The notes under the pieces are model-generated. The model searched no databases and was not told where the DNA came from. It saw nothing but the letters and a program-made list of their open reading frames with translations. A stretch of 64,000 bases of DNA. It comes from a virus. Below, piece by piece: positions 1-64,000 of this stretch (positions are counted from its first letter, which is position 1; the number at the start of each line of letters is the position of its first letter). The position numbers and the translations under genes are program-made. The stretch covers positions 4,275-68,274 of IMG/VR virus record IMGVR_UViG_3300025645_000062; one strand, 5' to 3'.

Positions 1-1
1 C

Positions 2-217
2 AAAGTACACGCTAGTCCATTTGAACACCAAGCTACACCTGTTTCATCTTACACAGAAAATACAGGAAGTAATGACCCTTACGAGTTTGAGTCTTGGGAG
101 GAAGGTGTAACACACCTAGACAGAACTGGTAACCTTTGTTCAGCTAACTTTAAAAACTGGATACAACATCGTCAATTAATCAAAAATCACGATGGTGCAA
201 ACTTAACTAAGGACTGA
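2..217 (+). CDS. thyX: Flavin-dependent thymidylate synthase, C-terminal part (truncated by window edge)
   Basis: Frame 2 reads KVHASPFEHQATP...LCSANFKNWIQHRQL to TGA at 215-217. HASPFEH and NF-GW-Q-R-like motifs are typical of the C-terminus of N4-like phage ThyX. Not in the ORF track. Confidence 0.75.
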   Translation, partial: KVHASPFEHQATPVSSYTENTGSNDPYEFESWEEGVTHLDRTGNLCSANFKNWIQHRQLIKNHDGANLTKD

Positions 218-219
218 TT

Positions 220-435
220 ATGCCTAAACTTCACGAACAAATTCCTGCTTTTAAGCTACACACTTATGCATATTTAAATGAAACTAAAGTATACATACTT
301 AAAATTAAAACTTATTGCACTTGCTGTGATCAATTCTTAAAAGAAGTTACTTACTCCATTAAAGATTGGGAAACAAATGAAATACATTACGCTGTTCCTG
401 AGTCGTTATTATCGTATAAACTAGAGGAAAAATAA
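220..435 (+). CDS. Hypothetical protein with CxCC cluster
   Basis: 71-aa ORF with AAGGA RBS, tightly packed after thyX. Confidence 0.6.
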   Translation: MPKLHEQIPAFKLHTYAYLNETKVYILKIKTYCTCCDQFLKEVTYSIKDWETNEIHYAVPESLLSYKLEEK

Positions 436-650
436 TGAGTAAACATACTAAACTTTTTGATGAATGTTTAGCAGCTAACCAAGGTAAACCTGCAGATATT
501 TACATGGAAATGTTTAATTCTGCAGACTCTGAAGATCTTACCTTTTTACTTAAAGAGTTTCATAGAACGCAGTCTACGTCTGCTGGAAATGCTTTAACAG
601 CAAAACTTGACGATATGTTATCTAACCAAATCGAATTAATTTTAAAATAA
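435..650 (+). CDS. Hypothetical protein
   Basis: 71-aa ORF, GAGG RBS, TAATG overlap with upstream gene. Confidence 0.65.
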   Translation: MSKHTKLFDECLAANQGKPADIYMEMFNSADSEDLTFLLKEFHRTQSTSAGNALTAKLDDMLSNQIELILK

Positions 651-670
651 AACATAACTAAGGAATTATT

Positions 671-1714
671 ATGTCAGCTTCATCTCAACACGCTCTTTCT
701 GTTTCATTCAACAACGCAGAAAAACTAACCAAACTTGCCTTAATGAAAGGCTTAGCAGTAATGCTACATGGTTCACCTAGCTCTGGAAAAACAGCTATTG
801 GTAGTAAGATAGCTAAACAAGCTAACTTGAAGTCTATTACTTTTTCATTGCTTGATCATGAACCTACAGATATATGTGGTTTACCTGATTTACGTGGTGA
901 AAAAGCTACATTTAAACCTTTTGACACTTTCCCTGTTGAAGGTGATCCACTACCTGAAGATAAGAATGGTTGGTTAATTATGCTTGATGAATTTTCGTCA
1001 GGTGGTCGAGCAATGCAAGCTGCTGCAAATAAACTTTTATATGAACGTTTAGTAGGTAGCAAAAACTTGCACCCTAACGCTCGTGTAATGGCAATGGGTA
1101 ACCTTTCGTCTGATAACGCATTCGTTGTAGGTATGCCTCAACATACTAAATCTCGTCAAGCACACTTGTTTGTACACCAAGATTTGGAAGAATGGACTGA
1201 CTGGGCTTTAGGTGCAGATATCAATCGTACTCTTATAGCTTATGTCCAAGCTAAACCAGCACTACTTACAAAGTATGATCCAGATAACATTGATGTTAAC
1301 TATTCATGTGCTCGTACATTAGAAATGGCTTCTGATGCACTTAAAGATAGTACTTTTGAACGTTGGATGCTTCCACTAATCCAAGGTATTCTTGGTACAG
1401 GTGTTGGCCTAGAGTTTTATAACTTTTCTAAATATTCTGCAGAATTACCAACTCTGAAAGAAATTATCCTTAACCCTGATGAAGTTAAAATTCCAACCCA
1501 GCAATCATACAAATTTGCTTTAGCTTTAATTATTTCGGATAGCCTTAACAAAGACAATGCCGCACAAGTAATGAAATTTATTGAAAGACTTTCTACAGAC
1601 TTACAATACTTTATATTTCGTGCAGCATGTAGACGTAACTTAGCACTTGCTGCAGTACCTGCAATAGAAAAGTGGGCTACAGGAATATCCAATAAATACT
1701 GTAAAATGAAATAA
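671..1714 (+). CDS. MoxR-like AAA+ ATPase (N4 gp24-like)
   Basis: Walker A GSPSSGKT, Walker B LIMLDEF, sensor MAMGN; adjacent to a vWA/metallopeptidase gene. Confidence 0.85.
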   Translation: MSASSQHALSVSFNNAEKLTKLALMKGLAVMLHGSPSSGKTAIGSKIAKQANLKSITFSLLDHEPTDICGLPDLRGEKATFKPFDTFPVEGDPLPEDKNGWLIMLDEFSSGGRAMQAAANKLLYERLVGSKNLHPNARVMAMGNLSSDNAFVVGMPQHTKSRQAHLFVHQDLEEWTDWALGADINRTLIAYVQAKPALLTKYDPDNIDVNYSCARTLEMASDALKDSTFERWMLPLIQGILGTGVGLEFYNFSKYSAELPTLKEIILNPDEVKIPTQQSYKFALALIISDSLNKDNAAQVMKFIERLSTDLQYFIFRAACRRNLALAAVPAIEKWATGISNKYCKMK

Positions 1715-1724
1715 GGGATTTACC

Positions 1725-2876
1725 ATGAAAAACGTAACCGAAGATACACTCATTGATTTAAAAATGCGTATGGCTATGGATCAAAATTTACTGTTCTTCA
1801 CCTCCGTGCTTTATGGTTTAGAACTTAAATTAGGGGATACCCCTTATAATACTGCTTGTACCGATGGTGTAAGTATTATTTTTACTAAAGAATTTCTTGA
1901 AGGAATGTCTGAAGACGAAGCTTTAGGACTACTCCTTCATGAAGTTCGACATGTAACAGATATGCATCAATTCAGGTTAGCAGGTCGTGACCCAAAACTT
2001 TGGAATGCTGCATGTGATTATGCAATTAATTACGACATTATTAACGATGGTTTTAAACTGCCTCAGTTAGAACATGCTTGCTATGATAAAAAATACGCAA
2101 ACATGGCTGCTGAAGAAATTTATGAAGACCTTTTAAAAGATTCTCCTGAAGCACAGCCTATGATTTCTGATTTAAAAAAAAATACAGCTGAGGATGATTC
2201 ACCTGAAAAAGAAATAGATAAAGAAATTGAAACTGAAATTAAAGATTTAATTATTCAAGCTTCTCAAATTACTGAAAGAGTCTCAGAGAGTGCTGCAAGT
2301 AAAATACCTAGCCATATTAAACGTATGGTTAAAGAATGGTTAAACCCTGTAGTGCCTTGGCAAAACATACTTCAGAAGTACATGAACCAGAAATGTAAAG
2401 ATGATTATTCTTGGCAGCGTCCAAATAGACGATATGCAGCTCATAAACTGTATGTGCCTAGTCTGTATTCTGAGCAACTTGGAAACATACATGTATTTAT
2501 TGATGGTTCCTGCTCTGTTTCCACTGAAATGTTTAACATGCAAGTCGGTCAAATCAACTGGATTAAAAACAATTTAAACCCCCGTGAACTACGTATTATT
2601 GTATTCAATACCAAAATAGTAGACGAGTTCATCTTTGATGATTGCACGCCAATTAGAGTGGAATTTAAAGCTCGTGGTGGTACAGCTGTTAAAGAAATAG
2701 TTACCTACATGGAAGAAAACAAAGCTGAATGTAATATTGTTATGACTGATGGTTACTTCAGACATATTTCACTTGAAAATGTAAAAGATGATGTGCTTGC
2801 CCTTATCTACGATAATGATAATTTTAAGTGGGAAGGTGCTACAACTATTTACCTACCTGCGGAAAAATTAAGATGA
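1725..2876 (+). CDS. Metallopeptidase-like plus vWA domain protein (N4 gp25/DUF2201-like)
   Basis: TACTDG, HEVRH zinc motif, WNAACDYAIN, MIDAS-like DGSCS, RGGT and MTDGY. Confidence 0.85.
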   Translation: MKNVTEDTLIDLKMRMAMDQNLLFFTSVLYGLELKLGDTPYNTACTDGVSIIFTKEFLEGMSEDEALGLLLHEVRHVTDMHQFRLAGRDPKLWNAACDYAINYDIINDGFKLPQLEHACYDKKYANMAAEEIYEDLLKDSPEAQPMISDLKKNTAEDDSPEKEIDKEIETEIKDLIIQASQITERVSESAASKIPSHIKRMVKEWLNPVVPWQNILQKYMNQKCKDDYSWQRPNRRYAAHKLYVPSLYSEQLGNIHVFIDGSCSVSTEMFNMQVGQINWIKNNLNPRELRIIVFNTKIVDEFIFDDCTPIRVEFKARGGTAVKEIVTYMEENKAECNIVMTDGYFRHISLENVKDDVLALIYDNDNFKWEGATTIYLPAEKLR

Positions 2877-3316
2877 AAAGCGAACTACTAACACAAATTG
2901 ATCTCTATTTATTTGGTAACACTATTAACGAACTAAGAAAAATATACAGGCAAGCTGTAAAAATAAATAAAACTGGATTTACTTATGGTTTTTTTAATCA
3001 AGCTTTAGTCTCAAACTTATCTACTCGGTTTACTTTACCTCCTTCAGCTGAAACTCTTGAATACTTGGAACCTTATATTGAAGAGTATGCTTTTGTTATA
3101 CGCAAAAGAGAATTAATCCAGTGTTACTTTCTTCAGTTTATGAATCAAAGTCAAAACGATATAGATATTCTTCATTTACTTCCAACAAAGTTATTAGCTA
3201 AATTTGACCTTACAATAGAGCCAAAAAAAACTATTCAACTTGTGGAAATATTTAAACAAAAACCTGAATATGAAATGATTAAACAACAAGAAGTATTCAA
3301 ATTAATGGGACTCTAA
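2873..3316 (+). CDS. Hypothetical protein
   Basis: ORF track 2828..3316; more likely start is ATG 2873, an ATGA overlap with the upstream stop. Confidence 0.65.
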   Translation: MKSELLTQIDLYLFGNTINELRKIYRQAVKINKTGFTYGFFNQALVSNLSTRFTLPPSAETLEYLEPYIEEYAFVIRKRELIQCYFLQFMNQSQNDIDILHLLPTKLLAKFDLTIEPKKTIQLVEIFKQKPEYEMIKQQEVFKLMGL

Positions 3317-3317
3317 C

Positions 3318-3614
3318 ATGTCAAAAAATTTAACGCAGATACACCTCGATTTTTCCTACCACACTTCAATTCTTTTACCTTTTAAAGAAAGTGCTCAACT
3401 TTTAGCTTTATTAGAAAAAGCTCAAATTGTAATAGATACCTATGGTGGAGCAGAGAATACAATAAGAAATAGTTTTGAAAAAAATGAAGTAGTAATAAAA
3501 CCTTACTGTATGACAAAATATCAAAATATTCTTACTGCACAAACTTTAGGAGTTAGTTACAAAAATTATATGGAAGAATTAGAAAAAGCAAAAGGAGAAA
3601 AAAATGCTGAATAA
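3318..3614 (+). CDS. Hypothetical protein
   Basis: 98-aa ORF, GGGA RBS, operon packing. Confidence 0.65.
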   Translation: MSKNLTQIHLDFSYHTSILLPFKESAQLLALLEKAQIVIDTYGGAENTIRNSFEKNEVVIKPYCMTKYQNILTAQTLGVSYKNYMEELEKAKGEKNAE

Positions 3615-4815
3615 AGGACAAGAAAAAGTATTTACCCAAATACAAGAATTTCTAGTAAGTGATAATGTTTTCTTCTCACTTGAAAGTGGAGGTGGCTATG
3701 GTAAAACATTTTTATTAAACCACCTCGAAAATAAAATTCCTGAGCTTAACAAAATACGTAGTTTATTACATTTACCTCAAATAGGTAAAATGATATACAC
3801 CGCTACTACTAATAAAGCTGCTTCACTGCTAGGTAACAATAGCAGTACCATACATAAATTATTTAAAATTTACCCAAAAACTAACTATAAAACAGGAGTT
3901 ACCCATTATAAATTAGGGGATACACCTAACTTATATGAAGAAATTTTAATCTTAGATGAAAGCTCAATGCTTGACCCTCAAGTATTTCAAATTATACAAG
4001 ATAAAATTAAAGGTAGAGCTAAAGTCATATTTGCACTTGACCCCTACCAACTTGCTCCTATAGGATATGCGTCCCCTGTTGTAAATACTTTGATAGCGAA
4101 TCTCCCTAAAGGAGAACTGACTGAACCAATGAGACAGGATAAAGAATCGCATTTATTTAAGATGTGTGACTTGCTTCGTGAAAACGTGCGTAATCAAACC
4201 TACACACCAATTACAGTAGGGAAAGGTATACGTTCAGTCAGTGGTGCTGAGTTTCAAAAAGAATACTTAGAAGCTTTTAAAAATAATGAAGATGCACGAA
4301 TTATAGCTTTTTCTAACACTACAGTTGAGTCACATAATGCGTATGTTCGTAAAACTTTAAAACAGACAAATAGGTTTCAAGAAGGTGATCTTGTAGTTGC
4401 TGCTGCAGCTATGGAAAACGTACCTGAAATAAAAGTAGAAGAAACTTACACCATACGTAATATAGGCAAACACTTAAACGATGGACATATTGATTACTAC
4501 GAAGTAGACCTAGGTTTACATCAATGGTTCAAAGTCCCTTCCAACAAGCAAGCTTATTTTAAACGTTTAAAACAAGCACAACTCGAAGGTAAGCAAAACG
4601 GTGATTGGTCAGTGTACTACACCTTAAAATCTAATTATTTAGATATTCGTGATGGCTTTGCTTGTACAGCTCATAAAGCTCAAGGCAGTACTTACGATAA
4701 AGTCTTTTTAGACTTTGCAGATCTTACACAGTGCTCTGATTTAAATACGTTTCTACGTGCTCTTTACGTAGCTGTAAGCCGAGCTAAACATGAAGTAATA
4801 ATTTACGGGTTATAA
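3604..4815 (+). CDS. SF1B Dda/RecD-like DNA helicase (N4 gp37-like)
   Basis: GGGYGKT Walker A, ATTNKAA, LDESSM, QLAP, TAHKAQGSTY and LYVAVSRA motifs. Confidence 0.9.
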   Translation: MLNKGQEKVFTQIQEFLVSDNVFFSLESGGGYGKTFLLNHLENKIPELNKIRSLLHLPQIGKMIYTATTNKAASLLGNNSSTIHKLFKIYPKTNYKTGVTHYKLGDTPNLYEEILILDESSMLDPQVFQIIQDKIKGRAKVIFALDPYQLAPIGYASPVVNTLIANLPKGELTEPMRQDKESHLFKMCDLLRENVRNQTYTPITVGKGIRSVSGAEFQKEYLEAFKNNEDARIIAFSNTTVESHNAYVRKTLKQTNRFQEGDLVVAAAAMENVPEIKVEETYTIRNIGKHLNDGHIDYYEVDLGLHQWFKVPSNKQAYFKRLKQAQLEGKQNGDWSVYYTLKSNYLDIRDGFACTAHKAQGSTYDKVFLDFADLTQCSDLNTFLRALYVAVSRAKHEVIIYGL

Positions 4816-4818
4816 AAT

Positions 4819-7464
4819 ATGTACCATTTAACATTTGGAAATACCAAGTTTAACTTAGCTCTTTTAATTAAACTTGAAGGTTTAGTTGAAGATTCACTTA
4901 GCAAAGAATACTTAAACCCACTTAACAAAAATGGGTTTGATACAACAGGTACTATTGCATTCAGTTTAGAATATGATAATAAAAAACCTAGTGCAAAGTG
5001 CAGAAAAAGTTATTTAGCTAAACTTCTTCCAGAAATAAATAAATTAGGTATTCCTACTTTATTTTGCTTAGATGGTGAATATTTTAAAACTTTAACAGGG
5101 CAAACTAAATCTGAGGCTAAACTCGGTTATGTTCTTCCCTGTAAAATTAAAGGCTTTGAACATCTCAAAGTTGCTTATGGTTTTAACCCTGCTGTATTTT
5201 TCTATAACCCTGAAACAAGAGTAAGAAATCAGTTAGCTATTAAAGCTACTGCAGCTCATTTTAATGGTACCTATACTGAAATTGGTACAAACGTCTTAGT
5301 TAATACTAGTTACCCTACTACAGTGGCTCAAATTGCTGCTGAACTGGTTAAACTTGAACACGTTCCTATTATTGCTGTAGATATTGAAGCTTTTAGCCTT
5401 AAACATTACTCAGCAGGTATTGGTACTATTTCGTTTTCAGTTGATAAACAATCTGCCGTAATGTTTACAGTAGATGCAGTTGCGTGTGATCCATATGAAG
5501 TTGATATATGGGATAAAACTGATAAGAAATATAAAACTAAAATCGCACATATAAAACAAGTACAAAATGAACCAGTAAGAGCTTTACTCAAAACTTTCTT
5601 TGAAAATTATAAGGGTAAACTCTTATGGCATAATATTAGTTATGATGCCACTGTACTTACTTACCAGCTCTGGATGACAGATGTACTGGATAGGAAAGGT
5701 ATGCGTATAGGCCGAGAACATATGCTCCGTACTGGAGAATGTACTCAATTAATGACGTACTTAGCCACCAATTCCTGTGCAGGTAATACGTTAGGTTTAA
5801 AACACCAAGCACACGAGTACGTAGGTAACTACGCTATTGAAGTAAAAGATATACGTTTACAAACTTTACCTGACTTACTTAAATATAACGGTATAGATAC
5901 TGTAGCTACTTACTTTGTTTACGAAAAAAATCATGCACGTATGGTTAAAGATGAACAAGAAGAATTTTATAACAAAATATTTAAACCTGCTTTGTATGAC
6001 ATTCTTGAAATGCAACTAACAGGTATGTGTCTTGACCTAAACCGTGTTCGTGAAGTACAAGCTGAGTTAGAAGTTATTAAATTAGAGGCTATTAAAACAA
6101 TTGTTAACACCCCTATTATTAATCTTTTTATTCAAGATTCCAAAGAACAAGAAGTTATTTATCGAAACCTTGGATATAAAAATAAAATAATTGACATAAA
6201 TGATACTAAATTTAAACTAAATTTAAACTCTGGCAAACAATTACAACAAATTATATATAGTTGTATGGGATTACCTGTTATTGATAAAACAAAATCAGGC
6301 CAACCCTCCACAGCAGGGAAGACAATTAAAAAAATAATGGCACATCCAAATGCCAAACCTTATTTAGAATGTCTACAGGCTTTTACAGATTTCTCAGATG
6401 TTGAAAAGATACTCACTTCTTTTATTACAACATTCTTGGATAATCATTGGGTAGGTACAGATGGAGTACCACGTATTTATGGTTCATATAAACTTGGTGG
6501 AACTGTTTCAGCAAGACTCAGTGCAAGTGATCCAAATATTCAACAAATGCCTTCTGGTTCCCGTTTTGGGAAGTTAATTAAATCATGTTTTATAGCACCA
6601 CCTAATATGGTTTTTGGTATGTCTGATTTTGCAGGTCTTGAAGATGTAGTAAATACACTTCTTACTAAAGATCCTGCTAAAGAATTAGTATTACTTGATG
6701 GTTTTGATGGTCACTCGTACCGTGCATATCACTTCTGGGAAGAAAAATTTCCAGATATTGATGTAACGTCACCTGAAAGTATCAATTCAATTGCTATTAA
6801 CCATGGGGGTATTCGAAGTGACGGTAAACCTGTACATTTTTCCCAACAATACCAAGGTACTTGGAAAACATTAGTAAAAAACTGTGGTTTTGAACCAAGT
6901 GAAGCTATGATGATTGAGGAAAGATATCAAACTCTTTACAAAGTCAGCTTTGATTGGGTAAAAGAAAAAACTAAACAAGCGTCTGTAGATGGTTTTGCTG
7001 TTTGTGCTTTCGGACTTAGAATACGTGCTCCTATATTAGATCAAGTAGTCTTAGGTAACAAGAAAACACCTCATGAAGCTGAAGCTGAAGCACGAACGTT
7101 AGGTAATGCTATATCAGGTCAATCTTATTGTTTACTTAACGGTAGAGCTTCTGTGGAGTTTATGCAGCGTGTTCGAAACAGTGAGTATGTAGATGATATT
7201 TGGTTATGTTCCCAAATACATGATGCAATATACTTGTACTGGAAAGATTGTTTTACAATTACTAAATGGGTAAATGATAATTTAATTGACTGTATGAAGT
7301 GGCAAGAACTGCCTGAAATAATGCATGATAAAATTAAACTATCAAGTGAACTGGATATTGCCTATCCTAGTTGGGCTTACCCAATTACATTGGCTAACAA
7401 TATTTCAGTTAATGAAATTAAACAAACACTTCTTAATGAAGTAAATAAAAGGAATGCTAAATAA
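4819..7464 (+). CDS. Family A DNA polymerase with 3'-5' exonuclease (N4 gp39-like)
   Basis: ExoI DIEA, ExoII HNISYD, ExoIII YNGID, GTVSARLS, motif A DFAGLE, motif B R..K...F...YQG, motif C IHDA. Confidence 0.93.
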   Translation: MYHLTFGNTKFNLALLIKLEGLVEDSLSKEYLNPLNKNGFDTTGTIAFSLEYDNKKPSAKCRKSYLAKLLPEINKLGIPTLFCLDGEYFKTLTGQTKSEAKLGYVLPCKIKGFEHLKVAYGFNPAVFFYNPETRVRNQLAIKATAAHFNGTYTEIGTNVLVNTSYPTTVAQIAAELVKLEHVPIIAVDIEAFSLKHYSAGIGTISFSVDKQSAVMFTVDAVACDPYEVDIWDKTDKKYKTKIAHIKQVQNEPVRALLKTFFENYKGKLLWHNISYDATVLTYQLWMTDVLDRKGMRIGREHMLRTGECTQLMTYLATNSCAGNTLGLKHQAHEYVGNYAIEVKDIRLQTLPDLLKYNGIDTVATYFVYEKNHARMVKDEQEEFYNKIFKPALYDILEMQLTGMCLDLNRVREVQAELEVIKLEAIKTIVNTPIINLFIQDSKEQEVIYRNLGYKNKIIDINDTKFKLNLNSGKQLQQIIYSCMGLPVIDKTKSGQPSTAGKTIKKIMAHPNAKPYLECLQAFTDFSDVEKILTSFITTFLDNHWVGTDGVPRIYGSYKLGGTVSARLSASDPNIQQMPSGSRFGKLIKSCFIAPPNMVFGMSDFAGLEDVVNTLLTKDPAKELVLLDGFDGHSYRAYHFWEEKFPDIDVTSPESINSIAINHGGIRSDGKPVHFSQQYQGTWKTLVKNCGFEPSEAMMIEERYQTLYKVSFDWVKEKTKQASVDGFAVCAFGLRIRAPILDQVVLGNKKTPHEAEAEARTLGNAISGQSYCLLNGRASVEFMQRVRNSEYVDDIWLCSQIHDAIYLYWKDCFTITKWVNDNLIDCMKWQELPEIMHDKIKLSSELDIAYPSWAYPITLANNISVNEIKQTLLNEVNKRNAK

Positions 7465-7616
7465 TGTTTATATTTACAGTTACAGATGCAATTGCTGCGG
7501 TTTTAATTTTAGCTTTTGCTGCTGCTTGGTCAGTAGCTTGGCTATACCAAAAATACTGGTTTCTACCTAGATATTATTTAAATCACCTAACGGGCAAATG
7601 GGAAAGGAAAAAATAA
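7464..7616 (+). CDS. Small membrane protein (50 aa)
   Basis: MFIFTVTDAIAAVLILAFAAAWSVAWLYQKYWFLPRYYLNHLTGKWERKK; TAATG overlap with the pol stop; fills the gap exactly; one hydrophobic helix. Confidence 0.65.
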   Translation: MFIFTVTDAIAAVLILAFAAAWSVAWLYQKYWFLPRYYLNHLTGKWERKK

Positions 7617-7619
7617 ACA

Positions 7620-8591
7620 ATGTCTAATATAAAATACACCAACACACATAATATCTCACTTCTTATGGCAGTGTGGTTAAGCCATGATACTTACAACATG
7701 GTACCCGCTGAAAAGAAAGTATCTGTCACAACTTTACTTAAATCAGTTCGTCAGACTATTTTAAAGTCTCGTCAAGTTGGTTCAACAGCTTTAGCTGAAG
7801 ATGTGTCTACACTTATTAATGCTCGATTAGGTCAAGCAATTCATGCAGGTGTTGAAAAAGCTTGGCAACACCCTCAAAAAGCTTTGTTAGCCCTAGGTTA
7901 TCCACAAAAAACAGTTGATAAAATTGTTATTAATCCTGAAACATGGGATGAAAATGACATTCCAATCTGGATTGAAATACGTTCAGAACAACCTTTAGGA
8001 AAGTGGATAATTTCAGGTGAATCTGATGCTATTTTAATGGGTGCTGTTAGAGATATTAAGTCTACAGGTATATTTGCTTATACATCGGGATCAAATAATA
8101 ACAAGTATCGTTTGCAAATGTCCCTATATAGATGGTTAAATCAAGACAAGGTAACTAACCCTATGGGTTATATTGATTACTACTTTAAAGATTGGGATAA
8201 ATTAGAATCGGGTTATAAATCAAACTATCCTCCGTTTCCTATTTATGAACAACCTATACCACTTCTTTCTGTAAACGAAACTGAACGGTATGCTAGAGAT
8301 AAATTAGATAAGTTAGATAAGTATTGGGATGCTCCTGAAGCAGACCTTCCTTTATGTGACGCTGAAGATCTTTGGCAAAGTAAACCTAAATGGCAATACT
8401 TTGGAGCACTAACTAATAAAAAAGCTTCTAAAAACTTCGACACTGAACCAGAAGCACTCGTATGGAGAAATGCTAAAGGTAAGGGCGTAGTAAAGTATAA
8501 AGCTGCTAAAGCCAAAGCTTGTGATTATTGTACAGCTCGACCCATATGTGGTCAGTACAAGTCTCTGGCAGCACAAGGCTTAGTTACCTAA
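7620..8591 (+). CDS. PD-(D/E)XK exonuclease, Cas4-like (N4 gp42-like)
   Basis: SVTTLL, G-AIH, E...SGESD...DIKST, YRLQMSLY, C-terminal C...CxxCxxxxxC; position before primase. Confidence 0.8.
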   Translation: MSNIKYTNTHNISLLMAVWLSHDTYNMVPAEKKVSVTTLLKSVRQTILKSRQVGSTALAEDVSTLINARLGQAIHAGVEKAWQHPQKALLALGYPQKTVDKIVINPETWDENDIPIWIEIRSEQPLGKWIISGESDAILMGAVRDIKSTGIFAYTSGSNNNKYRLQMSLYRWLNQDKVTNPMGYIDYYFKDWDKLESGYKSNYPPFPIYEQPIPLLSVNETERYARDKLDKLDKYWDAPEADLPLCDAEDLWQSKPKWQYFGALTNKKASKNFDTEPEALVWRNAKGKGVVKYKAAKAKACDYCTARPICGQYKSLAAQGLVT

Positions 8592-8611
8592 CCTCAATAA
8601 CTCTTTATATC

Positions 8612-8636
8612 AAAGGGGCTAACCAGCCTCTTTTTT
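8612..8636 (+). terminator. Rho-independent terminator
   Basis: AAAGGGGCT-AACC-AGCCTCTTTTTT. Confidence 0.75.
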
Positions 8637-8659
8637 AACCTCTAAAATTAAGGATTCAT

Positions 8660-10822
8660 ATGATTTTAAAAGATTTGGATACTGTTCAACATCATCCTAT
8701 TTCTGAAAAAGTGGTAGATGTTCTACGGCAACGCACACAAAATACGGAAAGTGATAGTTACTTTCGCACTGTAACTTCATTTTATTTTGCTCTTATGGCT
8801 GCGTCTATGAGAACCAATGTACTAACTCACGACCGAGGTGTATTACCTGTAAACTTATATGCTTTATGTACTGGCGAATCAGGTATCGGTAAAGGTTTTA
8901 GTATGAACATTATTGAAAACACTTTACTTAAAGGGTTTAGAGATAAATTCACTGAAGACACTTTTCATAACGTAGCTGAACTAGCCATTGAAAAAGAAGC
9001 TATACGTTTAGCACAACGTCATGGCACAGACTTTGATGAAGAGTTAACTAAGCTTACAACTGAAGCATCTTCATATGGTGATGTACCATTTTCATTTGCA
9101 GAGGGTAGTGCTCCAGCCTATAAACAAATACGTTCTGCTTGTCAGTTATCTACTATTGGTGCCACTAATTACATCGTTGATGAAGTTGGTTCAAACCTAG
9201 GTAATGCTCAAGAATTATGGAATACACTGCTTGAATGTTTTGATGGTGGTTTAGTAAAAGATAAAATTACTAAAAATTCTTCCGACAATAAACGTTATAA
9301 ACAACGTCATACTCCTGTACCCAGTAACATGCTTGCCTTTGGTACTCCATCTAAATTGTTAGATGGTGGTAAAACTGAAGCAGAGTTTATGACTTTACTT
9401 GAAACTGGTTATGGCCGTAGATTTATGTACGGAGTAGGTCATGTAGGTAAAGCTGAACATGTATCTGCAGAAGATTTGTATGATAAATTAGTTAAAAGTA
9501 TTTCATCTACAGATGTAAGTTACTTAGTAAATTTATTTACTAATTTAGCAGATACTGCAAACTTTGATCGAATGGTTGAAGTGCAGCGTAACGAAGGTAT
9601 TATTCTTCTCCAGTATAAACTTAATTGTGAAGCTTTAGCTATGCAGTTTGGTGATCATGAAGCCATACCAAGAGCACAACTAGAGCATAGATATTTTAAC
9701 GCACTTAAACTATCTGCTACTTATGCATTTATTGATAGCACACCTAATATAACTGAAGATCAACTTTATGCTGCTATTAAAGTTGTAGAGGAATCAGGTC
9801 AAGCTTTTAAAGATATTTACCATAGACCTAAAAACTATGTGAGGTTAGCTAAGTATATTGCATCCGTAGATGGTGAGGTTACGCACGCAGATATTGTAGT
9901 TGCTTTACCTTTTTATCCATCTGCTAAGAACAAGCAGGAAGAGTTATTATCGCTTGCAACAGCTTGGGGGTACAAACACCACCACATCATTAAACGTTAC
10001 ATTGCAGACGGTATTGAGTTCTTCAGTGGTGAATCTTTACAAGAGGTAAACCTAGATAAAATAGGTATTTCATACGTTCAAGCAGCAAGCCATGCTAATG
10101 CTACTGAAGGTTTTGTGTACCAAGAGTTAAAGTGGGAAAATCAAATAAGTCAGTTGTGTCAACATACTAATGTACATTGGTTGAACCATGCTTTAAATGA
10201 AGGTTACCGTGATGATGAACATGTTATAGCAGGGTTCAACATTATTGTTTTAGACATAGATAGTGGAGCAAGTTTTGAAACAGTACGTACACTGTTAAAA
10301 GACACCACTGCGTATATGTATACTACTAAACGTAACACTCCTGAAATCAATAGGTTTAGAGTAGTAATACCTCTAAAGTATGTACTCAAAATGAGTAAAA
10401 AAGATTACAAAGAGTTTATGAATAACATCATGAGTCACTTTCCTTTTGAAATTGATGAATGCTCAAACCAGCGAAGTAAGAAATGGTTATCTCATACTGG
10501 TTCTGGTTCCTACATCGAGGGTGAACTATTTAACCCTCTACCTTTTATACCCAAAACTCAAAAAAATGCTGATCGTGAATCTCAGAATAAGCAATTATCT
10601 AATTTACCTAAGGTAGAGCAGTACTTTGCTAAGCAGTGGAACTCAGGTCGAAATAATACCCTTTTGGCTTACGGGATGATGTTATTGGACAGTGGGATTG
10701 ACCTTTACGAATCACAACAAAGACTGCGTGCTTTTAATGATTCATTTAGTGATCCTCTTTCTGATGACGAACTAAATAACTCAGTGTTTATAACCATGAG
10801 TAAAAAATCAATTAAGGAGTAA
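8660..10822 (+). CDS. DNA primase / replication protein (N4 gp43 Dns-like)
   Basis: N-terminal P-loop GESGIGKG and VDE; AEP-like LDID, YTTKR, RFRVVIP; C-terminal PriCT-like GRNNTL; N4 synteny. Confidence 0.8.
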   Translation: MILKDLDTVQHHPISEKVVDVLRQRTQNTESDSYFRTVTSFYFALMAASMRTNVLTHDRGVLPVNLYALCTGESGIGKGFSMNIIENTLLKGFRDKFTEDTFHNVAELAIEKEAIRLAQRHGTDFDEELTKLTTEASSYGDVPFSFAEGSAPAYKQIRSACQLSTIGATNYIVDEVGSNLGNAQELWNTLLECFDGGLVKDKITKNSSDNKRYKQRHTPVPSNMLAFGTPSKLLDGGKTEAEFMTLLETGYGRRFMYGVGHVGKAEHVSAEDLYDKLVKSISSTDVSYLVNLFTNLADTANFDRMVEVQRNEGIILLQYKLNCEALAMQFGDHEAIPRAQLEHRYFNALKLSATYAFIDSTPNITEDQLYAAIKVVEESGQAFKDIYHRPKNYVRLAKYIASVDGEVTHADIVVALPFYPSAKNKQEELLSLATAWGYKHHHIIKRYIADGIEFFSGESLQEVNLDKIGISYVQAASHANATEGFVYQELKWENQISQLCQHTNVHWLNHALNEGYRDDEHVIAGFNIIVLDIDSGASFETVRTLLKDTTAYMYTTKRNTPEINRFRVVIPLKYVLKMSKKDYKEFMNNIMSHFPFEIDECSNQRSKKWLSHTGSGSYIEGELFNPLPFIPKTQKNADRESQNKQLSNLPKVEQYFAKQWNSGRNNTLLAYGMMLLDSGIDLYESQQRLRAFNDSFSDPLSDDELNNSVFITMSKKSIKE

Positions 10823-10824
10823 GT

Positions 10825-11169
10825 ATGATAGATATTAATGTAATAAGTATAAAAGAAGCGTATGAGTTACGTGTTGTTTTAAACAATATGATCCACACCC
10901 ATGAAACTAATGCGATGGACGTATTAATGAAAGGTGAAACTCACCCAGACTTTGCTTTGAAACAAGGTAACAAAATACGTGCATGGAATGATACAGACAG
11001 TATGATCCAATTGTTACGTGATAGTGGGTATACAAGTACTGACATCTACAATGTCAAAGTTAAGGGTATTCCCGCCATAGTAAAACTTACTAAAGAAACT
11101 GAAATAGACATTGAACAGTTTATTGAAGTATCTCGTAACAAATCCACTTTAGTTTACACAGGAGAATAA
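10825..11169 (+). CDS. Hypothetical protein resembling the DUF2800 C-terminal region
   Basis: GETHPDFALKQGNKIRAWND...IYNVKVKGIPAIVKL resembles the G..PG.KLV.G...R.W.D pattern; AAGGAG RBS. Confidence 0.55.
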   Translation: MIDINVISIKEAYELRVVLNNMIHTHETNAMDVLMKGETHPDFALKQGNKIRAWNDTDSMIQLLRDSGYTSTDIYNVKVKGIPAIVKLTKETEIDIEQFIEVSRNKSTLVYTGE

Positions 11170-11171
11170 TA

Positions 11172-11888
11172 ATGACTAACCGTACAATTTTAATTGCAGG
11201 TATGTCAAACACGGGTAAATCAACAAGCTTACGTAACCTTAAGAATAGAGCAGGATATGCCTATTTAAATTGTGACGATAAAGCTCTACCAATCGGTGGT
11301 GCTAAAGCTTTCTTGACAAACCAACGTGTAACAAACCCACATGATATTTTTCAGTATTACCATCAGCTCGAAGCAGCTGAAAAGTGTACTGGTATTGTGC
11401 TCGATACACTCACTCATCTTATGGCAGCATACGAACGTAAAGTAGTTGATGTTTCAGACGAAGGTTTTGGTGCGTGGAAAGATTATGGTAATTACTATAA
11501 AGGAATAAACGACCTTATTAAAGGCTCCAACAAAACTAACATTATTATGGCTCATACTGATACCCAACTAGTGGGTATGGATATGATTTCTAAAATTCTT
11601 GTTAAAGGTTCTGTGGGTAAGCTTGGTGTAGAAGCTGATCATTCAATTGTAGTTACTTCTAAACAGATGCCAATCTCTCAGTTAATGGAATTTGAAACTC
11701 CATTGCTAAGTTACACTGATCAAGAAAAAGCTACAGGTATGAAATATGTATTCTCAACAATGCTTAACAAGCAGACTGTTGGTGATCGTACTCGTGCTCC
11801 TTTAGATTTCTGGCAAACAAACGAAATGTATATCGACAATGATATTCAAATCGTACTTGATCGCTTTGACGAATTCTATGGAGAATAA
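11172..11888 (+). CDS. AAA-family (Sak4-like) ATPase (N4 gp44-like)
   Basis: GMSNTGKS Walker A, IVLDT Walker B, IMAH; N4 synteny. Confidence 0.8.
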   Translation: MTNRTILIAGMSNTGKSTSLRNLKNRAGYAYLNCDDKALPIGGAKAFLTNQRVTNPHDIFQYYHQLEAAEKCTGIVLDTLTHLMAAYERKVVDVSDEGFGAWKDYGNYYKGINDLIKGSNKTNIIMAHTDTQLVGMDMISKILVKGSVGKLGVEADHSIVVTSKQMPISQLMEFETPLLSYTDQEKATGMKYVFSTMLNKQTVGDRTRAPLDFWQTNEMYIDNDIQIVLDRFDEFYGE

Positions 11889-11889
11889 C

Positions 11890-12450
11890 ATGGTAACCGT
11901 AATGGGTATTGATCAATCACTTACCTGCACGGGTGTCGTGGTGTTAGATATTATGCCTCATTTGGGGGAACGTAGTCCCTTAATTGAGGTAGATTACTCT
12001 GGTTCAATCAAAACTGTAAAGGGTGAAGATGATTTTATATTCGATACCCTTACAAGAGGGAACCATATTGTAGAAGAGTTACTGGAAATTGCCCAAGATC
12101 ATGGTGTAGATGTCATTTGTTTTGAGACACCTTCACTTGCCTCTAAAGGCAATGCCACTCGAACACTTCCTATGTTGTTAGGAATGATCCTCAAGGGCTT
12201 AAATGAGGTGGTAAAACAGCGTGGTATAGAAATGTATCATGTAGCCCCAAAATCGCTTAAAAAGATTGCTACGGGTTCAGGAAATGCAGGTAAAGAAGAG
12301 ATGTTTAACCAGCTCCAAATAGACTGCCCTGAACTGTACAATGATTTATTAGGCAAACCCAAGAATGTAGGTAGATACGATATTACTGATGCCTACTATC
12401 TTGCCAAGCAGGGATACTCTCTGCACATTCAATCTGAAATAAGTAATTAA
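11890..12450 (+). CDS. RuvC-like Holliday junction resolvase (N4 gp46-like)
   Basis: GIDQSLTCTG, CFE, P..LKK.ATGSGNA.KE.M, DITDA; ATG 11890 with GGAG RBS preferred over the ORF-track start 11839. Confidence 0.85.
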   Translation: MVTVMGIDQSLTCTGVVVLDIMPHLGERSPLIEVDYSGSIKTVKGEDDFIFDTLTRGNHIVEELLEIAQDHGVDVICFETPSLASKGNATRTLPMLLGMILKGLNEVVKQRGIEMYHVAPKSLKKIATGSGNAGKEEMFNQLQIDCPELYNDLLGKPKNVGRYDITDAYYLAKQGYSLHIQSEISN

Positions 12451-12465
12451 ATAGGAAATTAAAAC

Positions 12466-13203
12466 ATGCCATTAGATATTTTTAACATCGAAGCAGACGT
12501 AGAAGTACAAGAAGAACGCGATTCAGTTGGTTTTAAAGCGTGGGAAAGTGGATTATATCCAGCAACCCTTAAAGCCGCTTTCTTAGGTGAATTTGCCTCA
12601 GGTTCAAAATATATTGAAGTTGTTACTGAAATACGTAACCCTGAAACAGGTGAAACACTAAACCATAGTGAACGTGAAACTGTATGGTCAGCTAACACTC
12701 AAGGCCCATTTTACCTTGACAAGAAAACTAAAGCTAAAAAGCAGCTTATAGGTCTATCTAAGATGAATTCTTTAGGTGAGTTACTTACAGGTGACGCGCT
12801 AAAATCTTCAACATTTACACCTAAATTCCATAACGTTTACAGTAAAGAAGCAAACGGTATGGTACCTGCTGAATTACCCACTTTAGTTGATTGGTGTGGT
12901 AAGGAAATTTATGTAGGTCTTCAAAAGATTATTGCCAATAAACAAGTAAAACAAGGCAAAACTTATGTAGATATTACAGAAACTCGTGAATTCAACGAAG
13001 TAAATAAATTCTTTGATGAAAATAAACGTTCAAATCTTGAAGTCAAACGTGATACAAAAGCTGTATTTTATGATGATTGGCTTAAAGCTAATGAAAAGAA
13101 AACCAAAGATAAATCTAAAGCAGTTGTTGGTGGCGCAGGTGCTGCCCCTGTAGCAGGTGGAGTACCATCCGCTTCTGCAGCACCGTTACAATTTAACTCG
13201 TAG
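12466..13203 (+). CDS. ssb: Single-stranded DNA-binding protein (N4 gp45-like; late transcription activator in N4)
   Basis: ESGLYPATLKAA, ETREFNEVNKFF, flexible Ala/Gly/Pro tail ending LQFNS; N4 synteny. Confidence 0.8.
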   Translation: MPLDIFNIEADVEVQEERDSVGFKAWESGLYPATLKAAFLGEFASGSKYIEVVTEIRNPETGETLNHSERETVWSANTQGPFYLDKKTKAKKQLIGLSKMNSLGELLTGDALKSSTFTPKFHNVYSKEANGMVPAELPTLVDWCGKEIYVGLQKIIANKQVKQGKTYVDITETREFNEVNKFFDENKRSNLEVKRDTKAVFYDDWLKANEKKTKDKSKAVVGGAGAAPVAGGVPSASAAPLQFNS

Positions 13204-13222
13204 TTAAATATACTTGCAGATT

Positions 13223-13250
13223 AAGGGGAGCAGATGCTCCTCTTTTATTT
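13223..13250 (+). terminator. Rho-independent terminator
   Basis: AAGGGGAGC-AGAT-GCTCCTCTTTTATTT after ssb. Confidence 0.8.
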
Positions 13251-13271
13251 ACTTAAAATTAAGGAAAAATT

Positions 13272-13649
13272 ATGATTGAATTTGAAATCATACAAAAAAT
13301 TAAAGTTAAAACTTTATCTGAAGATGTTATTCGGGAAATACTAATCAAAGAAATTCAAAAACAAATTCCAGAAGCACATGTTAATGGAATTGAGTTTATT
13401 ATTAAACGTAATCCTACTCGAGTTGAGTTAGAAGTTGATGCAGATTATGCAACAAGTAGTTTAACACCTCCAGTAGGATTAGCTATTCCTAGAACTGCCT
13501 CATTAAATAAAACTCCTGCAGAACCAGTTGTAGATAAACATTCAGAATCAAAAGAAGAAGTCTTAAAAGATTTAGTCTTAGATAACCCTGCAATAGAACC
13601 AGAAGCACTTAAACCTGCTGCAGATATAGCGAGTATGTTTACATTATAA
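13272..13649 (+). CDS. Hypothetical protein
   Basis: 125-aa ORF with AAGGA RBS. Confidence 0.7.
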   Translation: MIEFEIIQKIKVKTLSEDVIREILIKEIQKQIPEAHVNGIEFIIKRNPTRVELEVDADYATSSLTPPVGLAIPRTASLNKTPAEPVVDKHSESKEEVLKDLVLDNPAIEPEALKPAADIASMFTL

Positions 13650-13667
13650 ATAACTTGGGAGAAGTGT

Positions 13668-13727
13668 ATGGATGAAGAGGTAGCAGAAGCTGTAGTTAAA
13701 GTTCTTGATTGGTTCTTTGATCTTTAA
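13668..13727 (+). CDS. Putative 19-aa microprotein
   Basis: MDEEVAEAVVKVLDWFFDL preceded by GGGAG and followed by a terminator hairpin. Confidence 0.4.
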   Translation: MDEEVAEAVVKVLDWFFDL

Positions 13728-13735
13728 CTACATTT

Positions 13736-13756
13736 AGTGGGGAAATTTTCCCCACT
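13736..13756. terminator. Hairpin between convergent middle and late transcription units
   Basis: AGTGGGGAAA-T-TTTCCCCACT perfect inverted repeat. Confidence 0.7.
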
Positions 13757-13766
13757 TCTGCTAAAC

Positions 13767-16700
13767 CTATAAAAGAAGGTGTGCGTCCGAAGCCATACCC
13801 AAAAAGTTTACTGTACCTGTTGCAGCAACTAAATCTTTATTAATTAAGGAAGTTTCAAACAACGAAGGAACCCCTAACTGAATTGCTGCCAGTATTTGTA
13901 CAATAGTTCTTGATGGACTCTTCTTAATTGTAGCCCACATAACAGGGTGTTTACGCATAAAATATTTAAAGAAAGGTGTAACCCCTAATTTATTTGCGTA
14001 ATCCATTAAAGGATTTTGGTTCCTGTTATAGTTAATAAACTCACTACGAGCCTGTTCAATAGCATCTTCATGTGACATACCTTCTTGGGTTGTTAAATGT
14101 GTATACAGAATAAACTTAGATACAAAATCTCCTAATTCTAAACCCTCGTTTAATAATTTATATACGCTAGAATCTTGTGTAATTGCCACTTCTTTACCTA
14201 CGTTTACAAAAGCGTTATTTTCAGGTAATGCATCTTCAAACTTTGCAGACAAATTTTCTAAAAACTTTTTACGAAAACCATCGCGTTTAGACTCTTCACC
14301 CAATTCTTCAATAACACTCGGATTCATTCCTTCTTCAGATATAAGTCTGAATAATGGATTAGACTCTCGAGACTGCTTAAGTAAAACAAACTCACTATTT
14401 AATTTAGCTTTTTCCTCTACATCCGTTACTATTTTAAGTTTAGCTTGAAGTATGTATAATCGCTCTGAAATTGTATCGTATTCCCTTTTAGCATTGACAC
14501 CCAATAAACCATTAGAATACACATCTTCAACTGGAACACCTCTACCCACTAATTGATTAATGTTTGACATAAGATTAGCAGCAGGAACAACTACGGATTT
14601 AACTACAACTAAGTCTTTACCTATCGAAACTACTTCTTGTGTTCCCAATTCAGCTTTACGTAATATATTAATTAATTTTGGATGAAATATTTTTTTCATA
14701 AGTTCAGTAACAGTACGCATATAGGTTTCTTCATCAAAACCTTTAGGTCTAAATAAAGCTTTAATTGAGACTTCTCTAAAACCTAACGCTTGATTAATAT
14801 CATCTCTATGCACGTATATTACAGGTTCACCAAAATAAGTTTTAGCAGTATCTTTCATTTCTTGTGGAGCTAACTGCCATGCTTCACGAACCTGTCTATT
14901 AGGTGAATCTACAGATACCCTTACCCAAGCTTTTTTATTACTGCTACTAGTATATTCAGCATATAATTCTTTAACTAATTCAACATTATTAAAAGTACCT
15001 AATTTTTCTGCCTGTAAACGTCCTGCGTACTCAGACAACATATCTGACCAGTCACCACTTACACCTGCAAGACGAGTATACTCAGCTCTAGGTAGTTCAT
15101 ATTTATAACTTACAATTTGACCTGACTGGTTTAAGTTAGGAACATATCCCCCTTTATCTATCGGAGAAGGTTCACGAATCTTACTGCTCATAGCCGCTGT
15201 ATAAGCTTTAGCATTGTTACTTGTAATTTCACCGCTATCCCATAAGTTTAATCCTTCAGACCTTACAGCACCTTTAGCAGCTAAGCTAATAGATGAATCA
15301 ATAAGGCTAATGGCACCACTTACGTATGGAACAGCTCCACCAACCTCGTTATAAATTACGTAGTGTTTTTCATCCGAGTGTGGAGCAGCTACTTCGTGTA
15401 GTACTTCATGGCTAGGAAATTCTGCTAATTGAGACTTAGAAACAATACGAATATTTGTATTCACATCTGTAATATCAGGAGTATTTCCTTTAGGTACTTG
15501 ATTTAAAATACCTAAACCGTATCGGTTAACTAAATCTGTCTGATTAGCTTTAATTTGAGCGTGAATTACATTAAATGCATCTCCTTGAGAATCATATAAT
15601 TCTGCAAGAATTTCACGAGTACCACTATCCATATACTGTATAGCGGATAATGCTGCTAATTGATCAAGCATAGGTACCAAAGTACTGTCTAAAGTAGGGC
15701 TGTACTCTACTTCTGCAGATGTACCTGTCAAACGGCTAATTGAATAAGCATTAGGATACCCCATACCCCGTGTAGCACCTCCTTGAACCAAACGATAACC
15801 TAAAGCTTTAGCTTCATTAATCATCATGGTTTGATGTGCTTTGGTTACATTAGGTACAGTTGTATTTAAAATTTGATTTTGAAGTATATTAATACGTGTG
15901 TTTCTAGTAGAAGCATCTTCTAAGAGCATTTGAACGTCTTTTACACTCATCCCATGCTCTTCTATCAAAGAACCTAAATCAGCCTTTATATCACCTTCTA
16001 CAATAGCTTTTGACTCATCTTTAGTTAAAGTTTTGCTAAAAATATCAGTTAAAATATTTTTTATACCCCGTGCAGTACCTGTGTGTACAGCATCTACTTT
16101 TGACTTACCTATATCAACTCGTCTATCCACCTTTACTGAGTGTGATTGAGTACGTTTAAGCATTTCAAGTAAGTTATTTCTCCAGAATCCTGGGACTGTA
16201 GTTTCGCCTTCTCCCCTAGGTGTATAATCCAAAATCATATCTGAAACACTTAGACCTTGAGGAATTTCCTTACCTGAGATTTTTGAAATAACTACTCGTG
16301 CTGTTTTAGCAAACTGTTTACCTACAAACTGAAAAGAAGCATCTAATTTTCTCTCGTAATTTACCAATTTATTGTTAAATTTATTATCAAACAGTTTTTT
16401 ACTTAAAAACATATTATCAATAGTCATTTGCGTTTGAAGACTTGCATCGCCTGCACGAATACCACTAAGCGCATTAGCAGATTTAACAACAGCGTCTCTT
16501 ATTACTTGTCTAACTTTTTCAAACCAGTTGGAATGCGTAGGAGTTGCTTCTTTAATATCTACTGTTTTTAAAGCTGCTTTTAGCTCTGGAGATACTTCAC
16601 TATAAGCTGCAAAACGAGCAACTCTATTAACATCATCAGTTTTAAACAATAAAGTGTGTACATCTGCTGCCATACGTAAGTGTGTTACATACGATGGATC

Positions 16701-19700
16701 ACTCTCTTTAATAGAAGCAGGAACCAAATCAGATACTTTAATAGTTTTGCTTGCTTGTAAATAAATTTTATCTAAGTGTCTTCTTTGGTAGTATTTATTA
16801 TCTCTACCTATAGAAAGAACACCTGTAAGTTGTGAAAGTATTTCTACTTCAGCATCAGTTAATGCTCCTTTTGCAGAAAGTATACGTAACTTGGAAGTAG
16901 AATCTTTTAGCACATTAGTGTATTTAATAAATTCTTTATAAGCTTTGGTATCTGATTTCTTAATACCACCTATATCATCATTATTATCAATAAGCTCTTT
17001 AATACCTATTTCTAACCCAGATATAGCATTCATTACTTTGTCTCGTAATTGTGCTAAACGATTAGTTTCTTCAGTTGTGTAAGATCTATCTGTAAATCTG
17101 TTATTTAATCTGTCTTCAGAGTTAAGTGGAACATCTGTTATAGGAAAAGTTTTATCCGTAGTTTTGACAATATTAGATGTTTTACCCATTTCAAACATAA
17201 ATGCTTGCAATAAAGTTACACGGTTAACACTATTATCATTGTTTTTAGGGAAATCTGCAGGATTAATCCAACTACCTACAAGACTGCTTAATAGTTTTGT
17301 TAAACTTTGTAATATTGCACCAATAATACCTACAACTTCAGTACCCACTTGATCAGTAATATCTTCCCGTAAATAGGAGTCAACACTCATATCTTCGGGG
17401 TTCTGGTTCAAATGCGCAGCATACTCTTGTATAAGCATATACTCTTTACGTACCCTATCTGAGTCAGTTTTACTAACTGTATTATTAATATCTTGTAATA
17501 CTAACCATAAATTATGTAGGGTAGGTTTACTCACTAGAGTATCTTCAGACAGAGTTAAAAACTTTTGCATATCTTGTTTGAATGCAGCGTACAGTTTATT
17601 CTGTTTAGACGTACCGTTCCCCCCAATTATGTTATTAAGTCCTCCAACCATATTTGCATGAGTTAGCTCATGTTGCATAGCAGTCATAGCTTCAGCAATT
17701 GAGATACCCTCAGGAATATATATAATTGGTGTAAAAGTAATTAAACCTGTTTTTGCATTAGGAGCACTTTTTTCAATAACATGCCTACCTTTAATATTGG
17801 TTGTTAAACCGTACTTAGTAAAATATTTTTTATCTACAATACGAATTACCTGACCATTTAAATTACTTTTAGTTATATTAGAATAATCATACTCTTTATT
17901 CTTCCTGTTCCATACAGGGTTTACTTGAAATAAAGTAGTATTTAATGAAGCAGGTAAACCTGAATCTTTATCAATTTTAGCTCCAAGGTTTACACGGTTA
18001 AGGTTAAAGTCTTTTAAAACTTCAGTAGTAATCTTTATTTCTGTAAAACCTTTTTCTTTACTAAAATCTTTAAAGGTACCTTTTGAAAGAATAATACCTG
18101 CAAGCTTTTCCATCATACTTACTTTATGAGATTTTTCAGATTTCTCAGGAACGTTTTCTAAAATAGGCACTTCAAGACTTAAACTGTCTTGAGTAGCAAT
18201 ACGGTTTTTAAATGATTTTTCAAACTCAACTATTTCAGGTAGTGTTTTAAGTTTGTCTATTTTAGCATCACTTAACCCTGATTCTTGTTGCATCTGGCTC
18301 CAGTTAAAAGAACCATCTGAGTTAATAAGAATAGCCGTACCATCAATACCCGCTAACTGATGAACCTTAATACCTCCATCACTTTTTGCTACATAATCTA
18401 ATCGTGAAATTTCACCTTGTTTAGCAGTTCTATTTAACTTCTGCTGTAAACGTTGTAAATGTTGGGCAATATCACCTGAACCAAGTAAATTAGTGTAATC
18501 TCCTGCTGTAGTTCTACCACCAAGTTCAGTACTTAACTCGTTTAAAAATTCAGCATAATCCGTTGTAAACTCCGCAGTACCACTTTCAAGTAATGAATTT
18601 AAACCTGTGATAATTACTTCCCCCTCAAAAAGAAGAGGCTTAGCGGAGGCTTCGAGAACACCTGTAAGTGTATCCGCTACTTCTTTAACTGGGTCAGCTT
18701 GCATAATCGTAAGTGTTTCAGCTAAATTAGTAATAAAAGCACCAAGAACTGCCTCTGATCCAGAAGAAATATCTTGTGCATCATATACATTCAGATGTAA
18801 GGTGCCTGTAACGGCTTTCATTAGCTTTGTTGTTAATCTTTGCATCTCAGCATCAATTGAAATAATTCCGTTAGGGTTTGCTGTTACACCTGCTTCTTTA
18901 AGAGGGGCAGCACCTGTGTGAACATCTTCAGGTGTTTTTGCTAATATGTCCGACTCAGTATCCACACTAAATACAGGTATTGTTGTTCCTTGCTGCTGTT
19001 TACTATCTTGTGCTCTTGCACGTTTATTAAGGAAAGTTAACCCCTCAATAGCTAAATCCATCTCAGGAAACATAGAAGATAAAGCTTGTTTAATTTTAGA
19101 TAAGTCTTCTTTACTTAATGAAGCTGTTGGAGGTAGTTTTCTTTTCTTAATTACAGCCTTAGTTAGTTTTACTTGAGCCATGTTATATAACGCAACCATC
19201 GTACCTGTTGCCATAGTAACTTGATCAGTTACATCTTTCGAACGGTAAAGTACATCAGATATGGCTCTATCTATAGACTTACCTAAAGTTTCTTTTACAT
19301 GTTTTGTAATATCTTCTTGTTGTTTATCTGTAAGAGTGTAATTAGATAGTTTAACATCATCCATTACAGGCACTGAATTACCTTCCCAAAATACATCGTT
19401 CCAACCTTTTAATTGAATGCGTTCAGGTGAGTTAATAGGGGTACCTATAGCAGCAGATACATCCATATAAAACTTAGCAAGAAAACCCTCACCAGATTTA
19501 GCCCCGTAAATTAAACCTGATACAAGTGCTTTTAATGAACCACCATACACAGTAGATGTAACCCCTGCTTTAGAAGCATTACGTTCAAATATTTCACCAA
19601 AGCCAACAAAAGATACTTGGTCTTTTAAAAATGCCCATGCTTTAGCTGTATCATCAGACAGTTCATCATTAGCTTTCATATTTTTTAAGTTATTTGTAGC

Positions 19701-22700
19701 TTCACCTGAAATAGTCTGGTACATATCCATCATTGCAGGGTCATGATGGGTATCTGTAGCATCTAGGCTATCTTTTAAACCACCCATAGCTAAAAGTCTT
19801 TTAAGGTCGTACCCTTTCGCATCTACAATTCCCATACCATAAGCCCAATTACTATGAAATACCCCGTTAGTTTTACCATCTACTTCGATAGGTAAAGGTT
19901 TTTGAGTGTACCCATTAAAAATTGAATCAAGTGCCTCAATATACTCAACTGTAGGAGCTTTATAGTTTAAACTTTCTTCTCTTTGCCATGCTAAAAACTC
20001 AGGAATAGTCTTAGCTTTACTTAACTTAATTTCTTTACCTAACAAAAATAACTTAGCAAAAGTTTCTTTAAGACTTATTTCGTTAGATTGTTTATCTACT
20101 TTTACACCTAAGCCTAAACCTAATGCCAACACATAATGTTTTAATGCACTAGTAGGGTTAGATTTGTAATTTTTAACTAACTTCGCCCTTGAACCATGGA
20201 CTTTAATGTTTCCACGGTTAAAAGAAGTACGGACTAAAATACGGTGAAGTTTGTTTGCTTGGGGATTAACTTCCCCCTCAAAAAACTGTCTACCATTGGC
20301 AGAAAAAAATGATGAATAATATATTGGAACAGATTTCTTGTAGTAAGGTGACTTTTCGTTTGATGACTCTTCTTGTAAACGAATATACAGCGCATACGCA
20401 CTTGTAAACTCAGCTTTATAACCTTCTTTTTTACCTATTTTAGCTAGTTGATCATTTACATTTAAAGGTAAAATTGTAGTCTCGACTTTATTAATTAAAC
20501 GTGTACCTCCCAATATATCTATATCTTCTGGCTCATGTAAGTATTGTTCTACAAAAGCAGTAGCAGTTGCTTTTAAATCAGTCTTACCATCTACCTTTAC
20601 AAGGACACTTTTAAGCATCAACTCAAATTTAACATTATCTAAGTAAAATGGAGTACTTTCTGTAAGCTCAGCCATTTCTCTGGCCTTCACAGGTAAGTGT
20701 GAATAGTCTGTATTCGGTGGAGTACCTATATGGTTTAATCTATTTCGTTTAACACCATACTCTGCTTTAAGTATTTTAGTATCACCTTTTAATAGTAAAG
20801 AACTTAAATTTACTTCAGGGTTACGCGTATACCCATAATACGATTTATTATTATGTTTTACTGTAACCATATCAACACCTTTAGTATCACCAATCATACG
20901 TGTGACTGCAGAAGCTAAAAAAGTATTTAAAGCAGGTAAATACTGGTTTTGGTCGTAAGCTTCAACTAGTTTTGTGTTACGGGCTACAGCACCACTAATT
21001 ACACTATCTGGGATAAAAGTACCTTTACCTGCAAAAGTAGATTGCAGCGAAGTATTACCTCTATCAATCTTTTCTACATACATTTTAAGCTGCTTACGTG
21101 GTAAGTATTTAGTGTGTCCAATATATTCCATACCTTCAGCATAACTTAAAAACGAAGTCTGAATAAAATGTTCTGGTATGTTCCCATATTCATCTATAAG
21201 TAAAACTGAAACTCTACCCATATTTACACTAGTATTTAGTGGTGTACTTTTAATAGCTTGATGTATGTTGTTTTCAAACTTAGTTTTAAACTGAGCATAG
21301 TCTTGAACCAGTGCCATTACATCCTCTACTAATACATCGTGCTTCTCAGCAAATTCAGCCATAGCTACAGTATTATCTGAAGTAAGATTAAGTATTGAAG
21401 ACATATCCCATAAAGCAGACTCTTTAAATGAACCTAAAGAAGTTTTTAAAGGATTATCTTCTTTAAGTGAATTAAGTAATGCTTTGGCAGGATGGCCATC
21501 AGGCATAGTACGGATATCTTTAGCAAATTTCTGTCTAAAAGATTCTTGAATAGCGGGTAAAGTTTTAATACCCAACCTTTTTTTACCTCCCCTTTTACCT
21601 ACTAAACTTTCCTCAACTAAACTTCCTAGTGTAAAAATACTATCTTGGATATAAGCTTCAACAGTACTTTTTGCAGCGTCCTTAGAAAGAATATTAGTTT
21701 TTATTTCATCAGCAATTTGCTGAGAAATACTTTTAGTAGACTTTGTTTCACCTCTTACAATTGCCTTAAGTACTGCAGGCTTCATACCTATAGCCACAGC
21801 TAAAATATCAAGGTTATATTTAGCAATTGCAATAGTTTCAGCTATTGAATTAATACGTGAATATTGACTATGTGTAGCAGCTTCCATGTCATAAGAAGTT
21901 TTACCTTCTTTTGCCATACGAGCAGATTGCTGTTTAGCAACTTTAACTTCTGTAGTTTTTTGGCTAACTTCTTCTGCTACAAAATACTTACTTCTTACTT
22001 TATTAAATAAAAGAATACTATTTTTAAGGGCTTCCTCTAATTCTTTAACTTGAGTAACTAACTCAACTCGCTCAAGTTTAATTTCATTTAAATTAGATTT
22101 AACTTCTAACTGTTTAGCTGCTACATCTTCTCTATTTGTTTTAGATGTTACTTTAGCTCTAGCTGCTTCACCTTTTAGTTTTTTACGTAAAGTATTATTA
22201 ACTACATATGCTTTAGACAGCTGTCCAAGACGTTTACGTAACGTGCGAATTTCTTGGTACATGGAAGCAAACGCTCTGCGTTTGGTTATATACTTTTTTT
22301 GCTCAACTACTGAACCGCTTATTCTTTCCAATGGTTCAGGTAGTAAATCATTCATAGCTGTAAAGCTCTCAGCAGCAGCCTCAGAAGCTATTACCTCTTC
22401 TGCGGCTAATTGCTTAACTTCTTCAGTTAACACCTCAGAATACGCTTTTAAAGCTTCAGTTGTACGGTCTTCTTGCGAAGATACAAAAGGAGCGTCTGCT
22501 AAAAATAATTTATAAGCATCAAACCAGATAGACTTATTAGCATCTGTAAGTAGCCCTGATTTAACAATATTAGCATATATAGTACCTTTACTGCTTAAAG
22601 GTATATTCTTCATCTTACCTAAGATAAGTTTAAGTATTTCTTCTGCAGGCATGTTTTTAATAACATTTTCTTCAACACCTGTTATTTCACTGATACCCGT

Positions 22701-25700
22701 AACTACTGCAGGAGTAGCTAAGACTGAACCAGATAAAATATCTGTAGGAGTTAAAGTATGTAATACTTTTGTTTTTACTTTAAATACCTCTTGTTTAGTA
22801 GGTGCAATCATACTCATATTTGCTTGTATAAGTTGACTAAGTGCTGTGACACTTTTACTTGAAACACCTAAAAGTTCTACAATGTGTTTTACAAAAGTAT
22901 CTAAAAAACTAGAGTTTAGTTTGTTAACTTTAACTGAACCAAGATAGTTAATAAAATCAGTGTTACTCATTCCCATTACAATAAATTCTTGAATATTATT
23001 TAATGGATAAGCCCACTTAATTGCATCTTCTTTAGATGCTTGTTTTTTAACTTGTTTTAATAAATTTGTAATTTGGGTATAAAATACTTTTTGCTCAGGT
23101 GTATTACTTTCTTTCGGTTTAGCAGAATTCCATAAAAAACTATGAAGCAACTCGTGTAAGATAACCTCACCTTTTAACTTGGGGTCAGTTATGTTATTAG
23201 CAATATATACTTTACCTTCCGTTGCTTTATAAGTACCTAGTGCATGGGAGCCATCAGAATGTTTTATAAGTTTATCTGAGTTAGGTTCTACATAAATAAC
23301 TTCAGTATCTTTAGGTAAAGCGTTTTTTAATGCTTCTGCAACTTCAGTTAAGTTACCATACACACCTGACTCAATTTGTACCGTAAGGATTTCAGCACCA
23401 TTAGTAACAACAGATGTAGAAGCTTTATTATCTTCTTTAATCTTTGACCATACACCTGAACCAGAATCTACTTCCTCGTAACCTTTAAAAGACAAGTATT
23501 GAGCTAATCTACCTTCTCCTGTCTTATTATAACTTCTGTTTCGTGCTTCAAAATTGTCTGCAATAATAGTGGCACCTGCCTCTACTGCTTTATTAACTTC
23601 CTTAGCTGTAGCTGATTGAGCACTAAACTTCTTACCATTCTTCCCATTTACACTTACAAAAACAGTATCGTCTGCAGAATAAACACCTGTATTAGCTTTT
23701 TCTCCCCAAGCTAATCGGTATTCTTCTGTAGACGTATCTTTGGCACCAAAGCCAATAAATTTATTAGCTTGGTCAGACTTCCTTTGGTCTTTATTAAGTA
23801 ACTCTGTAGTTAACCTACCTGAACCAGCGAGCACTACCTTAGTAGGTTCAGCTTTCTTTCTTAACACCACCTGTGCATCATGCTGTATAACATTACCATC
23901 ATTGTCAGTGAGTGTGACTGTAGCAGTTATACGACCATCACTTCCTTCACGAATTTCACTAATTTTAGTTATAACAGTATCTTCAGGCAAAGAATCGAGG
24001 GCTACTTCATACCCTGTTCCTTCAAGACCTACAACAATACCAACAGAAGTGATATCCCTTTGTGTTGTGGGTTTGTCACTTCTATTAGAAGAGAATGTAG
24101 TGGTAGTAATACCATCATCACTTACTTTAGTATTCTTAAAGAATGTACGGGTTCTACCCTTTCTATCCGTAGAGGTAAGAGTTCCCATTGGAGACTCTGT
24201 AGTAGGTTTAGTAACAACTTCTTCTTCAACCTTCTTACCTTCAGGGTCAAGGATGTCCCTAGCCAGTGTATCAATTTGATTTAAGGTATCTAAATCCTTT
24301 GAAACTGCATCAATAGTGCGTTGCAGTCTACCCATACCTTTATAAGTAAAGCTTTTTGAACCTTTACCCATTGCACCAGATGTATCCCATACTGCTTTAC
24401 CTAATGAAGGGTCAGCTTTTAAACCTTCAAGAGCTGCTAGCTTACCAGTCTGGTTAGACTGTAAATAGCCTATAAACAAGTCATAAACAGCTTCTGCTTC
24501 CTGAGTATTACCTTTACCTAAAGCTGTAAGAAATGTGTCTACATGTTTACCTAAAGTACGATCACCTTTACTACCAAATAGTTCAGCACGTACTCTTTCA
24601 GTACCTGTAAGCGGTTTACCTTTAGTATCTACTTCATTGGCTCTAAGTGTTGAGACAAACTCAAATAACTTTTGCTTATCAACATCTTGGGTAGATTGAG
24701 CAAATAGATCAAGAGTTTCCCCTGACAACTGGCTTAGTTTATCTTCAGAATATAAAACTACATCTCCTATAGTCTCGATTAAAGCATCTACTTGTGCTGT
24801 TGAACTATCCTGACCTAGTTCAGTCTTTTGCTTTATTAAAGACATTACTAACTGTTCTGTATCACCTACTTCAATATTATTAATTACTTTAGCTACAGTG
24901 TTATAGTCAGCTTTAGCACTATCTAAAGGGTTAAGAGTCGTAGCTAAGTTAGCAATTGTTTGCGCATCTTTTTCAGATAAATCCGAATTACTAAGTAACT
25001 TAACACCTGCCACAGTTAAATCCGTGTTGTCAGTTTGTGCTTTGTAAAGTGACTGACCAATAGCTTCAAAATCTTTACCATCCTTACGTAAGTTTTCTTC
25101 AGATAAATCTGTATTCAAAGTATGTTCTAGTACTGAATTAACATAAGATTTTACCTCAGCATTATCTGTTTCATAATTTGAATAAGTATCAATAACTTCC
25201 TTAGTTCTACTAGCTACTTCTACCTCATCTTCTACAGGCGCTCTTTCAGGAGCATACCTTTCTATTACATTATTCGGTTCAGCTTTAGAAGTACCTGCCT
25301 CTGGTTCCTTATTTTTTATTGTAGCGTTGTTATTTTCTTCTTGCAGTTCTTGTACAGCTTCAGCTAATTCTGTAGAATTTTGATCAACACGAGCTTGAGA
25401 AAGTTTTTCAACTGCTTTAGTAACAGTTCTTCCTGCACCTGCCATTACACCACCAGATAAACCACCTGCTGCAAGACCTGCACCTGCAGATTCACCTACA
25501 CCTTCAAGTGCATCTTTAGACTCATCACCTTCTTTAACTTGTATATTTGAAACAAGTTGTCCTGCACCCGATTGAACTGTTTCTTCAACTGCTTCAACTG
25601 CTGCGCCTTTAGCGGTTGATTTAATTATACCTTTTTTAACACCTTTATTTAATACGTTACCAAACGTATCTGCAGCACCTGTAGCTTTACCTACTAAAGC

Positions 25701-26666
25701 AGCAATTGAACCAGAAATAATTGCTGTGTCACGAGCACCTTCTTCAGCAAATTGTAAACGTACTTCTTCAAAAGTAGCGTTAGGCATCTTCTTAGTTAAT
25801 TCTTGAAAGTCACTAGACTGTTTAAGTACTTCTGGAGTAAGGTTTAATATTGCATCCCGAGTTTGAATAGCATTATTGGTACCCTCGGACACACCTGTAT
25901 AAACTGCACCTGTTATTCCACCTGCTTTAGTTGCAGCTTTTTGCCCTGCTTTAGCTATAAAAGCTTTTGAAGCAGCACTTTCAGCCACACTTTTACCTAA
26001 CTTTTTCTTTATTCCCGACTTAACTGCAACTTTTGCAGCTCCACCAATAATACCACCAGTTGCAGCCATCGCAACTAGGTCAGCAGAACTCTTAGCAGCC
26101 TCAGAAACAGCAGCTAATGGATTAGTTATGTAATCACCAACCGTACCAAAGAACTCGCTTAGAGACTCTCCTGCGGAGATGTTACCATCACCCATTTGTA
26201 TAGCTTTGCGTTCTGCAGCAGCATTAACAATATTTGCTTTAGCTTGACGTAAATCCATTGAATATTCTTTTTCGGATTCTTCAGCTTCAGCTTGCTGAGT
26301 AGCAACACCTTCCCAACCAAATTTAGATAAAGCATCTGAATTAACTGCATCCCCTATTAAACCTGTTACACCATAACCTGTTTGAGCAAGCCTATCACCA
26401 AATGCAATACCAAGGTCAGTACCTAAATCTTCCATGGTTCCTTGGTTTCTTGTTGCCTTAAATATTCTCTGTTGGTTGAGAAAGTTTCTCATGTCTAGTG
26501 AATTAGCCGTAGGATTTTGAACCATGAACTCCTCAAGAGGAGCTACTAGTTGAGCATCGGTAAAAGCAGTTTGTTTTTTAAGATGAGCTTGACCCACCGC
26601 CTCTGCTTTCGCAGAAGTGATGTTTAAATTCATTGTGCGTTGGAAGAGATTGTCAGGTGTAACCAT
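13767..26666 (-). CDS. Virion-encapsidated RNA polymerase (N4 gp50-like), 4299 aa
   Basis: T7-like motif A DGKTNG (19863-19880), motif B RNASKAGVTSTVYGG (19539-19583), motif C VYDA (~18780); N4-like Gly/Ala-rich N-terminus (EAVEETVQSGAGQLVSN); no Cys seen. Confidence 0.95.
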   Translation of the reverse strand: MVTPDNLFQRTMNLNITSAKAEAVGQAHLKKQTAFTDAQLVAPLEEFMVQNPTANSLDMRNFLNQQRIFKATRNQGTMEDLGTDLGIAFGDRLAQTGYGVTGLIGDAVNSDALSKFGWEGVATQQAEAEESEKEYSMDLRQAKANIVNAAAERKAIQMGDGNISAGESLSEFFGTVGDYITNPLAAVSEAAKSSADLVAMAATGGIIGGAAKVAVKSGIKKKLGKSVAESAASKAFIAKAGQKAATKAGGITGAVYTGVSEGTNNAIQTRDAILNLTPEVLKQSSDFQELTKKMPNATFEEVRLQFAEEGARDTAIISGSIAALVGKATGAADTFGNVLNKGVKKGIIKSTAKGAAVEAVEETVQSGAGQLVSNIQVKEGDESKDALEGVGESAGAGLAAGGLSGGVMAGAGRTVTKAVEKLSQARVDQNSTELAEAVQELQEENNNATIKNKEPEAGTSKAEPNNVIERYAPERAPVEDEVEVASRTKEVIDTYSNYETDNAEVKSYVNSVLEHTLNTDLSEENLRKDGKDFEAIGQSLYKAQTDNTDLTVAGVKLLSNSDLSEKDAQTIANLATTLNPLDSAKADYNTVAKVINNIEVGDTEQLVMSLIKQKTELGQDSSTAQVDALIETIGDVVLYSEDKLSQLSGETLDLFAQSTQDVDKQKLFEFVSTLRANEVDTKGKPLTGTERVRAELFGSKGDRTLGKHVDTFLTALGKGNTQEAEAVYDLFIGYLQSNQTGKLAALEGLKADPSLGKAVWDTSGAMGKGSKSFTYKGMGRLQRTIDAVSKDLDTLNQIDTLARDILDPEGKKVEEEVVTKPTTESPMGTLTSTDRKGRTRTFFKNTKVSDDGITTTTFSSNRSDKPTTQRDITSVGIVVGLEGTGYEVALDSLPEDTVITKISEIREGSDGRITATVTLTDNDGNVIQHDAQVVLRKKAEPTKVVLAGSGRLTTELLNKDQRKSDQANKFIGFGAKDTSTEEYRLAWGEKANTGVYSADDTVFVSVNGKNGKKFSAQSATAKEVNKAVEAGATIIADNFEARNRSYNKTGEGRLAQYLSFKGYEEVDSGSGVWSKIKEDNKASTSVVTNGAEILTVQIESGVYGNLTEVAEALKNALPKDTEVIYVEPNSDKLIKHSDGSHALGTYKATEGKVYIANNITDPKLKGEVILHELLHSFLWNSAKPKESNTPEQKVFYTQITNLLKQVKKQASKEDAIKWAYPLNNIQEFIVMGMSNTDFINYLGSVKVNKLNSSFLDTFVKHIVELLGVSSKSVTALSQLIQANMSMIAPTKQEVFKVKTKVLHTLTPTDILSGSVLATPAVVTGISEITGVEENVIKNMPAEEILKLILGKMKNIPLSSKGTIYANIVKSGLLTDANKSIWFDAYKLFLADAPFVSSQEDRTTEALKAYSEVLTEEVKQLAAEEVIASEAAAESFTAMNDLLPEPLERISGSVVEQKKYITKRRAFASMYQEIRTLRKRLGQLSKAYVVNNTLRKKLKGEAARAKVTSKTNREDVAAKQLEVKSNLNEIKLERVELVTQVKELEEALKNSILLFNKVRSKYFVAEEVSQKTTEVKVAKQQSARMAKEGKTSYDMEAATHSQYSRINSIAETIAIAKYNLDILAVAIGMKPAVLKAIVRGETKSTKSISQQIADEIKTNILSKDAAKSTVEAYIQDSIFTLGSLVEESLVGKRGGKKRLGIKTLPAIQESFRQKFAKDIRTMPDGHPAKALLNSLKEDNPLKTSLGSFKESALWDMSSILNLTSDNTVAMAEFAEKHDVLVEDVMALVQDYAQFKTKFENNIHQAIKSTPLNTSVNMGRVSVLLIDEYGNIPEHFIQTSFLSYAEGMEYIGHTKYLPRKQLKMYVEKIDRGNTSLQSTFAGKGTFIPDSVISGAVARNTKLVEAYDQNQYLPALNTFLASAVTRMIGDTKGVDMVTVKHNNKSYYGYTRNPEVNLSSLLLKGDTKILKAEYGVKRNRLNHIGTPPNTDYSHLPVKAREMAELTESTPFYLDNVKFELMLKSVLVKVDGKTDLKATATAFVEQYLHEPEDIDILGGTRLINKVETTILPLNVNDQLAKIGKKEGYKAEFTSAYALYIRLQEESSNEKSPYYKKSVPIYYSSFFSANGRQFFEGEVNPQANKLHRILVRTSFNRGNIKVHGSRAKLVKNYKSNPTSALKHYVLALGLGLGVKVDKQSNEISLKETFAKLFLLGKEIKLSKAKTIPEFLAWQREESLNYKAPTVEYIEALDSIFNGYTQKPLPIEVDGKTNGVFHSNWAYGMGIVDAKGYDLKRLLAMGGLKDSLDATDTHHDPAMMDMYQTISGEATNNLKNMKANDELSDDTAKAWAFLKDQVSFVGFGEIFERNASKAGVTSTVYGGSLKALVSGLIYGAKSGEGFLAKFYMDVSAAIGTPINSPERIQLKGWNDVFWEGNSVPVMDDVKLSNYTLTDKQQEDITKHVKETLGKSIDRAISDVLYRSKDVTDQVTMATGTMVALYNMAQVKLTKAVIKKRKLPPTASLSKEDLSKIKQALSSMFPEMDLAIEGLTFLNKRARAQDSKQQQGTTIPVFSVDTESDILAKTPEDVHTGAAPLKEAGVTANPNGIISIDAEMQRLTTKLMKAVTGTLHLNVYDAQDISSGSEAVLGAFITNLAETLTIMQADPVKEVADTLTGVLEASAKPLLFEGEVIITGLNSLLESGTAEFTTDYAEFLNELSTELGGRTTAGDYTNLLGSGDIAQHLQRLQQKLNRTAKQGEISRLDYVAKSDGGIKVHQLAGIDGTAILINSDGSFNWSQMQQESGLSDAKIDKLKTLPEIVEFEKSFKNRIATQDSLSLEVPILENVPEKSEKSHKVSMMEKLAGIILSKGTFKDFSKEKGFTEIKITTEVLKDFNLNRVNLGAKIDKDSGLPASLNTTLFQVNPVWNRKNKEYDYSNITKSNLNGQVIRIVDKKYFTKYGLTTNIKGRHVIEKSAPNAKTGLITFTPIIYIPEGISIAEAMTAMQHELTHANMVGGLNNIIGGNGTSKQNKLYAAFKQDMQKFLTLSEDTLVSKPTLHNLWLVLQDINNTVSKTDSDRVRKEYMLIQEYAAHLNQNPEDMSVDSYLREDITDQVGTEVVGIIGAILQSLTKLLSSLVGSWINPADFPKNNDNSVNRVTLLQAFMFEMGKTSNIVKTTDKTFPITDVPLNSEDRLNNRFTDRSYTTEETNRLAQLRDKVMNAISGLEIGIKELIDNNDDIGGIKKSDTKAYKEFIKYTNVLKDSTSKLRILSAKGALTDAEVEILSQLTGVLSIGRDNKYYQRRHLDKIYLQASKTIKVSDLVPASIKESDPSYVTHLRMAADVHTLLFKTDDVNRVARFAAYSEVSPELKAALKTVDIKEATPTHSNWFEKVRQVIRDAVVKSANALSGIRAGDASLQTQMTIDNMFLSKKLFDNKFNNKLVNYERKLDASFQFVGKQFAKTARVVISKISGKEIPQGLSVSDMILDYTPRGEGETTVPGFWRNNLLEMLKRTQSHSVKVDRRVDIGKSKVDAVHTGTARGIKNILTDIFSKTLTKDESKAIVEGDIKADLGSLIEEHGMSVKDVQMLLEDASTRNTRINILQNQILNTTVPNVTKAHQTMMINEAKALGYRLVQGGATRGMGYPNAYSISRLTGTSAEVEYSPTLDSTLVPMLDQLAALSAIQYMDSGTREILAELYDSQGDAFNVIHAQIKANQTDLVNRYGLGILNQVPKGNTPDITDVNTNIRIVSKSQLAEFPSHEVLHEVAAPHSDEKHYVIYNEVGGAVPYVSGAISLIDSSISLAAKGAVRSEGLNLWDSGEITSNNAKAYTAAMSSKIREPSPIDKGGYVPNLNQSGQIVSYKYELPRAEYTRLAGVSGDWSDMLSEYAGRLQAEKLGTFNNVELVKELYAEYTSSSNKKAWVRVSVDSPNRQVREAWQLAPQEMKDTAKTYFGEPVIYVHRDDINQALGFREVSIKALFRPKGFDEETYMRTVTELMKKIFHPKLINILRKAELGTQEVVSIGKDLVVVKSVVVPAANLMSNINQLVGRGVPVEDVYSNGLLGVNAKREYDTISERLYILQAKLKIVTDVEEKAKLNSEFVLLKQSRESNPLFRLISEEGMNPSVIEELGEESKRDGFRKKFLENLSAKFEDALPENNAFVNVGKEVAITQDSSVYKLLNEGLELGDFVSKFILYTHLTTQEGMSHEDAIEQARSEFINYNRNQNPLMDYANKLGVTPFFKYFMRKHPVMWATIKKSPSRTIVQILAAIQLGVPSLFETSLINKDLVAATGTVNFLGMASDAHLLL

Positions 26667-26690
26667 TAAGAGTCTGCCTTAGTTTTATGT

Positions 26691-28028
26691 TTAGTTTGTA
26701 CCTATTTGCAGGTTAAATAGGTTTTGCTTTGCTTGCATAGTATTTATATCAGTTAAGTTCTTAGTTTTAAGTTCACTTAAATCTGTATCTTTTTGACGTA
26801 TAACTATGGAATCATCTGTTGCTTTCTTTACAGCTGCTTCCATATCATCAGGGTCAATCGCCCCAAGTGAAAACCAAGGGTCACCATGAACCGCATCACC
26901 CTGCGAAATAGCTTGGGAGATAATATAATTATCCCACTTATCATCGCCTATAGGAAGTAGTGGTTGTTTTTTTGCTTTTCTTGCTTTGTTAGCTTCTACT
27001 AATTTACCTGTAATAATCTTTCGCATCTTAGGTACTAAATTCTGTACTTCAATTTGAACCGCAGTCATATCATCTTTATTGACTCGGTTATTACCTGCTA
27101 AAGCCTGACTAATAACATTTTGACCTGTTTGAGAAGGGTCTGTTGCATAGTTACGATACTCGGTCATACGATTAACTAAACCCTGATCATCACCTGTAAT
27201 CGCTTTAACCTGTGCCGCATAATCTCTTTCTACAGCAGCTTGTTTATTAGACATACCTGTAGTCTGTGCTTGAGTAGGAACAAGACTTTGGTTCAACGCT
27301 GTTGCTTTATTTTGTAAATAGTTAGGTATTTGAGTAATATCAATATCATCTTGACCTGACTCATTAGTAAGACTTAAACGCGCTTTTTCTGTTACCCTTG
27401 CATTAAGAACTTGCAGCTGCTCCTGAAGTCCTTTGAAATTAGCAAGTAAATCAGCATCGTCTTGAGTACCATTTTTACCTATAACAAAGTTACCATCTTG
27501 GGGTATAATTGTACCTTTCTCTACTCCCTCAATTAGGCTTGTACGAGTTTTAAGTAGATTTGCACCTATCTTATCAGCTTCAGCTCCAACACCTGTTAAA
27601 AACTTCTGAGTGTTTATACCAACCCGCTTAGCAAGAGCACTGTCATCCAACTCCTGTTGATAACGTAGTTCAGCAACATTACTATTTCGGGTACGAGCTG
27701 TTTCTTGCTGGTTCTCAAAGTTTTGTTGCGCAGCATCTGCATCTAATCCTATTTGCTTTTCAGCTAAACGACTGTCCATTGTAAGTGCGTCATAGCCACC
27801 ACCGAGAGCACTAGCAGCTAAAGCTAGACCTTCACCCCGTACAGGGGCAAAGTCTATTGTAGCTCGTTGTGCGGCTATAGGGGACAGTTGAGATGAACCT
27901 TGATTTCGTTGTTGTAGCTTACGTTGAATTAACTGTTCAACATCACTCATACCAGTAGATTGCCCAGAACCACCTAATCGAGACTCAAATAAATTACTAA
28001 CTAAACCTTCATATTGTTCATCTTTCAT
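26691..28028 (-). CDS. Virion ejection protein (N4 gp51 position)
   Basis: Directly upstream of vRNAP, Gln/Ala-rich helical, no Cys seen. Confidence 0.6.
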   Translation of the reverse strand: MKDEQYEGLVSNLFESRLGGSGQSTGMSDVEQLIQRKLQQRNQGSSQLSPIAAQRATIDFAPVRGEGLALAASALGGGYDALTMDSRLAEKQIGLDADAAQQNFENQQETARTRNSNVAELRYQQELDDSALAKRVGINTQKFLTGVGAEADKIGANLLKTRTSLIEGVEKGTIIPQDGNFVIGKNGTQDDADLLANFKGLQEQLQVLNARVTEKARLSLTNESGQDDIDITQIPNYLQNKATALNQSLVPTQAQTTGMSNKQAAVERDYAAQVKAITGDDQGLVNRMTEYRNYATDPSQTGQNVISQALAGNNRVNKDDMTAVQIEVQNLVPKMRKIITGKLVEANKARKAKKQPLLPIGDDKWDNYIISQAISQGDAVHGDPWFSLGAIDPDDMEAAVKKATDDSIVIRQKDTDLSELKTKNLTDINTMQAKQNLFNLQIGTN

Positions 28029-28942
28029 TAGCTGTATCCTTTAACTGAATTACGTATCTTGTTATTTTTTAGAAGCATATCTAGTTCTTCTTGCCTTTGA
28101 CCTAAAGCTTGTCTTCCTTGGCTCAACTGCTCTTTTTGCATACTTCTGTCATTAAAGAAACCAGCAAGACCTAACCCAAACTGACCTGCTGACTGTATTC
28201 CCTTCAATTTAGCTTCTGCAGAAAGATCATCCCAAAAATTATTTCCGCCTTCTCCGCCTTCGTAATTAGCGTTATACATATCATCAAAATCTATGTCTTC
28301 CTGTGTAATTTTCCCATTATTGTAAGGCATTTGGGTAGTATTACTGCCTCCTATAGTAGTTCCCCATCCATTTTTAGGTTCAGCTGTAAAAGATTCTTTT
28401 GAAAACATACCATTAAAATCCATAGCTTGAAACGGCTGCTGTTGTTGAGCAAAAAAGTTATTATCTGTTCCAGATGTAGATACACCTGACATTGGATTAA
28501 CTGTAACAGGTGTAGGGTTAAGTGCATATGGCGCACCTAATCCAGCCTGATTACCATTTGAACCTGTCCCCATAAAACTATCTACACCAAACTGCTGGTT
28601 CATATTACTTGCAACATTTGCATAATTTCCAATAGGAGCAGATCCGTTTAAAGGGTATGTATTAACGGGAACATCATTGCTGTTCAAAGTCATTGGACTT
28701 CCCATCTTGTTTTGTCTTGGGGTATTTACAGAATTTTTATAAGCATCCATAAACTCAACTCCAGCTTGTTGAGTAACTTGATCATTTAAAGCCTTAAATC
28801 TTACACGTTGGGCATCTTGCGCTGCACGGTTATTACCTACGCTAAACTTAGACATAAAGTCTTCTAAACCAAAATTAGTTTCACCAAAAACATTACTATT
28901 AGGTTGTAACCAAGGTTGATAGTTGTTTTTAAAATCTGCCAT
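28028..28942 (-). CDS. Virion ejection protein (N4 gp52 position) with low-complexity N-terminus
   Basis: Synteny; C-terminal GQFGLGLAGFF...MQKEQL pattern; N/Q/G/F-rich. Confidence 0.55.
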   Translation of the reverse strand: MADFKNNYQPWLQPNSNVFGETNFGLEDFMSKFSVGNNRAAQDAQRVRFKALNDQVTQQAGVEFMDAYKNSVNTPRQNKMGSPMTLNSNDVPVNTYPLNGSAPIGNYANVASNMNQQFGVDSFMGTGSNGNQAGLGAPYALNPTPVTVNPMSGVSTSGTDNNFFAQQQQPFQAMDFNGMFSKESFTAEPKNGWGTTIGGSNTTQMPYNNGKITQEDIDFDDMYNANYEGGEGGNNFWDDLSAEAKLKGIQSAGQFGLGLAGFFNDRSMQKEQLSQGRQALGQRQEELDMLLKNNKIRNSVKGYS

Positions 28943-28952
28943 TATTTATTCC

Positions 28953-30998
28953 TTACGCAAGTATTCTTGCAGAGTTAATTGGGGAGTATACTCTACCAGT
29001 ATAACGCATGGCATCGGTATAATCTTGGGTTGCTCTAATGAGTAAATCATTATTTTGTATTGTCCCTAATGTATTTGCTACATAAAGGTTAGTACCTAAA
29101 ATTTTATTCGTATCCTGAAGCTGTGAAGCTACAACTATACCAGATATATCATCAAATCCAATTAAGTCATTTAACTTCTCTATTTCAGCTATTTCTTTTT
29201 CAATTTCATTACTTAATGCAGTATATTCTTTCATCTGCTCCATAGCACTACTTCTTTGATATGCTCTTGCTGTATCTAAAGCTAAGTTAACATATTGTGT
29301 AGTAGTAAGTACTGTAGCTGCAGTGTCTACTGCAGTAGTTACAACTTCAGCACCTTTTACTACAGCTTCCGCAGTTGTAGCTGCACTTGTTATAGCATTT
29401 GTTAATTTACCTGTAGCATAATATGCAACAATTACTGCTAACACTGCACCAAGTTCTTCACCAAAAACGTCTTGTAAAATTTTAGTAATAACTGGTGTAA
29501 GTGCTTGCATAACTAACATTACAGCAATTTTTATTGCGACTTGAGTTAATACGTGTAAAGTTGCTCCTACAGGAGGGTAAAGTATTGTAATAACAATCTG
29601 TACAATAAACACAATAATACTGAACCAGTTAGTTTTATGTTTAACTCTAAGTTTGTCATTTAACTGCATACGTACAGCAACATTAATTAAATCATGTCCC
29701 TTGATCTTACCCATCTGCTTAAACACTTCTCGGTGTAAAGGAGCTGTTACTTTTTCACCATCTTGCGTAGCGTCTTCTGGCTCAAATAATTCCTCTGCAG
29801 TGTAATAAGTAGTTTTTCCTACTACATCAGATGAAAAACCTAAACCTCTTATTTCAACCTGAGTATATGTCCCATTAGAATTTTGTCTCCTGTAGTAAAC
29901 ACTTGAATCAGAAAAATAATTACGTCCTAAAGTTTTACGGGGTAAAACCTCCATTGAAGTAGTGTAACTACCATTTTTAAGTAATTTATTTTTATCGTCT
30001 CTAAGGTTACCTTGTACAATACTTTCCTTGATATACGACCAAGACAAAACGTTTGTAAAGTTTTCTTCTTCAATGGTAACGTTATTTCTAGGAGGTAATA
30101 TATTACGCTCATTAGCTTCTTCCCACTGATCATATTCACTTTTTACCACGCGAGAAGTTTTACTCATTTCTTCAAAATACCTAAATAAATACTCTTTTCC
30201 TACTTTGCTAGTTGTGTTTAAAGGCACTCCTAAATAAATGTAGGCTTCTTCTAAAGGATTAGGTTTTCCGTCATGTTCATTTTTATCTGACATTTTTTGA
30301 ACATTGTCACCTAATTCTTTTGGATTTAAACCAAGGTAACGGCAAGCTTTACGAATATCTTTTTTATATAAAGGATTGTCATCCCATCTTTCCCCATCTA
30401 CCCTAAAAGGAATAATAGGGTAATACGGGCTTGAAGCAGAACCTGCAGTTAAACTTAAAAACTCAAAATTATCAGGTGTAGCATCTGCAGAGTTAAACCA
30501 CCATAAGTAATATACATCTGGGTCAGTATCTTTAACATACTCCACTATGTAGTACATACCTGAACCAAATTCAAATGATACTCTTGAGTTAGGTTCAGTT
30601 AAATCATTAGGTAAATTTGGTGTAGCAGGAATAGTCCATTCTTTGCCTACATCTGTAGATGGGTTTGCATTTTGATCCAGTGTAACGTAAGTAACGGTTA
30701 TTGCTTCACCTTGTTCTTTACTAATAATCATCTCAATATAATCACGAGTTTTGATTGATACATTTTTTGTATACTGTTGAGCTAACCCCCATTGGTACTT
30801 CCCACTTGCACCGTATTTATAAAACTTTTCTATATTTTTAACATCTGAATTTAAAATATTTTCCAGCAAAGTACCTGATAAGCTTCTGTTTGAAGCAGTA
30901 GCACTTACTATAGACTGTTTAAGCATCCCTGCAGTATTTTCATCATACAACGGCATAGTTGAAGTAGTATAATAAGTAGTGCTACCGCCACCAAACAT
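28953..30998 (-). CDS. Conserved virion-associated protein (N4 gp53-like)
   Basis: MFGGGSTTYY N-terminus, YYPIIPFR, C-terminal hydrophobic helices; synteny. Confidence 0.7.
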   Translation of the reverse strand: MFGGGSTTYYTTSTMPLYDENTAGMLKQSIVSATASNRSLSGTLLENILNSDVKNIEKFYKYGASGKYQWGLAQQYTKNVSIKTRDYIEMIISKEQGEAITVTYVTLDQNANPSTDVGKEWTIPATPNLPNDLTEPNSRVSFEFGSGMYYIVEYVKDTDPDVYYLWWFNSADATPDNFEFLSLTAGSASSPYYPIIPFRVDGERWDDNPLYKKDIRKACRYLGLNPKELGDNVQKMSDKNEHDGKPNPLEEAYIYLGVPLNTTSKVGKEYLFRYFEEMSKTSRVVKSEYDQWEEANERNILPPRNNVTIEEENFTNVLSWSYIKESIVQGNLRDDKNKLLKNGSYTTSMEVLPRKTLGRNYFSDSSVYYRRQNSNGTYTQVEIRGLGFSSDVVGKTTYYTAEELFEPEDATQDGEKVTAPLHREVFKQMGKIKGHDLINVAVRMQLNDKLRVKHKTNWFSIIVFIVQIVITILYPPVGATLHVLTQVAIKIAVMLVMQALTPVITKILQDVFGEELGAVLAVIVAYYATGKLTNAITSAATTAEAVVKGAEVVTTAVDTAATVLTTTQYVNLALDTARAYQRSSAMEQMKEYTALSNEIEKEIAEIEKLNDLIGFDDISGIVVASQLQDTNKILGTNLYVANTLGTIQNNDLLIRATQDYTDAMRYTGRVYSPINSARILA

Positions 30999-31022
30999 AA
31001 GTGTTACCTTCTAAGTTAAATA

Positions 31023-31967
31023 TTAAACAGTTTCAATCGTACGTGGATACGTTATAGGAGAACTATCAACTCTAGGTACACCTACTCCTGTAGAAGGAAT
31101 TGTATCACTATTGTGTCGAGTTGTTCCAACACCTGTTAATAACTTATCCATTACATTTCTACCTGTAACAAAGTCATACCCGAAGTTTTCAGGTTGAGCA
31201 TAAGCATCATCAGAATTACTTGCATACATTGTAGCAAACACATCTGTATACATTTTAGCTGCTTTTTGCTCAGCATCTCGTAAAAATGATTCTTTCTGAA
31301 CAGTCTTAAGACTCATCTCAACACCAACTAAACCGCCAATAGTTCCACCATCAGCACCTATAAATGTACCTTCAATCTGAGCTTGTTCAGTTAATTTTTT
31401 CTGCTCTAAAATTCCAGTTTCTGCAAGAGTTTTATTGTAAGCTGCTAAGTTTGTTCCGCCTGTAGGAGTAACCGTTTGATCTTTAGCTGCTTCAATTTGT
31501 TCATCAACTAAATCTTCTTGTTTGCCTACTAAAGCACGTTGCGCAGCTGCTTGTTGTACCTGTTCATTAACTAAAACTGTTTGAGCAGATATTTGAGCTG
31601 TCTGGTTTACAAGCATGTCGTATTGCTTTGGCTGCATAAAATCACGGTTAAACTCAGTCATTGTAAGATCGACTGCAGCTTGACTTTTTTGTGTAACTAA
31701 AAGTTCTTTTTGAAGAACTGCCTGTGCAATTTGTTCGTCCATCAATAACAGCTGTTTATTGGTAGTTTCAAACTGTAACGAGTACTGTGTAGCTACCTGT
31801 AATACGTTCTGTAAGGCACCTAAATACACTTGTGAGTATGCTTGCTCAGTAATACGACCTTCGCTTAATTCGAGGTGTACATGAGCTTTAACAGTTCTCA
31901 TGAGTTCATCGAAAATACCATTACCCGCTATCTCACCTGAAGTAAGTGTTCTTTGACTTATAGACAT
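31023..31967 (-). CDS. Structural protein (N4 gp54-like)
   Basis: LTSGEIAGNGIFDELM...GRIT..AYSQVYLGA N-terminus, coiled coil, SFLRDAEQKAAK. Confidence 0.75.
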   Translation of the reverse strand: MSISQRTLTSGEIAGNGIFDELMRTVKAHVHLELSEGRITEQAYSQVYLGALQNVLQVATQYSLQFETTNKQLLLMDEQIAQAVLQKELLVTQKSQAAVDLTMTEFNRDFMQPKQYDMLVNQTAQISAQTVLVNEQVQQAAAQRALVGKQEDLVDEQIEAAKDQTVTPTGGTNLAAYNKTLAETGILEQKKLTEQAQIEGTFIGADGGTIGGLVGVEMSLKTVQKESFLRDAEQKAAKMYTDVFATMYASNSDDAYAQPENFGYDFVTGRNVMDKLLTGVGTTRHNSDTIPSTGVGVPRVDSSPITYPRTIETV

Positions 31968-31979
31968 TATATTTTCCTC

Positions 31980-32276
31980 TTATGTGTACTGTGCAATACG
32001 ATTTATACCATGACGTTCTTTCATGATAATTAATTGTTCTTCTGCTTGTAGCTTTTGCTCGACAAGTAAATCTACTTGACCTGCAGAAATATCTTTACCT
32101 AATAAAAAACTTTGAGCTTGAGCCATACTTGATTGGACAGCTGCAATGTATACCTGAGCATAATCAGTTCCCTGTATACGACCTTTATCAAATTGAGCAC
32201 TAAGGTGCGTTTCAATATGTGTGAGTAACTGGCTAGACAAAGTAGTTAACTGTTCAGCAGTATATGTAGTTGTCAT
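31980..32276 (-). CDS. Short paralog of the gp54-like N-terminal domain
   Basis: HLSAQFDKGRIQGTDYAQVYIAAVQ aligns with HVHLELSEGRITEQAYSQVYLGALQ of the next gene; ATG 32276 follows AGGA (ORF track starts at 32285). Confidence 0.7.
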   Translation of the reverse strand: MTTTYTAEQLTTLSSQLLTHIETHLSAQFDKGRIQGTDYAQVYIAAVQSSMAQAQSFLLGKDISAGQVDLLVEQKLQAEEQLIIMKERHGINRIAQYT

Positions 32277-32296
32277 AAATATCATCCTGTAAATAT

Positions 32297-32320
32297 AAAA
32301 AAAGGGAGCTAATGCTCCCT
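32297..32320 (-). terminator. Rho-independent terminator
   Basis: Minus strand AGGGAGC-ATTA-GCTCCCT-TTTTTT. Confidence 0.8.
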
Positions 32321-32345
32321 AGTATATACTGATTTAACTGAAAAA

Positions 32346-32858
32346 CTAAACAGACTGTCGTTTACTTTGATCAGACGCTAATTGATCTAACTCTTTCTGG
32401 GTCAAAGCAGGTAATATCTCTAACTGGAATTCTTTACGCATATTACGCACGGGCACTAGTTTACCGTCAAAATTCTTCTTTTCTTGGACAATTGCATACT
32501 CACGAGACTTAATTAAGTTAAGTAGCATATGTTCAACATGAGTTTCACTTTCAAAAGGAATGAACCGTGTAATAGTACTAATTACACTATTACCAGTACG
32601 GAACCATTCACCTTCAGAATGTTTTTTGTTTGGGTTTAAGTTTGTTACTCTCACACGAATAAGCTTTGTTGCTTCTCGAATCAGCGAACTATTTTTAGTT
32701 AACGTTGACTCCACTTTAGGAGTTGCAGGAGCAAGTATTCCATTCACTTTTTCACGTAAAGATTTTACACCAATATTTGGGCTATATTTAATACCCATAT
32801 CATCTGCACGTTCTTTTAGTACTTGTAGTTCTGTTGGTTGTTCAATTGTATCTGTCAT
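32346..32858 (-). CDS. Conserved protein (N4 gp55-like)
   Basis: ELQVLKERADDMGIKYSPNIG..LREKV and LIRVRVTNLNPNKK; follows the capsid gene. Confidence 0.8.
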   Translation of the reverse strand: MTDTIEQPTELQVLKERADDMGIKYSPNIGVKSLREKVNGILAPATPKVESTLTKNSSLIREATKLIRVRVTNLNPNKKHSEGEWFRTGNSVISTITRFIPFESETHVEHMLLNLIKSREYAIVQEKKNFDGKLVPVRNMRKEFQLEILPALTQKELDQLASDQSKRQSV

Positions 32859-32887
32859 GGTTAGAGTCCTTGGATACTGTTTAAATT

Positions 32888-32915
32888 AAAAGGGAGAAGC
32901 GTTAACTTCTCCCTT
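32888..32915 (-). terminator. Rho-independent terminator after major capsid gene
   Basis: Minus strand AAGGGAGAAG-TTAACG-CTTCTCCCTTTT. Confidence 0.8.
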
Positions 32916-32937
32916 AGCTTACATTACTTTATATCTT

Positions 32938-34149
32938 TTAGCTACGTGCTACAGTCTTAATTACAGCTAAGCGTTCAGGACGCATAACCAAAGTACCATA
33001 CCAGAATTTAATAGACATAAAACCAATCTCACCAAATGGATCAGCAGAACTGTAAGAAATGTTATCACCTGGAAATGAATGCTTAATCTTGAACTTAGTA
33101 GACTTACCATCAGTTTGGAAACCAATAGTAGCAAACGATTGATCACCAACAACTAACATTGGGAATACATCGTACTTAGAACCAGTAACTTGATAACCAG
33201 CATTACTACCAGTTGCAGTTTCACCTGCACCAGACCACTTCATCATTTCAGGAACTTGGATAATGCGGAAATCACCACACTTACCAATTTCACCATTGAT
33301 AGAATTAACACCTGAAACACCTGAATGTGCATAGTGCTCAACACCAACAAATGCAGCATTACCGTGGTGATCTGTCATACGGCTTAAAGTAGGAACCATT
33401 TCAGAACCAACATACATGTACAAGCCTGAAGCAACAACATGAGTATCAACTAAACGAGAACCAACAATAACATTAGTTTTCTTAGGTGTACGGTTGTTAA
33501 ACAAATCAATAGCTAAACGCTGCATGTCATCATAGCTTACTTCAGTAATACCTGAAGCTTCACCAGAAATAGTTGCATCTGAAGTAGCAGTACCTGAATA
33601 CTTAACAACACCTGCACCATTTAGTAGATCCATTTGCAATAAGTCTTCTTGTAACTCATTAGCAGCCATAATCATCTCACGAGATAAATGACCATATAAT
33701 TCGTTATCAGTATCGAAGTCTAGTGCATCACGAGAAAATTCAGTGAAGAAACCAACTTTGGTAATCTCACCTTCAATAACTTTACGTGAAGAACCTACAC
33801 GGTTATTACGTCCACCAGTTTCACCTAAAAGTGGGATCTTACCATTTACAGTAGTAACGTCTTTACTTGAACCATAAAGGTTACCATCAGAAATAGTTGC
33901 ACCTGAAGCATCAATACCTTGATCGTTAACGTTGGCATCGTCAAGAATAGGTAAGTAATGGTACATTGAAATCTTTTTACCATAGTGCTTAGGCATATTT
34001 TTAGCTGAAGATAACTGACCGAAGTAAACTTCTTTAGCAGCTTCAATTAAAGACATTTTGTGGTGGTATTCAGTATTAATCTGACGACCAGTACCTTGAT
34101 CAATTGTTGCAGGAGTTCCGCCAGCTGGATCATTATAATTTGTTGACAT
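32938..34149 (-). CDS. Major capsid protein (N4 gp56-like)
   Basis: YNDPAGG, MPKHYGKKI..YHYLPILDDAN.NDQGIDA.G, GNLYGSSKD, DPFGEIGF, MRPERLA; 403 aa. Confidence 0.93.
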   Translation of the reverse strand: MSTNYNDPAGGTPATIDQGTGRQINTEYHHKMSLIEAAKEVYFGQLSSAKNMPKHYGKKISMYHYLPILDDANVNDQGIDASGATISDGNLYGSSKDVTTVNGKIPLLGETGGRNNRVGSSRKVIEGEITKVGFFTEFSRDALDFDTDNELYGHLSREMIMAANELQEDLLQMDLLNGAGVVKYSGTATSDATISGEASGITEVSYDDMQRLAIDLFNNRTPKKTNVIVGSRLVDTHVVASGLYMYVGSEMVPTLSRMTDHHGNAAFVGVEHYAHSGVSGVNSINGEIGKCGDFRIIQVPEMMKWSGAGETATGSNAGYQVTGSKYDVFPMLVVGDQSFATIGFQTDGKSTKFKIKHSFPGDNISYSSADPFGEIGFMSIKFWYGTLVMRPERLAVIKTVARS

Positions 34150-34160
34150 AGTTGTATACC

Positions 34161-35228
34161 TTATATTTGGATGTTATTTATCTTCAAGAACTCAGCATCA
34201 TCCATAGCAAGATAACTATTTTTTGGTTTAGCTATTGTTTTGGATGAACTTCTTGAAGAAGTAGCAGCTTTTCTCTTTTTAGAGAGAGCATTATCTAAAG
34301 GCTTAATTTCAGTTCTTGCTACAGGTTTTGCTTGTGGGGGGGTTAAAGTCCCTGCTTGCATCATCTGTGCTCCAACTGTTTTATAAGCTTCAAAGTCTGA
34401 CACACCACTTAAACCACCGAACATTTTAACACGTTCAACTTCTGCGTTTACTTTATCGAAGATGCCAGCTTGCATTTGTTCGTTAAGGTTACGTATTAGT
34501 TCTGGTTCTTGTGTAAGTAGCTGTTTACTCTTCGCATCCCATTGGTTGCCTACAAGGTCTATACATTTATCATAAGTAGGTGTACTCTCTAAACTTTCGA
34601 GTACCTGCTCAAGTTGTACGGCTTGTTCGCTAACTTGGTGATTTGTAGGGGTATACTCTACATTGTCTTCTTCATTATCAAAACCTTCTGGCTCATAGTT
34701 AGAATCTTTAATTAACTTAGCTATGGCTTTTGGATCGTTTTTACTTAAATCAATTAAGTAGTTTAACTTAGTTTCATCGAGAAGTTCATGCTTCTCTAAA
34801 GTTTTAAGAACTTTCAAGTTTGGAGACAGCTCTTGCATCTTCTTAGTGTAATTAGCACCAAGCTGCATAAGAGTTATTGCCTCATCTGCGTTCTTCACTT
34901 GCACATCTTTACCATTTGCACGGAAAGGTTGCAAGACTTTTTCTAAATCTAAAGGTTCTGATACCTCCTCAGAAGCTTCCTCTTCAAGAGTTTCTTCTTC
35001 GGAAGGTAATTGGTCAAGAGGTTCTTCTTCTGTTTCCACAGGGTCTTCTGAAGGCTCCTCTGACTCATCTTCTAAACCAGAGTCTACTATATCGGTAGCT
35101 TCTTCGCTAGTACCCTCTGATAAAGTATCTAAATTATCTTCTTGGGGAATATCTACATCATCCCCACCCATTAAAGACTCGCCTTGGTTTAAAAAGTCTT
35201 TATCACTCATATTTAAAAGATCAGACAT
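34161..35228 (-). CDS. N4 gp57-like protein (acidic N-terminus, probable scaffold)
   Basis: PFRANGKD, LMQLGANYTKKMQEL, MSDKDF/MDDAEF terminal motifs; upstream of capsid. Confidence 0.8.
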   Translation of the reverse strand: MSDLLNMSDKDFLNQGESLMGGDDVDIPQEDNLDTLSEGTSEEATDIVDSGLEDESEEPSEDPVETEEEPLDQLPSEEETLEEEASEEVSEPLDLEKVLQPFRANGKDVQVKNADEAITLMQLGANYTKKMQELSPNLKVLKTLEKHELLDETKLNYLIDLSKNDPKAIAKLIKDSNYEPEGFDNEEDNVEYTPTNHQVSEQAVQLEQVLESLESTPTYDKCIDLVGNQWDAKSKQLLTQEPELIRNLNEQMQAGIFDKVNAEVERVKMFGGLSGVSDFEAYKTVGAQMMQAGTLTPPQAKPVARTEIKPLDNALSKKRKAATSSRSSSKTIAKPKNSYLAMDDAEFLKINNIQI

Positions 35229-35231
35229 AAT

Positions 35232-35600
35232 TTAATCCTCGTATAAATCAAGACTACTTTCTAACTCTCGGGCAGCTATTAAACTATTTTCTGATTGAGC
35301 ACCCATAGCTTTTACACCACGAAAATAATGATTGAGTTCACCTATCGAATCAATCTTACGTGTATTTGCTTCCATAATTTCAGGAACGCCTCTCATTTCA
35401 GGCATACCACGCTGCATAACTAAGTTATTTGAAAAATCTTTAAAAAATCCTGTTTCAATTACAGTTTTAAAATCAGGCTGACTTTCCAACCGAACCAATG
35501 CATCTCGCATTGCTATAGCTTTTTTAGCTTGTTCGATCTCTGCGTTTAAATTACGTGTTTGTACTTCTTGGTCTTGTTCAATCATTTTAAGTTTCCTCAT
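35232..35600 (-). CDS. Conserved protein (N4 gp58-like)
   Basis: ALVRLESQPDFKTVIETGF; between portal and gp57-like; start may be the internal MIEQ. Confidence 0.7.
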   Translation of the reverse strand: MRKLKMIEQDQEVQTRNLNAEIEQAKKAIAMRDALVRLESQPDFKTVIETGFFKDFSNNLVMQRGMPEMRGVPEIMEANTRKIDSIGELNHYFRGVKAMGAQSENSLIAARELESSLDLYED

Positions 35601-35609
35601 ATAGAGACT

Positions 35610-37784
35610 TTAGTTAATGGGTGTATCTTTATTAAGATCTGCTTTAAGAATTTCCAATGCCATATTACCTTTAGCTTGGGCTTGATTCTGTTGCATCTCT
35701 CTTGCGTGCTTGGTTCCTGAGTTTTGCTCAAGGAAATCCAAATTCTTCTGATCCGTATCGGATGCAGTATTACCTGCTTTTGCTCCTGCTTCATTAGCCT
35801 TAGCCATATCAAGTTGAGCTGCAGTTTGTAATTTCTGAGTTTTAGCTTGTAATTCAGCCAGTTCAAGTTGTAACTTTGCTAACTCTAACTGTTGTAGCTG
35901 CTCTTGTACAGGGTCTGGAGCAGGTTTAAATTCTTCAATACGTTTTGCCAAGTTAGGCATTTTACGTAAACGAGCAATATCACCTAACACTATCTGTGAC
36001 ATCTCCATAGGTAAAGTGTTACCCATAGTCTGTAACATAAATGCTAATTCTTGTGCTTTTGTATCATCTGCTTCAGCAGTTGAAATACTAACTTCAATAT
36101 CATAGTTACCCTCTAAATCTTCTCTACGAATAGTTACAAAGTCTTCATCAGTTACACGAATGATCTCTTCATCAGAAAGAAAAGCACCATTCATTGCCAC
36201 AATCTTTTTAGCTACTTTTTCCATAGCCCTAGCGTATCTACGAAGTATTCCAGTTTCACGTTTAGTAGCCGCATCAAGTACTCCACGAATACCTGTAGCT
36301 GTTGCGCCTAACGCATCACCACTCATACCACCTGAATAAGGTTTAACACCTGTAAGACTTTCAGCTTCATTATTTTGCAAGCCAATCATTAAACTTACAC
36401 TGTTAGGTATTTCAGGGTAAGTATGTTCAACCATAGCCTGTCTAGGATCAACCATAGGATTAAACTCATAGTCTTCACCTTGAGCGTACTTTCTTTTGTT
36501 TACAACATCTAGTGCATCCTGTCTCATACCTTTTTGACCTACAGCACTTCGTGCCATAGTATCAATAGCTCCACGGTAAACAGCACCAATAATAGCTTGG
36601 TTGTCCTTAAGTAAAGCACCATCTGGTTCACCATACAAACTTTTACGTACAGGAAGATATTGAGTATCTACAAATGGGATACATTTATCAGGGTATGGGT
36701 TTTCTTCAAACCGAACCATAACAGAATTAACCCAAGTAGCTACAAAAGGAACAGGTACCCCTGTTTCTTCCATATCCCAATATCCCCAGTATTCATATGC
36801 AACAAATTTTGCACGAGGATCATCTTTAAAATTAAAAGCACTATCACCAGATATTTCATGGTCAGGTGCGTTTAATAAACTAGAGGTATCTACGTTAATT
36901 TTATCAAGGTTAAAATATCTATCAGGTTCTTTAGCAAGTGCTCCTTTAGAAGTCTCAAAAGAATAAATAGCAAAACCTGCTTTCTCCATGTTACCTTCAC
37001 AACTTGGATCAATTACAAGATTGTTAGAATTACATACTTCTATCGTAGGTTGATTTTTAATTAAAACTGTTTCGGTAACTTCTTGCATTTCTTGTAACAC
37101 AGGATAAATAGGTTGACCTTGTTGAGTTGTTAACGATAATGCTTTCTGAATATGTTCTGGTACATGAGCTTTAAATGCATACGGGTCTTGTTGTTGAACC
37201 ATAGCTGCTTTTTGTAACTCTTCTACTTGTCCTTGCTGTGTAGCAGGATAGTACTCATAAATAGGTACTTCTTTTGTAACTTCTTTTTCTTCACTTTCCC
37301 AACTTATACGTAAAAAAACAGTACCTTCATCAATACCTGTACGGGAGAACTCATCTACAAAAGCAACTTTGTCTATTTGGTTATTCCACTGGTAATTTAA
37401 AAGTGTACTATTCTGCTGCGCAGAAAGCTTATCTTCGTGTGTTCTAGGGTGCAAAGTAAACATGTCAGGAGTTGAAAGAAAAGCTTCTGAAATTGCTGCA
37501 TAGCGCCACTCAGCATGTTTACGTATGAGCTTAGGTTGTACAGCACTTTTACCTTTTTTCTTTTTAAGTATAGCTGAACCAGTAATATTTAAATGGTCTA
37601 AACTGTCTGTACGCTTAATCATCTGAGCGTCATGGTAAGGTTTAGCATCTTGGAAATTTTGTTTAAGGTCAGCAATGTTAGGGAGATTTACCCAACCTTC
37701 TGGAGCGTGCCCTTCAGGAATTGCAAGTTCTTCGCTGTCGTCACTATTTGTGTTTTCATTCATGTGTAAGTTTCTCACTACCAA
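35610..37784 (-). CDS. Portal protein (N4 gp59-like)
   Basis: VQPKLIRKHAEWRY, YEYWG, LYGEPDG.LL.DNQ, EAESLTGVK, LAFMLQTMG; true start possibly ATG 37763. Confidence 0.92.
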   Translation of the reverse strand: MVVRNLHMNENTNSDDSEELAIPEGHAPEGWVNLPNIADLKQNFQDAKPYHDAQMIKRTDSLDHLNITGSAILKKKKGKSAVQPKLIRKHAEWRYAAISEAFLSTPDMFTLHPRTHEDKLSAQQNSTLLNYQWNNQIDKVAFVDEFSRTGIDEGTVFLRISWESEEKEVTKEVPIYEYYPATQQGQVEELQKAAMVQQQDPYAFKAHVPEHIQKALSLTTQQGQPIYPVLQEMQEVTETVLIKNQPTIEVCNSNNLVIDPSCEGNMEKAGFAIYSFETSKGALAKEPDRYFNLDKINVDTSSLLNAPDHEISGDSAFNFKDDPRAKFVAYEYWGYWDMEETGVPVPFVATWVNSVMVRFEENPYPDKCIPFVDTQYLPVRKSLYGEPDGALLKDNQAIIGAVYRGAIDTMARSAVGQKGMRQDALDVVNKRKYAQGEDYEFNPMVDPRQAMVEHTYPEIPNSVSLMIGLQNNEAESLTGVKPYSGGMSGDALGATATGIRGVLDAATKRETGILRRYARAMEKVAKKIVAMNGAFLSDEEIIRVTDEDFVTIRREDLEGNYDIEVSISTAEADDTKAQELAFMLQTMGNTLPMEMSQIVLGDIARLRKMPNLAKRIEEFKPAPDPVQEQLQQLELAKLQLELAELQAKTQKLQTAAQLDMAKANEAGAKAGNTASDTDQKNLDFLEQNSGTKHAREMQQNQAQAKGNMALEILKADLNKDTPIN

Positions 37785-37796
37785 ATATTAAATATA

Positions 37797-38075
37797 TTAA
37801 ACTGCGTAATTAACTAGTAGTTCAGGTATTGATACAACTAAACTAGTCTCAGAGTTTACAAGCACCAATACAGGTTGAGTGTACTCATCATTAATTTTTA
37901 ACTCAATAGTAAAAGTACCTTCCACTAAGTTAAAGTTATATAAACCATCAATGCCTATTTCAACTTTAGCAGTTCCACCTATAAAAGTAACTGTACTGTC
38001 ATTTGCAGTTATTCTTACAGTACTTGCTACTTCTGTATTAGAAGGGTCAACTAGTGTCCCTGTAACTTGTATCAT
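37797..38075 (-). CDS. Stand-alone tail-fibre N-terminal (Phage_tail_N-like) domain protein
   Basis: MIQVTGTLVDPS...DGLYNFNLVEGTF aligns with MITITGTLVDPM...AGLYTFPLENGRY of the adjacent 1283-aa protein; AAGGA RBS before ATG 38075. Confidence 0.7.
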   Translation of the reverse strand: MIQVTGTLVDPSNTEVASTVRITANDSTVTFIGGTAKVEIGIDGLYNFNLVEGTFTIELKINDEYTQPVLVLVNSETSLVVSIPELLVNYAV

Positions 38076-38105
38076 TTTAAATCCTTCTGAGCACAAATAG
38101 GATAC

Positions 38106-38115
38106 ATACTAACAT
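38106..38115 (-). promoter_or_regulatory. Putative late promoter motif ATGTTAGTAT upstream of the portal/capsid operon
   Basis: Identical intergenic 10-mer at 38106, 43509 and 56604 in the same orientation; resembles an extended -10 (TGnTAGTAT). Confidence 0.45.
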
Positions 38116-38161
38116 CTAGTCAATACGTATCCTAGTGCTTTATATTACCTTAACTTTTTAA

Positions 38162-41100
38162 CTAACCTTCACTTGAAGTTAACGATAGTCGTTGACTCGG
38201 TGTCCAGTTAGTCCCTTGCATAAAGTTAGTGCGTGATGTCATTAATAATCTGTACGCTCTAATATCACTTGAATAGTCGCTGTCGTAAAATGTGAAACCA
38301 CGATTTAATGATTGATATCCTGAGTTAATCCATCTACCTTCGCCTTCTGGTTCGTATGTACTGTAGTAAACCCCTCTTTCACCTAATAGTGATCTACTTG
38401 CTTTATCAACCCATACACCCCCCAAATATTGTTGAAACACAACAATACACTCAGGTACAGGTATGTCTTGGGTGGTTAATTCAGAAGAACCATAAGGGTT
38501 ATTATATCGTGAATTAAGACTTACAGAGTAGTTAACAGCAATTAAACCTTCATTCGAACCTATCGAGATATCTACATTCGCAGTGTCTGCAAGATCTGAA
38601 GTTGCTTTAGAAGTTTGTAACGCGCCACTGATTATCGTGCCACCAAAATAAGCATCACCATCTGTTGTAAGATACGTAATAGCATTAGATTTAGTTACAT
38701 TTGTGTAGTTAATTATATTGTCTGCAGGATCCCCCACTAAATGCCTTTCACCAAACCACTCAATAAATTGACCTGATGAACCAAACCCATCTGCTGCTGA
38801 AATACGCATGTGAGAACTACCTACATACTCAATTTTAGGTGAACGAAGTCCTACGTTTGCAACAATTTTTTCCGTGGTTATTACATTTGCAGCTAGCTTA
38901 TCTGTTGTAATAGTTTCCGTAACTAAAGCTTCAGCTGCAACTGTACCATGAACTAGCTGGTTTCCATCTACAACGTCAATAAAGTTTTCCCACGTTGTAC
39001 CGTTGTACAGGTAATCTAAACGAAATCTTAAAGTTTCATCTGAGGCAGAATCATTTACATAACTCAATACATCTTTGTTTTGAGGTTGTTTACTTACAGC
39101 AGATACAAAATCACTTGTTTTAATTGAATTAGACTTAGTAGCAATTGAATTTTCAGATGTTGTATTTGGAACAATAATAATGTAACTACCTGAACCAAAC
39201 TCACCATTAGTACCTGATGCACCTGAAGGCCCAAAAGCTATTCCAGTTATACTTATATCTGGATAATCAGCTGTACAATCAAATCTATACGCACCACTAG
39301 GAACATTATTTGAAGTGTAAAACACTGTCCCATTTTTAAGGTAAGTTACTTCTTTAGTATCATTTACAACTGTTAAAATATCCGAAGGAGCATAAGAAAC
39401 CCCTGTATCCAAGGTAAATACTCCCTCTTCATAGATATATAATAAATTATTACGACCTAAAATGGCATAATCTATCGTACTGTAATGAGGTGAAGTTCCT
39501 ATATCATTTGAAATACCAAACATTAATCCTTCAGTACCTGTGGCTTCTGAAAATACAGCTGTAGAAAAACAACCACCAGAATAAGACTCGGCAGAGTAAG
39601 CTCCTGCATTCCAAGCTGTGTTTGTCCCCACATGTGTTTTCTTAAATGTATTCTGGCTAACAACTCCGTATGCTGGAGCAGAACTTATTAGTGTAAAAAA
39701 AGATACACCATCAGTTCCGTTAACACTTGCTACTACAGCATCTTCCCAATCATTTACAACAATATTTTCTGTAAGAACTTCAGCTGAAGAAGTTACAGGT
39801 GCAACAGTTATCCACAACTTGTTCCCCTCTCCAGTACTACTTGGGCGAGTTGTTTGCCAGTTTCCACTAGAAGTTGCAGTAATTTTTTGAGTGGCAAACT
39901 CAAAAGTAAGTGTTTCTGCAGGTAAACTTACACTGTTAACATTTGAACCAGTAACTTGGTAAAGATACGCAGTAGCAAACTTAACACCATTTTTATTTAA
40001 TAAGTCTACATCCCAATTATCAATACTTGGATCAATATCCAGTTTAGAAAAAGCAATACCCGAAGCTAACCATAAAGGTAAATTTGACTCAGGAGGTAAT
40101 TGTTGACTCCATCCTGCAGTATTACCTGAAATATTTGTTGCAGTTTTAGTAACAAAATTATAACTCCAATTACCAACTGTACTATCGGTTGGGTTAGTTG
40201 CTGACCTAGTGTACAAAAATAATGGAAAAGATTTATCACCATAATCTATACCTAGTTCAGGTTTAATTTTAGTTGCCCCTACCCAAGGAGTAGTAGTGTA
40301 TGTTCCAGTTACAGCTAAGTCCCAATCAATACCTAAATCAGTATTACGTGCAGCTTGATAAGCTGCTTGGTTATACCACCAAACAGTTCTTTCATACTTG
40401 TAAACATCATCATTTACTAAATTTTTATGCCAATCCACAACACTAGGAGTTACTGCATTAAACGCAGCAGTACCATCTGAACCATAGTAAACTTCAAACT
40501 CAGGTATCCAACCATCCTGCCCATCACTTCCTCTAATTCTTTCTGGTTCACGCCAGTCTCCAATACCTGTTTCGTTAAGTACTTCCCGCTGTCTTCTCCA
40601 TACATCATTAACAGCATAAACACTTCGCCAAATATTATTAACTAAATCTTGTTCACTAGCATATTGAGTCTGTAAATAATAAGTATCACCTACTAAACCA
40701 TCTTGTGCTGCAAGTTTGACATATTGAATTACGCCAGTAAGTTCACTGGTATTATCTGCATAAAGTGTAACTTGACTGTCTTTTCTCCAAATATCTCCTT
40801 CAACATAGACTACATGCCAAGGGTTATTTAAACCTTTGTCAGTTGAGTATTCATATTGCCAAGATAACGTGCTACCATCGGCACCTTTAAAATCTTGTGG
40901 GTTATTTACAGTTAAATTACCAAACAGGTTTACTTCATTTGCTTCTGTGTCAAATTCTACAAGGGGAACTCCATCTCTACCTTGGATAATACTTTTATCT
41001 ACTTGAGTAGTTAAATTAATTCCTGTGCTGTCTGCAAATAACTTTTGAAAACCTTCAATGGGATTGCCATTTTTACTATATTTAAGTCGTATTCCCTTTT

Positions 41101-42013
41101 CAAATAAAGCGTCAACTAAATCATTAGCATCTACATACTTAATTTCTTCTTTAGTGTAGACCTCACCTTCGTGAATACCCTCACCTGCTTTATAACTTTT
41201 ATTTGAAGCTGTTACAGAGGCACTTTGAGCTGCCCCACCTTCAGGTGTGTACGTTTGCTCAAGTTTTAAAGTTTCGGTGCTCTCAGCACTACCTAGGAGG
41301 CTAATACTAGAATGTGTAACGTCAATATCGGTAAGAGTTAAGTCGTTTATTACTGAACCCACTGAACCAGTGAAAGATGTGGATTGAGTTGCTTTTTCCT
41401 GTCCGTTTGAACTTTGAAATATCCCAAAAGTAGTTACTCCATTTAAAATAGGAGTTGTAAATTCTTGAGTATTGCCTAAAGCATAGTTGGCACTATTGTC
41501 AGAATAACTGAGTAACTGGGTAGACTGATTACTTAAACCAGTGCTAAGAGAAAAGTTTTCTGCTGCCAAATACTGTTCTGAATTCTTATGTATAGTTTTT
41601 TGTTCATTTGAGTAAACACCATCTAAACTTACTTGGTGCTCATCTACAAAGTTCCACTCATCACTATTAATTGTTTGGTTAAAAAGTGTTTCCCATACAG
41701 TAGGTAACTCACTAGAAATAGTTACTACAACTGGAGAAGCGTATCTAATTAATTCTTGAATACTAATATTAGAAGGAGTACTCGAATCTACTAATACTGT
41801 ACCTGAAATATGAAATTCATCTGTATATAAAACTTCTAAAAGATACCGTCCATTTTCCAGTGGAAAAGTATATAACCCAGCTTCATCGGAAGTATGAGTT
41901 GCATCCATTTGATTTAAGATTTCACCTGTTGTACTTAAAGCGGTAAGTCTTATACTAGCTAAAGGAATTACACCCTGCATAGGATCGACTAATGTACCTG
42001 TAATAGTTATCAT
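38162..42013 (-). CDS. Large tail fibre / host-specificity protein
   Basis: Phage_tail_N-like start, collagen-like linkers (KGADG, RGSDGQDG), beta-rich repeats, ITTDKL/ITTEKI repeats, DGDAYFGG near the C-terminus. Confidence 0.7.
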   Translation of the reverse strand: MITITGTLVDPMQGVIPLASIRLTALSTTGEILNQMDATHTSDEAGLYTFPLENGRYLLEVLYTDEFHISGTVLVDSSTPSNISIQELIRYASPVVVTISSELPTVWETLFNQTINSDEWNFVDEHQVSLDGVYSNEQKTIHKNSEQYLAAENFSLSTGLSNQSTQLLSYSDNSANYALGNTQEFTTPILNGVTTFGIFQSSNGQEKATQSTSFTGSVGSVINDLTLTDIDVTHSSISLLGSAESTETLKLEQTYTPEGGAAQSASVTASNKSYKAGEGIHEGEVYTKEEIKYVDANDLVDALFEKGIRLKYSKNGNPIEGFQKLFADSTGINLTTQVDKSIIQGRDGVPLVEFDTEANEVNLFGNLTVNNPQDFKGADGSTLSWQYEYSTDKGLNNPWHVVYVEGDIWRKDSQVTLYADNTSELTGVIQYVKLAAQDGLVGDTYYLQTQYASEQDLVNNIWRSVYAVNDVWRRQREVLNETGIGDWREPERIRGSDGQDGWIPEFEVYYGSDGTAAFNAVTPSVVDWHKNLVNDDVYKYERTVWWYNQAAYQAARNTDLGIDWDLAVTGTYTTTPWVGATKIKPELGIDYGDKSFPLFLYTRSATNPTDSTVGNWSYNFVTKTATNISGNTAGWSQQLPPESNLPLWLASGIAFSKLDIDPSIDNWDVDLLNKNGVKFATAYLYQVTGSNVNSVSLPAETLTFEFATQKITATSSGNWQTTRPSSTGEGNKLWITVAPVTSSAEVLTENIVVNDWEDAVVASVNGTDGVSFFTLISSAPAYGVVSQNTFKKTHVGTNTAWNAGAYSAESYSGGCFSTAVFSEATGTEGLMFGISNDIGTSPHYSTIDYAILGRNNLLYIYEEGVFTLDTGVSYAPSDILTVVNDTKEVTYLKNGTVFYTSNNVPSGAYRFDCTADYPDISITGIAFGPSGASGTNGEFGSGSYIIIVPNTTSENSIATKSNSIKTSDFVSAVSKQPQNKDVLSYVNDSASDETLRFRLDYLYNGTTWENFIDVVDGNQLVHGTVAAEALVTETITTDKLAANVITTEKIVANVGLRSPKIEYVGSSHMRISAADGFGSSGQFIEWFGERHLVGDPADNIINYTNVTKSNAITYLTTDGDAYFGGTIISGALQTSKATSDLADTANVDISIGSNEGLIAVNYSVSLNSRYNNPYGSSELTTQDIPVPECIVVFQQYLGGVWVDKASRSLLGERGVYYSTYEPEGEGRWINSGYQSLNRGFTFYDSDYSSDIRAYRLLMTSRTNFMQGTNWTPSQRLSLTSSEG

Positions 42014-42029
42014 TTAAAAGCCTGTTAAA

Positions 42030-42533
42030 TTATTTAGAGTTACGTACTAGAGTATCAAATTGTTTACTTGTTCTTGAGGCAAAGTACCAACCAACTGCAG
42101 TGGAAGTTAAACCTGTTGTAGATAATACTACAATTCGGTATAAACCTAATAGTTCATCTGAACTAAAGGCTGTTAAACCTCCTGTAAGTGTTTCTAAAGC
42201 AATAAGTATAGTGTAGGTCTGATACATTAATATACCTAGTATAGCGGGGCGTATAAGAGCTTTGAGGTGTTCTGCAAACTTACTTGTAGTTGTCTGACTT
42301 AACTGAAAAGCTTTAGCTTCTAATTTTTCAACTACTAGCTCACCCGCAACACGAGCTGTTTCAATTCCCATCTCAGCCATTTGGAGTGCTGCATCAGTCT
42401 TTGCTGCAACCATATCCAGTTCATGGTTTAAAGTCATTTGTATGCTAGCTCTTTCTTCACGTTTTGAAAGGTATCCAAAGATACCTCCTAAAGCTGAACC
42501 AAAACCAGCTGAACCAAGTATATCTAGTAACAT
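42030..42533 (-). CDS. Holin-like membrane protein
   Basis: N-terminal hydrophobic Gly-rich segment, coiled coil, IRP motif, two TM helices ending WYFASR; in lysis cluster. Confidence 0.6.
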   Translation of the reverse strand: MLLDILGSAGFGSALGGIFGYLSKREERASIQMTLNHELDMVAAKTDAALQMAEMGIETARVAGELVVEKLEAKAFQLSQTTTSKFAEHLKALIRPAILGILMYQTYTILIALETLTGGLTAFSSDELLGLYRIVVLSTTGLTSTAVGWYFASRTSKQFDTLVRNSK

Positions 42534-42542
42534 AAACTTTCC

Positions 42543-42779
42543 TTAATCTTCTTGTTTAACCTGAGTGTTGTTAATACACTTTACAAACGCACCTAACAAC
42601 GCAGCTACAAACGCAAAAAAACCTGCAACACTTTCTACACTTAAAGTAGTATGATTATTTTCATAGAAATCCCAAACTTTAAGTAACATGTAACCTAAAA
42701 AACAAACACTACCTATTGCTAGTATCCTGTATTGTTTTAAAGAAGTATGTAAAGGTTGTTTTCCAATGTGCTTGATCAT
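42543..42779 (-). CDS. Small two-TM membrane protein (holin/antiholin candidate)
   Basis: Two hydrophobic helices; overlaps the endolysin stop. Confidence 0.55.
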   Translation of the reverse strand: MIKHIGKQPLHTSLKQYRILAIGSVCFLGYMLLKVWDFYENNHTTLSVESVAGFFAFVAALLGAFVKCINNTQVKQED

Positions 42780-43120
42780 TATTTGCTTCCATTATGTTCT
42801 AAAGAATAATGGTTACCATCATTAAATCTACCACCCCATCTACAATCAGGGTCTAACGATTCCCAGTATAATCCAAATGGTTCATGATCTTTATCAGTAG
42901 TTAAGTAAACACCATCTTTAAATAAGTTTAAATCTAATGCTAATCTAATTTTGTGGCAGGAATTGCGATGTCCGTAAGCTTTCTTTTTTCCAATATGTCC
43001 GTGAATTCTTGGATCTCTAAATGCGTCACCAAAGGTAATTTCATACCCCCGTGCATGTATAAAATCTAATAAATTAGAAATTAACCTAGTAAACTTTTTT
43101 TGTTTATCACCTAAACTCAT
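42779..43120 (-). CDS. Endolysin, peptidase M15 family
   Basis: FR, SCH-x6-D (SCHKIRLALD), WGGRF-DGNHYS zinc-peptidase motifs. Confidence 0.85.
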   Translation of the reverse strand: MSLGDKQKKFTRLISNLLDFIHARGYEITFGDAFRDPRIHGHIGKKKAYGHRNSCHKIRLALDLNLFKDGVYLTTDKDHEPFGLYWESLDPDCRWGGRFNDGNHYSLEHNGSK

Positions 43121-43144
43121 ATTAAAACCTTTTTAAAATAGTTA

Positions 43145-43468
43145 CTAAAAAATATTAGGCATGTTTGCTTTTATAAAATCAACAAAGTAAACGACTACCG
43201 TTGCAATTAATCCCCATTTGGTAACCGCTACAGCAAAATTTTGTAAAACTTTTACTATACGAAATAACCCTACAGCATCTCGGTGTAGTTGCATAATCCC
43301 ACGAGCTTCTTCAGCAAGTTGTTTATGTGATGCAGTGTTTGCTGCTATTGCTTCGACTAATGATTCCATAAAGTGTTTATTCTCTAAACGGTCGTTAACG
43401 TAGTTCAAAGAATGTTCTTCTCGCCACTTTTCTAACTTTTCAATTCTAACTACGTAAGGACAATCCAT
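43145..43468 (-). CDS. Membrane protein, coiled coil plus C-terminal TM (holin-like)
   Basis: First gene of the lysis cluster; C-terminal hydrophobic helix. Confidence 0.55.
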   Translation of the reverse strand: MDCPYVVRIEKLEKWREEHSLNYVNDRLENKHFMESLVEAIAANTASHKQLAEEARGIMQLHRDAVGLFRIVKVLQNFAVAVTKWGLIATVVVYFVDFIKANMPNIF

Positions 43469-43508
43469 AAGTAAACATCAACCCGAAAAATAAACACAAA
43501 GAACATAG

Positions 43509-43518
43509 ATACTAACAT
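43509..43518 (-). promoter_or_regulatory. Putative late promoter motif upstream of the lysis cassette
   Basis: Minus strand TTGTTT-17 nt-TAGTAT with TG extension; same 10-mer as at 38106 and 56604. Confidence 0.45.
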
Positions 43519-43605
43519 TGACGTATTTATCAAACAAGAAACGCTTTAAATAACATTAACTTCTGGTTAACATTAACCTTTAGTTTTGCCCTTACCCCAT
43601 TCACC

Positions 43606-43860
43606 TTAAAAAGGTGCCCACCTATTATGTTTTTCTACTGCATACTCTGTTTTACAGTGATCTGTTTCCCAGAAAAACAACATATCAATTGCTTTCTCAA
43701 TATACTTCCAACCCTTTAACTGTAGCACCTGTGCGCAATAATGTGTTCGGGCTGAAAAAGTGTAAAACCTACACCCTCCTGTAAGTCCATTTAAAACATG
43801 ACTAAGCAAGGAAAGATTAGTCAAAATATAGTTTTTAATTTTACTTAAATATTTTTTCAT
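43606..43860 (-). CDS. Conserved phage hypothetical protein
   Basis: N.LTGG...TFSAR...ID.LFFW..DHC pattern often seen near tail/lysis genes; ATG 43860 after AGGTGG (ORF track starts at 43893). Confidence 0.65.
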   Translation of the reverse strand: MKKYLSKIKNYILTNLSLLSHVLNGLTGGCRFYTFSARTHYCAQVLQLKGWKYIEKAIDMLFFWETDHCKTEYAVEKHNRWAPF

Positions 43861-43883
43861 TTTACCACCTATTAAATTTGTAT

Positions 43884-44621
43884 TTATGTCCATAAATCAG
43901 TTTGTGCTTGTCCTGCTAGTTTTAATGCAGTTAATAATTGAAACTTACTAACCCTTACAGGTTCGTTATTAGCAAGTACCCACAAAGTAGTTTCGTCTTC
44001 ATCTAAAACTAAAACAGCGCGAGCCATACGATCTTGTGCAGATTCATCACCATCAAAGACCATACCGTTAACTTCAACGGTAATTTTGTTTACTAACTTT
44101 GTACGACTTTTTTTAAATAATTGTCGTAAGTATGGTTCTAATACATCTGCCCCTGTTTGAATAATTGGGCGTATTGGTTCAATAGGTTCAACTTCTGTAA
44201 ACTGAGTAACAAAACCCTCTTCATCTGTTACAGGTTCAAATGCTTCTTGAGCCTCTACATATTTAGCAAGTTTAGCTTGGTACTCAACATAAGTATCAAA
44301 CCATCTCCACTGGTAACCTTCAGCAACCATGTCAGCAAACATATCAAGAACAGCTTGAGGTTTATTTAAATTAATTAATCGTTCTAAATCCGACAACTCT
44401 TTTAGTTCAGGTTGAGTTATTTGACGCACATAGGTTACTTCAAGATACTCAGGAACTTGACGAGTACGTGTTTCAGTTTCACCCGTTGGCTCGAATGTTT
44501 CTTTGTCATAACCTTCAACTTCATAAGTCTCTTCAAGCATCTCACCTGATAGCTCATTAACCGTTTCTTCAAAATAGAAGTCTTTAACAACTTCAGGTAC
44601 ATCATTTATTGTTTCGTACAT
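43884..44621 (-). CDS. Tail fibre assembly-associated protein (DUF4376-like C-terminus)
   Basis: ITVEVNGMVFDGDESAQDRMARA...WVLANN...L..AL..AG..QT.LW; follows the tail fibre gene. Confidence 0.7.
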   Translation of the reverse strand: MYETINDVPEVVKDFYFEETVNELSGEMLEETYEVEGYDKETFEPTGETETRTRQVPEYLEVTYVRQITQPELKELSDLERLINLNKPQAVLDMFADMVAEGYQWRWFDTYVEYQAKLAKYVEAQEAFEPVTDEEGFVTQFTEVEPIEPIRPIIQTGADVLEPYLRQLFKKSRTKLVNKITVEVNGMVFDGDESAQDRMARAVLVLDEDETTLWVLANNEPVRVSKFQLLTALKLAGQAQTDLWT

Positions 44622-44623
44622 TT

Positions 44624-44650
44624 TATCTCCGTAGGGGCATTGCTGCCCCC
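44624..44650 (-). other. Intergenic hairpin between the tail fibre and DUF4376-like genes
   Basis: GGGGCA-TTGC-TGCCCC at 44634-44649 without a U-tract. Confidence 0.5.
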
Positions 44651-44665
44651 ATTAAGTTGTTAAAG

Positions 44666-47600
44666 TTAGGTGTTGTTTTTGACCCAACCGTAAGGAAGTG
44701 CCAATGTTGCCGTACCAGAGAGGACAGTGTTACCGTTATCGTCCGTATTGGTTGTTTGACTTGAGTTAATTGACATACTACCGTTATCACCCCAGTCACT
44801 GTCGTACACTAAATCTTCATATATGTAGTTAAGTGACACTTGTTGGTCATTTTCAACTTGGTAATCAAAGGCTTTAAAAGCTCCACCAATAGGATTAAAG
44901 GTATTAATTGAGCTATGTATTACGTAATTCAACGTATTCGCGTTAGCTAGACCGTGGCTTAGTACACTGCTTGTATCCCAACTTAACCAAGTACCCGACA
45001 AAATTTTACTTGTTAGTGACTCAGATAATAAAGAACCATACCCAGTTCCATGAAAACCAGATGCGAACACACTACCCAAACCTGCTTCACCGTTTAACAC
45101 GGGTTCCTTATAAGCAACCTTGGTTTGCTTGGCGAAGGCTGTGTAAGAAATTATAGTTGTGTAATCATAATTAGTACCCCACCCTGAAATTGTGTTAGAT
45201 ATTGAGGCTATACTACGCAAACTTGAACCATAGGTATTGCCATCATCTGATGTATATATTAAGCTTTTAACTGAATTATTTACAGATTTACGAGTGACAG
45301 GGCTATTAGATACTTTCATTCCTCCCCAACTACCCATCCAACCATCTTTTAAATCAGGATTAGCAAGGATATTAGCAGGGTCACCAATTACATCAGTTTG
45401 AGTGAAATCACCTGATACTGAGATGTTTGTACTTGCAACAACAACAACCAAGTCTGTAGTTAACCTGTTTGTTAAATTAGGTGTAAATACAACTTGAACG
45501 TCATTAATTGAATCTTGCGCAGTATTTTGTACACTAGTTACTGTAACCCTATTGTAGGTATTCCCAACATATAGAATATCTCCAGTAGCTACTAATACTT
45601 CTCTACTAACATCTAGGCCCCCATACGAAGGTGCATAATCATTACGATTCTGTTTAGTTACCTGAGTAAACTTCAACTTCTCAACACCACGGTATGTTCC
45701 GTTCTTCACCATCGCATCAACTTTAGCTGCTTCGGCAGGTGATGATTTATCCCATGCTGATAAACGATAATCGATAACACCACCTTGGCCTGATGCGTAT
45801 ATAGCGTCATAGAATTTACCGTCTGGTCTGGAAAGTTTACCCGATGCCATATCCCCATACCCTGTTAATGCTTCAGTTTTATAGCCTACTGGGTACTGTA
45901 AGAAAAACTTAGATTCTTTTAATACATCTGCATGTTTGGTTACAGAATCGGAATGATACCAAGGTTTATCCCCTTGGTTATAAAAATTACGAACGGGGGC
46001 AGTGCCCATCGGATTAAAACTAGGATGATAAGCACCTTGGTTCAATCTTGGGACAGTGCCACAGACTAGGAAATAACAGTGACCGTGTAAATCACTTGCA
46101 CCATTACTATACTCCTCCATCTGAAATACAGCATAGTCTTCACTACTTATCTTGGTGTGTCGGCTGGCAAGTGCGTAGATACCTGCGTAGCCACTTATAT
46201 AACTGGATTTGTAGTTATTTTTTCCTTGTAACTGTACTTGAGATGCAACTGCATATGTAAATACGCCTCTCGTAGCTGAATTAGCACCTTGCCAATCACC
46301 ATTACCTGCACCTGCAATAGTACGTTGACGAACTCGCCATTGGTAAAGTTTACCTTCAATCCAATACAAGTTATTCTTAGGATTAGAAAACATCTTAACT
46401 TTATTGCTATTACTAGCATTAATGAAATCAACACCTTTACCAACTGAACTCGTGTCTCCGTCAAATACAGCATAGTAAGTAGCAGGGCGATTAGATGATG
46501 AGGTACTAATACCGCTCATTGTATTAGCTTTAGCTTGAATCAAACCATTGGGATATACGTATGGGTTAGCGACTGTAACTTCTTCAAGGAAACCCTCAAA
46601 GCCGTACATGTCGACTCGTTCGGTTACTACTTGGGTTGTTACTTTTCGGATTAAGAAACTGTATACTGTGGCGGTTGTGGCATTTGACGAACGGAATCCC
46701 ATAGTCTGTCCTCTACCAGTTTCACCTATGTATTTAGCAGTTATTGTATGCTCACCTGATACCGTCCCTGTATAAATACTTCCTGCAACCAATTCCCAAT
46801 TAGCTATAAATGGTAAAATATTTAAAGATCCAGATTGAATATCAGAAACCATACTAATTGTGTACGTTACCCCATTAACTAAACTAGGAACAATTATTCT
46901 TGTATCTTCCCCCCCTCCAACCTCAGTAACTGATGTACTACCCCCTGAAAAAACCCAAGCAGAGTCACTGTTAGCCCAATACGCATCACCCAACCTAAAG
47001 TCACCATTCTTAACAACTCCCTCAAACGCTCTAGCAACAGCTTCATTTGTATCAGCAGCTACATCACCATACTTAGGGTCTACGTCTTTGGTGTAATCAA
47101 CAATAGTGCCTGTAGCACTGTCATACGTGACTGTGCCATTGGGTGCATCGGGGAATTTTATTCGGCTACGTTGAGTCGTACCAACCGATTCATTGAGCAT
47201 TCGCAACTCAGTTTCAATTCCTGCAATATTTACATGAGCTAAATCATGCTTAGAAGTACCACGAGCACCTGCGTACTCTCGACCCATGAATAATTCATTG
47301 GGGACTGATAGAACAGTATTTAACCCTTGGTTAATTCCGACTTCATTACCATTGTTATTATGCTTACCAAAATGAACAAAACCACTGGCTGCGTATTTAC
47401 TGTTACCCTCTGCTTGTTCTTCCGCAAATACATTACGACCTGTAATCTCAGCAGGTAACCAATCTACATCAATAATACCTTCGCTATCAGCAATAGGTAT
47501 TTTACCTGCCTCAGCTGTAAGTGTTGCAGTACCCCCACTAACAACTGCTACTGCAGTATCTCGTGCTTGTTCAACAACCACTCTTGCAGTGTTAGCACTA

Positions 47601-48760
47601 TTTGCGGAAACGTTTGCAGCAGCTGCCTGCGTAGAAGCAGTTTGTGCAGATACAGTTGCACTATCTACTTGTATCTGAGTTTCAGCTAAATTAGCATTAA
47701 TTTCATCTAAAGGTACATCTATACTATTTTTTATTGCTTGAGTAGCTTGAGCATTAAATAAAGCATTAGCAGCACTACTAGCTGCATCTGTTTTATCTAA
47801 TCCCGTTTGAACTCTATCATTTGATGTAGATAATGCATTTGCTGTAGAAGTGCTTTCAGCACTTTGAGCAACAGATACTTGACTGTTTACAGAAGCTAAT
47901 GCATCTGAAACTATAAGTAAATCTGCAGCTACTTCATTTTTGTAACCTTCAGTTTCAGTTTTAAAATCTTCAGTAGAATCAAGGTAAGTTTTAGTAGTTA
48001 ACTTATGCTGTTCAGTAGTATTTCTATACCCTAATGCTTCAGCAGCTTTTTGTGTTGCAGTACTTGCCGATCCTGCAGCATTAACTTTTGCATTTGTAAC
48101 TAAAGTCTCTATGGTTTGAATATCATTTAAGTGTTGAGCTAAAGTAGCAACTGCACTAGCTGCATTCGTTACAGCAGTTATATTTTGACCTACTGCACGT
48201 ACATTTAAAATGTCTGCAGCAACTGCACTTAAAGTTGATAAGTCTGCATGTACCGCAGTTAGCTCAGTAAGTTTTCCACCTATTCCAGTTACAGCAGAAA
48301 GGTTATCAACTAATGAATCAATTTCAGGTAATTTATCTTTTACTTGTTGAACAATTGTTAAATTACTTTCTAAGTTTAATACATCTGTAAGGTTAGTTTC
48401 TAAATTAAGTAAATTAGAGAGTGAACCATGGAGCAAAAGGAGTTGTACAAGTGAAGTGTGAATTCCAGTTAATGAACTTAAGTTATCAGCAACTGCGATT
48501 AGTTTAGTAGAATTTTGACCCAAAACATTTACAGCATTATGTATCGTAGCAACTGTTTCTATTTGTGGACTGACTAAAGAAAGATTTCTAATCTCAGTTT
48601 CAAAACTATTTACAGTTTGAATTGTATTGTCATCTAATCCTTGAGAGACAATATCAATCTCACTTAAGTATTCTACAATTTTTTCAATATCTGTTTTTAA
48701 TTCTACTGCAGTAGTTACAGAATTTCCGAGTACACTTGGTAATAGAGCCATTAGACCCAT
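44666..48760 (-). CDS. Tail fibre / appendage protein (N4 gp66 position)
   Basis: N-terminal V/I-periodic helical repeats, Ala-rich coiled coil, GKIPIAD hinge, beta-rich C-terminal body with a NGDF...W module; follows gp67-like gene. Confidence 0.75.
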   Translation of the reverse strand: MGLMALLPSVLGNSVTTAVELKTDIEKIVEYLSEIDIVSQGLDDNTIQTVNSFETEIRNLSLVSPQIETVATIHNAVNVLGQNSTKLIAVADNLSSLTGIHTSLVQLLLLHGSLSNLLNLETNLTDVLNLESNLTIVQQVKDKLPEIDSLVDNLSAVTGIGGKLTELTAVHADLSTLSAVAADILNVRAVGQNITAVTNAASAVATLAQHLNDIQTIETLVTNAKVNAAGSASTATQKAAEALGYRNTTEQHKLTTKTYLDSTEDFKTETEGYKNEVAADLLIVSDALASVNSQVSVAQSAESTSTANALSTSNDRVQTGLDKTDAASSAANALFNAQATQAIKNSIDVPLDEINANLAETQIQVDSATVSAQTASTQAAAANVSANSANTARVVVEQARDTAVAVVSGGTATLTAEAGKIPIADSEGIIDVDWLPAEITGRNVFAEEQAEGNSKYAASGFVHFGKHNNNGNEVGINQGLNTVLSVPNELFMGREYAGARGTSKHDLAHVNIAGIETELRMLNESVGTTQRSRIKFPDAPNGTVTYDSATGTIVDYTKDVDPKYGDVAADTNEAVARAFEGVVKNGDFRLGDAYWANSDSAWVFSGGSTSVTEVGGGEDTRIIVPSLVNGVTYTISMVSDIQSGSLNILPFIANWELVAGSIYTGTVSGEHTITAKYIGETGRGQTMGFRSSNATTATVYSFLIRKVTTQVVTERVDMYGFEGFLEEVTVANPYVYPNGLIQAKANTMSGISTSSSNRPATYYAVFDGDTSSVGKGVDFINASNSNKVKMFSNPKNNLYWIEGKLYQWRVRQRTIAGAGNGDWQGANSATRGVFTYAVASQVQLQGKNNYKSSYISGYAGIYALASRHTKISSEDYAVFQMEEYSNGASDLHGHCYFLVCGTVPRLNQGAYHPSFNPMGTAPVRNFYNQGDKPWYHSDSVTKHADVLKESKFFLQYPVGYKTEALTGYGDMASGKLSRPDGKFYDAIYASGQGGVIDYRLSAWDKSSPAEAAKVDAMVKNGTYRGVEKLKFTQVTKQNRNDYAPSYGGLDVSREVLVATGDILYVGNTYNRVTVTSVQNTAQDSINDVQVVFTPNLTNRLTTDLVVVVASTNISVSGDFTQTDVIGDPANILANPDLKDGWMGSWGGMKVSNSPVTRKSVNNSVKSLIYTSDDGNTYGSSLRSIASISNTISGWGTNYDYTTIISYTAFAKQTKVAYKEPVLNGEAGLGSVFASGFHGTGYGSLLSESLTSKILSGTWLSWDTSSVLSHGLANANTLNYVIHSSINTFNPIGGAFKAFDYQVENDQQVSLNYIYEDLVYDSDWGDNGSMSINSSQTTNTDDNGNTVLSGTATLALPYGWVKNNT

Positions 48761-49461
48761 CCCCCTAATTCAGGTTTAATATTAACTACGTTGTTTGCAC
48801 TGTTAAGAATATTACGTGTTTCTATTTCAAGGCACAAAGCTTCATAGTGTTGTTTGGTAGCAAAAGCTAAACTAATTCCAGCTTCACCTCCCTGACCTTT
48901 TTGTATTCTGTAAGAAACATAAACAAGTAAAGGCTCTAGTAAGGTTTCAGGTATGTAAACATCTTGTTCTAAATCAAGTTCAGATGCTGTTGCAGGTACT
49001 GTAATTAATTTATGGTTCGCACGGTAAACCAATGCAAACTTTTGACCTAAAGTTGCATACGGTATTTGTATTGTATCATATGAGGGAATATATACTGAAG
49101 TTAGTACGTTGGAGTCATTAATTGCTAGGTCAAGCCCAATTTCGTTATACACACTTTCAATGCGTAAAATATCATTTTCAAATGGCTTTTCTACACTGTC
49201 TATTATGTAACCTGCTGCACTATCAACACTTAAAGCAAAATCAGAGTGAAGCTTATAGTTGGTTCTAGTCCCATCTGTTACTAACATTAATTCTTTTTCG
49301 TTTATAGGAAAACGAGCGTATAGGTTTTGTAATGCTAAATTAATATGGTTTACAACTTCCATATAATTCTCGGGCTGGATACTTCCACTATCAAAGCCTC
49401 CAACACCGAGTTGTTTAAGTTCACCGTAAGTTAAATTTTGTAATATGTATGATAGTTTCAT
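48751..49461 (-). CDS. Head-tail adaptor protein (N4 gp67-like)
   Basis: MKLSYILQNLTYGEL, INLAL..LYARF, LEPLLVYVSYR; AAGGAG RBS before ATG 49461. Confidence 0.8.
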   Translation of the reverse strand: MKLSYILQNLTYGELKQLGVGGFDSGSIQPENYMEVVNHINLALQNLYARFPINEKELMLVTDGTRTNYKLHSDFALSVDSAAGYIIDSVEKPFENDILRIESVYNEIGLDLAINDSNVLTSVYIPSYDTIQIPYATLGQKFALVYRANHKLITVPATASELDLEQDVYIPETLLEPLLVYVSYRIQKGQGGEAGISLAFATKQHYEALCLEIETRNILNSANNVVNIKPELGGWV

Positions 49462-49495
49462 GTATAAAGCTCCTTTGCTTAGCACACAGTATACC

Positions 49496-51103
49496 CTACA
49501 CTAGGTAAGAATCTATCTCTCCTTCATTATTATCATCACTAAATTTTGAATTTTCCCATATCCCTGAACTTGGGTTTTTAGTTATTTCCATACTTTGACT
49601 GGGTTTCCAAGCATTCATCACTGCTAACATTGAAATGGTATCCGCTGCATCATCATGTGCAGATTTAAAACCTTCTTTAGTTACGTAGTTTAATTCGTCT
49701 TGCATCTCAATCATTAAAGGGTGAGTATCTTTAAATTCTACAGGAAAAAACATACGCTTTGCTTTGAACCATGGAACAACAGTTTGAAATCTTACTAATT
49801 TTTTACCGTTAGGACGAATACCTAATTTATTGCTATTATTGTCTGAAGCAAGATTAAACCATATATTACGTTCCATCATTTCTTTCTGTATCCACTGAAT
49901 AAAACCACCTTGCTGTCCAGATACTTCAATACCTACACTTTGTAAATTTAAGTTATACTGTTGTGCAAAACGGAACAAATCATTAATGTTTTTCTCCATT
50001 GTTTGCCTCTTACATACTCCATCAACAAGAAACCAATAACCTTTATTGTTAATAGCCCATACGGAAGTAACACTATAATCCGCTGCTTGTTCTTCACTGG
50101 TTGCCCAATCAGTAGTAATATAAAAGTTATATACTTCTTTATTATGTATTAAAGTGTTTCGTTCATACCACATTAAGTCAGCATCTAGTATTAACCTGTC
50201 TTCATCAGAAGTAATACGCAACATTAACTCTTGGTTAAAAGCCTGTAGTTTTCCTGAGTCTAGTAACAAGTTATACTCTTTTAAAGTAGAATCGTAAGTA
50301 AAGCGATCATCCCAAGCACCTTTAAACTCTTCTCTTGAACACGGAAACTTCTCACAAAGTGGGTATGCACGGGTTTCCCAACCTTTACTGCCTGCAGCCT
50401 TGTATAAACTATCCGCCTTGTTAAACGGGGTACCTGTCCAAACTACTTTACGTTTAGTCGGATGCATTGCTTGTCGTGCAGCCTTATACACAACGTTTTC
50501 AATATCTGACAAAATAGTAGGTGATTTAGCGTTCTTATCTGACATTAAATCATCAAAGCCACACCAAGTAGGGCGCTTACCATACTTTTTAAAACCACGT
50601 ACCCCAGTCATTGCGGCAAAGCCCCGTATAAAAGTCTTGTGTCCTGAAGTATTAGCAAACTCCCAAGAATCATCAGTAAACTTTGCATACGGAACGTACT
50701 GCTGTAAAAACTCACTTTCGTTCCAGCGATACTCAAGTTGGTTACGCATGTTCTTAACACCATTCTCCATAGTATCACTTACATACATTGCTACATCTAC
50801 TTCACCAAAACCAAAAAACTTACCATAACAAGCCATATATAAAAACGCATACTCGTGTATCACTGTGGTTTTGGCTCCGCCACGGAAAACGATTTCGAGT
50901 ACGTTATCAAAATGTATTAACCCATCAAGCATATGCAAATGCATAACAGGTGTTTTGTTCTCTTCTCCTTTAGCCCCATTAACTAATTTAATAAAAGTAA
51001 GAAACTGCATAGCTTCAACACTCGGAATATACACATTATTTAGCCAATCATAATCAACCGTACTAACATAATCTTCTAACTGCTTAATCTTCTGGAGTGA
51101 CAT
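49496..51103 (-). CDS. terL: Terminase large subunit (N4 gp68-like)
   Basis: GEENKTP..H, FRGGAKTT Walker A, FDD Walker B, GTPFN, TDWA, IEVSGQQ, HDDAADT nuclease motifs. Confidence 0.93.
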   Translation of the reverse strand: MSLQKIKQLEDYVSTVDYDWLNNVYIPSVEAMQFLTFIKLVNGAKGEENKTPVMHLHMLDGLIHFDNVLEIVFRGGAKTTVIHEYAFLYMACYGKFFGFGEVDVAMYVSDTMENGVKNMRNQLEYRWNESEFLQQYVPYAKFTDDSWEFANTSGHKTFIRGFAAMTGVRGFKKYGKRPTWCGFDDLMSDKNAKSPTILSDIENVVYKAARQAMHPTKRKVVWTGTPFNKADSLYKAAGSKGWETRAYPLCEKFPCSREEFKGAWDDRFTYDSTLKEYNLLLDSGKLQAFNQELMLRITSDEDRLILDADLMWYERNTLIHNKEVYNFYITTDWATSEEQAADYSVTSVWAINNKGYWFLVDGVCKRQTMEKNINDLFRFAQQYNLNLQSVGIEVSGQQGGFIQWIQKEMMERNIWFNLASDNNSNKLGIRPNGKKLVRFQTVVPWFKAKRMFFPVEFKDTHPLMIEMQDELNYVTKEGFKSAHDDAADTISMLAVMNAWKPSQSMEITKNPSSGIWENSKFSDDNNEGEIDSYLV

Positions 51104-51779
51104 CTACGGCTTCCCCTTCAATTACTACTTTCTGGTGCGCCACATCTTTGGCCGTCATAGCTCCTGACTCTAACATACTCAAATGCTGCGCAGCCAAATT
51201 AGCCGTAAGAACCTGCAATTCATCAGTAATGCTCGTATCCTTAACCGTAACATCTAACTCAATCTTCTTGGTTTCAGGCGGCTTCAGATGCGTCAACAAA
51301 CTATTAGCAGCATCCTGCTGCACCTTCTCACTCTGCGCCCCTACCATCAACCTAACTTGTGTATTAATCGCTGCCTGCAAATGATGCGCATTCATAATAT
51401 GCACAGGAATAAGGGTCTGCTCCAGTATTTTATTAACCAAAGAGGTACCATTATACATAGCAACATGAGCAGAAATATCCTTCTCACTCTTATTATTCGC
51501 CACCAAACGCGCATACCTAGCAGGAAACACCTTAGTCCAAGACTGTATATTGCTATCCCCCATACTCTTATAAGTAACATACTTCACCGCATCAATATAA
51601 CTCTCCATCTTAAACTTGCCATCTTTCAACACAGAAGTATAACTAAGCATATTCTCGATAGCCTGCTCACGCACATCTGGATCACCAATACTCTGATTAA
51701 TACTATCCATTAACTCCGTATTAACTTTCTTGCTCCATTGCTTAGGCAAAGCTTTCTTAAACGTTTCTTCTGTAAACAT
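51084..51779 (-). CDS. Probable terminase small subunit (N4 gp69-like)
   Basis: SYTSVLKDGKFKMESYIDAVKYVTYK, SEKVQQDAANSLLTHLKPPE; directly upstream of terL. Confidence 0.75.
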   Translation of the reverse strand: MFTEETFKKALPKQWSKKVNTELMDSINQSIGDPDVREQAIENMLSYTSVLKDGKFKMESYIDAVKYVTYKSMGDSNIQSWTKVFPARYARLVANNKSEKDISAHVAMYNGTSLVNKILEQTLIPVHIMNAHHLQAAINTQVRLMVGAQSEKVQQDAANSLLTHLKPPETKKIELDVTVKDTSITDELQVLTANLAAQHLSMLESGAMTAKDVAHQKVVIEGEAVDVTPED

Positions 51780-52047
51780 GAATTACACCTTAGGTATTCC
51801 TTAGTATTTCCCCAAGTATACACAGAACCAGAGGTAATAAGTAACATCTACTTGAAATATCCTGTGTAAGCTCGCCTATACAGTAAAATATGCTCAGAAT
51901 TTATAGAAGTGAATCGATATACCAAATACATTTAAAGTCCCTTATATAGCCTGTGAGGAACGATTTCGCCTATAGGGAAAATAGCTAGAGTATTACACAT
52001 GCAGTATTCACACCTGCAGACCTTCAAAATCTAAATACCCCCCCCCT

Positions 52048-52091
52048 ATCTTGTTTACTGCGTAAACGAAGATCTATGAGCAATTTCGCTC
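52048..52091 (+). promoter_or_regulatory. Early vRNAP hairpin promoter P1
   Basis: ATCTT-GTTTAC-TGC-GTAAAC-G-AAGAT-CTATGAG; template strand forms a C-GCA-G triloop as in N4 early promoters. Confidence 0.8.
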
Positions 52092-52115
52092 TCCCCTACC
52101 CTGCAGGTACTACCT

Positions 52116-52367
52116 ATGTTCAAAACTACATATAAAGCTGTGAAGCTCCCTCTTAATTCTTTACATTTCCAACTCAATAAGGCGATTGATCAGCAATCAG
52201 CCAAGCAAGAGATCCTTTCTCAAAATGCTGAGCAAGAACTCAGTATTAAGGTAAACCAATGGTTTGCTGATGCCGCATCAATAGAAGCAGAGGCCAAAGT
52301 GGCCATCACTACCTGTCCCAAAACTGCAGCCTTCATGACTGCAAGAGCCAATGCCAAAGCGAAGTAA
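52116..52367 (+). CDS. First early protein (N4 gp1 position)
   Basis: 83-aa ORF between promoter P1 and a terminator. Confidence 0.65.
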   Translation: MFKTTYKAVKLPLNSLHFQLNKAIDQQSAKQEILSQNAEQELSIKVNQWFADAASIEAEAKVAITTCPKTAAFMTARANAKAK

Positions 52368-52373
52368 TTAATA

Positions 52374-52400
52374 ACCTACCCTTCGGGGTAGGTAACTTTA
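52374..52400 (+). terminator. Terminator with cUUCGg tetraloop
   Basis: ACCTACCC-TTCG-GGGTAGGT. Confidence 0.75.
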
Positions 52401-52404
52401 AAAC

Positions 52405-52625
52405 TTACCCACACCTAACACACACAAGCCTAGACACTAGCCCTGAGACTCAAGACTCAAGACTAGTGATTCAAGACTTAACCACACCTAACACCAGAGA
52501 TATCCAAGATATCCGTATAGGTAAGAGAGTCAGGACTGCTGGAGTATACTGTTAACAGTTACACACAGCTACCTTACAAGCCTCTCGCTTAACCTAAGCC
52601 TTCCCTAATACCTAACGTACACGCT
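52405..52625. repeat. C/A-rich non-coding region with short direct repeats
   Basis: ACACCTAACAC x2, TCAAGACT x3, AGATATCC x2, several CCTAA. Confidence 0.6.
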
Positions 52626-52634
52626 GCACTGTTT

Positions 52635-52682
52635 AGCTTTCTGACTGCGTCAGAGAAGCTCTATGAGTATACTTCCATACTC
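52635..52682 (+). promoter_or_regulatory. Early vRNAP hairpin promoter P2
   Basis: AGCTT-TCTGAC-TGC-GTCAGA-G-AAGCT-CTATGAG; same geometry as P1 with a different stem sequence. Confidence 0.8.
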
Positions 52683-52702
52683 TTTAAGTCTAGGAGACTA
52701 AC

Positions 52703-52894
52703 ATGCATTTATATCAATCATGGGACGATTCGTATTATCTCACTGAGGATTTTGACGGAACAGAGGGGCATAAGCTCCAGTTAGTGGGTACAACCACAGT
52801 TGCGGAAATACACGCAATTGTAGGTTACAAAGAAACAATTCAAGTTTATCGTGCAATGCACGGTATGCATTCCTCAATTGAGGTGTTCATATGA
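52703..52894 (+). CDS. Early hypothetical protein
   Basis: AGGAG RBS, downstream of P2. Confidence 0.7.
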   Translation: MHLYQSWDDSYYLTEDFDGTEGHKLQLVGTTTVAEIHAIVGYKETIQVYRAMHGMHSSIEVFI

Positions 52895-53181
52895 ATATGT
52901 TGAAAATTGAAAGTTCTTACTTTAAAGCACTTTCTACAGGGTCTTATCACGCTGTATTACGTGCAACTAAAGGAGAAAACACCATACATACCGTCTTTGA
53001 CTCGGAAGGAGACGTAAGTGGTTTTAATATAAACAAAAAGTATTTTGATCTAGACTGGTACCACGACAAAGTAGTTTCTCCTGATTGGGCTGAAAAACAG
53101 TGGACTCCACTAGCGAGGAATCTAGTACAACTAGTTTGGGATGAAAACGAGAAAAGAAGAAAAATACATTATAAAGATTAA
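52891..53181 (+). CDS. Early hypothetical protein
   Basis: GAGGT RBS, ATGA overlap. Confidence 0.7.
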   Translation: MNMLKIESSYFKALSTGSYHAVLRATKGENTIHTVFDSEGDVSGFNINKKYFDLDWYHDKVVSPDWAEKQWTPLARNLVQLVWDENEKRRKIHYKD

Positions 53182-53192
53182 TGTATTTAATA

Positions 53193-53239
53193 GCGTGAGG
53201 CGCACTCGTGCCTCGCGCACCCTATGAGGATTATCCTCA
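53193..53239 (+). promoter_or_regulatory. Probable third early promoter P3 (divergent hairpin)
   Basis: GC-rich inverted repeat GCGTGAGGC...GCCTCGCGC followed by the same CTATGAG and a downstream hairpin. Confidence 0.55.
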
Positions 53240-53289
53240 ACATGAACACCGAGCACTTTCGCTCAAATATTATCGTCTTGGAGACAACT

Positions 53290-53778
53290 ATGAAAACTTT
53301 AACTAACGAACAATTTATGGCTTTATCAAATACTGATCAAGTGTCCTTCTTTAAAGAAGGTGGGAAGTTAATTGCAGATACTGCTGCTACTTCAGTAGGT
53401 ATCCCAACTTCGGATGTGGAAGACATCTTTGCACATGCGCCAGTGAGTGCTCCTGTAGTGACCAGTGATTTTGATGTTGTAGGCGATGCAGTCTACATGA
53501 ACATTAACGTTGATATCCTTGGTCAATCATTCAGACTTAAATCTGTAAAATTAACAGAGAAACGTCAATGCATGGATGGTTGGGATAAAGAAGCTAAAAC
53601 TTGGAAAGACGATAACGCTGACGTTATGAGTCTTATTGAAATGGTACGTGAGCATGGTTCTAACCTTGTTAACGAGCATGTTGAATCAACTGTTAGATTT
53701 GGGAAAGCAGGTGAGAAGAACACTGCCAAGCGTGATCCTCTTGCAGCTTTGTTAAAAGCTCAAGCTACAACCCTATAA
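53290..53778 (+). CDS. Early protein, possibly N4 gp2-like RNAP II cofactor
   Basis: GGAG RBS before ATG 53290 (ORF track starts at 53224); early position; AVYMNINV beta-rich core. Function is inference. Confidence 0.5.
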   Translation: MKTLTNEQFMALSNTDQVSFFKEGGKLIADTAATSVGIPTSDVEDIFAHAPVSAPVVTSDFDVVGDAVYMNINVDILGQSFRLKSVKLTEKRQCMDGWDKEAKTWKDDNADVMSLIEMVREHGSNLVNEHVESTVRFGKAGEKNTAKRDPLAALLKAQATTL

Positions 53779-53785
53779 CCCACAG

Positions 53786-53817
53786 GAACCAATGAGCATT
53801 AGCTTGTTGGTTCTTTA
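53786..53817 (+). terminator. Rho-independent terminator
   Basis: GAACCAATGAGC-ATTA-GCTTGTTGGTTC-TTT. Confidence 0.7.
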
Positions 53818-53836
53818 ACCCATATTGGAGATAGAA

Positions 53837-54169
53837 ATGACATTAAATGAAGCATTAAATAAAGGTCGTAAAGATAGAGTTGTAATCCTACATAGTAATG
53901 TACGTACGTTCAAACGTAACCCAGTTATAACTTGTACAGACGGATATAGTATATCTATCCAATGTGGTGTAAATATGTACTGCAAACCGCGGGAGGATAT
54001 ATTAGATGTGGGAGCTTATACAGAATTTGAGTTAGGTTTTCCTACACGACTTGATTCACTGCTTGATGATTACGCAGAAGAATTAGACACAACTCTAACA
54101 ATATTCCCATATGTGCCTCGTCAAGTAGTTGAAGAGTTAATTGCAAAGCACGGAGGTATCACAGAATAA
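53837..54169 (+). CDS. Conserved phage hypothetical protein
   Basis: C.DG.SISIQ...YC.PR...ELGFP...YAE...PYVP...KHGG pattern; GGAG RBS before ATG 53837. Confidence 0.7.
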   Translation: MTLNEALNKGRKDRVVILHSNVRTFKRNPVITCTDGYSISIQCGVNMYCKPREDILDVGAYTEFELGFPTRLDSLLDDYAEELDTTLTIFPYVPRQVVEELIAKHGGITE

Positions 54170-54190
54170 CTTATGTTTATCCCACATGAC

Positions 54191-54210
54191 GAGCCTCGTA
54201 GAGGCTTTGT
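54191..54210 (+). terminator. Hairpin upstream of RNAP II genes
   Basis: AGCCTC-GTA-GAGGCT-TTGTT. Confidence 0.5.
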
Positions 54211-54247
54211 TAATGTGTATTGTTTAACTATTTAGGAGATAGAAATT

Positions 54248-55180
54248 ATGTTTATGTACGAGCAACAAATACGGAACGAACGAAAGTTCGCTAAAGAAAA
54301 CAAGGATCAAGTATTGCTAAATCATAAAGACACTCTTATGAAGCCTTGCCTAGCTTATTTTGAGGACTTGATGAGCAAACCTGTGCCATTTACAAATGAT
54401 GCAAATGAACTTCGTAAAGACCTCATTGAAATTATGCCAGCAGTTTATAGTATGAATGCCAAAAACGTTATTTGGCGCATTCTTTCAACTGTTATATTGG
54501 ATAGACAGATTACGCTTCAAGCTGTATTAGGTATGTATTTTGAAAGTATTGATGTAGACATGCCTTATCGTAAAGGTAGAGTTATCGAACCTTTCATAGA
54601 TGCTGTATTGGCAAGCCCTTACGTTGAATTAAAACAAATGGGAAAGTACTTACATCTTGTGTGTAACCAGAACATTAATTTAGATGTATCTAATTATGCG
54701 TATGTACTGCCTTCATTAACAAATGAACCAGTGTTAACTAACAAAGGTGCAGGGTATGAAACTACTCCTTTCCACGTTATTACAGGTGGTAAGTTAAAAC
54801 AACATGACAACGAGTTATGCTTAGACCATATCAATCGGTTGAATGCTGTTAATTACACAGCTGATACTCGTATTATGGAATTCACTACACCAACCTTTAG
54901 TACTAAACCTAAGTACTTGGAAAAAGTAAGTAGGTACGAGACAGAAGTTGAAGTAGAAAGTAGACGTAAACAGTTTAATTTGTGGAAAGATCAACTACCT
55001 CAAAAACTTGAAGTACTTGAAGAGACAGGTAATAAGTTTCATTTCAAAAATAGATACTGTATTCGTGGTAGAACTTATGTCAAAGCATGGCATTTAGATT
55101 ACATCGGAAACAAGTTCATTAGAGCACTTGTCAATACCTCTGTTAAAGAGAAAGTTGAAGGTGCAAATAAATACTTATAA
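54248..55180 (+). CDS. RNA polymerase II subunit 1 (N4 gp15-like)
   Basis: HDNELCLDHINRLN, FHFKNRYCIRGRTY, G.KF.RA: N-terminal half of a split T7-like RNAP. Confidence 0.85.
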   Translation: MFMYEQQIRNERKFAKENKDQVLLNHKDTLMKPCLAYFEDLMSKPVPFTNDANELRKDLIEIMPAVYSMNAKNVIWRILSTVILDRQITLQAVLGMYFESIDVDMPYRKGRVIEPFIDAVLASPYVELKQMGKYLHLVCNQNINLDVSNYAYVLPSLTNEPVLTNKGAGYETTPFHVITGGKLKQHDNELCLDHINRLNAVNYTADTRIMEFTTPTFSTKPKYLEKVSRYETEVEVESRRKQFNLWKDQLPQKLEVLEETGNKFHFKNRYCIRGRTYVKAWHLDYIGNKFIRALVNTSVKEKVEGANKYL

Positions 55181-55191
55181 GGAATAAAATT

Positions 55192-56433
55192 ATGTATATG
55201 TTTAGCGGTTTTGAATGGTTGTTAATCGACCTAGCAAGTAGATTTGGTAAAGATAAAGATACTTATATTGAACGTATCCAGTGGGCTGAAGAGTTACTTC
55301 CTTTACTTAACGTAGAGACAGAAAGCCAGCTCAAAGCTAACCTTGAACCATGGGTTGATAATGCTGATGATAAGCCTCATTTTGTAGGTGCTGCTTTAGC
55401 AATATGGGATACTATTCAAAACAGTACTTCTAATTGGATGGTGTCACAAGATAGTGCCTCAAGTGGAGCACAGTTAATGTCCTGTATGACTAAGTGCCAT
55501 ACGGGTATGTCTAACACAGGTGTACTAGGTACTGATGTACCTGACTTGTACACAACTGTTAATGATAAGATGGGTGAAAACGGTTCTAAGTTACCTCGTA
55601 AAGTTCTTAAGCAGGGTATGATACCTCATATGTACGCTTCTACTGTTTCACCTAAACGTATCTTTGCAGAAAGTTATCCTAACTTTCTTAGAGCCTATGG
55701 TGAAACTGTACCTAGAGCACAAATCTTATCTGATCTACTTGTAGATGCATGGGACAGTAATGCCACAGAACATGTGGTAACTGCACCTGATGGATTTGTA
55801 GCTGTCATGCCTGTTATTGTACAAAAACATAAAATCATACCTTTTAAAGACCATTCATATAAGTACGTTTACAGTGCAAAAGGTACTAAACCTAAAGGAA
55901 AAGCTAAAGGTACCAAAGCATTATCTGCAAATACAACTCATACGTATGATGCATATATCTTAAGGGAACTTAATCGTAGATGTAACTATTCGTACGTACA
56001 GGTTACAGCTGCACTGAATGCACTTGAGAACCCTAAATTAGGAAAAGCAAATCAATGTAAAGCAGTTAAATTGAAAGAGCTTCAGAAGCTTTCAGAAGAG
56101 TTTAACCAAGTATCAGTTGTAGCTTTAGAATACATTGATATAAATACTGCTGGATGTGTATCAGAAAACTACAGGAACCAGTTAATAGAAATACTCGAAC
56201 AAATGTTACTTTCAGATTCATTTGAAATTAAGAATGTTCATGATGATTTCGCTTGTTTACCTAATTATGTTTCTCATATGAAGTTTATGTACAACTTACT
56301 TCTTAAAGAAACTTACCTAGGTAATTGGATATATACTGTTCTCGAAAAGTTAACTGGTAAAGCTTACCCTGTATCAAAAATTGATATGGATATAGCTGAT
56401 CAAATACTTGATGCACCTTATTCAGTCTCTTAA
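55192..56433 (+). CDS. RNA polymerase II subunit 2 (N4 gp16-like)
   Basis: FSGFEWLLID, motif A DSASSGAQ, motif B RKVLKQGMIPHMY, ANTTH..DA, motif C VHDDF. Confidence 0.9.
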   Translation: MYMFSGFEWLLIDLASRFGKDKDTYIERIQWAEELLPLLNVETESQLKANLEPWVDNADDKPHFVGAALAIWDTIQNSTSNWMVSQDSASSGAQLMSCMTKCHTGMSNTGVLGTDVPDLYTTVNDKMGENGSKLPRKVLKQGMIPHMYASTVSPKRIFAESYPNFLRAYGETVPRAQILSDLLVDAWDSNATEHVVTAPDGFVAVMPVIVQKHKIIPFKDHSYKYVYSAKGTKPKGKAKGTKALSANTTHTYDAYILRELNRRCNYSYVQVTAALNALENPKLGKANQCKAVKLKELQKLSEEFNQVSVVALEYIDINTAGCVSENYRNQLIEILEQMLLSDSFEIKNVHDDFACLPNYVSHMKFMYNLLLKETYLGNWIYTVLEKLTGKAYPVSKIDMDIADQILDAPYSVS

Positions 56434-56449
56434 TTAATACACGTTGCGT

Positions 56450-56464
56450 GCTCCCTTCGGGAGC
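56450..56464. terminator. GC-rich hairpin after RNAP II subunit 2
   Basis: GCTCC-CTTCG-GGAGC. Confidence 0.6.
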
Positions 56465-56600
56465 TTAGCTAGAAGTTAACTTTAAATAAATAAGGAATTG
56501 CGTATGGTGTACTGAAAAGAAGGTATTCTAAGCATACAAGGTCAATCAGATGCCTATCATGATTGATTAACGAGACAATGAATAGGCAAGTTAACTCACC
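56450..56600 (-). ncRNA. Candidate structured small RNA
   Basis: Non-coding; closing stem GAGTTAACTT/AAGTTAACTT with two internal stems; upstream ATGTTAGTAT motif and downstream GC hairpin. Confidence 0.35.
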
Positions 56601-56603
56601 TAA

Positions 56604-56613
56604 ATACTAACAT
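56604..56613 (-). promoter_or_regulatory. Third copy of the putative late promoter motif, pointing into a non-coding region
   Basis: ATACTAACAT on the + strand, identical to 38106 and 43509. Confidence 0.4.
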
Positions 56614-56672
56614 CAAAAAAAACCCACTTTTATACTATACTTAGCCTAAGTGCTAAACCAAGGAATTATATT

Positions 56673-56879
56673 ATGTTTATACGTCAAGAAAATATCATTA
56701 TTAACACTCAAGTTTTACCTATCATTACTTCTCAAGGTAGTGATATCCGTTTCCAAAGAGATACTAATCTCCATTCTCCGTACACCAAATTAAAATTTAC
56801 CAACATTATTGAAGCTGATAAAGCTTTCAATTTAATATATTCTGAACTGGCTTCAGGCAGTTTAGTAGTATTACTTTAG
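56673..56879 (+). CDS. Hypothetical protein
   Basis: AAGGA RBS, 68 aa. Confidence 0.65.
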   Translation: MFIRQENIIINTQVLPIITSQGSDIRFQRDTNLHSPYTKLKFTNIIEADKAFNLIYSELASGSLVVLL

Positions 56880-56901
56880 CCTTTAGGTAAGGAAATTTAA
56901 A

Positions 56902-57096
56902 ATGCAAAATAAAATAGCAGTAATAATTCTGATTCTGTCAATAATTGCAGCAATCTTTTTAGATTATAATAAAGCACAGTTAAAGTATGAAAGACATATT
57001 CTAGAAACTGAATGCGTAGAAAAACTCCTAGAAGTTAACGTTTCCCGTAAAGATATTTATGTAGGTGAAGGTACCTGTTACATAGTACACAATTAG
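56902..57096 (+). CDS. Small protein with N-terminal TM/signal segment
   Basis: TAAGGA RBS, hydrophobic N-terminus, two Cys. Confidence 0.65.
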   Translation: MQNKIAVIILILSIIAAIFLDYNKAQLKYERHILETECVEKLLEVNVSRKDIYVGEGTCYIVHN

Positions 57097-57142
57097 CTAC
57101 ATAGTATATATAGCAATAAAACTCTTTAGATATCAATAACTT

Positions 57143-57189
57143 AAGCACCCTTTTGCCCCTCATATTCGAGGGAAAAGGGTGCTTTTTTT
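57143..57189 (+). terminator. Long rho-independent terminator
   Basis: AAGCACCCTTTT-GC-CCCTC-ATATTC-GAGGG-AAAAGGGTGCTT-TTTTT. Confidence 0.8.
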
Positions 57190-57241
57190 CTCGTATCTGT
57201 GCTAAAATACGGGAATATTTATCAATAACGAGGGGAGTATT

Positions 57242-57616
57242 TTGAGAACTTCAGTAAACAAATCTCCAAAATCAAAAGGAGTATTATCAAATATGTATTT
57301 TAATGTACAAGAATCCAAACAGTTAATGGCTATAAGTGATTTAGCATTAATACAGATGCAGTGGTATGTGGGTATTGCAGGACAGGTTAACCCTAATATG
57401 GAAGACCCACACTTAGCCAAGCTAATGGACAAGTCTACAAAAACTGTGGAAAAAACACGCTTAGCTTTGCAAAAAGCAGGATGGTTTCTACGCATCAAGC
57501 ACAACAATAAAAAAGAAATTTCAATTCAATACTTTGTAGGTAAAGATGCTGTTTCAGGAAAATCCTTTAATACAGCAACACTCCTTAAAACTAAACCAGA
57601 GGTAAACCATGATTGA
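57242..57616 (+). CDS. Putative winged-HTH DNA-binding protein
   Basis: DPHLAKLMDKSTKTVEKTRLALQKAGWF helix-turn-helix-wing pattern; start uncertain (TTG 57242 or ATG 57293). Confidence 0.6.
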   Translation: MRTSVNKSPKSKGVLSNMYFNVQESKQLMAISDLALIQMQWYVGIAGQVNPNMEDPHLAKLMDKSTKTVEKTRLALQKAGWFLRIKHNNKKEISIQYFVGKDAVSGKSFNTATLLKTKPEVNHD

Positions 57617-57824
57617 TAGAATATTAGCAGCTAAAAAAATTTATACTAAAAATAGACACAAAGAACCTAAATTTATATATCTTGGTTATTCTGAATATCA
57701 AGAATTACGTGCAAGTCAACATCCATTATTAATAATGAGAGACACCGCTAAACTTCAATACTTAGTAGCAGGTCTTGTTGTTTACGTAGTAGACCTTAAC
57801 TCACATTTTCACGTAACAGGATAA
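57609..57824 (+). CDS. Hypothetical protein
   Basis: GAGGT RBS, overlapping operon packing. Confidence 0.65.
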   Translation: MIDRILAAKKIYTKNRHKEPKFIYLGYSEYQELRASQHPLLIMRDTAKLQYLVAGLVVYVVDLNSHFHVTG

Positions 57825-57827
57825 ATT

Positions 57828-58127
57828 ATGAAAAAGTCAAATGTATTTGGACAACAAAAGTGGAAAAATGATGACTTAAGATTCATCATGAAAAACAGCC
57901 TTGAGATGTCCCTGACAGAGTTATCTCTTGAACTCAATATATCTGAGTCACGTATCCAACATATGTGCAACACGCGTGGTTTTCCATGCTTCAGTGAGGT
58001 ACCTAGAAGCTGGGCAAAGAAAGGTTACATTGCAGGTAAAAATGGTTATGCCATGTATCCTTATAAAAGTGAATTCAGAGAGTCTGCTTCGGTAAGCAAT
58101 GAAATGCTTCAACTTGAGAGTAGTTAA
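57828..58127 (+). CDS. Hypothetical protein with HTH-like segment
   Basis: W..DD...MSLTELSLELNISESRIQ; AGGA RBS. Confidence 0.6.
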   Translation: MKKSNVFGQQKWKNDDLRFIMKNSLEMSLTELSLELNISESRIQHMCNTRGFPCFSEVPRSWAKKGYIAGKNGYAMYPYKSEFRESASVSNEMLQLESS

Positions 58128-58362
58128 AAAGTAGTAAAAAGGAATAATACAATGTTGACTTTACTTAAATGAAAACGAGTGCGAAGCATTCAAAAGCGTA
58201 TGGATTTGTTAGAAAAGTTAGTAATGAATTTGAGTTTAATCTTACATCTTCTCGTAGGAACTAACATGACAACATATATCGTAGTAAATGACGTAGTCGT
58301 CTTTCTAAAATAAACTAATCCTTTTAACGGTGTATTCGGACACCACAACTTGAGTACCTAAT

Positions 58363-58689
58363 ATGAACCACTTAAATGAAGAACATGTGTTAGTACAAAG
58401 TATTAACAACTTAGTAAAGTATATAAACGGTACATTTGTACCAACAGAAATGCGCAAACATTACGGTTTATGTGTTAACGTATTACATGAAGATCTAGAC
58501 GTGTCGGCACTAATATGTACTTGGCACGAGAACGGTACATACTTGCCTTGTTTCCCAATTGAAGGGGATACGGTAACGTACTTTTTAAACAAACGTAAAA
58601 ACGACCGTCGTACTATATATGGCAAGAAACGCTTGCGCCTTGCTGAATACTTATTAATTAACTTACAAGAAGAGTTGGAGCTATATTAA
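58363..58689 (+). CDS. Hypothetical protein
   Basis: 108-aa ORF, coupled to the next ORF by TAATG. Confidence 0.65.
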   Translation: MNHLNEEHVLVQSINNLVKYINGTFVPTEMRKHYGLCVNVLHEDLDVSALICTWHENGTYLPCFPIEGDTVTYFLNKRKNDRRTIYGKKRLRLAEYLLINLQEELELY

Positions 58690-58823
58690 TGAACGATGAT
58701 TCAATCTTTCCATTCAAAGTAATGGCAGTAGGAAACAAAGGGTACGTATGTAAACCTAGTGGTCAGCGTCTTGACACCTACATATCACCTAAGGTACTAA
58801 CCAAAATAATGGAATCAGCATAA
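58689..58823 (+). CDS. Small hypothetical protein (44 aa)
   Basis: MNDDSIFPFKVMAVGNKGYVCKPSGQRLDTYISPKVLTKIMESA; GGAG RBS; TAATG overlaps at both ends. Confidence 0.6.
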   Translation: MNDDSIFPFKVMAVGNKGYVCKPSGQRLDTYISPKVLTKIMESA

Positions 58824-58972
58824 TGGGTAACATATTAAGTATTGTTTTTATGATCGCGTGGGTTACGCACATTTTCCATTGCTTTGCCCAAGAAGCGTGG
58901 GGTTTATTAATTGCGGGAGCGTTGGTGTTCCCAATTGCCATAGTAAATGGCATTTATATTTGGTTTACATAA
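58823..58972 (+). CDS. Small membrane protein (49 aa)
   Basis: MGNILSIVFMIAWVTHIFHCFAQEAWGLLIAGALVFPIAIVNGIYIWFT; two hydrophobic helices; TAATG coupling. Confidence 0.65.
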   Translation: MGNILSIVFMIAWVTHIFHCFAQEAWGLLIAGALVFPIAIVNGIYIWFT

Positions 58973-59104
58973 ACAAAGGTGTGTAAATAATGGGAACAAC
59001 TCAAATGTAAAAAAAATGTTATGTAAATTAGGCATTAAGCAGAATATTTGTTAGGGTGGTTAAAAATTAACCCTCATAGTTTTCCCCCTAACAAGGATTT
59101 ATTC

Positions 59105-60322
59105 ATGAATCGTGAAATATTACTAAAGTACTGTAATACTATTCAAGCTCGAAATGTTAACGCTTATTTTGATAATGATAACAATGCAGGAAAAGCTGCA
59201 AAAACCTTAAATATTAACTCTTCCGTAATTAGCCGAACAATCTCAAGAGCAAGAAAACGAGCAGCTGATGATGGTATTGTAGAAGGTCTACCCTTACTTA
59301 CTATTGCTGAAGGACGTAAACTTGGCAAAGTCACTACTCAGATAACAGGTGATGGTGAAGTTAAAAACGTATGGTATCGTCAAGACGATCAGCTAGAATT
59401 AGCTAAAGTAGCTATTGATGAATTTTGTAAAGAACAACCCCCAATTAAATCTAAAACTCCCAAACAACTTGAACCATACTGCACTGATGTAATTCCATGG
59501 TTCAACATCGGAGATGGTCACTTAGGTATGATTTCATATCACGAAGAAGTTGGTGAAGCATTTGATTTATCAATTGCAGAACGTGAACTATGTGCTGCAA
59601 TGGGAATACTCATTGACGAAGCACCTGTAACAGAAAGATGTGTAATCCAAGATATGGGTGATATGACCCATTATGAAAACAGTGCAGGTAAAACTTCTCA
59701 CTCAGGTCACGACTTAGATTGTGACGGACGCTTTGCTAAAATGATTAAAGTATACGCTCGTACAATGCGTTTCATCATGGATAAAGCAGTAGCCAAATAC
59801 AAATATGTTGATGTAATTATTAACCAAGGGAACCATTCAAGAATAAATGATTTCTGGATGGTTACCTTACTTCAGCATTTATATGAAGATAACGATCAAG
59901 TAACTATTCTTAATAACGATAACGTGTTCACTCCGTATCGTATGGGTAATACTTTTGTTATGACACACCATAGTGATAAATGTAGACCTAACAAACTAGT
60001 AGATGTTATGTCTACGGATTACAGACAGGACTTTGGAGAGGCTAAATACAAGTATATTGATATTGGTCACATTCATCATTCAATGGTCTTAAAAGAGCAC
60101 CCAGGAGTTACCTTAGAATCATTTAACCAATTAGCAACCAGAGATCAATATGCACATGATGGAGGTTGGCGTTCAAGTAGCTGTCTAACTGTCGTCTACC
60201 GTTCAAAAACATACGGTGAGATAGGAAGAAATAAATTATCTCTTGAACGTGTGAGAGATGTTATTGATAATGCTAAAGCAGGAACTAACTGCAATATACG
60301 TCCCACTGTTCACTCTGTTTAG
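59105..60322 (+). CDS. Calcineurin-like metallophosphoesterase with N-terminal HTH
   Basis: DGH, GD, GNH, HH and GHIHH metal-binding motifs; AAKTLNINSSVISRTI HTH; AAGGA RBS before ATG 59105 (ORF track starts at 59048). Confidence 0.8.
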   Translation: MNREILLKYCNTIQARNVNAYFDNDNNAGKAAKTLNINSSVISRTISRARKRAADDGIVEGLPLLTIAEGRKLGKVTTQITGDGEVKNVWYRQDDQLELAKVAIDEFCKEQPPIKSKTPKQLEPYCTDVIPWFNIGDGHLGMISYHEEVGEAFDLSIAERELCAAMGILIDEAPVTERCVIQDMGDMTHYENSAGKTSHSGHDLDCDGRFAKMIKVYARTMRFIMDKAVAKYKYVDVIINQGNHSRINDFWMVTLLQHLYEDNDQVTILNNDNVFTPYRMGNTFVMTHHSDKCRPNKLVDVMSTDYRQDFGEAKYKYIDIGHIHHSMVLKEHPGVTLESFNQLATRDQYAHDGGWRSSSCLTVVYRSKTYGEIGRNKLSLERVRDVIDNAKAGTNCNIRPTVHSV

Positions 60323-60331
60323 GAAACTATT

Positions 60332-60442
60332 ATGAAATGCGCTCAATGTAAAAGCCGTATCTGGTTTTGGCAAAAAGGTTATAGATTAAATACCGTATTC
60401 GTACACCAAAGGTGTTTTAAACTTAAATACTATTCCAAGTAA
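60332..60442 (+). CDS. Putative 36-aa zinc-binding microprotein
   Basis: MKCAQCKSRIWFWQKGYRLNTVFVHQRCFKLKYYSK (CxxC...HxxC); AGGA RBS. Confidence 0.55.
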   Translation: MKCAQCKSRIWFWQKGYRLNTVFVHQRCFKLKYYSK

Positions 60443-60466
60443 ATCTTTCAATTTCCCCCCTTATAA

Positions 60467-60492
60467 CCCCGACTAGTATCGGGGCTTTTTTT
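60467..60492 (+). terminator. Rho-independent terminator
   Basis: CCCCGA-CTAGTA-TCGGGG-CTTTTTTT. Confidence 0.8.
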
Positions 60493-60513
60493 ATCTAAAA
60501 TGGAACAATTAAA

Positions 60514-61047
60514 ATGATCAAACTAATAGGGTTAACAGGTAAAGCACGTAGTGGTAAAGACACCATAGGTGATTACTTAAATACACTAGGTTACCAACCT
60601 TACGCAATGGCAAAACCAATAAAGGAAGCTTGTAGAGCTATTTTTAATTGGGACGATGAACACCTTTATGGTGATTTAAAAGAAGTGCTTGATCCACTCT
60701 ACGAAATAACTCCTAGAGAGGCAATGCAGAAGCTTGGTACTGAGTTTGGACGAGACATGATTAATGCTCGTTTGTGGGAGCTACGTGCCAGCAGCGAGAT
60801 CTCAGACTCTAATTACTTAGTAATTACAGACATAAGATACGATAATGAAGCACGACTGGTTCTGAACCATGGTGGTATTGTTATCCGTGTTGAACGTGAA
60901 AACAGAGATGAGATAAAAGGAGTGGCAAACCATCCTTCAGAACACGGTGTTAGTCCTAATTTAATTACGACCACTATTACAAATAATGGAACATTAGATG
61001 CCCTGTACCATAAAGTAGTAAACGCTTTAGCAGAAAAAGGAGGTTAA
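60514..61047 (+). CDS. Deoxynucleoside monophosphate kinase (T4 gp1-like)
   Basis: GLTGKARSGKDT P-loop, PREAMQKLGTE, ITDIRYDNE, HPSE. Confidence 0.88.
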   Translation: MIKLIGLTGKARSGKDTIGDYLNTLGYQPYAMAKPIKEACRAIFNWDDEHLYGDLKEVLDPLYEITPREAMQKLGTEFGRDMINARLWELRASSEISDSNYLVITDIRYDNEARLVLNHGGIVIRVERENRDEIKGVANHPSEHGVSPNLITTTITNNGTLDALYHKVVNALAEKGG

Positions 61048-61049
61048 TT

Positions 61050-61397
61050 ATGAGCAAATTCAATTTAGAAAAAGCTTTATCAGGTGCAAAAGTCATTACC
61101 GTTGGCGGTGGTGAAGTTACACAACTAACGACACTTAAAATGTCAACGGAATCAAAACTCGTTGGGGTACACGAAGACGGGTTATGTGTTTGGCATAGTA
61201 GCGGTAAGTTTGACTATAAAAACCCTGAGTTCACTGATCTAGATTTAAAAATGTTGCCCGATATGGGAAAGGGGTTTTTGTATGTTTTTAAAAATGGTCG
61301 TACAACAATAATAAGTGAAAAATTAAGATACCATGGTGAACCCGCTATGATTTTTGATTTAAGCAAATATCCAGTAGGTTTTGGACTAGATGAGTAA
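61050..61397 (+). CDS. Conserved phage hypothetical protein
   Basis: FNLEKALSG.KV.T..G N-terminus; AGGAGG RBS. Confidence 0.7.
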   Translation: MSKFNLEKALSGAKVITVGGGEVTQLTTLKMSTESKLVGVHEDGLCVWHSSGKFDYKNPEFTDLDLKMLPDMGKGFLYVFKNGRTTIISEKLRYHGEPAMIFDLSKYPVGFGLDE

Positions 61398-61400
61398 ATA

Positions 61401-61610
61401 ATGAAAATAACACAAGTTAAAAATACTTTTAAGGTGCACTTTGAAAATAAATATCCCAATGAAGAAGAATTACTAATATTAAATAATAAAAATATGGGTG
61501 AATATTGGGTTGACACTAGTAGAAGTTATTCTAGAGTGTTATATAAAACAGGTGTTTTTCCATTTAGCTGTACAATGGAATGCCCTATAAACGAATATTT
61601 TAGAATGTAA
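61401..61610 (+). CDS. Hypothetical protein
   Basis: 69-aa ORF, operon packing. Confidence 0.55.
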   Translation: MKITQVKNTFKVHFENKYPNEEELLILNNKNMGEYWVDTSRSYSRVLYKTGVFPFSCTMECPINEYFRM

Positions 61611-61618
61611 GGCAGATT

Positions 61619-61807
61619 ATGAAAATAACTTCAAAAGACATTATAGATTACGTAAACGAATTAGTCCTCACGGACACCATAAGCCAAAATGAAGTACTAA
61701 ATAGAGTTAGACTACGCTTTGTAGCCTTTGGTATTGATCCTGCTTTAGAAGTGGCTAAGGGACAGTTAAAAGTTTTAAATGTCCTTTTAGATTTAAACCA
61801 AAAGTAG
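61619..61807 (+). CDS. Hypothetical protein
   Basis: 62-aa ORF, TAAGG RBS. Confidence 0.6.
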   Translation: MKITSKDIIDYVNELVLTDTISQNEVLNRVRLRFVAFGIDPALEVAKGQLKVLNVLLDLNQK

Positions 61808-61832
61808 GCAGTTATTCACTACCTACTTTTTT
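61800..61832. terminator. Bidirectional terminator between convergent units
   Basis: AAAAGTAGGCAGT-TATTC-ACTACCTACTTTT-TT. Confidence 0.7.
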
Positions 61833-61836
61833 AACA

Positions 61837-62058
61837 CTAAACAATTGTAAGTGTATTGGTACCTGCTCCAACAATTCGTATTGTGCAGGCAGGTAATACA
61901 GCTAAAGCAGATTTTGCAGCGGTGAACTTACCATCTGTTATTTCACTAAAACCAGTACCATCATTTAAATCCCATTGAATAGTTAAAGCACCTGTTGCCT
62001 TTAAAGTATAAGTACCCGAAGTTATTGCTAATTCTTGGTTATTTACTATTTTACTCAT
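61837..62058 (-). CDS. Small beta-rich protein, possibly virion-associated
   Basis: 73 aa, Thr/Gly-rich beta strands, AGGA RBS, late-strand orientation. Confidence 0.6.
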   Translation of the reverse strand: MSKIVNNQELAITSGTYTLKATGALTIQWDLNDGTGFSEITDGKFTAAKSALAVLPACTIRIVGAGTNTLTIV

Positions 62059-62077
62059 GTTATATATTCCTGTTATG

Positions 62078-62443
62078 TTAAGTTAATTCTGTTTCTACGG
62101 GTTTAAATAAATCATGATTAGCATATAACCACTGACCTTGTTCTTTACTAAAGACTGTTAAAATACCAATATGCAGATCAACCTCTGAACCATCTTCAAC
62201 TGGTTCAAGCTCAGTAATTAAATCATCTGCTATTTGGGTTAAATCATTAATTGATAAACCTTCTAATTCTGTATCATTCTCAGGATTAAAACCTAACTTA
62301 TCAACTCGATAGATTTCACCAAGATAAGCATTAGCTTCATTAGACGTTAAACCTTTTAATACCAGTTTATTGTCTGCGTAGTTTGCACCTGTACCTAAAA
62401 ACTGTGAAACATCTGTTTGCATTACTGTATATAAATAACTCAT
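62078..62443 (-). CDS. Acidic hypothetical protein
   Basis: 121 aa, AAGGT RBS, co-oriented with the lectin-like gene. Confidence 0.65.
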   Translation of the reverse strand: MSYLYTVMQTDVSQFLGTGANYADNKLVLKGLTSNEANAYLGEIYRVDKLGFNPENDTELEGLSINDLTQIADDLITELEPVEDGSEVDLHIGILTVFSKEQGQWLYANHDLFKPVETELT

Positions 62444-62463
62444 ATTCTTTACCTTATTGTTTA

Positions 62464-63999
62464 TTAAAGTTCAACCCATTCGCCATCTATAACAGGTTTG
62501 CTATATTCTTTGTGATTTGATTCTGGAATGTTTTTATACTTTACTGCGTTTGTAATTTCTTTGACTGTAAACTCAGATAACGTAATTGTACTAGGGCCAC
62601 TCCCACCATGTAATAACGATATAAGACCGTTTTGATTCGCTGTAATATAAAATCTTTTTAAACCAAAAGGACTTAGATTTTGTGCTTGAGTTGTTAAGTA
62701 AGTTATTTGAGTGCCAAATACAACGGCAACATTATTACTTAAATTTGTAGCTGATAAAACTTTAAACTCCACTAAATATGTTTTACCCGCAATAACCGAG
62801 CCTGTGTTTGTAATTTTAGGGTCTGTTCCGTCTGATGGTCTATCAAGAGTAAGTATATTATTTGCAATTGTTGCTGACTCTGTACCTGTCGCTGTAACAG
62901 TCCAATTAGAGTAACTTACAAAATTACCATTTATAACCAACTCACTTCCAAACACATTCTCTGCAGAGTATTCAATATCCTGTAACTGCTGTGCTTGTTC
63001 GTAGTTTGTTATTTCTTTTACTGATACGTTGTCTATTGTACAAGAGGAGTTGATAGTATTTCTTGAAAATGCAATATAAGAATGACCTGCAACAGGCGTG
63101 ACTATAATTGTTTTTTCCCCAACTGTTGAAATGTTAATAAAAGGCTCTACACTATTACTACCATTCCATATTAAAACTTTTATATTACCTGTTATTGCAA
63201 TAACGTTAAATTTAATTACGTAGGTTTTTTCACCCTGCAAACCTAAATCTTGTTGCAAAGGTGAAAAATTAGAAGTTGTTGGCATTGAAGCTACACCATT
63301 ACTAATAGTCCAAAAGTTTGATTTGTCCCAATCACTATCCGTAGCAAAATCTCCGTTTACAACTTTTTCAGCATTTAATATATAGTTATTAGTTGCCGTT
63401 GAATTATCTAAAGCAAACGTAGTTGTTACTGGTTCTGAGCCAGATAAATCTGTGAACTTAGAATTGGCTAATATACCATCAAAGTAAAGACTACCATTTG
63501 ACCACACACCTATTAAACCAAATGATGCTGATGAAGCAGTAGTTGTTCCTGTACCATCTGGTACATCATCAACAAACAAAGAAAGTGTTGTTCCTACCTT
63601 TGTTATTTTGATTTTGTGTAGATCACCATCTGCAACAACAATCGTTCCATTGAAAGCTGCACCAAAAATACTTAAGCCTATTTCAGCAGTTTCACTTCTT
63701 ACAAAAATGTAATCTTGTGCTATTTCTGAAGTAGCACAAATCAAATGACCTTCAAAAGATGATGTAATAAGTTCAAGTTCAATTTCAAAATCACCTGTAA
63801 ATACGACAGGCTTTACTATTTTATAATAAGAATTCAAAACAGGATCAAGAATTGATAACCACCTAGTAGGGGGAATATAAAAATCTGCTACCTCGATTAT
63901 TTCTTTAACTGATACGTTGTCAATTGAGCCGTGAAAACCTGCCGAAAAGTTTGCTTCAAACCTAATATTCAACGTCGATGCAACACCCTGTATTACTTG
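62464..63999 (-). CDS. Repeat protein with LamG/concanavalin-like and carbohydrate-binding-like modules (5' end outside window)
   Basis: Frame is open to the window edge; DGDLHKIKITKVGTTLSLFVD LamG-like; repeated V.NG.F...W ... IDNVSVKEI modules. Confidence 0.7.
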   Translation of the reverse strand, partial: QVIQGVASTLNIRFEANFSAGFHGSIDNVSVKEIIEVADFYIPPTRWLSILDPVLNSYYKIVKPVVFTGDFEIELELITSSFEGHLICATSEIAQDYIFVRSETAEIGLSIFGAAFNGTIVVADGDLHKIKITKVGTTLSLFVDDVPDGTGTTTASSASFGLIGVWSNGSLYFDGILANSKFTDLSGSEPVTTTFALDNSTATNNYILNAEKVVNGDFATDSDWDKSNFWTISNGVASMPTTSNFSPLQQDLGLQGEKTYVIKFNVIAITGNIKVLIWNGSNSVEPFINISTVGEKTIIVTPVAGHSYIAFSRNTINSSCTIDNVSVKEITNYEQAQQLQDIEYSAENVFGSELVINGNFVSYSNWTVTATGTESATIANNILTLDRPSDGTDPKITNTGSVIAGKTYLVEFKVLSATNLSNNVAVVFGTQITYLTTQAQNLSPFGLKRFYITANQNGLISLLHGGSGPSTITLSEFTVKEITNAVKYKNIPESNHKEYSKPVIDGEWVEL

Positions 64000-64000
64000 A

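Follow-up and report, generated by a model that had tools for sequence, protein, structure and literature searches.

In a 64,000-nt stretch of viral DNA (the window; IMG/VR record IMGVR_UViG_3300025645_000062), we found that a giant N4-like virion RNA polymerase (vRNAP) carries two real, separable and mobile domains, here called modules 2 and 3, which are homologous to named relatives. Their mobility follows from the existence of stand-alone homologues, from the varied positions that they take in giant proteins and from the swap of a cassette between this polymerase and its closest relative. The explanation that we favour, and hold to be moderately probable as a whole, is that window positions 22800-24200 represent an insertion that varies between lineages and lies within the flexible linker between a membrane-associated N-terminal domain (NTD) and the polymerase core (Pol), that its modules are delivered together with the vRNAP, and that the logic of polyvalent proteins appears here in a new combination of domains. 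The insertion would comprise a Thr/Val-rich segment (module 1) and module 2, followed directly by module 3, an intact zincin-like HExxH...E domain. Such a cassette is concrete and testable, and it sits on a protein predicted to enter the cell ahead of any phage gene expression.

The vRNAP gene (P0001) occupies 13767..26666 on the minus strand and encodes 4299 aa, the length given in the sequence-only reading that had drawn attention to this region, and its product matches phrog_2206 ('virion RNA polymerase') with an E-value of 2e-212. In the profile search, the best stretch was aa 3535-4277, corresponding to profile positions 2630-3377; pieces of the NTD and of Pol also matched, and the match as a whole is discontinuous, with gaps at aa 821-2050 (except for a displaced zincin match) and at aa 2901-3500, where no phrog_2206 match was found. 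The neighbouring genes are N4-like and include those for the major head protein, portal, DNA polymerase and primase. Its sequence places the protein among the N4-like virion RNA polymerases (phrog_2206 / Schitoviridae gp50), and its likeness to N4 and its location among structural genes suggest that it is packaged in the virion and injected.

Three collinear blastp anchors tie the protein to coliphage N4 gp50 (3500 aa): window residues 72-408 correspond to N4 residues 108-439, 2028-2386 to 1326-1687, and 3451-4270 to 2665-3457. The NTD (aa 110-808; 24243..26339, minus strand) is collinear with that of the vRNAP family (phrog_2206 profile positions 142-806, E 6e-31), and the family-profile match stops at approximately aa 808. 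The polymerase core (aa ~2028-2759; 18390..20585, minus strand; profile positions 1451-1955) carries motifs A (Asp) and B (R..K..YG) of T7-like single-subunit polymerases, the two motifs that were compared with N4. Motif A, PLPIEVDGKTNG in the window, aligns with PLYVEADGVTNG in N4, and Asp2263, which sits within VDGKTNG, corresponds to N4 Asp1556; in motif B, R2362, K2366 and YG (Y2374) correspond to R1663, K1667 and YG of N4. The C-terminal domain (CTD, aa ~3451-4277; 13836..16316, minus strand), which matches N4 2665-3457 with a blastp E-value of 1e-40 and covers profile positions 2630-3377, is the best-conserved part of the vRNAP family. The earlier placement of motif A near residue 2263 thus agrees with the alignment, and the ~700 extra residues noted before the core were measured as an offset of 707 residues at the motif A Asp, lying between the NTD and the core. 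Both polymerases share the NTD, the T7-like core, the large CTD and an N4-like gene neighbourhood, but the window protein is 799 aa longer; its NTD-Pol linker contains modules 1-3 and a block of ~730 aa, whereas that of N4 is described as a disordered, low-complexity stretch of ~100 aa (PMC13434306).

Module 2 is a conserved alpha/beta domain of ~125 aa (aa ~955-1078; 23433..23804, minus strand), and this homology span agrees well with the bounds of ~946-1075 originally proposed. A search with aa 821-1300 as the query returned 611 representative proteins at E<=1e-3, and module 2 was present in 148 of the 150 matches listed. Alignment A1 (22 sequences) contains 18 invariant columns, all of which the window copy retains; the invariant residues include Lys, Thr, Tyr, Asn, Ser, Asp and Glu. 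Modelled alone with AF2, the domain reached a pLDDT of 91 and adopted a Rossmann-like three-layer fold with a Gly-rich loop after strand 1. A fold search in PDB and BFVD gave no significant match, nor did a PDB sequence search with the aa 821-1300 query. The window copy matched no Pfam family at E 0.1, no PHROG at E<=0.01 and no NCBIfam family at E<=0.1; ten homologues compared with Pfam at E<=0.1 yielded nothing above chance level, none of the three collections offered a family for the stand-alone homologues, and the Atlas matches were 'hypothetical protein' clusters only. The practical gain of the analysis is module 2 itself, which is strongly conserved, occurs in hundreds of representative clusters, also exists in stand-alone form and is unnamed in Pfam, PHROGs and NCBIfam.

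The 148 listed carriers comprise 27 proteins of <=260 aa, 33 vRNAP-like proteins and a further 88 that range from 272 to 5289 aa. For 30 of these 33 vRNAP-like carriers, the start of module 2 falls at residues 697-1382. It occurs both as stand-alone phage proteins of ~130 aa and within many ejected virion proteins. In IMG/VR, 45 loci with module 2 were found: a closed frame of <=260 aa holds it in 15 of them, and a frame of >1200 aa in the other 30. All five of the large non-vRNAP carriers scanned match virion-protein PHROGs, four of them virion-structural or internal-virion families and one a vRNAP N-terminal region. Among 45 mid-size carriers, the Pfam partner domains were SF1 helicase (four cases), LPD3 (two), NADAR (two) and, in one case each, DUF4326, cpYpsA-SLOG, 2OG-Fe(II) oxygenase, PD-(D/E)XK and DUF7831; of these, LPD3, NADAR, DUF4326, cpYpsA-SLOG and the SF1 helicases are partners typical of polyvalent proteins. 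In the Vibrio phages Kuja and SUMAE, stand-alone module 2 is linked with ribonucleotide reductase, but a scan of +/-4 kb around 15 stand-alone IMG/VR loci detected neither nrdA nor nrdB, and we did not keep the link as a general clue.

These data also bear on another possibility, namely, that the inserted domains are parts of the ejectosome (for instance spacers, or units facing the membrane or the periplasm, that aid tail passage and inner-membrane anchoring) rather than effectors. The virion-structural and internal-virion matches of four of the five scanned carriers point in this direction, as does the location of the insertion in the linker adjoining the NTD, which PMC13434306 describes as membrane-inserting. 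Such a role accounts less well for the stand-alone form of ~130 aa (27 of the 148 listed carriers and 15 of the 45 IMG/VR loci), for the fusion of module 2 to non-structural enzymes (NADAR, DUF4326, SLOG, helicases, 2OG oxygenase) and for the negative result with the 468 phage records matching the window vRNAP, in whose vRNAP genes module 2 was not detected. We consider an ejection role somewhat unlikely, and the zincin relatives discussed below add arguments on both sides.

A further question is whether the HELLH motif of module 3 (aa 1171-1175; 23142..23156, minus strand), which had been read together with a downstream QEF as the mark of a zincin-like domain, belongs to such a domain or arose by chance. 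Three HExxH motifs were observed in the window vRNAP, compared with 0.05 expected by chance. When 48 homologous domains were aligned, 45 of them were seen to keep each of the H, E and H of HELLH, and likewise Glu1227 of the QEF (within NIQEF; 22986..22988, minus strand), a candidate third metal ligand, so both parts of the original observation are borne out by conservation. In alignment A3 (10 sequences), G1144, H1171, E1172, H1175 and E1227 are invariant. The surrounding domain, module 3 (aa ~1084-1292; 22791..23417, minus strand), matches phrog_2206 profile positions 2043-2246 (E 2e-10), and a jackhmmer search started from it reached N4 gp50 residues 2155-2373 after iteration, with an E-value of 4e-31 that refers to a small local set with Z set to 1e6. 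First-pass phmmer stretches of module 3 land on the C1 position of other vRNAPs; in N4, the C1 region is given as residues 2124-2375 (PMC13434306) or 2130-2448 (PMC5512222). On the strength of these alignments, module 3 is an intact zincin-like domain homologous to CTD-C1 of the N4 vRNAP, of which it is a paralogue, and not a chance motif. The accessible text of PMC13434306, PMC13492108 and PMC5512222 reports no peptidase activity for the N4 HExxH domain.

The AF2 model of module 3 (mean pLDDT 68) consists of a helix, three strands and the HExxH helix, an order that fits the zincin core fold (N-terminal helix, three-stranded sheet, two C-terminal helices); its core, over segment residues ~40-165, reaches blocks of 80-90, and the HExxH motif and the Glu lie in helices (segment residues 77-93 and 140-149). 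With this model (mean pLDDT 68), Foldseek returned nothing at E<=1e-3 and a weak list of mostly zincins, and the VIA Z values were 5-6.8 to zincins and 8.9 to a phage ejection protein. The independent folding of modules 2 and 3, on which the sequence-only reading depended, is thus predicted for the whole of module 2 and, in module 3, for a confident core only.

How variable the linker is can be judged from P0002, the closest relative of the window vRNAP. The two proteins are 75-79% identical on both flanks of the swapped segment, and an unrelated stretch of 102 aa in P0002 occupies the place of the window's 198-aa zincin; the zincin is therefore a swappable cassette, with the presence/absence map for near relatives consisting of this single protein. 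Compared with ART-PolyVal (PF18760), the 102-aa segment gave an E-value of 0.013 and 16.7 bits at a gathering cut-off of 31.2, which we treat as a lead only. The NTD-Pol linker of N4-like polymerases appears, then, as a slot where domains swap even between close relatives. Module 1 (aa ~827-935; 23862..24188, minus strand) is a Thr/Val-rich segment that is kept in P0002. It has no family in Pfam, PHROG or NCBIfam and no Atlas match, and what recurs ahead of module 2 in other proteins is limited to its C-terminal part, in a few matches (five of the 150 listed begin at query residue <=75). Of the three discrete modules first proposed, modules 2 and 3 are retained, but module 1 is not confirmed as a discrete beta-rich domain. 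Between the cassette and the recognisable core lies a further block (aa 1301-2030, ~730 aa; 20577..22766, minus strand) that has no PHROG match and for which P0002 was the sole match in the local protein set; a search of IMG/VR for close relatives with aa 1301-1700 as the query found none. Since this block is also lineage-specific, the three modules cannot explain the whole extra length.

Linker content that varies even among close relatives such as the window protein and P0002, together with the long and disordered linker described for N4 (PMC13434306), could simply mean that the linker tolerates insertions and that the cassette rides along without serving any present function. We regard neutral accretion of this kind as very improbable, given that the zincin has kept its catalytic-type residues, in agreement with the family consensus, that module 2 retains every invariant column of its family alignment (18 of 18), and that the frame is open across 4299 codons.

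Searches for further zincin occurrences identified the domain in vRNAPs, in a protein that joins it to a Dda-like helicase (P0007) and in gp65 of the Cellulophaga phage phi14:2, where jackhmmer from module 3 reached residues 200-367. A word-based homologue search for the zincin found nothing among proteins of 378-2000 aa and only the query itself among proteins of 2364-7524 aa. In a quick tree, the window zincin clusters with an upstream copy of another vRNAP (P0003) and with P0007 (SH-aLRT 98), apart from the N4-type C1 clade; the label 'upstream' was assigned from the distance to the C-terminal match and is probably wrong for P0034, P0118, P0149 and P0101. We also considered, and rejected, an origin of the extra zincin by duplication of C1 within the same gene, as blastp gave only scattered short pieces and the quick tree does not group the domain with C1-position copies.

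Membership of the extra zincin in the N4 C1 family suggests yet another role, in which this domain and module 2 would modulate the polymerase, for example as a second autoinhibitory or promoter-release element comparable with the N4 CTD packing on Pol; according to PMC13434306 and PMC13492108, the N4 CTD, its HExxH subdomain included, autoinhibits the polymerase. A regulatory role seems quite improbable to us: the nearest zincin relatives are found in the helicase fusion and in the upstream region of another vRNAP, not in a Pol-contacting position, 115 of the 148 listed module 2 carriers have no polymerase, and the polymerase of P0002 manages without the extra zincin.

The relatives of the zincin also bear on the ejection role considered above. 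The T7-like internal virion or ejection proteins share the zincin family (PDB 'Internal virion protein' 9sfn_G, E 1e-16; PhiM1 gp48, 8vb2_A, E 2e-6), a likeness at the level of zincin-family sequence matches, in proteins without a polymerase. There the domain is part of the ejectosome structure, and it therefore need not be cargo in the window protein; a role in structure or in ejection is a serious alternative, with the zincin-like fold perhaps retained for metal-stabilised structure or for a single maturation cut. The phi14:2 gp65 protein (crAss-like, 'RNA polymerase associated protein'; tblastn E 6e-4 for aa 200-367) is likewise a virion protein, and its gene adjoins the virion RNAP gene. 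It differs from the window vRNAP in being a separate protein beside an unrelated RNAP of the two-barrel type; module 2 was not detected in the phi14:2 record, and the gp65 zincin is already in print (bioRxiv 10.1101/2020.03.07.982082). Against an ejection role, P0002 does without the zincin.

One additional piece of information on modules 2 and 3 comes from their order. The succession of module 2 and a zincin recurs, in this direction, in virion-ejected proteins: of 102 proteins, 34 have an HExxH motif no more than 260 aa downstream of module 2, against two of 97 upstream, and in the IMG/VR frames module 2 is followed by HExxH in eight of 30. This pairing is not described in the accessible text of PMC5512222. 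The directional link and the conservation of module 2 make it a reasonable candidate for screens of ligand-binding or defence-system function. The remaining 68 of the 102 carriers with enough downstream sequence have no HExxH within 260 aa downstream, an observation that speaks against the reading we favour, as do the moderate confidence of the zincin model (mean pLDDT 68) and the lack of a Foldseek match at E<=1e-3. A modelled complex of module 2 with the zincin scored 0.00 and weighs neither for nor against.

Returning to the reading that we favour, the cassette would be in the cell at time zero because injection of the polymerase would precede all phage gene expression. The most likely role of module 2 is to bind or modify a small ligand, as suggested by its Rossmann-like three-layer fold, its Gly-rich loop and its invariant polar and charged residues, and its fusion partners point to a nucleotide or to a derivative of ADP-ribose as a possible ligand. 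The adjacent zincin might free module 2 by self-cleavage or might act on a host protein. PMC5512222 and PMC13492108 describe the N4 vRNAP as packaged unprocessed, which we count against this reading. The earlier proposal of a polyvalent carrier holds for the architecture: nothing in N4 corresponds to module 2, and the domain of N4 that corresponds to the zincin follows the core, so the modules are not collinear with N4, modules 2 and 3 are mobile, the non-polymerase proteins with module 2 that were scanned are virion or internal-virion proteins, and the partners are of the polyvalent type. The cargo or anti-defence function that the proposal suggested for the modules, like that of a processing protease, is putative. 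A more specific version, which we think unlikely, is that module 2 represents an unnamed, widespread family of early-delivered effectors, small Rossmann-like domains that would bind or degrade a nucleotide-derived immune signal of the host or an NAD/ADP-ribose derivative, made as stand-alone early proteins or loaded into the virion and, in the latter case, freed by the zincin.

The concept behind this reading is not new. Iyer, Burroughs, Anand, de Souza and Aravind (2017, PMC5512222) describe N4-like vRNAPs as polyvalent proteins with at least one zincin-like metallopeptidase (MPTase) and other effector domains, and the zincin-like MPTase as a hub domain of the polyvalent proteins of phages and conjugative elements. 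The window protein shares with the proteins described there a giant, virion-delivered polypeptide, unrelated domains strung together and interspersed HExxH...E metallopeptidases; we found several unrelated domains, predicted virion delivery, and a module 2 and a zincin that recur in varied architectures. LPD3, named in that paper, is among the partners of module 2, but the window copy of module 2 matched no Pfam model, LPD or other, even at E<=10; it could be one of the 40 unnamed domains that the paper mentions. As polyvalent vRNAPs with one or more metallopeptidases are already published, our finding extends current thinking and does not change it.

A second motif noted after the core, HELTH (17658..17672, minus strand), was located at aa 2999-3003, at the CTD-C1 HExxH position of the family, a feature shared with N4 gp50. 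The surrounding region is divergent: its comparison with the C1 family is weak (10 bits with a jackhmmer C1 profile, hhalign probability 12%), and phrog_2206 misses it. The window protein thus differs from N4 gp50 both in this divergent C1-position region and in the additional, canonical-looking C1-type zincin before the core. The HELTH motif is conserved in P0002, at residue 2856.

The window contains a very long single ORF (13767..26666, minus strand; 4299 codons), and it covers most of an IMG/VR source record of 68,274 bp that is estimated to be 92% complete. The product matches phrog_2206 among the PHROGs (E 2e-212), and tblastn with its C-terminal 2299 aa revealed 468 phage records at 21-27% identity, almost always annotated as the virion RNA polymerase (vRNAP) of Schitoviridae. 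Adjoining ORFs match a major head protein, portal, virion structural protein, DNA polymerase and N4-type primase. The motif A alignment proposed in the sequence-only reading was borne out: Asp2263, in PLPIEVDGKTNG, aligned with Asp1556 of N4, in PLYVEADGVTNG, and R2362, K2366 and YG of motif B aligned with R1663, K1667 and YG. These matches place it in the N4-like vRNAP family.

A first question is where its extra residues lie. A blastp comparison with N4 gp50, the vRNAP of coliphage N4, gave three collinear anchors (window vRNAP 72-408 = N4 108-439; 2028-2386 = 1326-1687; 3451-4270 = 2665-3457), and the phrog_2206 profile matched the N-terminal domain (NTD) at aa 110-808 (profile positions 142-806) and the polymerase at aa 2256-2759 (1451-1955). 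Because the NTD match stops at aa 808 and the anchors are collinear, the insertion starts at the end of the family NTD. At the corresponding place N4 has a low-complexity linker of ~100 residues (907-1006) between the membrane-inserting NTD and the polymerase (PMC13434306), and similar domain limits are given in PMC13492108. The additional length had been ascribed to three modules, and this held in part: as delimited here (putative module 1, aa ~827-935; module 2, aa ~955-1078; module 3, aa ~1084-1292), they fill the first part of the NTD-to-core gap (aa ~827-1290), but a further ~730 aa between this cassette and the recognisable polymerase core (aa 1301-2030; 20577-22766, minus strand), about half of the extra length, are also lineage-specific, being common only to the closest relative, P0002, within the local set. 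This block had no PHROG match, and none as vRNAP was found over aa 1301-2050; a Lys/Glu-rich stretch inside it looks like a coiled coil.

Within the NTD, a Gly/Ala-rich part (aa ~174-421; 25404-26147, minus strand) aligns to N4 108-439, where membrane-spanning helices are predicted (PMC13434306). This part also matches PHROGs named DarB-like antirestriction (E 9e-12) and endolysin (3e-8), as well as one of an unknown giant protein, which suggests a segment common to large ejected proteins.

Module 3 carries HELLH at aa 1171 (23142-23156, minus strand), and with 0.05 HExxH expected by chance in the whole protein, this is not a chance motif. Searched alone, the module matched phrog_2206 at positions 2043-2246 (E 2e-10), a region that in the family lies downstream of the polymerase core, and weakly a 'peptidase' PHROG; in a library search, its second-stretch matches fell in other vRNAPs, immediately ahead of their C-terminal domain (e.g., P0009, 2295-2497; P0011, 2608-2768; P0014, 2727-2900). 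An iterated search of the local set reached N4 gp50 (2155-2373), a Sulfitobacter phage vRNAP (2022-2220) and phi14:2 gp65 (200-367). In N4, this stretch corresponds to the CTD-C1 subdomain (residues 2124-2375), with a conserved HExxH according to the 2026 structure paper (PMC13434306), and N4 aa 2130-2448 were unified with zincin-like metallopeptidases (MPTases) by HHpred (Iyer et al. 2017, PMC5512222). H1171, E1172, H1175 and E1227 are conserved in 45 of the 48 domains aligned, and a 10-row alignment shows no variation at these positions. The AlphaFold2 model (mean pLDDT 68, core 80-90) has a predicted topology in which a helix and three strands precede the HExxH helix, with more helices after it, which fits the zincin core as given by Iyer et al. 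2017 (PMC5512222); Foldseek gave no match at E<=1e-3 and a weak list of mostly zincins, so that the fold searches are only suggestive of a zincin. Against PDB sequences, the zincin profile, which matches N4 chains by construction since N4 is inside it, independently found 9sfn_G, 'Internal virion protein' (aa 416-557, E 1e-16), and 8vb2_A, gp48 (aa 379-509, E 2e-6). By profile similarity, one domain links N4 vRNAP, crAss-like gp65 and T7-like ejectosome proteins, and module 3 is a member of this C1/MPTase family. The proposed extra zincin-like domain is thus upheld by the chance expectation, the phrog_2206 match and the conserved HExxH and Glu residues.

A second question is whether this zincin is a recent copy of the vRNAP's own C1. 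P0002 (4156 aa) shares 75% identity with the window vRNAP at aa 15-1083 and 79% at aa 1282-4299, lacks the upstream HExxH, and has an unrelated 102-aa segment at the site of the 198-aa zincin. Since P0002 is 75-79% identical on both flanks and has unrelated sequence in this place, the zincin is, on this alignment, a swappable cassette within the NTD-Pol linker. In a quick tree of 43 domains (domain E<1e-10 and >=120 profile positions spanned), it grouped with the copy that P0003, a further vRNAP (48% identity), carries upstream, and with P0007, a 1098-aa zincin and Dda-like helicase protein (SH-aLRT 98), apart from the N4 clade and from P0003's own C1-position copy. On this grouping, the extra zincin is a mobile sub-type and not a recent copy of the protein's own C1. 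Two copies also occur in the vRNAPs P0003, P0004, P0008 and P0012, in agreement with the 'one or more MPTase domains' of N4-like vRNAPs (Iyer et al. 2017, PMC5512222). The zincin-replacing segment of P0002 (its aa 1070-1171, outside the window) has a sub-threshold ART-PolyVal match (E 0.013); if real, the relative's same slot would hold an ADP-ribosyltransferase-like domain.

The second motif placed after the core by the sequence-only reading, HELTH (aa 2999; 17658-17672, minus strand), was found there as HELLH was at its own coordinates; it lies at the expected C1 place and is kept in P0002. Over aa 2901-3500 (16167-17966, minus strand), where CTD-C1 and the beginning of C2 are usually located, no phrog_2206 match was found, while both flanks match. 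The zincin profile gives the HELTH region 10 bits (hhalign probability 12%), and this region is probably a very divergent C1; by these comparisons, the C1 region of the window lineage is unusually divergent. Unlike N4 gp50, with one HExxH only, the window vRNAP has a third, HEVLH (aa 3753-3757; 15396-15410, minus strand), in its C-terminal domain, also present in P0002 (aa 3610).

Module 2 is not confined to vRNAPs. Searched exhaustively with HMMER, aa 821-1300 matched 611 representative proteins at E<=1e-3 (306 at <=1e-10), and 148 of the 150 matches listed contain module 2. These listed carriers comprise 27 small proteins (<=260 aa; in many, module 2 alone makes up the ~130 residues), 33 vRNAP-like ones, which also match the window vRNAP's C-terminal region, and 88 others of 272-5289 aa. 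In 30 of the 33 listed vRNAP-like carriers, the start of module 2 falls within residues 697-1382, broadly where it is in the window vRNAP. All five large non-vRNAP carriers scanned match virion-protein PHROGs: four virion-structural or internal-virion families (phrog_30152, 342, 6958) and one the vRNAP N-terminal region. IMG/VR contained 45 module 2 loci, 15 as closed frames <=260 aa and 30 within frames >1200 aa. In the INPHARED phage set, aa 822-1289 matched 6 of 50,697 records (four with a stand-alone gene, all from Vibrio phages, and two copies of Cellulophaga phage phi14:2, via the zincin) and no vRNAP gene, though 468 records matched the window vRNAP.

The window copy and 21 stand-alone homologues share 18 invariant columns (K, K, G, G, T, Y, N, Y, F, S, G, A, D, N, G, E, L, W), with a consensus of the type KDQxK..ANKFIGxG..SST..Y...AN.G.Y..D.VFVS.NG...AGAT.ITD...R.R.YN.GER; the AlphaFold2 model on this alignment (pLDDT 91) has a predicted alternating alpha/beta three-layer fold. 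Profile searches of Pfam, PHROGs and NCBIfam gave zero families, Foldseek against PDB and BFVD nothing at E<=1e-3, and Atlas unnamed clusters only. We found no curated family or printed account of module 2, which the supplementary lists of Iyer et al. 2017 may name.

Does module 2 occur together with metallopeptidases? Among the matches listed, counting carriers that extend >=260 aa on the side concerned, HExxH lies <=260 aa downstream of module 2 in 34 of 102 and <=260 aa upstream in 2 of 97, compared with 0.084 per 260 aa across these carriers as a whole; in independent IMG/VR frames it lies downstream in 8 of 30. The downstream motifs are of more than one sequence type, many being ..YHEAMHxFF, and the window zincin profile detects the downstream copy in only 5 of the 148 listed carriers. 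This directional pairing, of which we found no printed account, suggests joint action of module 2 and a metallopeptidase; in the simplest reading, the zincin would free module 2 by self-release. The main rival is a role of the inserted domains in the ejection machinery, since N4 vRNAP is described as unprocessed (PMC13492108, PMC5512222) and the PDB profile search places the zincin family also in structural ejection proteins.

The earlier idea of an injected carrier is the polyvalent-protein concept, which is already published and explicitly covers N4-like vRNAPs that carry at least one MPTase together with additional effector domains (Iyer et al. 2017, PMC5512222); the phi14:2 gp65 zincin has likewise been noted in print (bioRxiv 10.1101/2020.03.07.982082). 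For the linker cassette swap between near relatives, we found no printed account. The observation was confirmed and its interpretation partly supported; any function of the modules is inferred. Module 2 is one domain family worth testing.

The Pfam partners in 45 mid-size module 2 carriers are SF1 helicase domains (four proteins), the polyvalent-protein domain LPD3 (two), NADAR (two) and, in single proteins, DUF7831, DUF4326, cpYpsA-SLOG, 2OG-Fe(II) oxygenase and PD-(D/E)XK. Because they include NADAR, DUF4326 and SLOG, treated together as phage domains processing ADP-ribose derivatives (PMC9503650), there is a weak pointer, and nothing firmer, to nucleotide or ADP-ribose chemistry. Stand-alone module 2 genes of Vibrio phages Kuja (L001, 3977-4387) and SUMAE (L006, 2965-3369) are directly followed by a ribonucleotide reductase large subunit gene; neither nrdA nor nrdB was detected within 4 kb on either side of the 15 stand-alone IMG/VR loci. 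Two further proteins, from outside the window, have the appearance of partial or split vRNAPs, P0029 (1360 aa), with the order vRNAP NTD, module 2, DUF7831, and P0013 (1314 aa), containing module 2, a zincin and the beginning of the C-terminal domain; fragmented contigs or truly split genes may explain them.

Follow-up and report, generated by a model that had tools for sequence, protein, structure and literature searches.

The non-coding gap behind the RNAP II genes of an uncultured phage is best read, in our analysis, as a conserved + strand regulatory junction that also carries a probable convergent late promoter, from which a read-through antisense RNA would be made; we give this reading a probability of about 0.45. 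The gap lies in the window, by which we mean the whole stretch of 64,000 nucleotides that was analysed (bases 4275-68274 of a 68,274-nt virus contig), and any transcription across it, together with its timing and its effect, we infer from the DNA sequence. The original prediction for the same place was a discrete, structured - strand RNA of about 150 nt that would be made late, run from TGTTAGTAT to the GCUCCCGAAGGGAGC hairpin and pair in trans, through its AAUUCCUUA tract, with the ribosome sites of early and middle genes. The defining features of such a trans-acting anti-RBS small RNA failed wherever they were testable, and we consider its existence unlikely.

Genome context and contents of the gap

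The phage is N4-like (Schitoviridae-type). No DNA match to isolated phages was found for the window, and the best protein identity to isolates is 37% only, the nearest being Vibrio N4-like phages. The layout of the genes around the gap and the coordinates of its features are given in Table 1. RNAP II-L, on whose homologues PF00940 is annotated, is the gene that any leftward transcript from the gap would meet head-on. The region of the terminator that closes the next two-gene unit folds with a z of -3.5. Two further sequences could be aligned to the gap, a marine contig from a close relative (L014, RNAP II-L 86% identical, found by profile-guided scans) and a third variant, the contig X14 of a public run, which covers 56419-56835.

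Table 1. Coordinates, in the window, of the features of the gap and of the genes around it
Feature	Position	Strand	Details
Virion RNA polymerase gene	13767-26666	-	4299 aa
Late gene block	up to 51779	-	
Early/middle genes	from about 52100	+	
RNAP II genes	54248-55180 and 55192-56433		split, T7-like; phrog_2166, phrog_2051
RNAP II large-subunit gene (RNAP II-L)	55192-56433	+	413 aa; phrog_2051, E 1.5e-80
GC-rich hairpin	56450-56464	+	GCTCCC-TTC-GGGAGC; 17 nt past the RNAP II-L stop codon
Box 1, 3' arm of stem 1	56473-56482	no strand	AAGTTAACTT; palindromic
Orphan translation start	56491-56515	+	TAAGGAATT, 4 nt, ATG GTG TAC TGA
Stem 3 arms	56502-06 and 56533-37		GTATG / CATAC
Conserved non-coding core	56504-56612	no strand	specific to this lineage
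Alternative repeat	56542-48 and 56560-66		TCAATCA / TGATTGA
Stem 2 inverted repeat	56551-56588	no strand	TGCCTATCAT (56551-56560) / ATGAATAGGCA (56578-56588); overlaps the alternative repeat
Box 2, 5' arm of stem 1	56588-56596	no strand	AAGTTAACT; palindromic
Late-gene motif	56604-56613	-	ATGTTAGTAT; predicted leftward start near 56597
Conserved leader of the next unit	56620-56672	+	small hairpin TTAGC...GCTAA; ribosome site AAGGAATT (56660-67)
Two small genes	56673-56879 and 56902-57096	+	function not assigned
Canonical terminator closing the two-gene unit 56673-57096	57143-57191		17 pairs, then U run

The elements that the original prediction had listed are all in the DNA. The gap (56434-56672, 239 nt) is free of coding sequence, with no internal ORF of at least 25 aa and no ribosome site before any of the small ORFs on either strand. 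The leftward late-operon motif, both arms of stem 1, the inverted repeats of stems 2 and 3 and the alternative pairing are present, as are the - strand hairpin GCTCC-CGAAG-GGAGC (the complement of the + strand hairpin in Table 1), the AATTCCTTATTTATTT tract of the - strand at the place claimed for it, and AAGGAA-type ribosome sites before genes 671, 13272, 55192, 56673 and 56902. No curated RNA family was recognised for the candidate small RNA: Rfam 15 gave 0 matches over the whole window, and permissive filters over 56380-56720 gave 4 matches, all far under gathering (the best reaching 21.8 versus 38 bits). A tRNA search gave no match.

At 52037-52053, nine C followed by TATCTT match the coliphage N4 record at its left end (about 32-50). 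The physical left terminus probably lies near position 52000 of the window, and the assembly is probably permuted.

The hairpin behind RNAP II-L

The small RNA was supposed to end at the hairpin 56450-56464, and a discrete RNA of about 150 nt with this 3' end found no backing, since no U tract follows the hairpin, no terminator is flagged there and the hairpin belongs to a class that is oriented along the + strand. Indeed, a T run directly after the hairpin is absent on both strands, the sequence continuing as TTAGCTAG on the + strand and as ACGCAACGTG on the - strand (past 56464-56450), and the hairpin was not flagged by a terminator scan of both strands. Read as an intrinsic terminator of the + strand, it shows the stable hairpin just past the stop codon and lacks the T run. 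The hairpin of L014 is followed by TTCGTTAG, again with no T run on either strand.

To define the class, we scanned up to 260 nt past the RNAP II-L stop codon for perfect stems of at least 5 bp with at least 4 G/C pairs and a 3-nt loop. Such hairpins were found behind RNAP II-L in 11 of 18 loci (the window, L005, L007, L008, L011, L014, L015, L016, L017, L021 and L020, the last doubtful as a relative at 24% identity), versus 0.136 per 260 nt elsewhere in the same loci. The misses were L002, L003 (with only 55 nt available, and a 5-nt-loop hairpin visible by eye), L006, L009 (imperfect stem), L013 (4-nt loop), L019 and N4; left out of the 18 were L004, whose match stops at residue 251, L010, which is the same as L009 here, L012, which is the other end of the contig of L002, and L018, which ends inside the gene. 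On the coding strand the loop reads TTC, TCC or TAC in 10 of the 11 hairpins, and the outer stems covary among loci (GCTCCC, GCTTCC, GGTGCC, CTACCC). The class also occurs in relatives that lack the conserved core, which counts against the small-RNA reading.

A T run does follow the hairpin in L015, in L009/L010 and in N4 itself, at the same place behind RNAP II-L, and because of it the hairpin looks like a terminator in these phages. The hairpin of the window shares with these terminators its position directly after the stop codon, and differs from them in the T run, found only in L015, L009/L010 and N4.

The build of the hairpin is, on the other hand, close to that of promoters used by the N4 virion RNA polymerase. 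The determinants of these promoters, as given in a review of N4 polymerases, are a template-strand loop with 5' G and 3' A, C:G closure, a purine at -11 and G at -10, with further determinants in G at -8 of the template and C templating +1 (PMC4496689). On the template strand the window hairpin reads GCTCC-C-GAA-G-GGAGC, with C:G closure, a purine at -11, G at -10 and C at -9, in agreement with the N4 pattern. The three N4 promoters P1-P3 read GTTGC-TTC-GCAAC, AAGAAGC-TCC-GCTTCTT and AAGCTGC-TCC-GCAGCTT in the N4 record, with a G at loop centre +11 in all three. Like them, the window hairpin has a stem in the range of 5-7 bp, a 3-nt T-Y-C loop on the coding strand (G-R-A on the template) and a G at loop centre +11 (56468), the place where C would template the start; this G is also found at +11 in L014 and L017, and at +12 or +13 in L015, L016 and L021. 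Unlike them, it has C and not G at template position -8 (56460, the same in L014-L017), it is followed by TTAGCTAG without the TT(A/T)TGG that follows the N4 hairpins, and it stands behind the RNAP II genes, whereas P1-P3 stand in front of early genes. It also resembles, by description, the middle promoters of phage LUZ7, GC-rich hairpins that precede a G start by about 15 bp (PMC9163698). The hairpin thus appears to be tied to rightward transcription, either as an N4-type promoter hairpin or as the 3'-end hairpin of + strand transcripts; it is the sole hairpin in the window with a stem of at least 5 bp and a TYC triloop, so that its promoter class cannot be shown within this genome.

Another hairpin, AGCCTC-GTA-GAGGCT, was observed at 54192-54206, 42 nt ahead of the RNAP II small-subunit start. 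The N4 promoter P3 lies 41 nt ahead of the RNAP1 gene, and the sequence that follows it is similar to that following the hairpin at 54192-54206, whose loop is unlike the N4 type.

Orphan translation start and palindromic boxes

The tract that had been taken for a dedicated anti-RBS seed is the complement of a + strand ribosome site with its ATG and three codons. It mirrors TAAGGAATT-4 nt-ATG, an outcome that the original prediction had itself named as its refutation. Both the ribosome-site word and the spacing of this orphan start are as in real gene starts of the phage, the word TAAGGAATT also standing before genes 671 and 55192 and AAGGAATT before gene 56673. L014 and X14 both retain the orphan start and differ only within its spacer, at 56500 and 56503.

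Nor did the tract show the expected selectivity for early and middle mRNAs. When it was paired with the translation starts of 24 + strand and 20 - strand genes, the median duplex energies were -6.1 and -6.1 kcal/mol (Mann-Whitney p 0.46), so that early/middle and late genes could not be told apart, and late genes such as 48760 and 28942 scored like the early genes that had been listed.

An extension of the mini-ORF by TGA read-through was tried and rejected: three in-frame TGA are present, but a TAA stands in that frame of L014, and table 11 gives an intact 4299-aa polymerase gene.

The two boxes that form stem 1 belong to a local cluster. Exact AAGTTAACT occurs five times in the window, and four of these copies fall inside 56347-56596. 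Clusters of GTTAAC at the end of the RNAP II-L gene are also found in L014, L015 (5 in the 375 nt of 3027-3401, 1 elsewhere) and L021 (3 in 120 nt, 195-311, 1 elsewhere). Because the boxes are clustered in L015 and L021 although the conserved core is absent from both, they would be independent of the proposed small RNA; their clustering points to a DNA-level or leader-level signal, and the AAGTTAACT palindromes are probably protein-binding sites or paired boxes.

An 11-mer, CTTACTAAAGG, was seen in the gap behind the RNAP II gene once in L015 (3132-3147) and twice in L021 (311-326 and 351-361), directly after a GTTAAC box at two of these three places. In these two phages it may serve as a promoter; the gaps of the window do not contain it.

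The leftward late-gene motif

The idea of a late-made convergent RNA held in one of its parts, the leftward motif being real and conserved, and not in the other, the discrete end of the RNA. The 10-mer ATGTTAGTAT reads TG-n-TAGTAT, which we take to be an extended -10-like shape. It has three exact copies in the window, all of them on the - strand and intergenic; the other two (38106-15 and 43509-18) precede the starts of late genes by 30 and 40 nt, and ahead of the first late operon there is a weaker copy, ATGTTACTTAT. By number alone the 9-mer does not stand out (3 copies versus 1.64 expected, with 20 of 100 shuffles reaching 3). A two-hexamer promoter scan did not flag the leftward motif, which has no -35, and reported a + strand promoter-like CTAACA-18-TATACT at 56607-56636. 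In L014 and X14 the motif TGTTAGTAT is kept and 5-7 bases just upstream of it differ, and the gap of L015 contains ATTTTAGTAT, likewise on the - strand.

Since the motif is kept and edges a strongly conserved block, a late - strand transcript that runs against the RNAP II genes is plausible, and the copy of TGTTAGTAT in the gap is a probable convergent late promoter. Its identity with two late-gene sites and its conservation in relatives speak for the small-RNA reading as well.

The two late-gene copies (38091-38115 and 43494-43518) were seen to agree over about 24 nt, as ATGTTAGTAT-n-TAT-nn-T-n-TTTGTG, with 20 of 24 positions identical. Beyond the 10-mer, these sites have 14 nt in common (10 identical), a part that the gap copy lacks. 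Because of this longer motif, the real late promoter may exceed the 10-mer.

Another candidate, ATTTAGGTGA (56605-56596, -), presumably resembles the upstream half of a single-subunit-polymerase promoter; it was rejected, its near-matches numbering 17 versus 8.2 expected and lying mostly inside - strand coding sequence.

Contigs of the RNA libraries X12/X13 cover 56584-56734, 56741-56891, 56250-56400 and 56786-57098 (unstranded, depth about 2, DNA carry-over possible); the absence of contigs from 56412-56583 carries no weight either way. The first of them spans the predicted - strand start, and this suits a second explanation, in which the gap is purely a + strand or DNA-level element made of a leader or operator for rightward transcription, with sites for a box-binding protein, a promoter of the middle or early class and a mini-ORF that loads ribosomes, TGTTAGTAT being inactive or coincidental. 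We regard this explanation as possible, if somewhat unlikely. The conserved ribosome site, ATG and three codons, the GTTAAC boxes that cluster at the gene end in four phages, two of them without the core, the N4-promoter build of the hairpin with its G at centre +11 and the hairpin form of the LUZ7 middle promoters (PMC9163698) all agree with it, as does a weak HTH match in the nearby ORF 57828-58127 (HTH_6, E 0.005, below cut-off). It is opposed by the exact 10-mer, whose occurrence in the gap by chance has a probability of about 0.002 (an estimate from base frequencies), by the + strand leader 56468-56680, which gave no fold signal (z +0.17) and in this also counts against the junction reading that we prefer, and by a search for a + strand motif common to the gap and to other + strand gaps, which found none.

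Fold of the candidate RNA

Compared with dinucleotide shuffles, the - strand folds with a z of -2.43 (4 of 200 as good) and the + strand with a z of -1.96 (9 of 200). The predicted transcript 56597-56447 reaches -33.0 kcal/mol (z -2.91, 1 of 200 shuffles as good), and its MFE structure, which is also the centroid, reproduces the three-way junction that had been claimed; this agrees with the small-RNA reading. The fold is hence modestly better than that of shuffled controls (z -2.4 to -2.9), but among windows of the phage itself it reaches only the 5th-16th percentile. In GC-adjusted energy, it ranks at the 16th (-) and 9th (+) percentile of 3194 phage windows of 159 nt, and among 220 random 151-nt phage windows an equal or lower z was found in 5% (-) and 10.5% (+). 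Against the phage's own background the fold is ordinary, and that 5-16% of random windows fold at least as well, with the + strand similar, weighs against a small RNA.

Strand-specific structure did not emerge either. As the stems are built from inverted repeats and a palindrome, they serve both strands equally, and the consensus folds of the three sequences have nearly equal energies, -35.74 on the - strand (covariation term -0.89) versus -35.47 on the + strand (term +1.1). Covariation in relatives had been proposed as a check, and across the three sequences no change is compensatory. Four of the 41 pairs of the - strand MFE vary in this set of only three sequences: two are kept on the - strand through G-U (56597-56473 and 56543-56500), and two are lost on the - strand but could still form on the + strand (56576-56565 and 56538-56508), again at odds with the small RNA. 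Stem 2 gives no covariation because its arms are invariant in all three sequences, the variable sites 56571 and 56576 falling between them.

Two further observations on the fold were made. The tract is mostly unpaired in the - strand fold, as a pairing seed would be, but its AAUU is paired in the MFE of 56597-56447. Variable sites occupy 4 of 82 paired versus 13 of 69 unpaired positions (Fisher P 0.009), and the conserved blocks coincide with stems, tract and hairpin while the linkers vary. Such avoidance of pairs would also be expected of a structured RNA; it follows as well if the conserved blocks are the hairpin, the box, the ribosome site and the promoter.

A non-coding stretch of 337 nt at 52368-52704, between the first early ORF (52116-52367, 83 aa) and ORF 52703, folds far better than the candidate RNA and is the top outlier of the window-wide energy scan. 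Its + strand reaches -82.8 kcal/mol (z -4.44, 0 of 100 shuffles as good) and its - strand a z of -3.38; at its beginning stands an 8-bp hairpin whose loop is TTCG (52374-52393). The sequence AACTTTAAA, which follows both TTCG-type hairpins, is not enriched (82 found versus 84 expected).

Conservation of the gap

The core differs from L014 at 2 of 109 positions, versus 32 of 145 (22%) at the fourfold sites of RNAP II-L (binomial P 8e-10), and from X14 at 4 positions. It ends at the TGTTAGTAT motif. The leader of the next unit is 96-100% identical to L014, and the variable parts are the linkers 56466-56472 and 56483-56490, the spacer 56500-56503 and positions 56613-56619. This conservation argues for a function of the core at the nucleotide level. 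The core is absent from L015, L016, L017 and L021, relatives at 47-57% identity. RNAP II-L relatives at 81% and 79% are P0003 and P0004, and those at 56-60% complete the set P0003-P0009; single-protein and profile scans of viral contigs for more close relatives found only relatives at 37% or less. Three exact core words had 0 matches in viral contigs, and a two-arm pattern had 3 matches in genome contigs, where about 3 are expected by chance (an estimate), none of them with further similarity.

Identity to L014 is patchy, ranging from 48% to 100% per 50 nt over 3.3 kb. Because other stretches of 50-100 nt also reach 96-100%, the identity of the core could partly reflect mosaic recombination. 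In X14, the differences (8 substitutions and 2 indels) are confined to 56500-56640, with 56641-56835 free of them. Downstream of RNAP II-L the relatives are hypervariable, each carrying its own uncharacterised gene. These three observations would suit a recombination scar, in which a former first middle gene was replaced with its ribosome site and start codon left behind, the rest being neutral and shared as a recent mosaic block; such a scar is made very unlikely by the low divergence of the core relative to the fourfold sites of the adjacent gene, by the conserved block stopping exactly at the motif and by the inverted repeats, which are intact in three independent sequences.

Discussion

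We propose that the gap serves as a control junction, with the early RNAP II genes on one side and the small + strand operon that follows on the other, and that most of the apparent - strand small RNA would consist of + strand or DNA-level signals. The hairpin 56450-56464 would act on rightward transcription, as a hairpin promoter or a 3'-end hairpin; the two AAGTTAACT palindromes would probably be binding sites or paired boxes; the orphan start, with its ribosome site, ATG and three codons, would account for the "anti-RBS" tract; and the conserved core of about 110 nt would lead into the leader of gene 56673. In the opposite direction, TGTTAGTAT probably lets the late transcription machinery start near 56597. 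Because no terminator was found for it, the leftward RNA would read through, crossing the junction into antisense of the RNAP II-L 3' end, and it would act in cis, by duplex formation or polymerase collision, and not as a trans-acting anti-RBS small RNA.

To our knowledge, the shut-off of early and middle genes in N4-like phages is poorly understood, and almost no promoters have been mapped outside N4 and LUZ7. The gap provides leads from an uncultured freshwater/marine lineage, namely a conserved hairpin of the N4-promoter type, a cluster of palindromic boxes that relatives share and a candidate late promoter in convergent orientation. Should the leftward RNA prove real, it would show antisense control of a phage RNA polymerase gene in a simple form; otherwise the region would be an ordinary promoter/leader junction. 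A bolder version, in which a late back-to-back promoter gives a non-coding RNA that carries a free anti-Shine-Dalgarno tract, is antisense to the 3' end of the RNAP II mRNA and shuts the early/middle programme, strikes us as improbable; if true, it would be an RNA-based early-to-late switch new to this phage family.

A parallel among well-known systems is the OOP RNA of lambda, which is made from a short convergent promoter and is antisense to the 3' end of the mRNA of a regulatory gene; OOP ends at a terminator of its own, and its effect is proven to depend on RNase III. The gap resembles it in a candidate convergent promoter whose RNA would be antisense to the 3' end of the mRNA of a regulatory gene, and differs from it in that no terminator was found for the leftward RNA.

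Nearer relatives offer a second comparison. The LUZ7 study, which thus gives a precedent for a leftward transcript from the gap, describes late starts that are mostly on the Crick strand and also lie inside early regions, with antisense transcription occurring, and late non-coding RNAs of less than 250 nt, small-RNA candidates between orf69 and orf70 (PMC9163698). The original statement that nothing of this kind had been described for N4-like phages thus needs a qualification in view of these LUZ7 candidates, which also lend some favour to the small-RNA reading; they belong to another locus, not behind the RNAP II genes, and the likeness is one of description only (PMC9163698).

Two - strand ORFs (one of 121 aa, the other of more than 511 aa and cut by the contig end) were also noticed at 62078-63999, within the + strand middle region. 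The larger has weak family matches only, and the pair recalls the Crick-strand late genes that are inserted in the early region of LUZ7.
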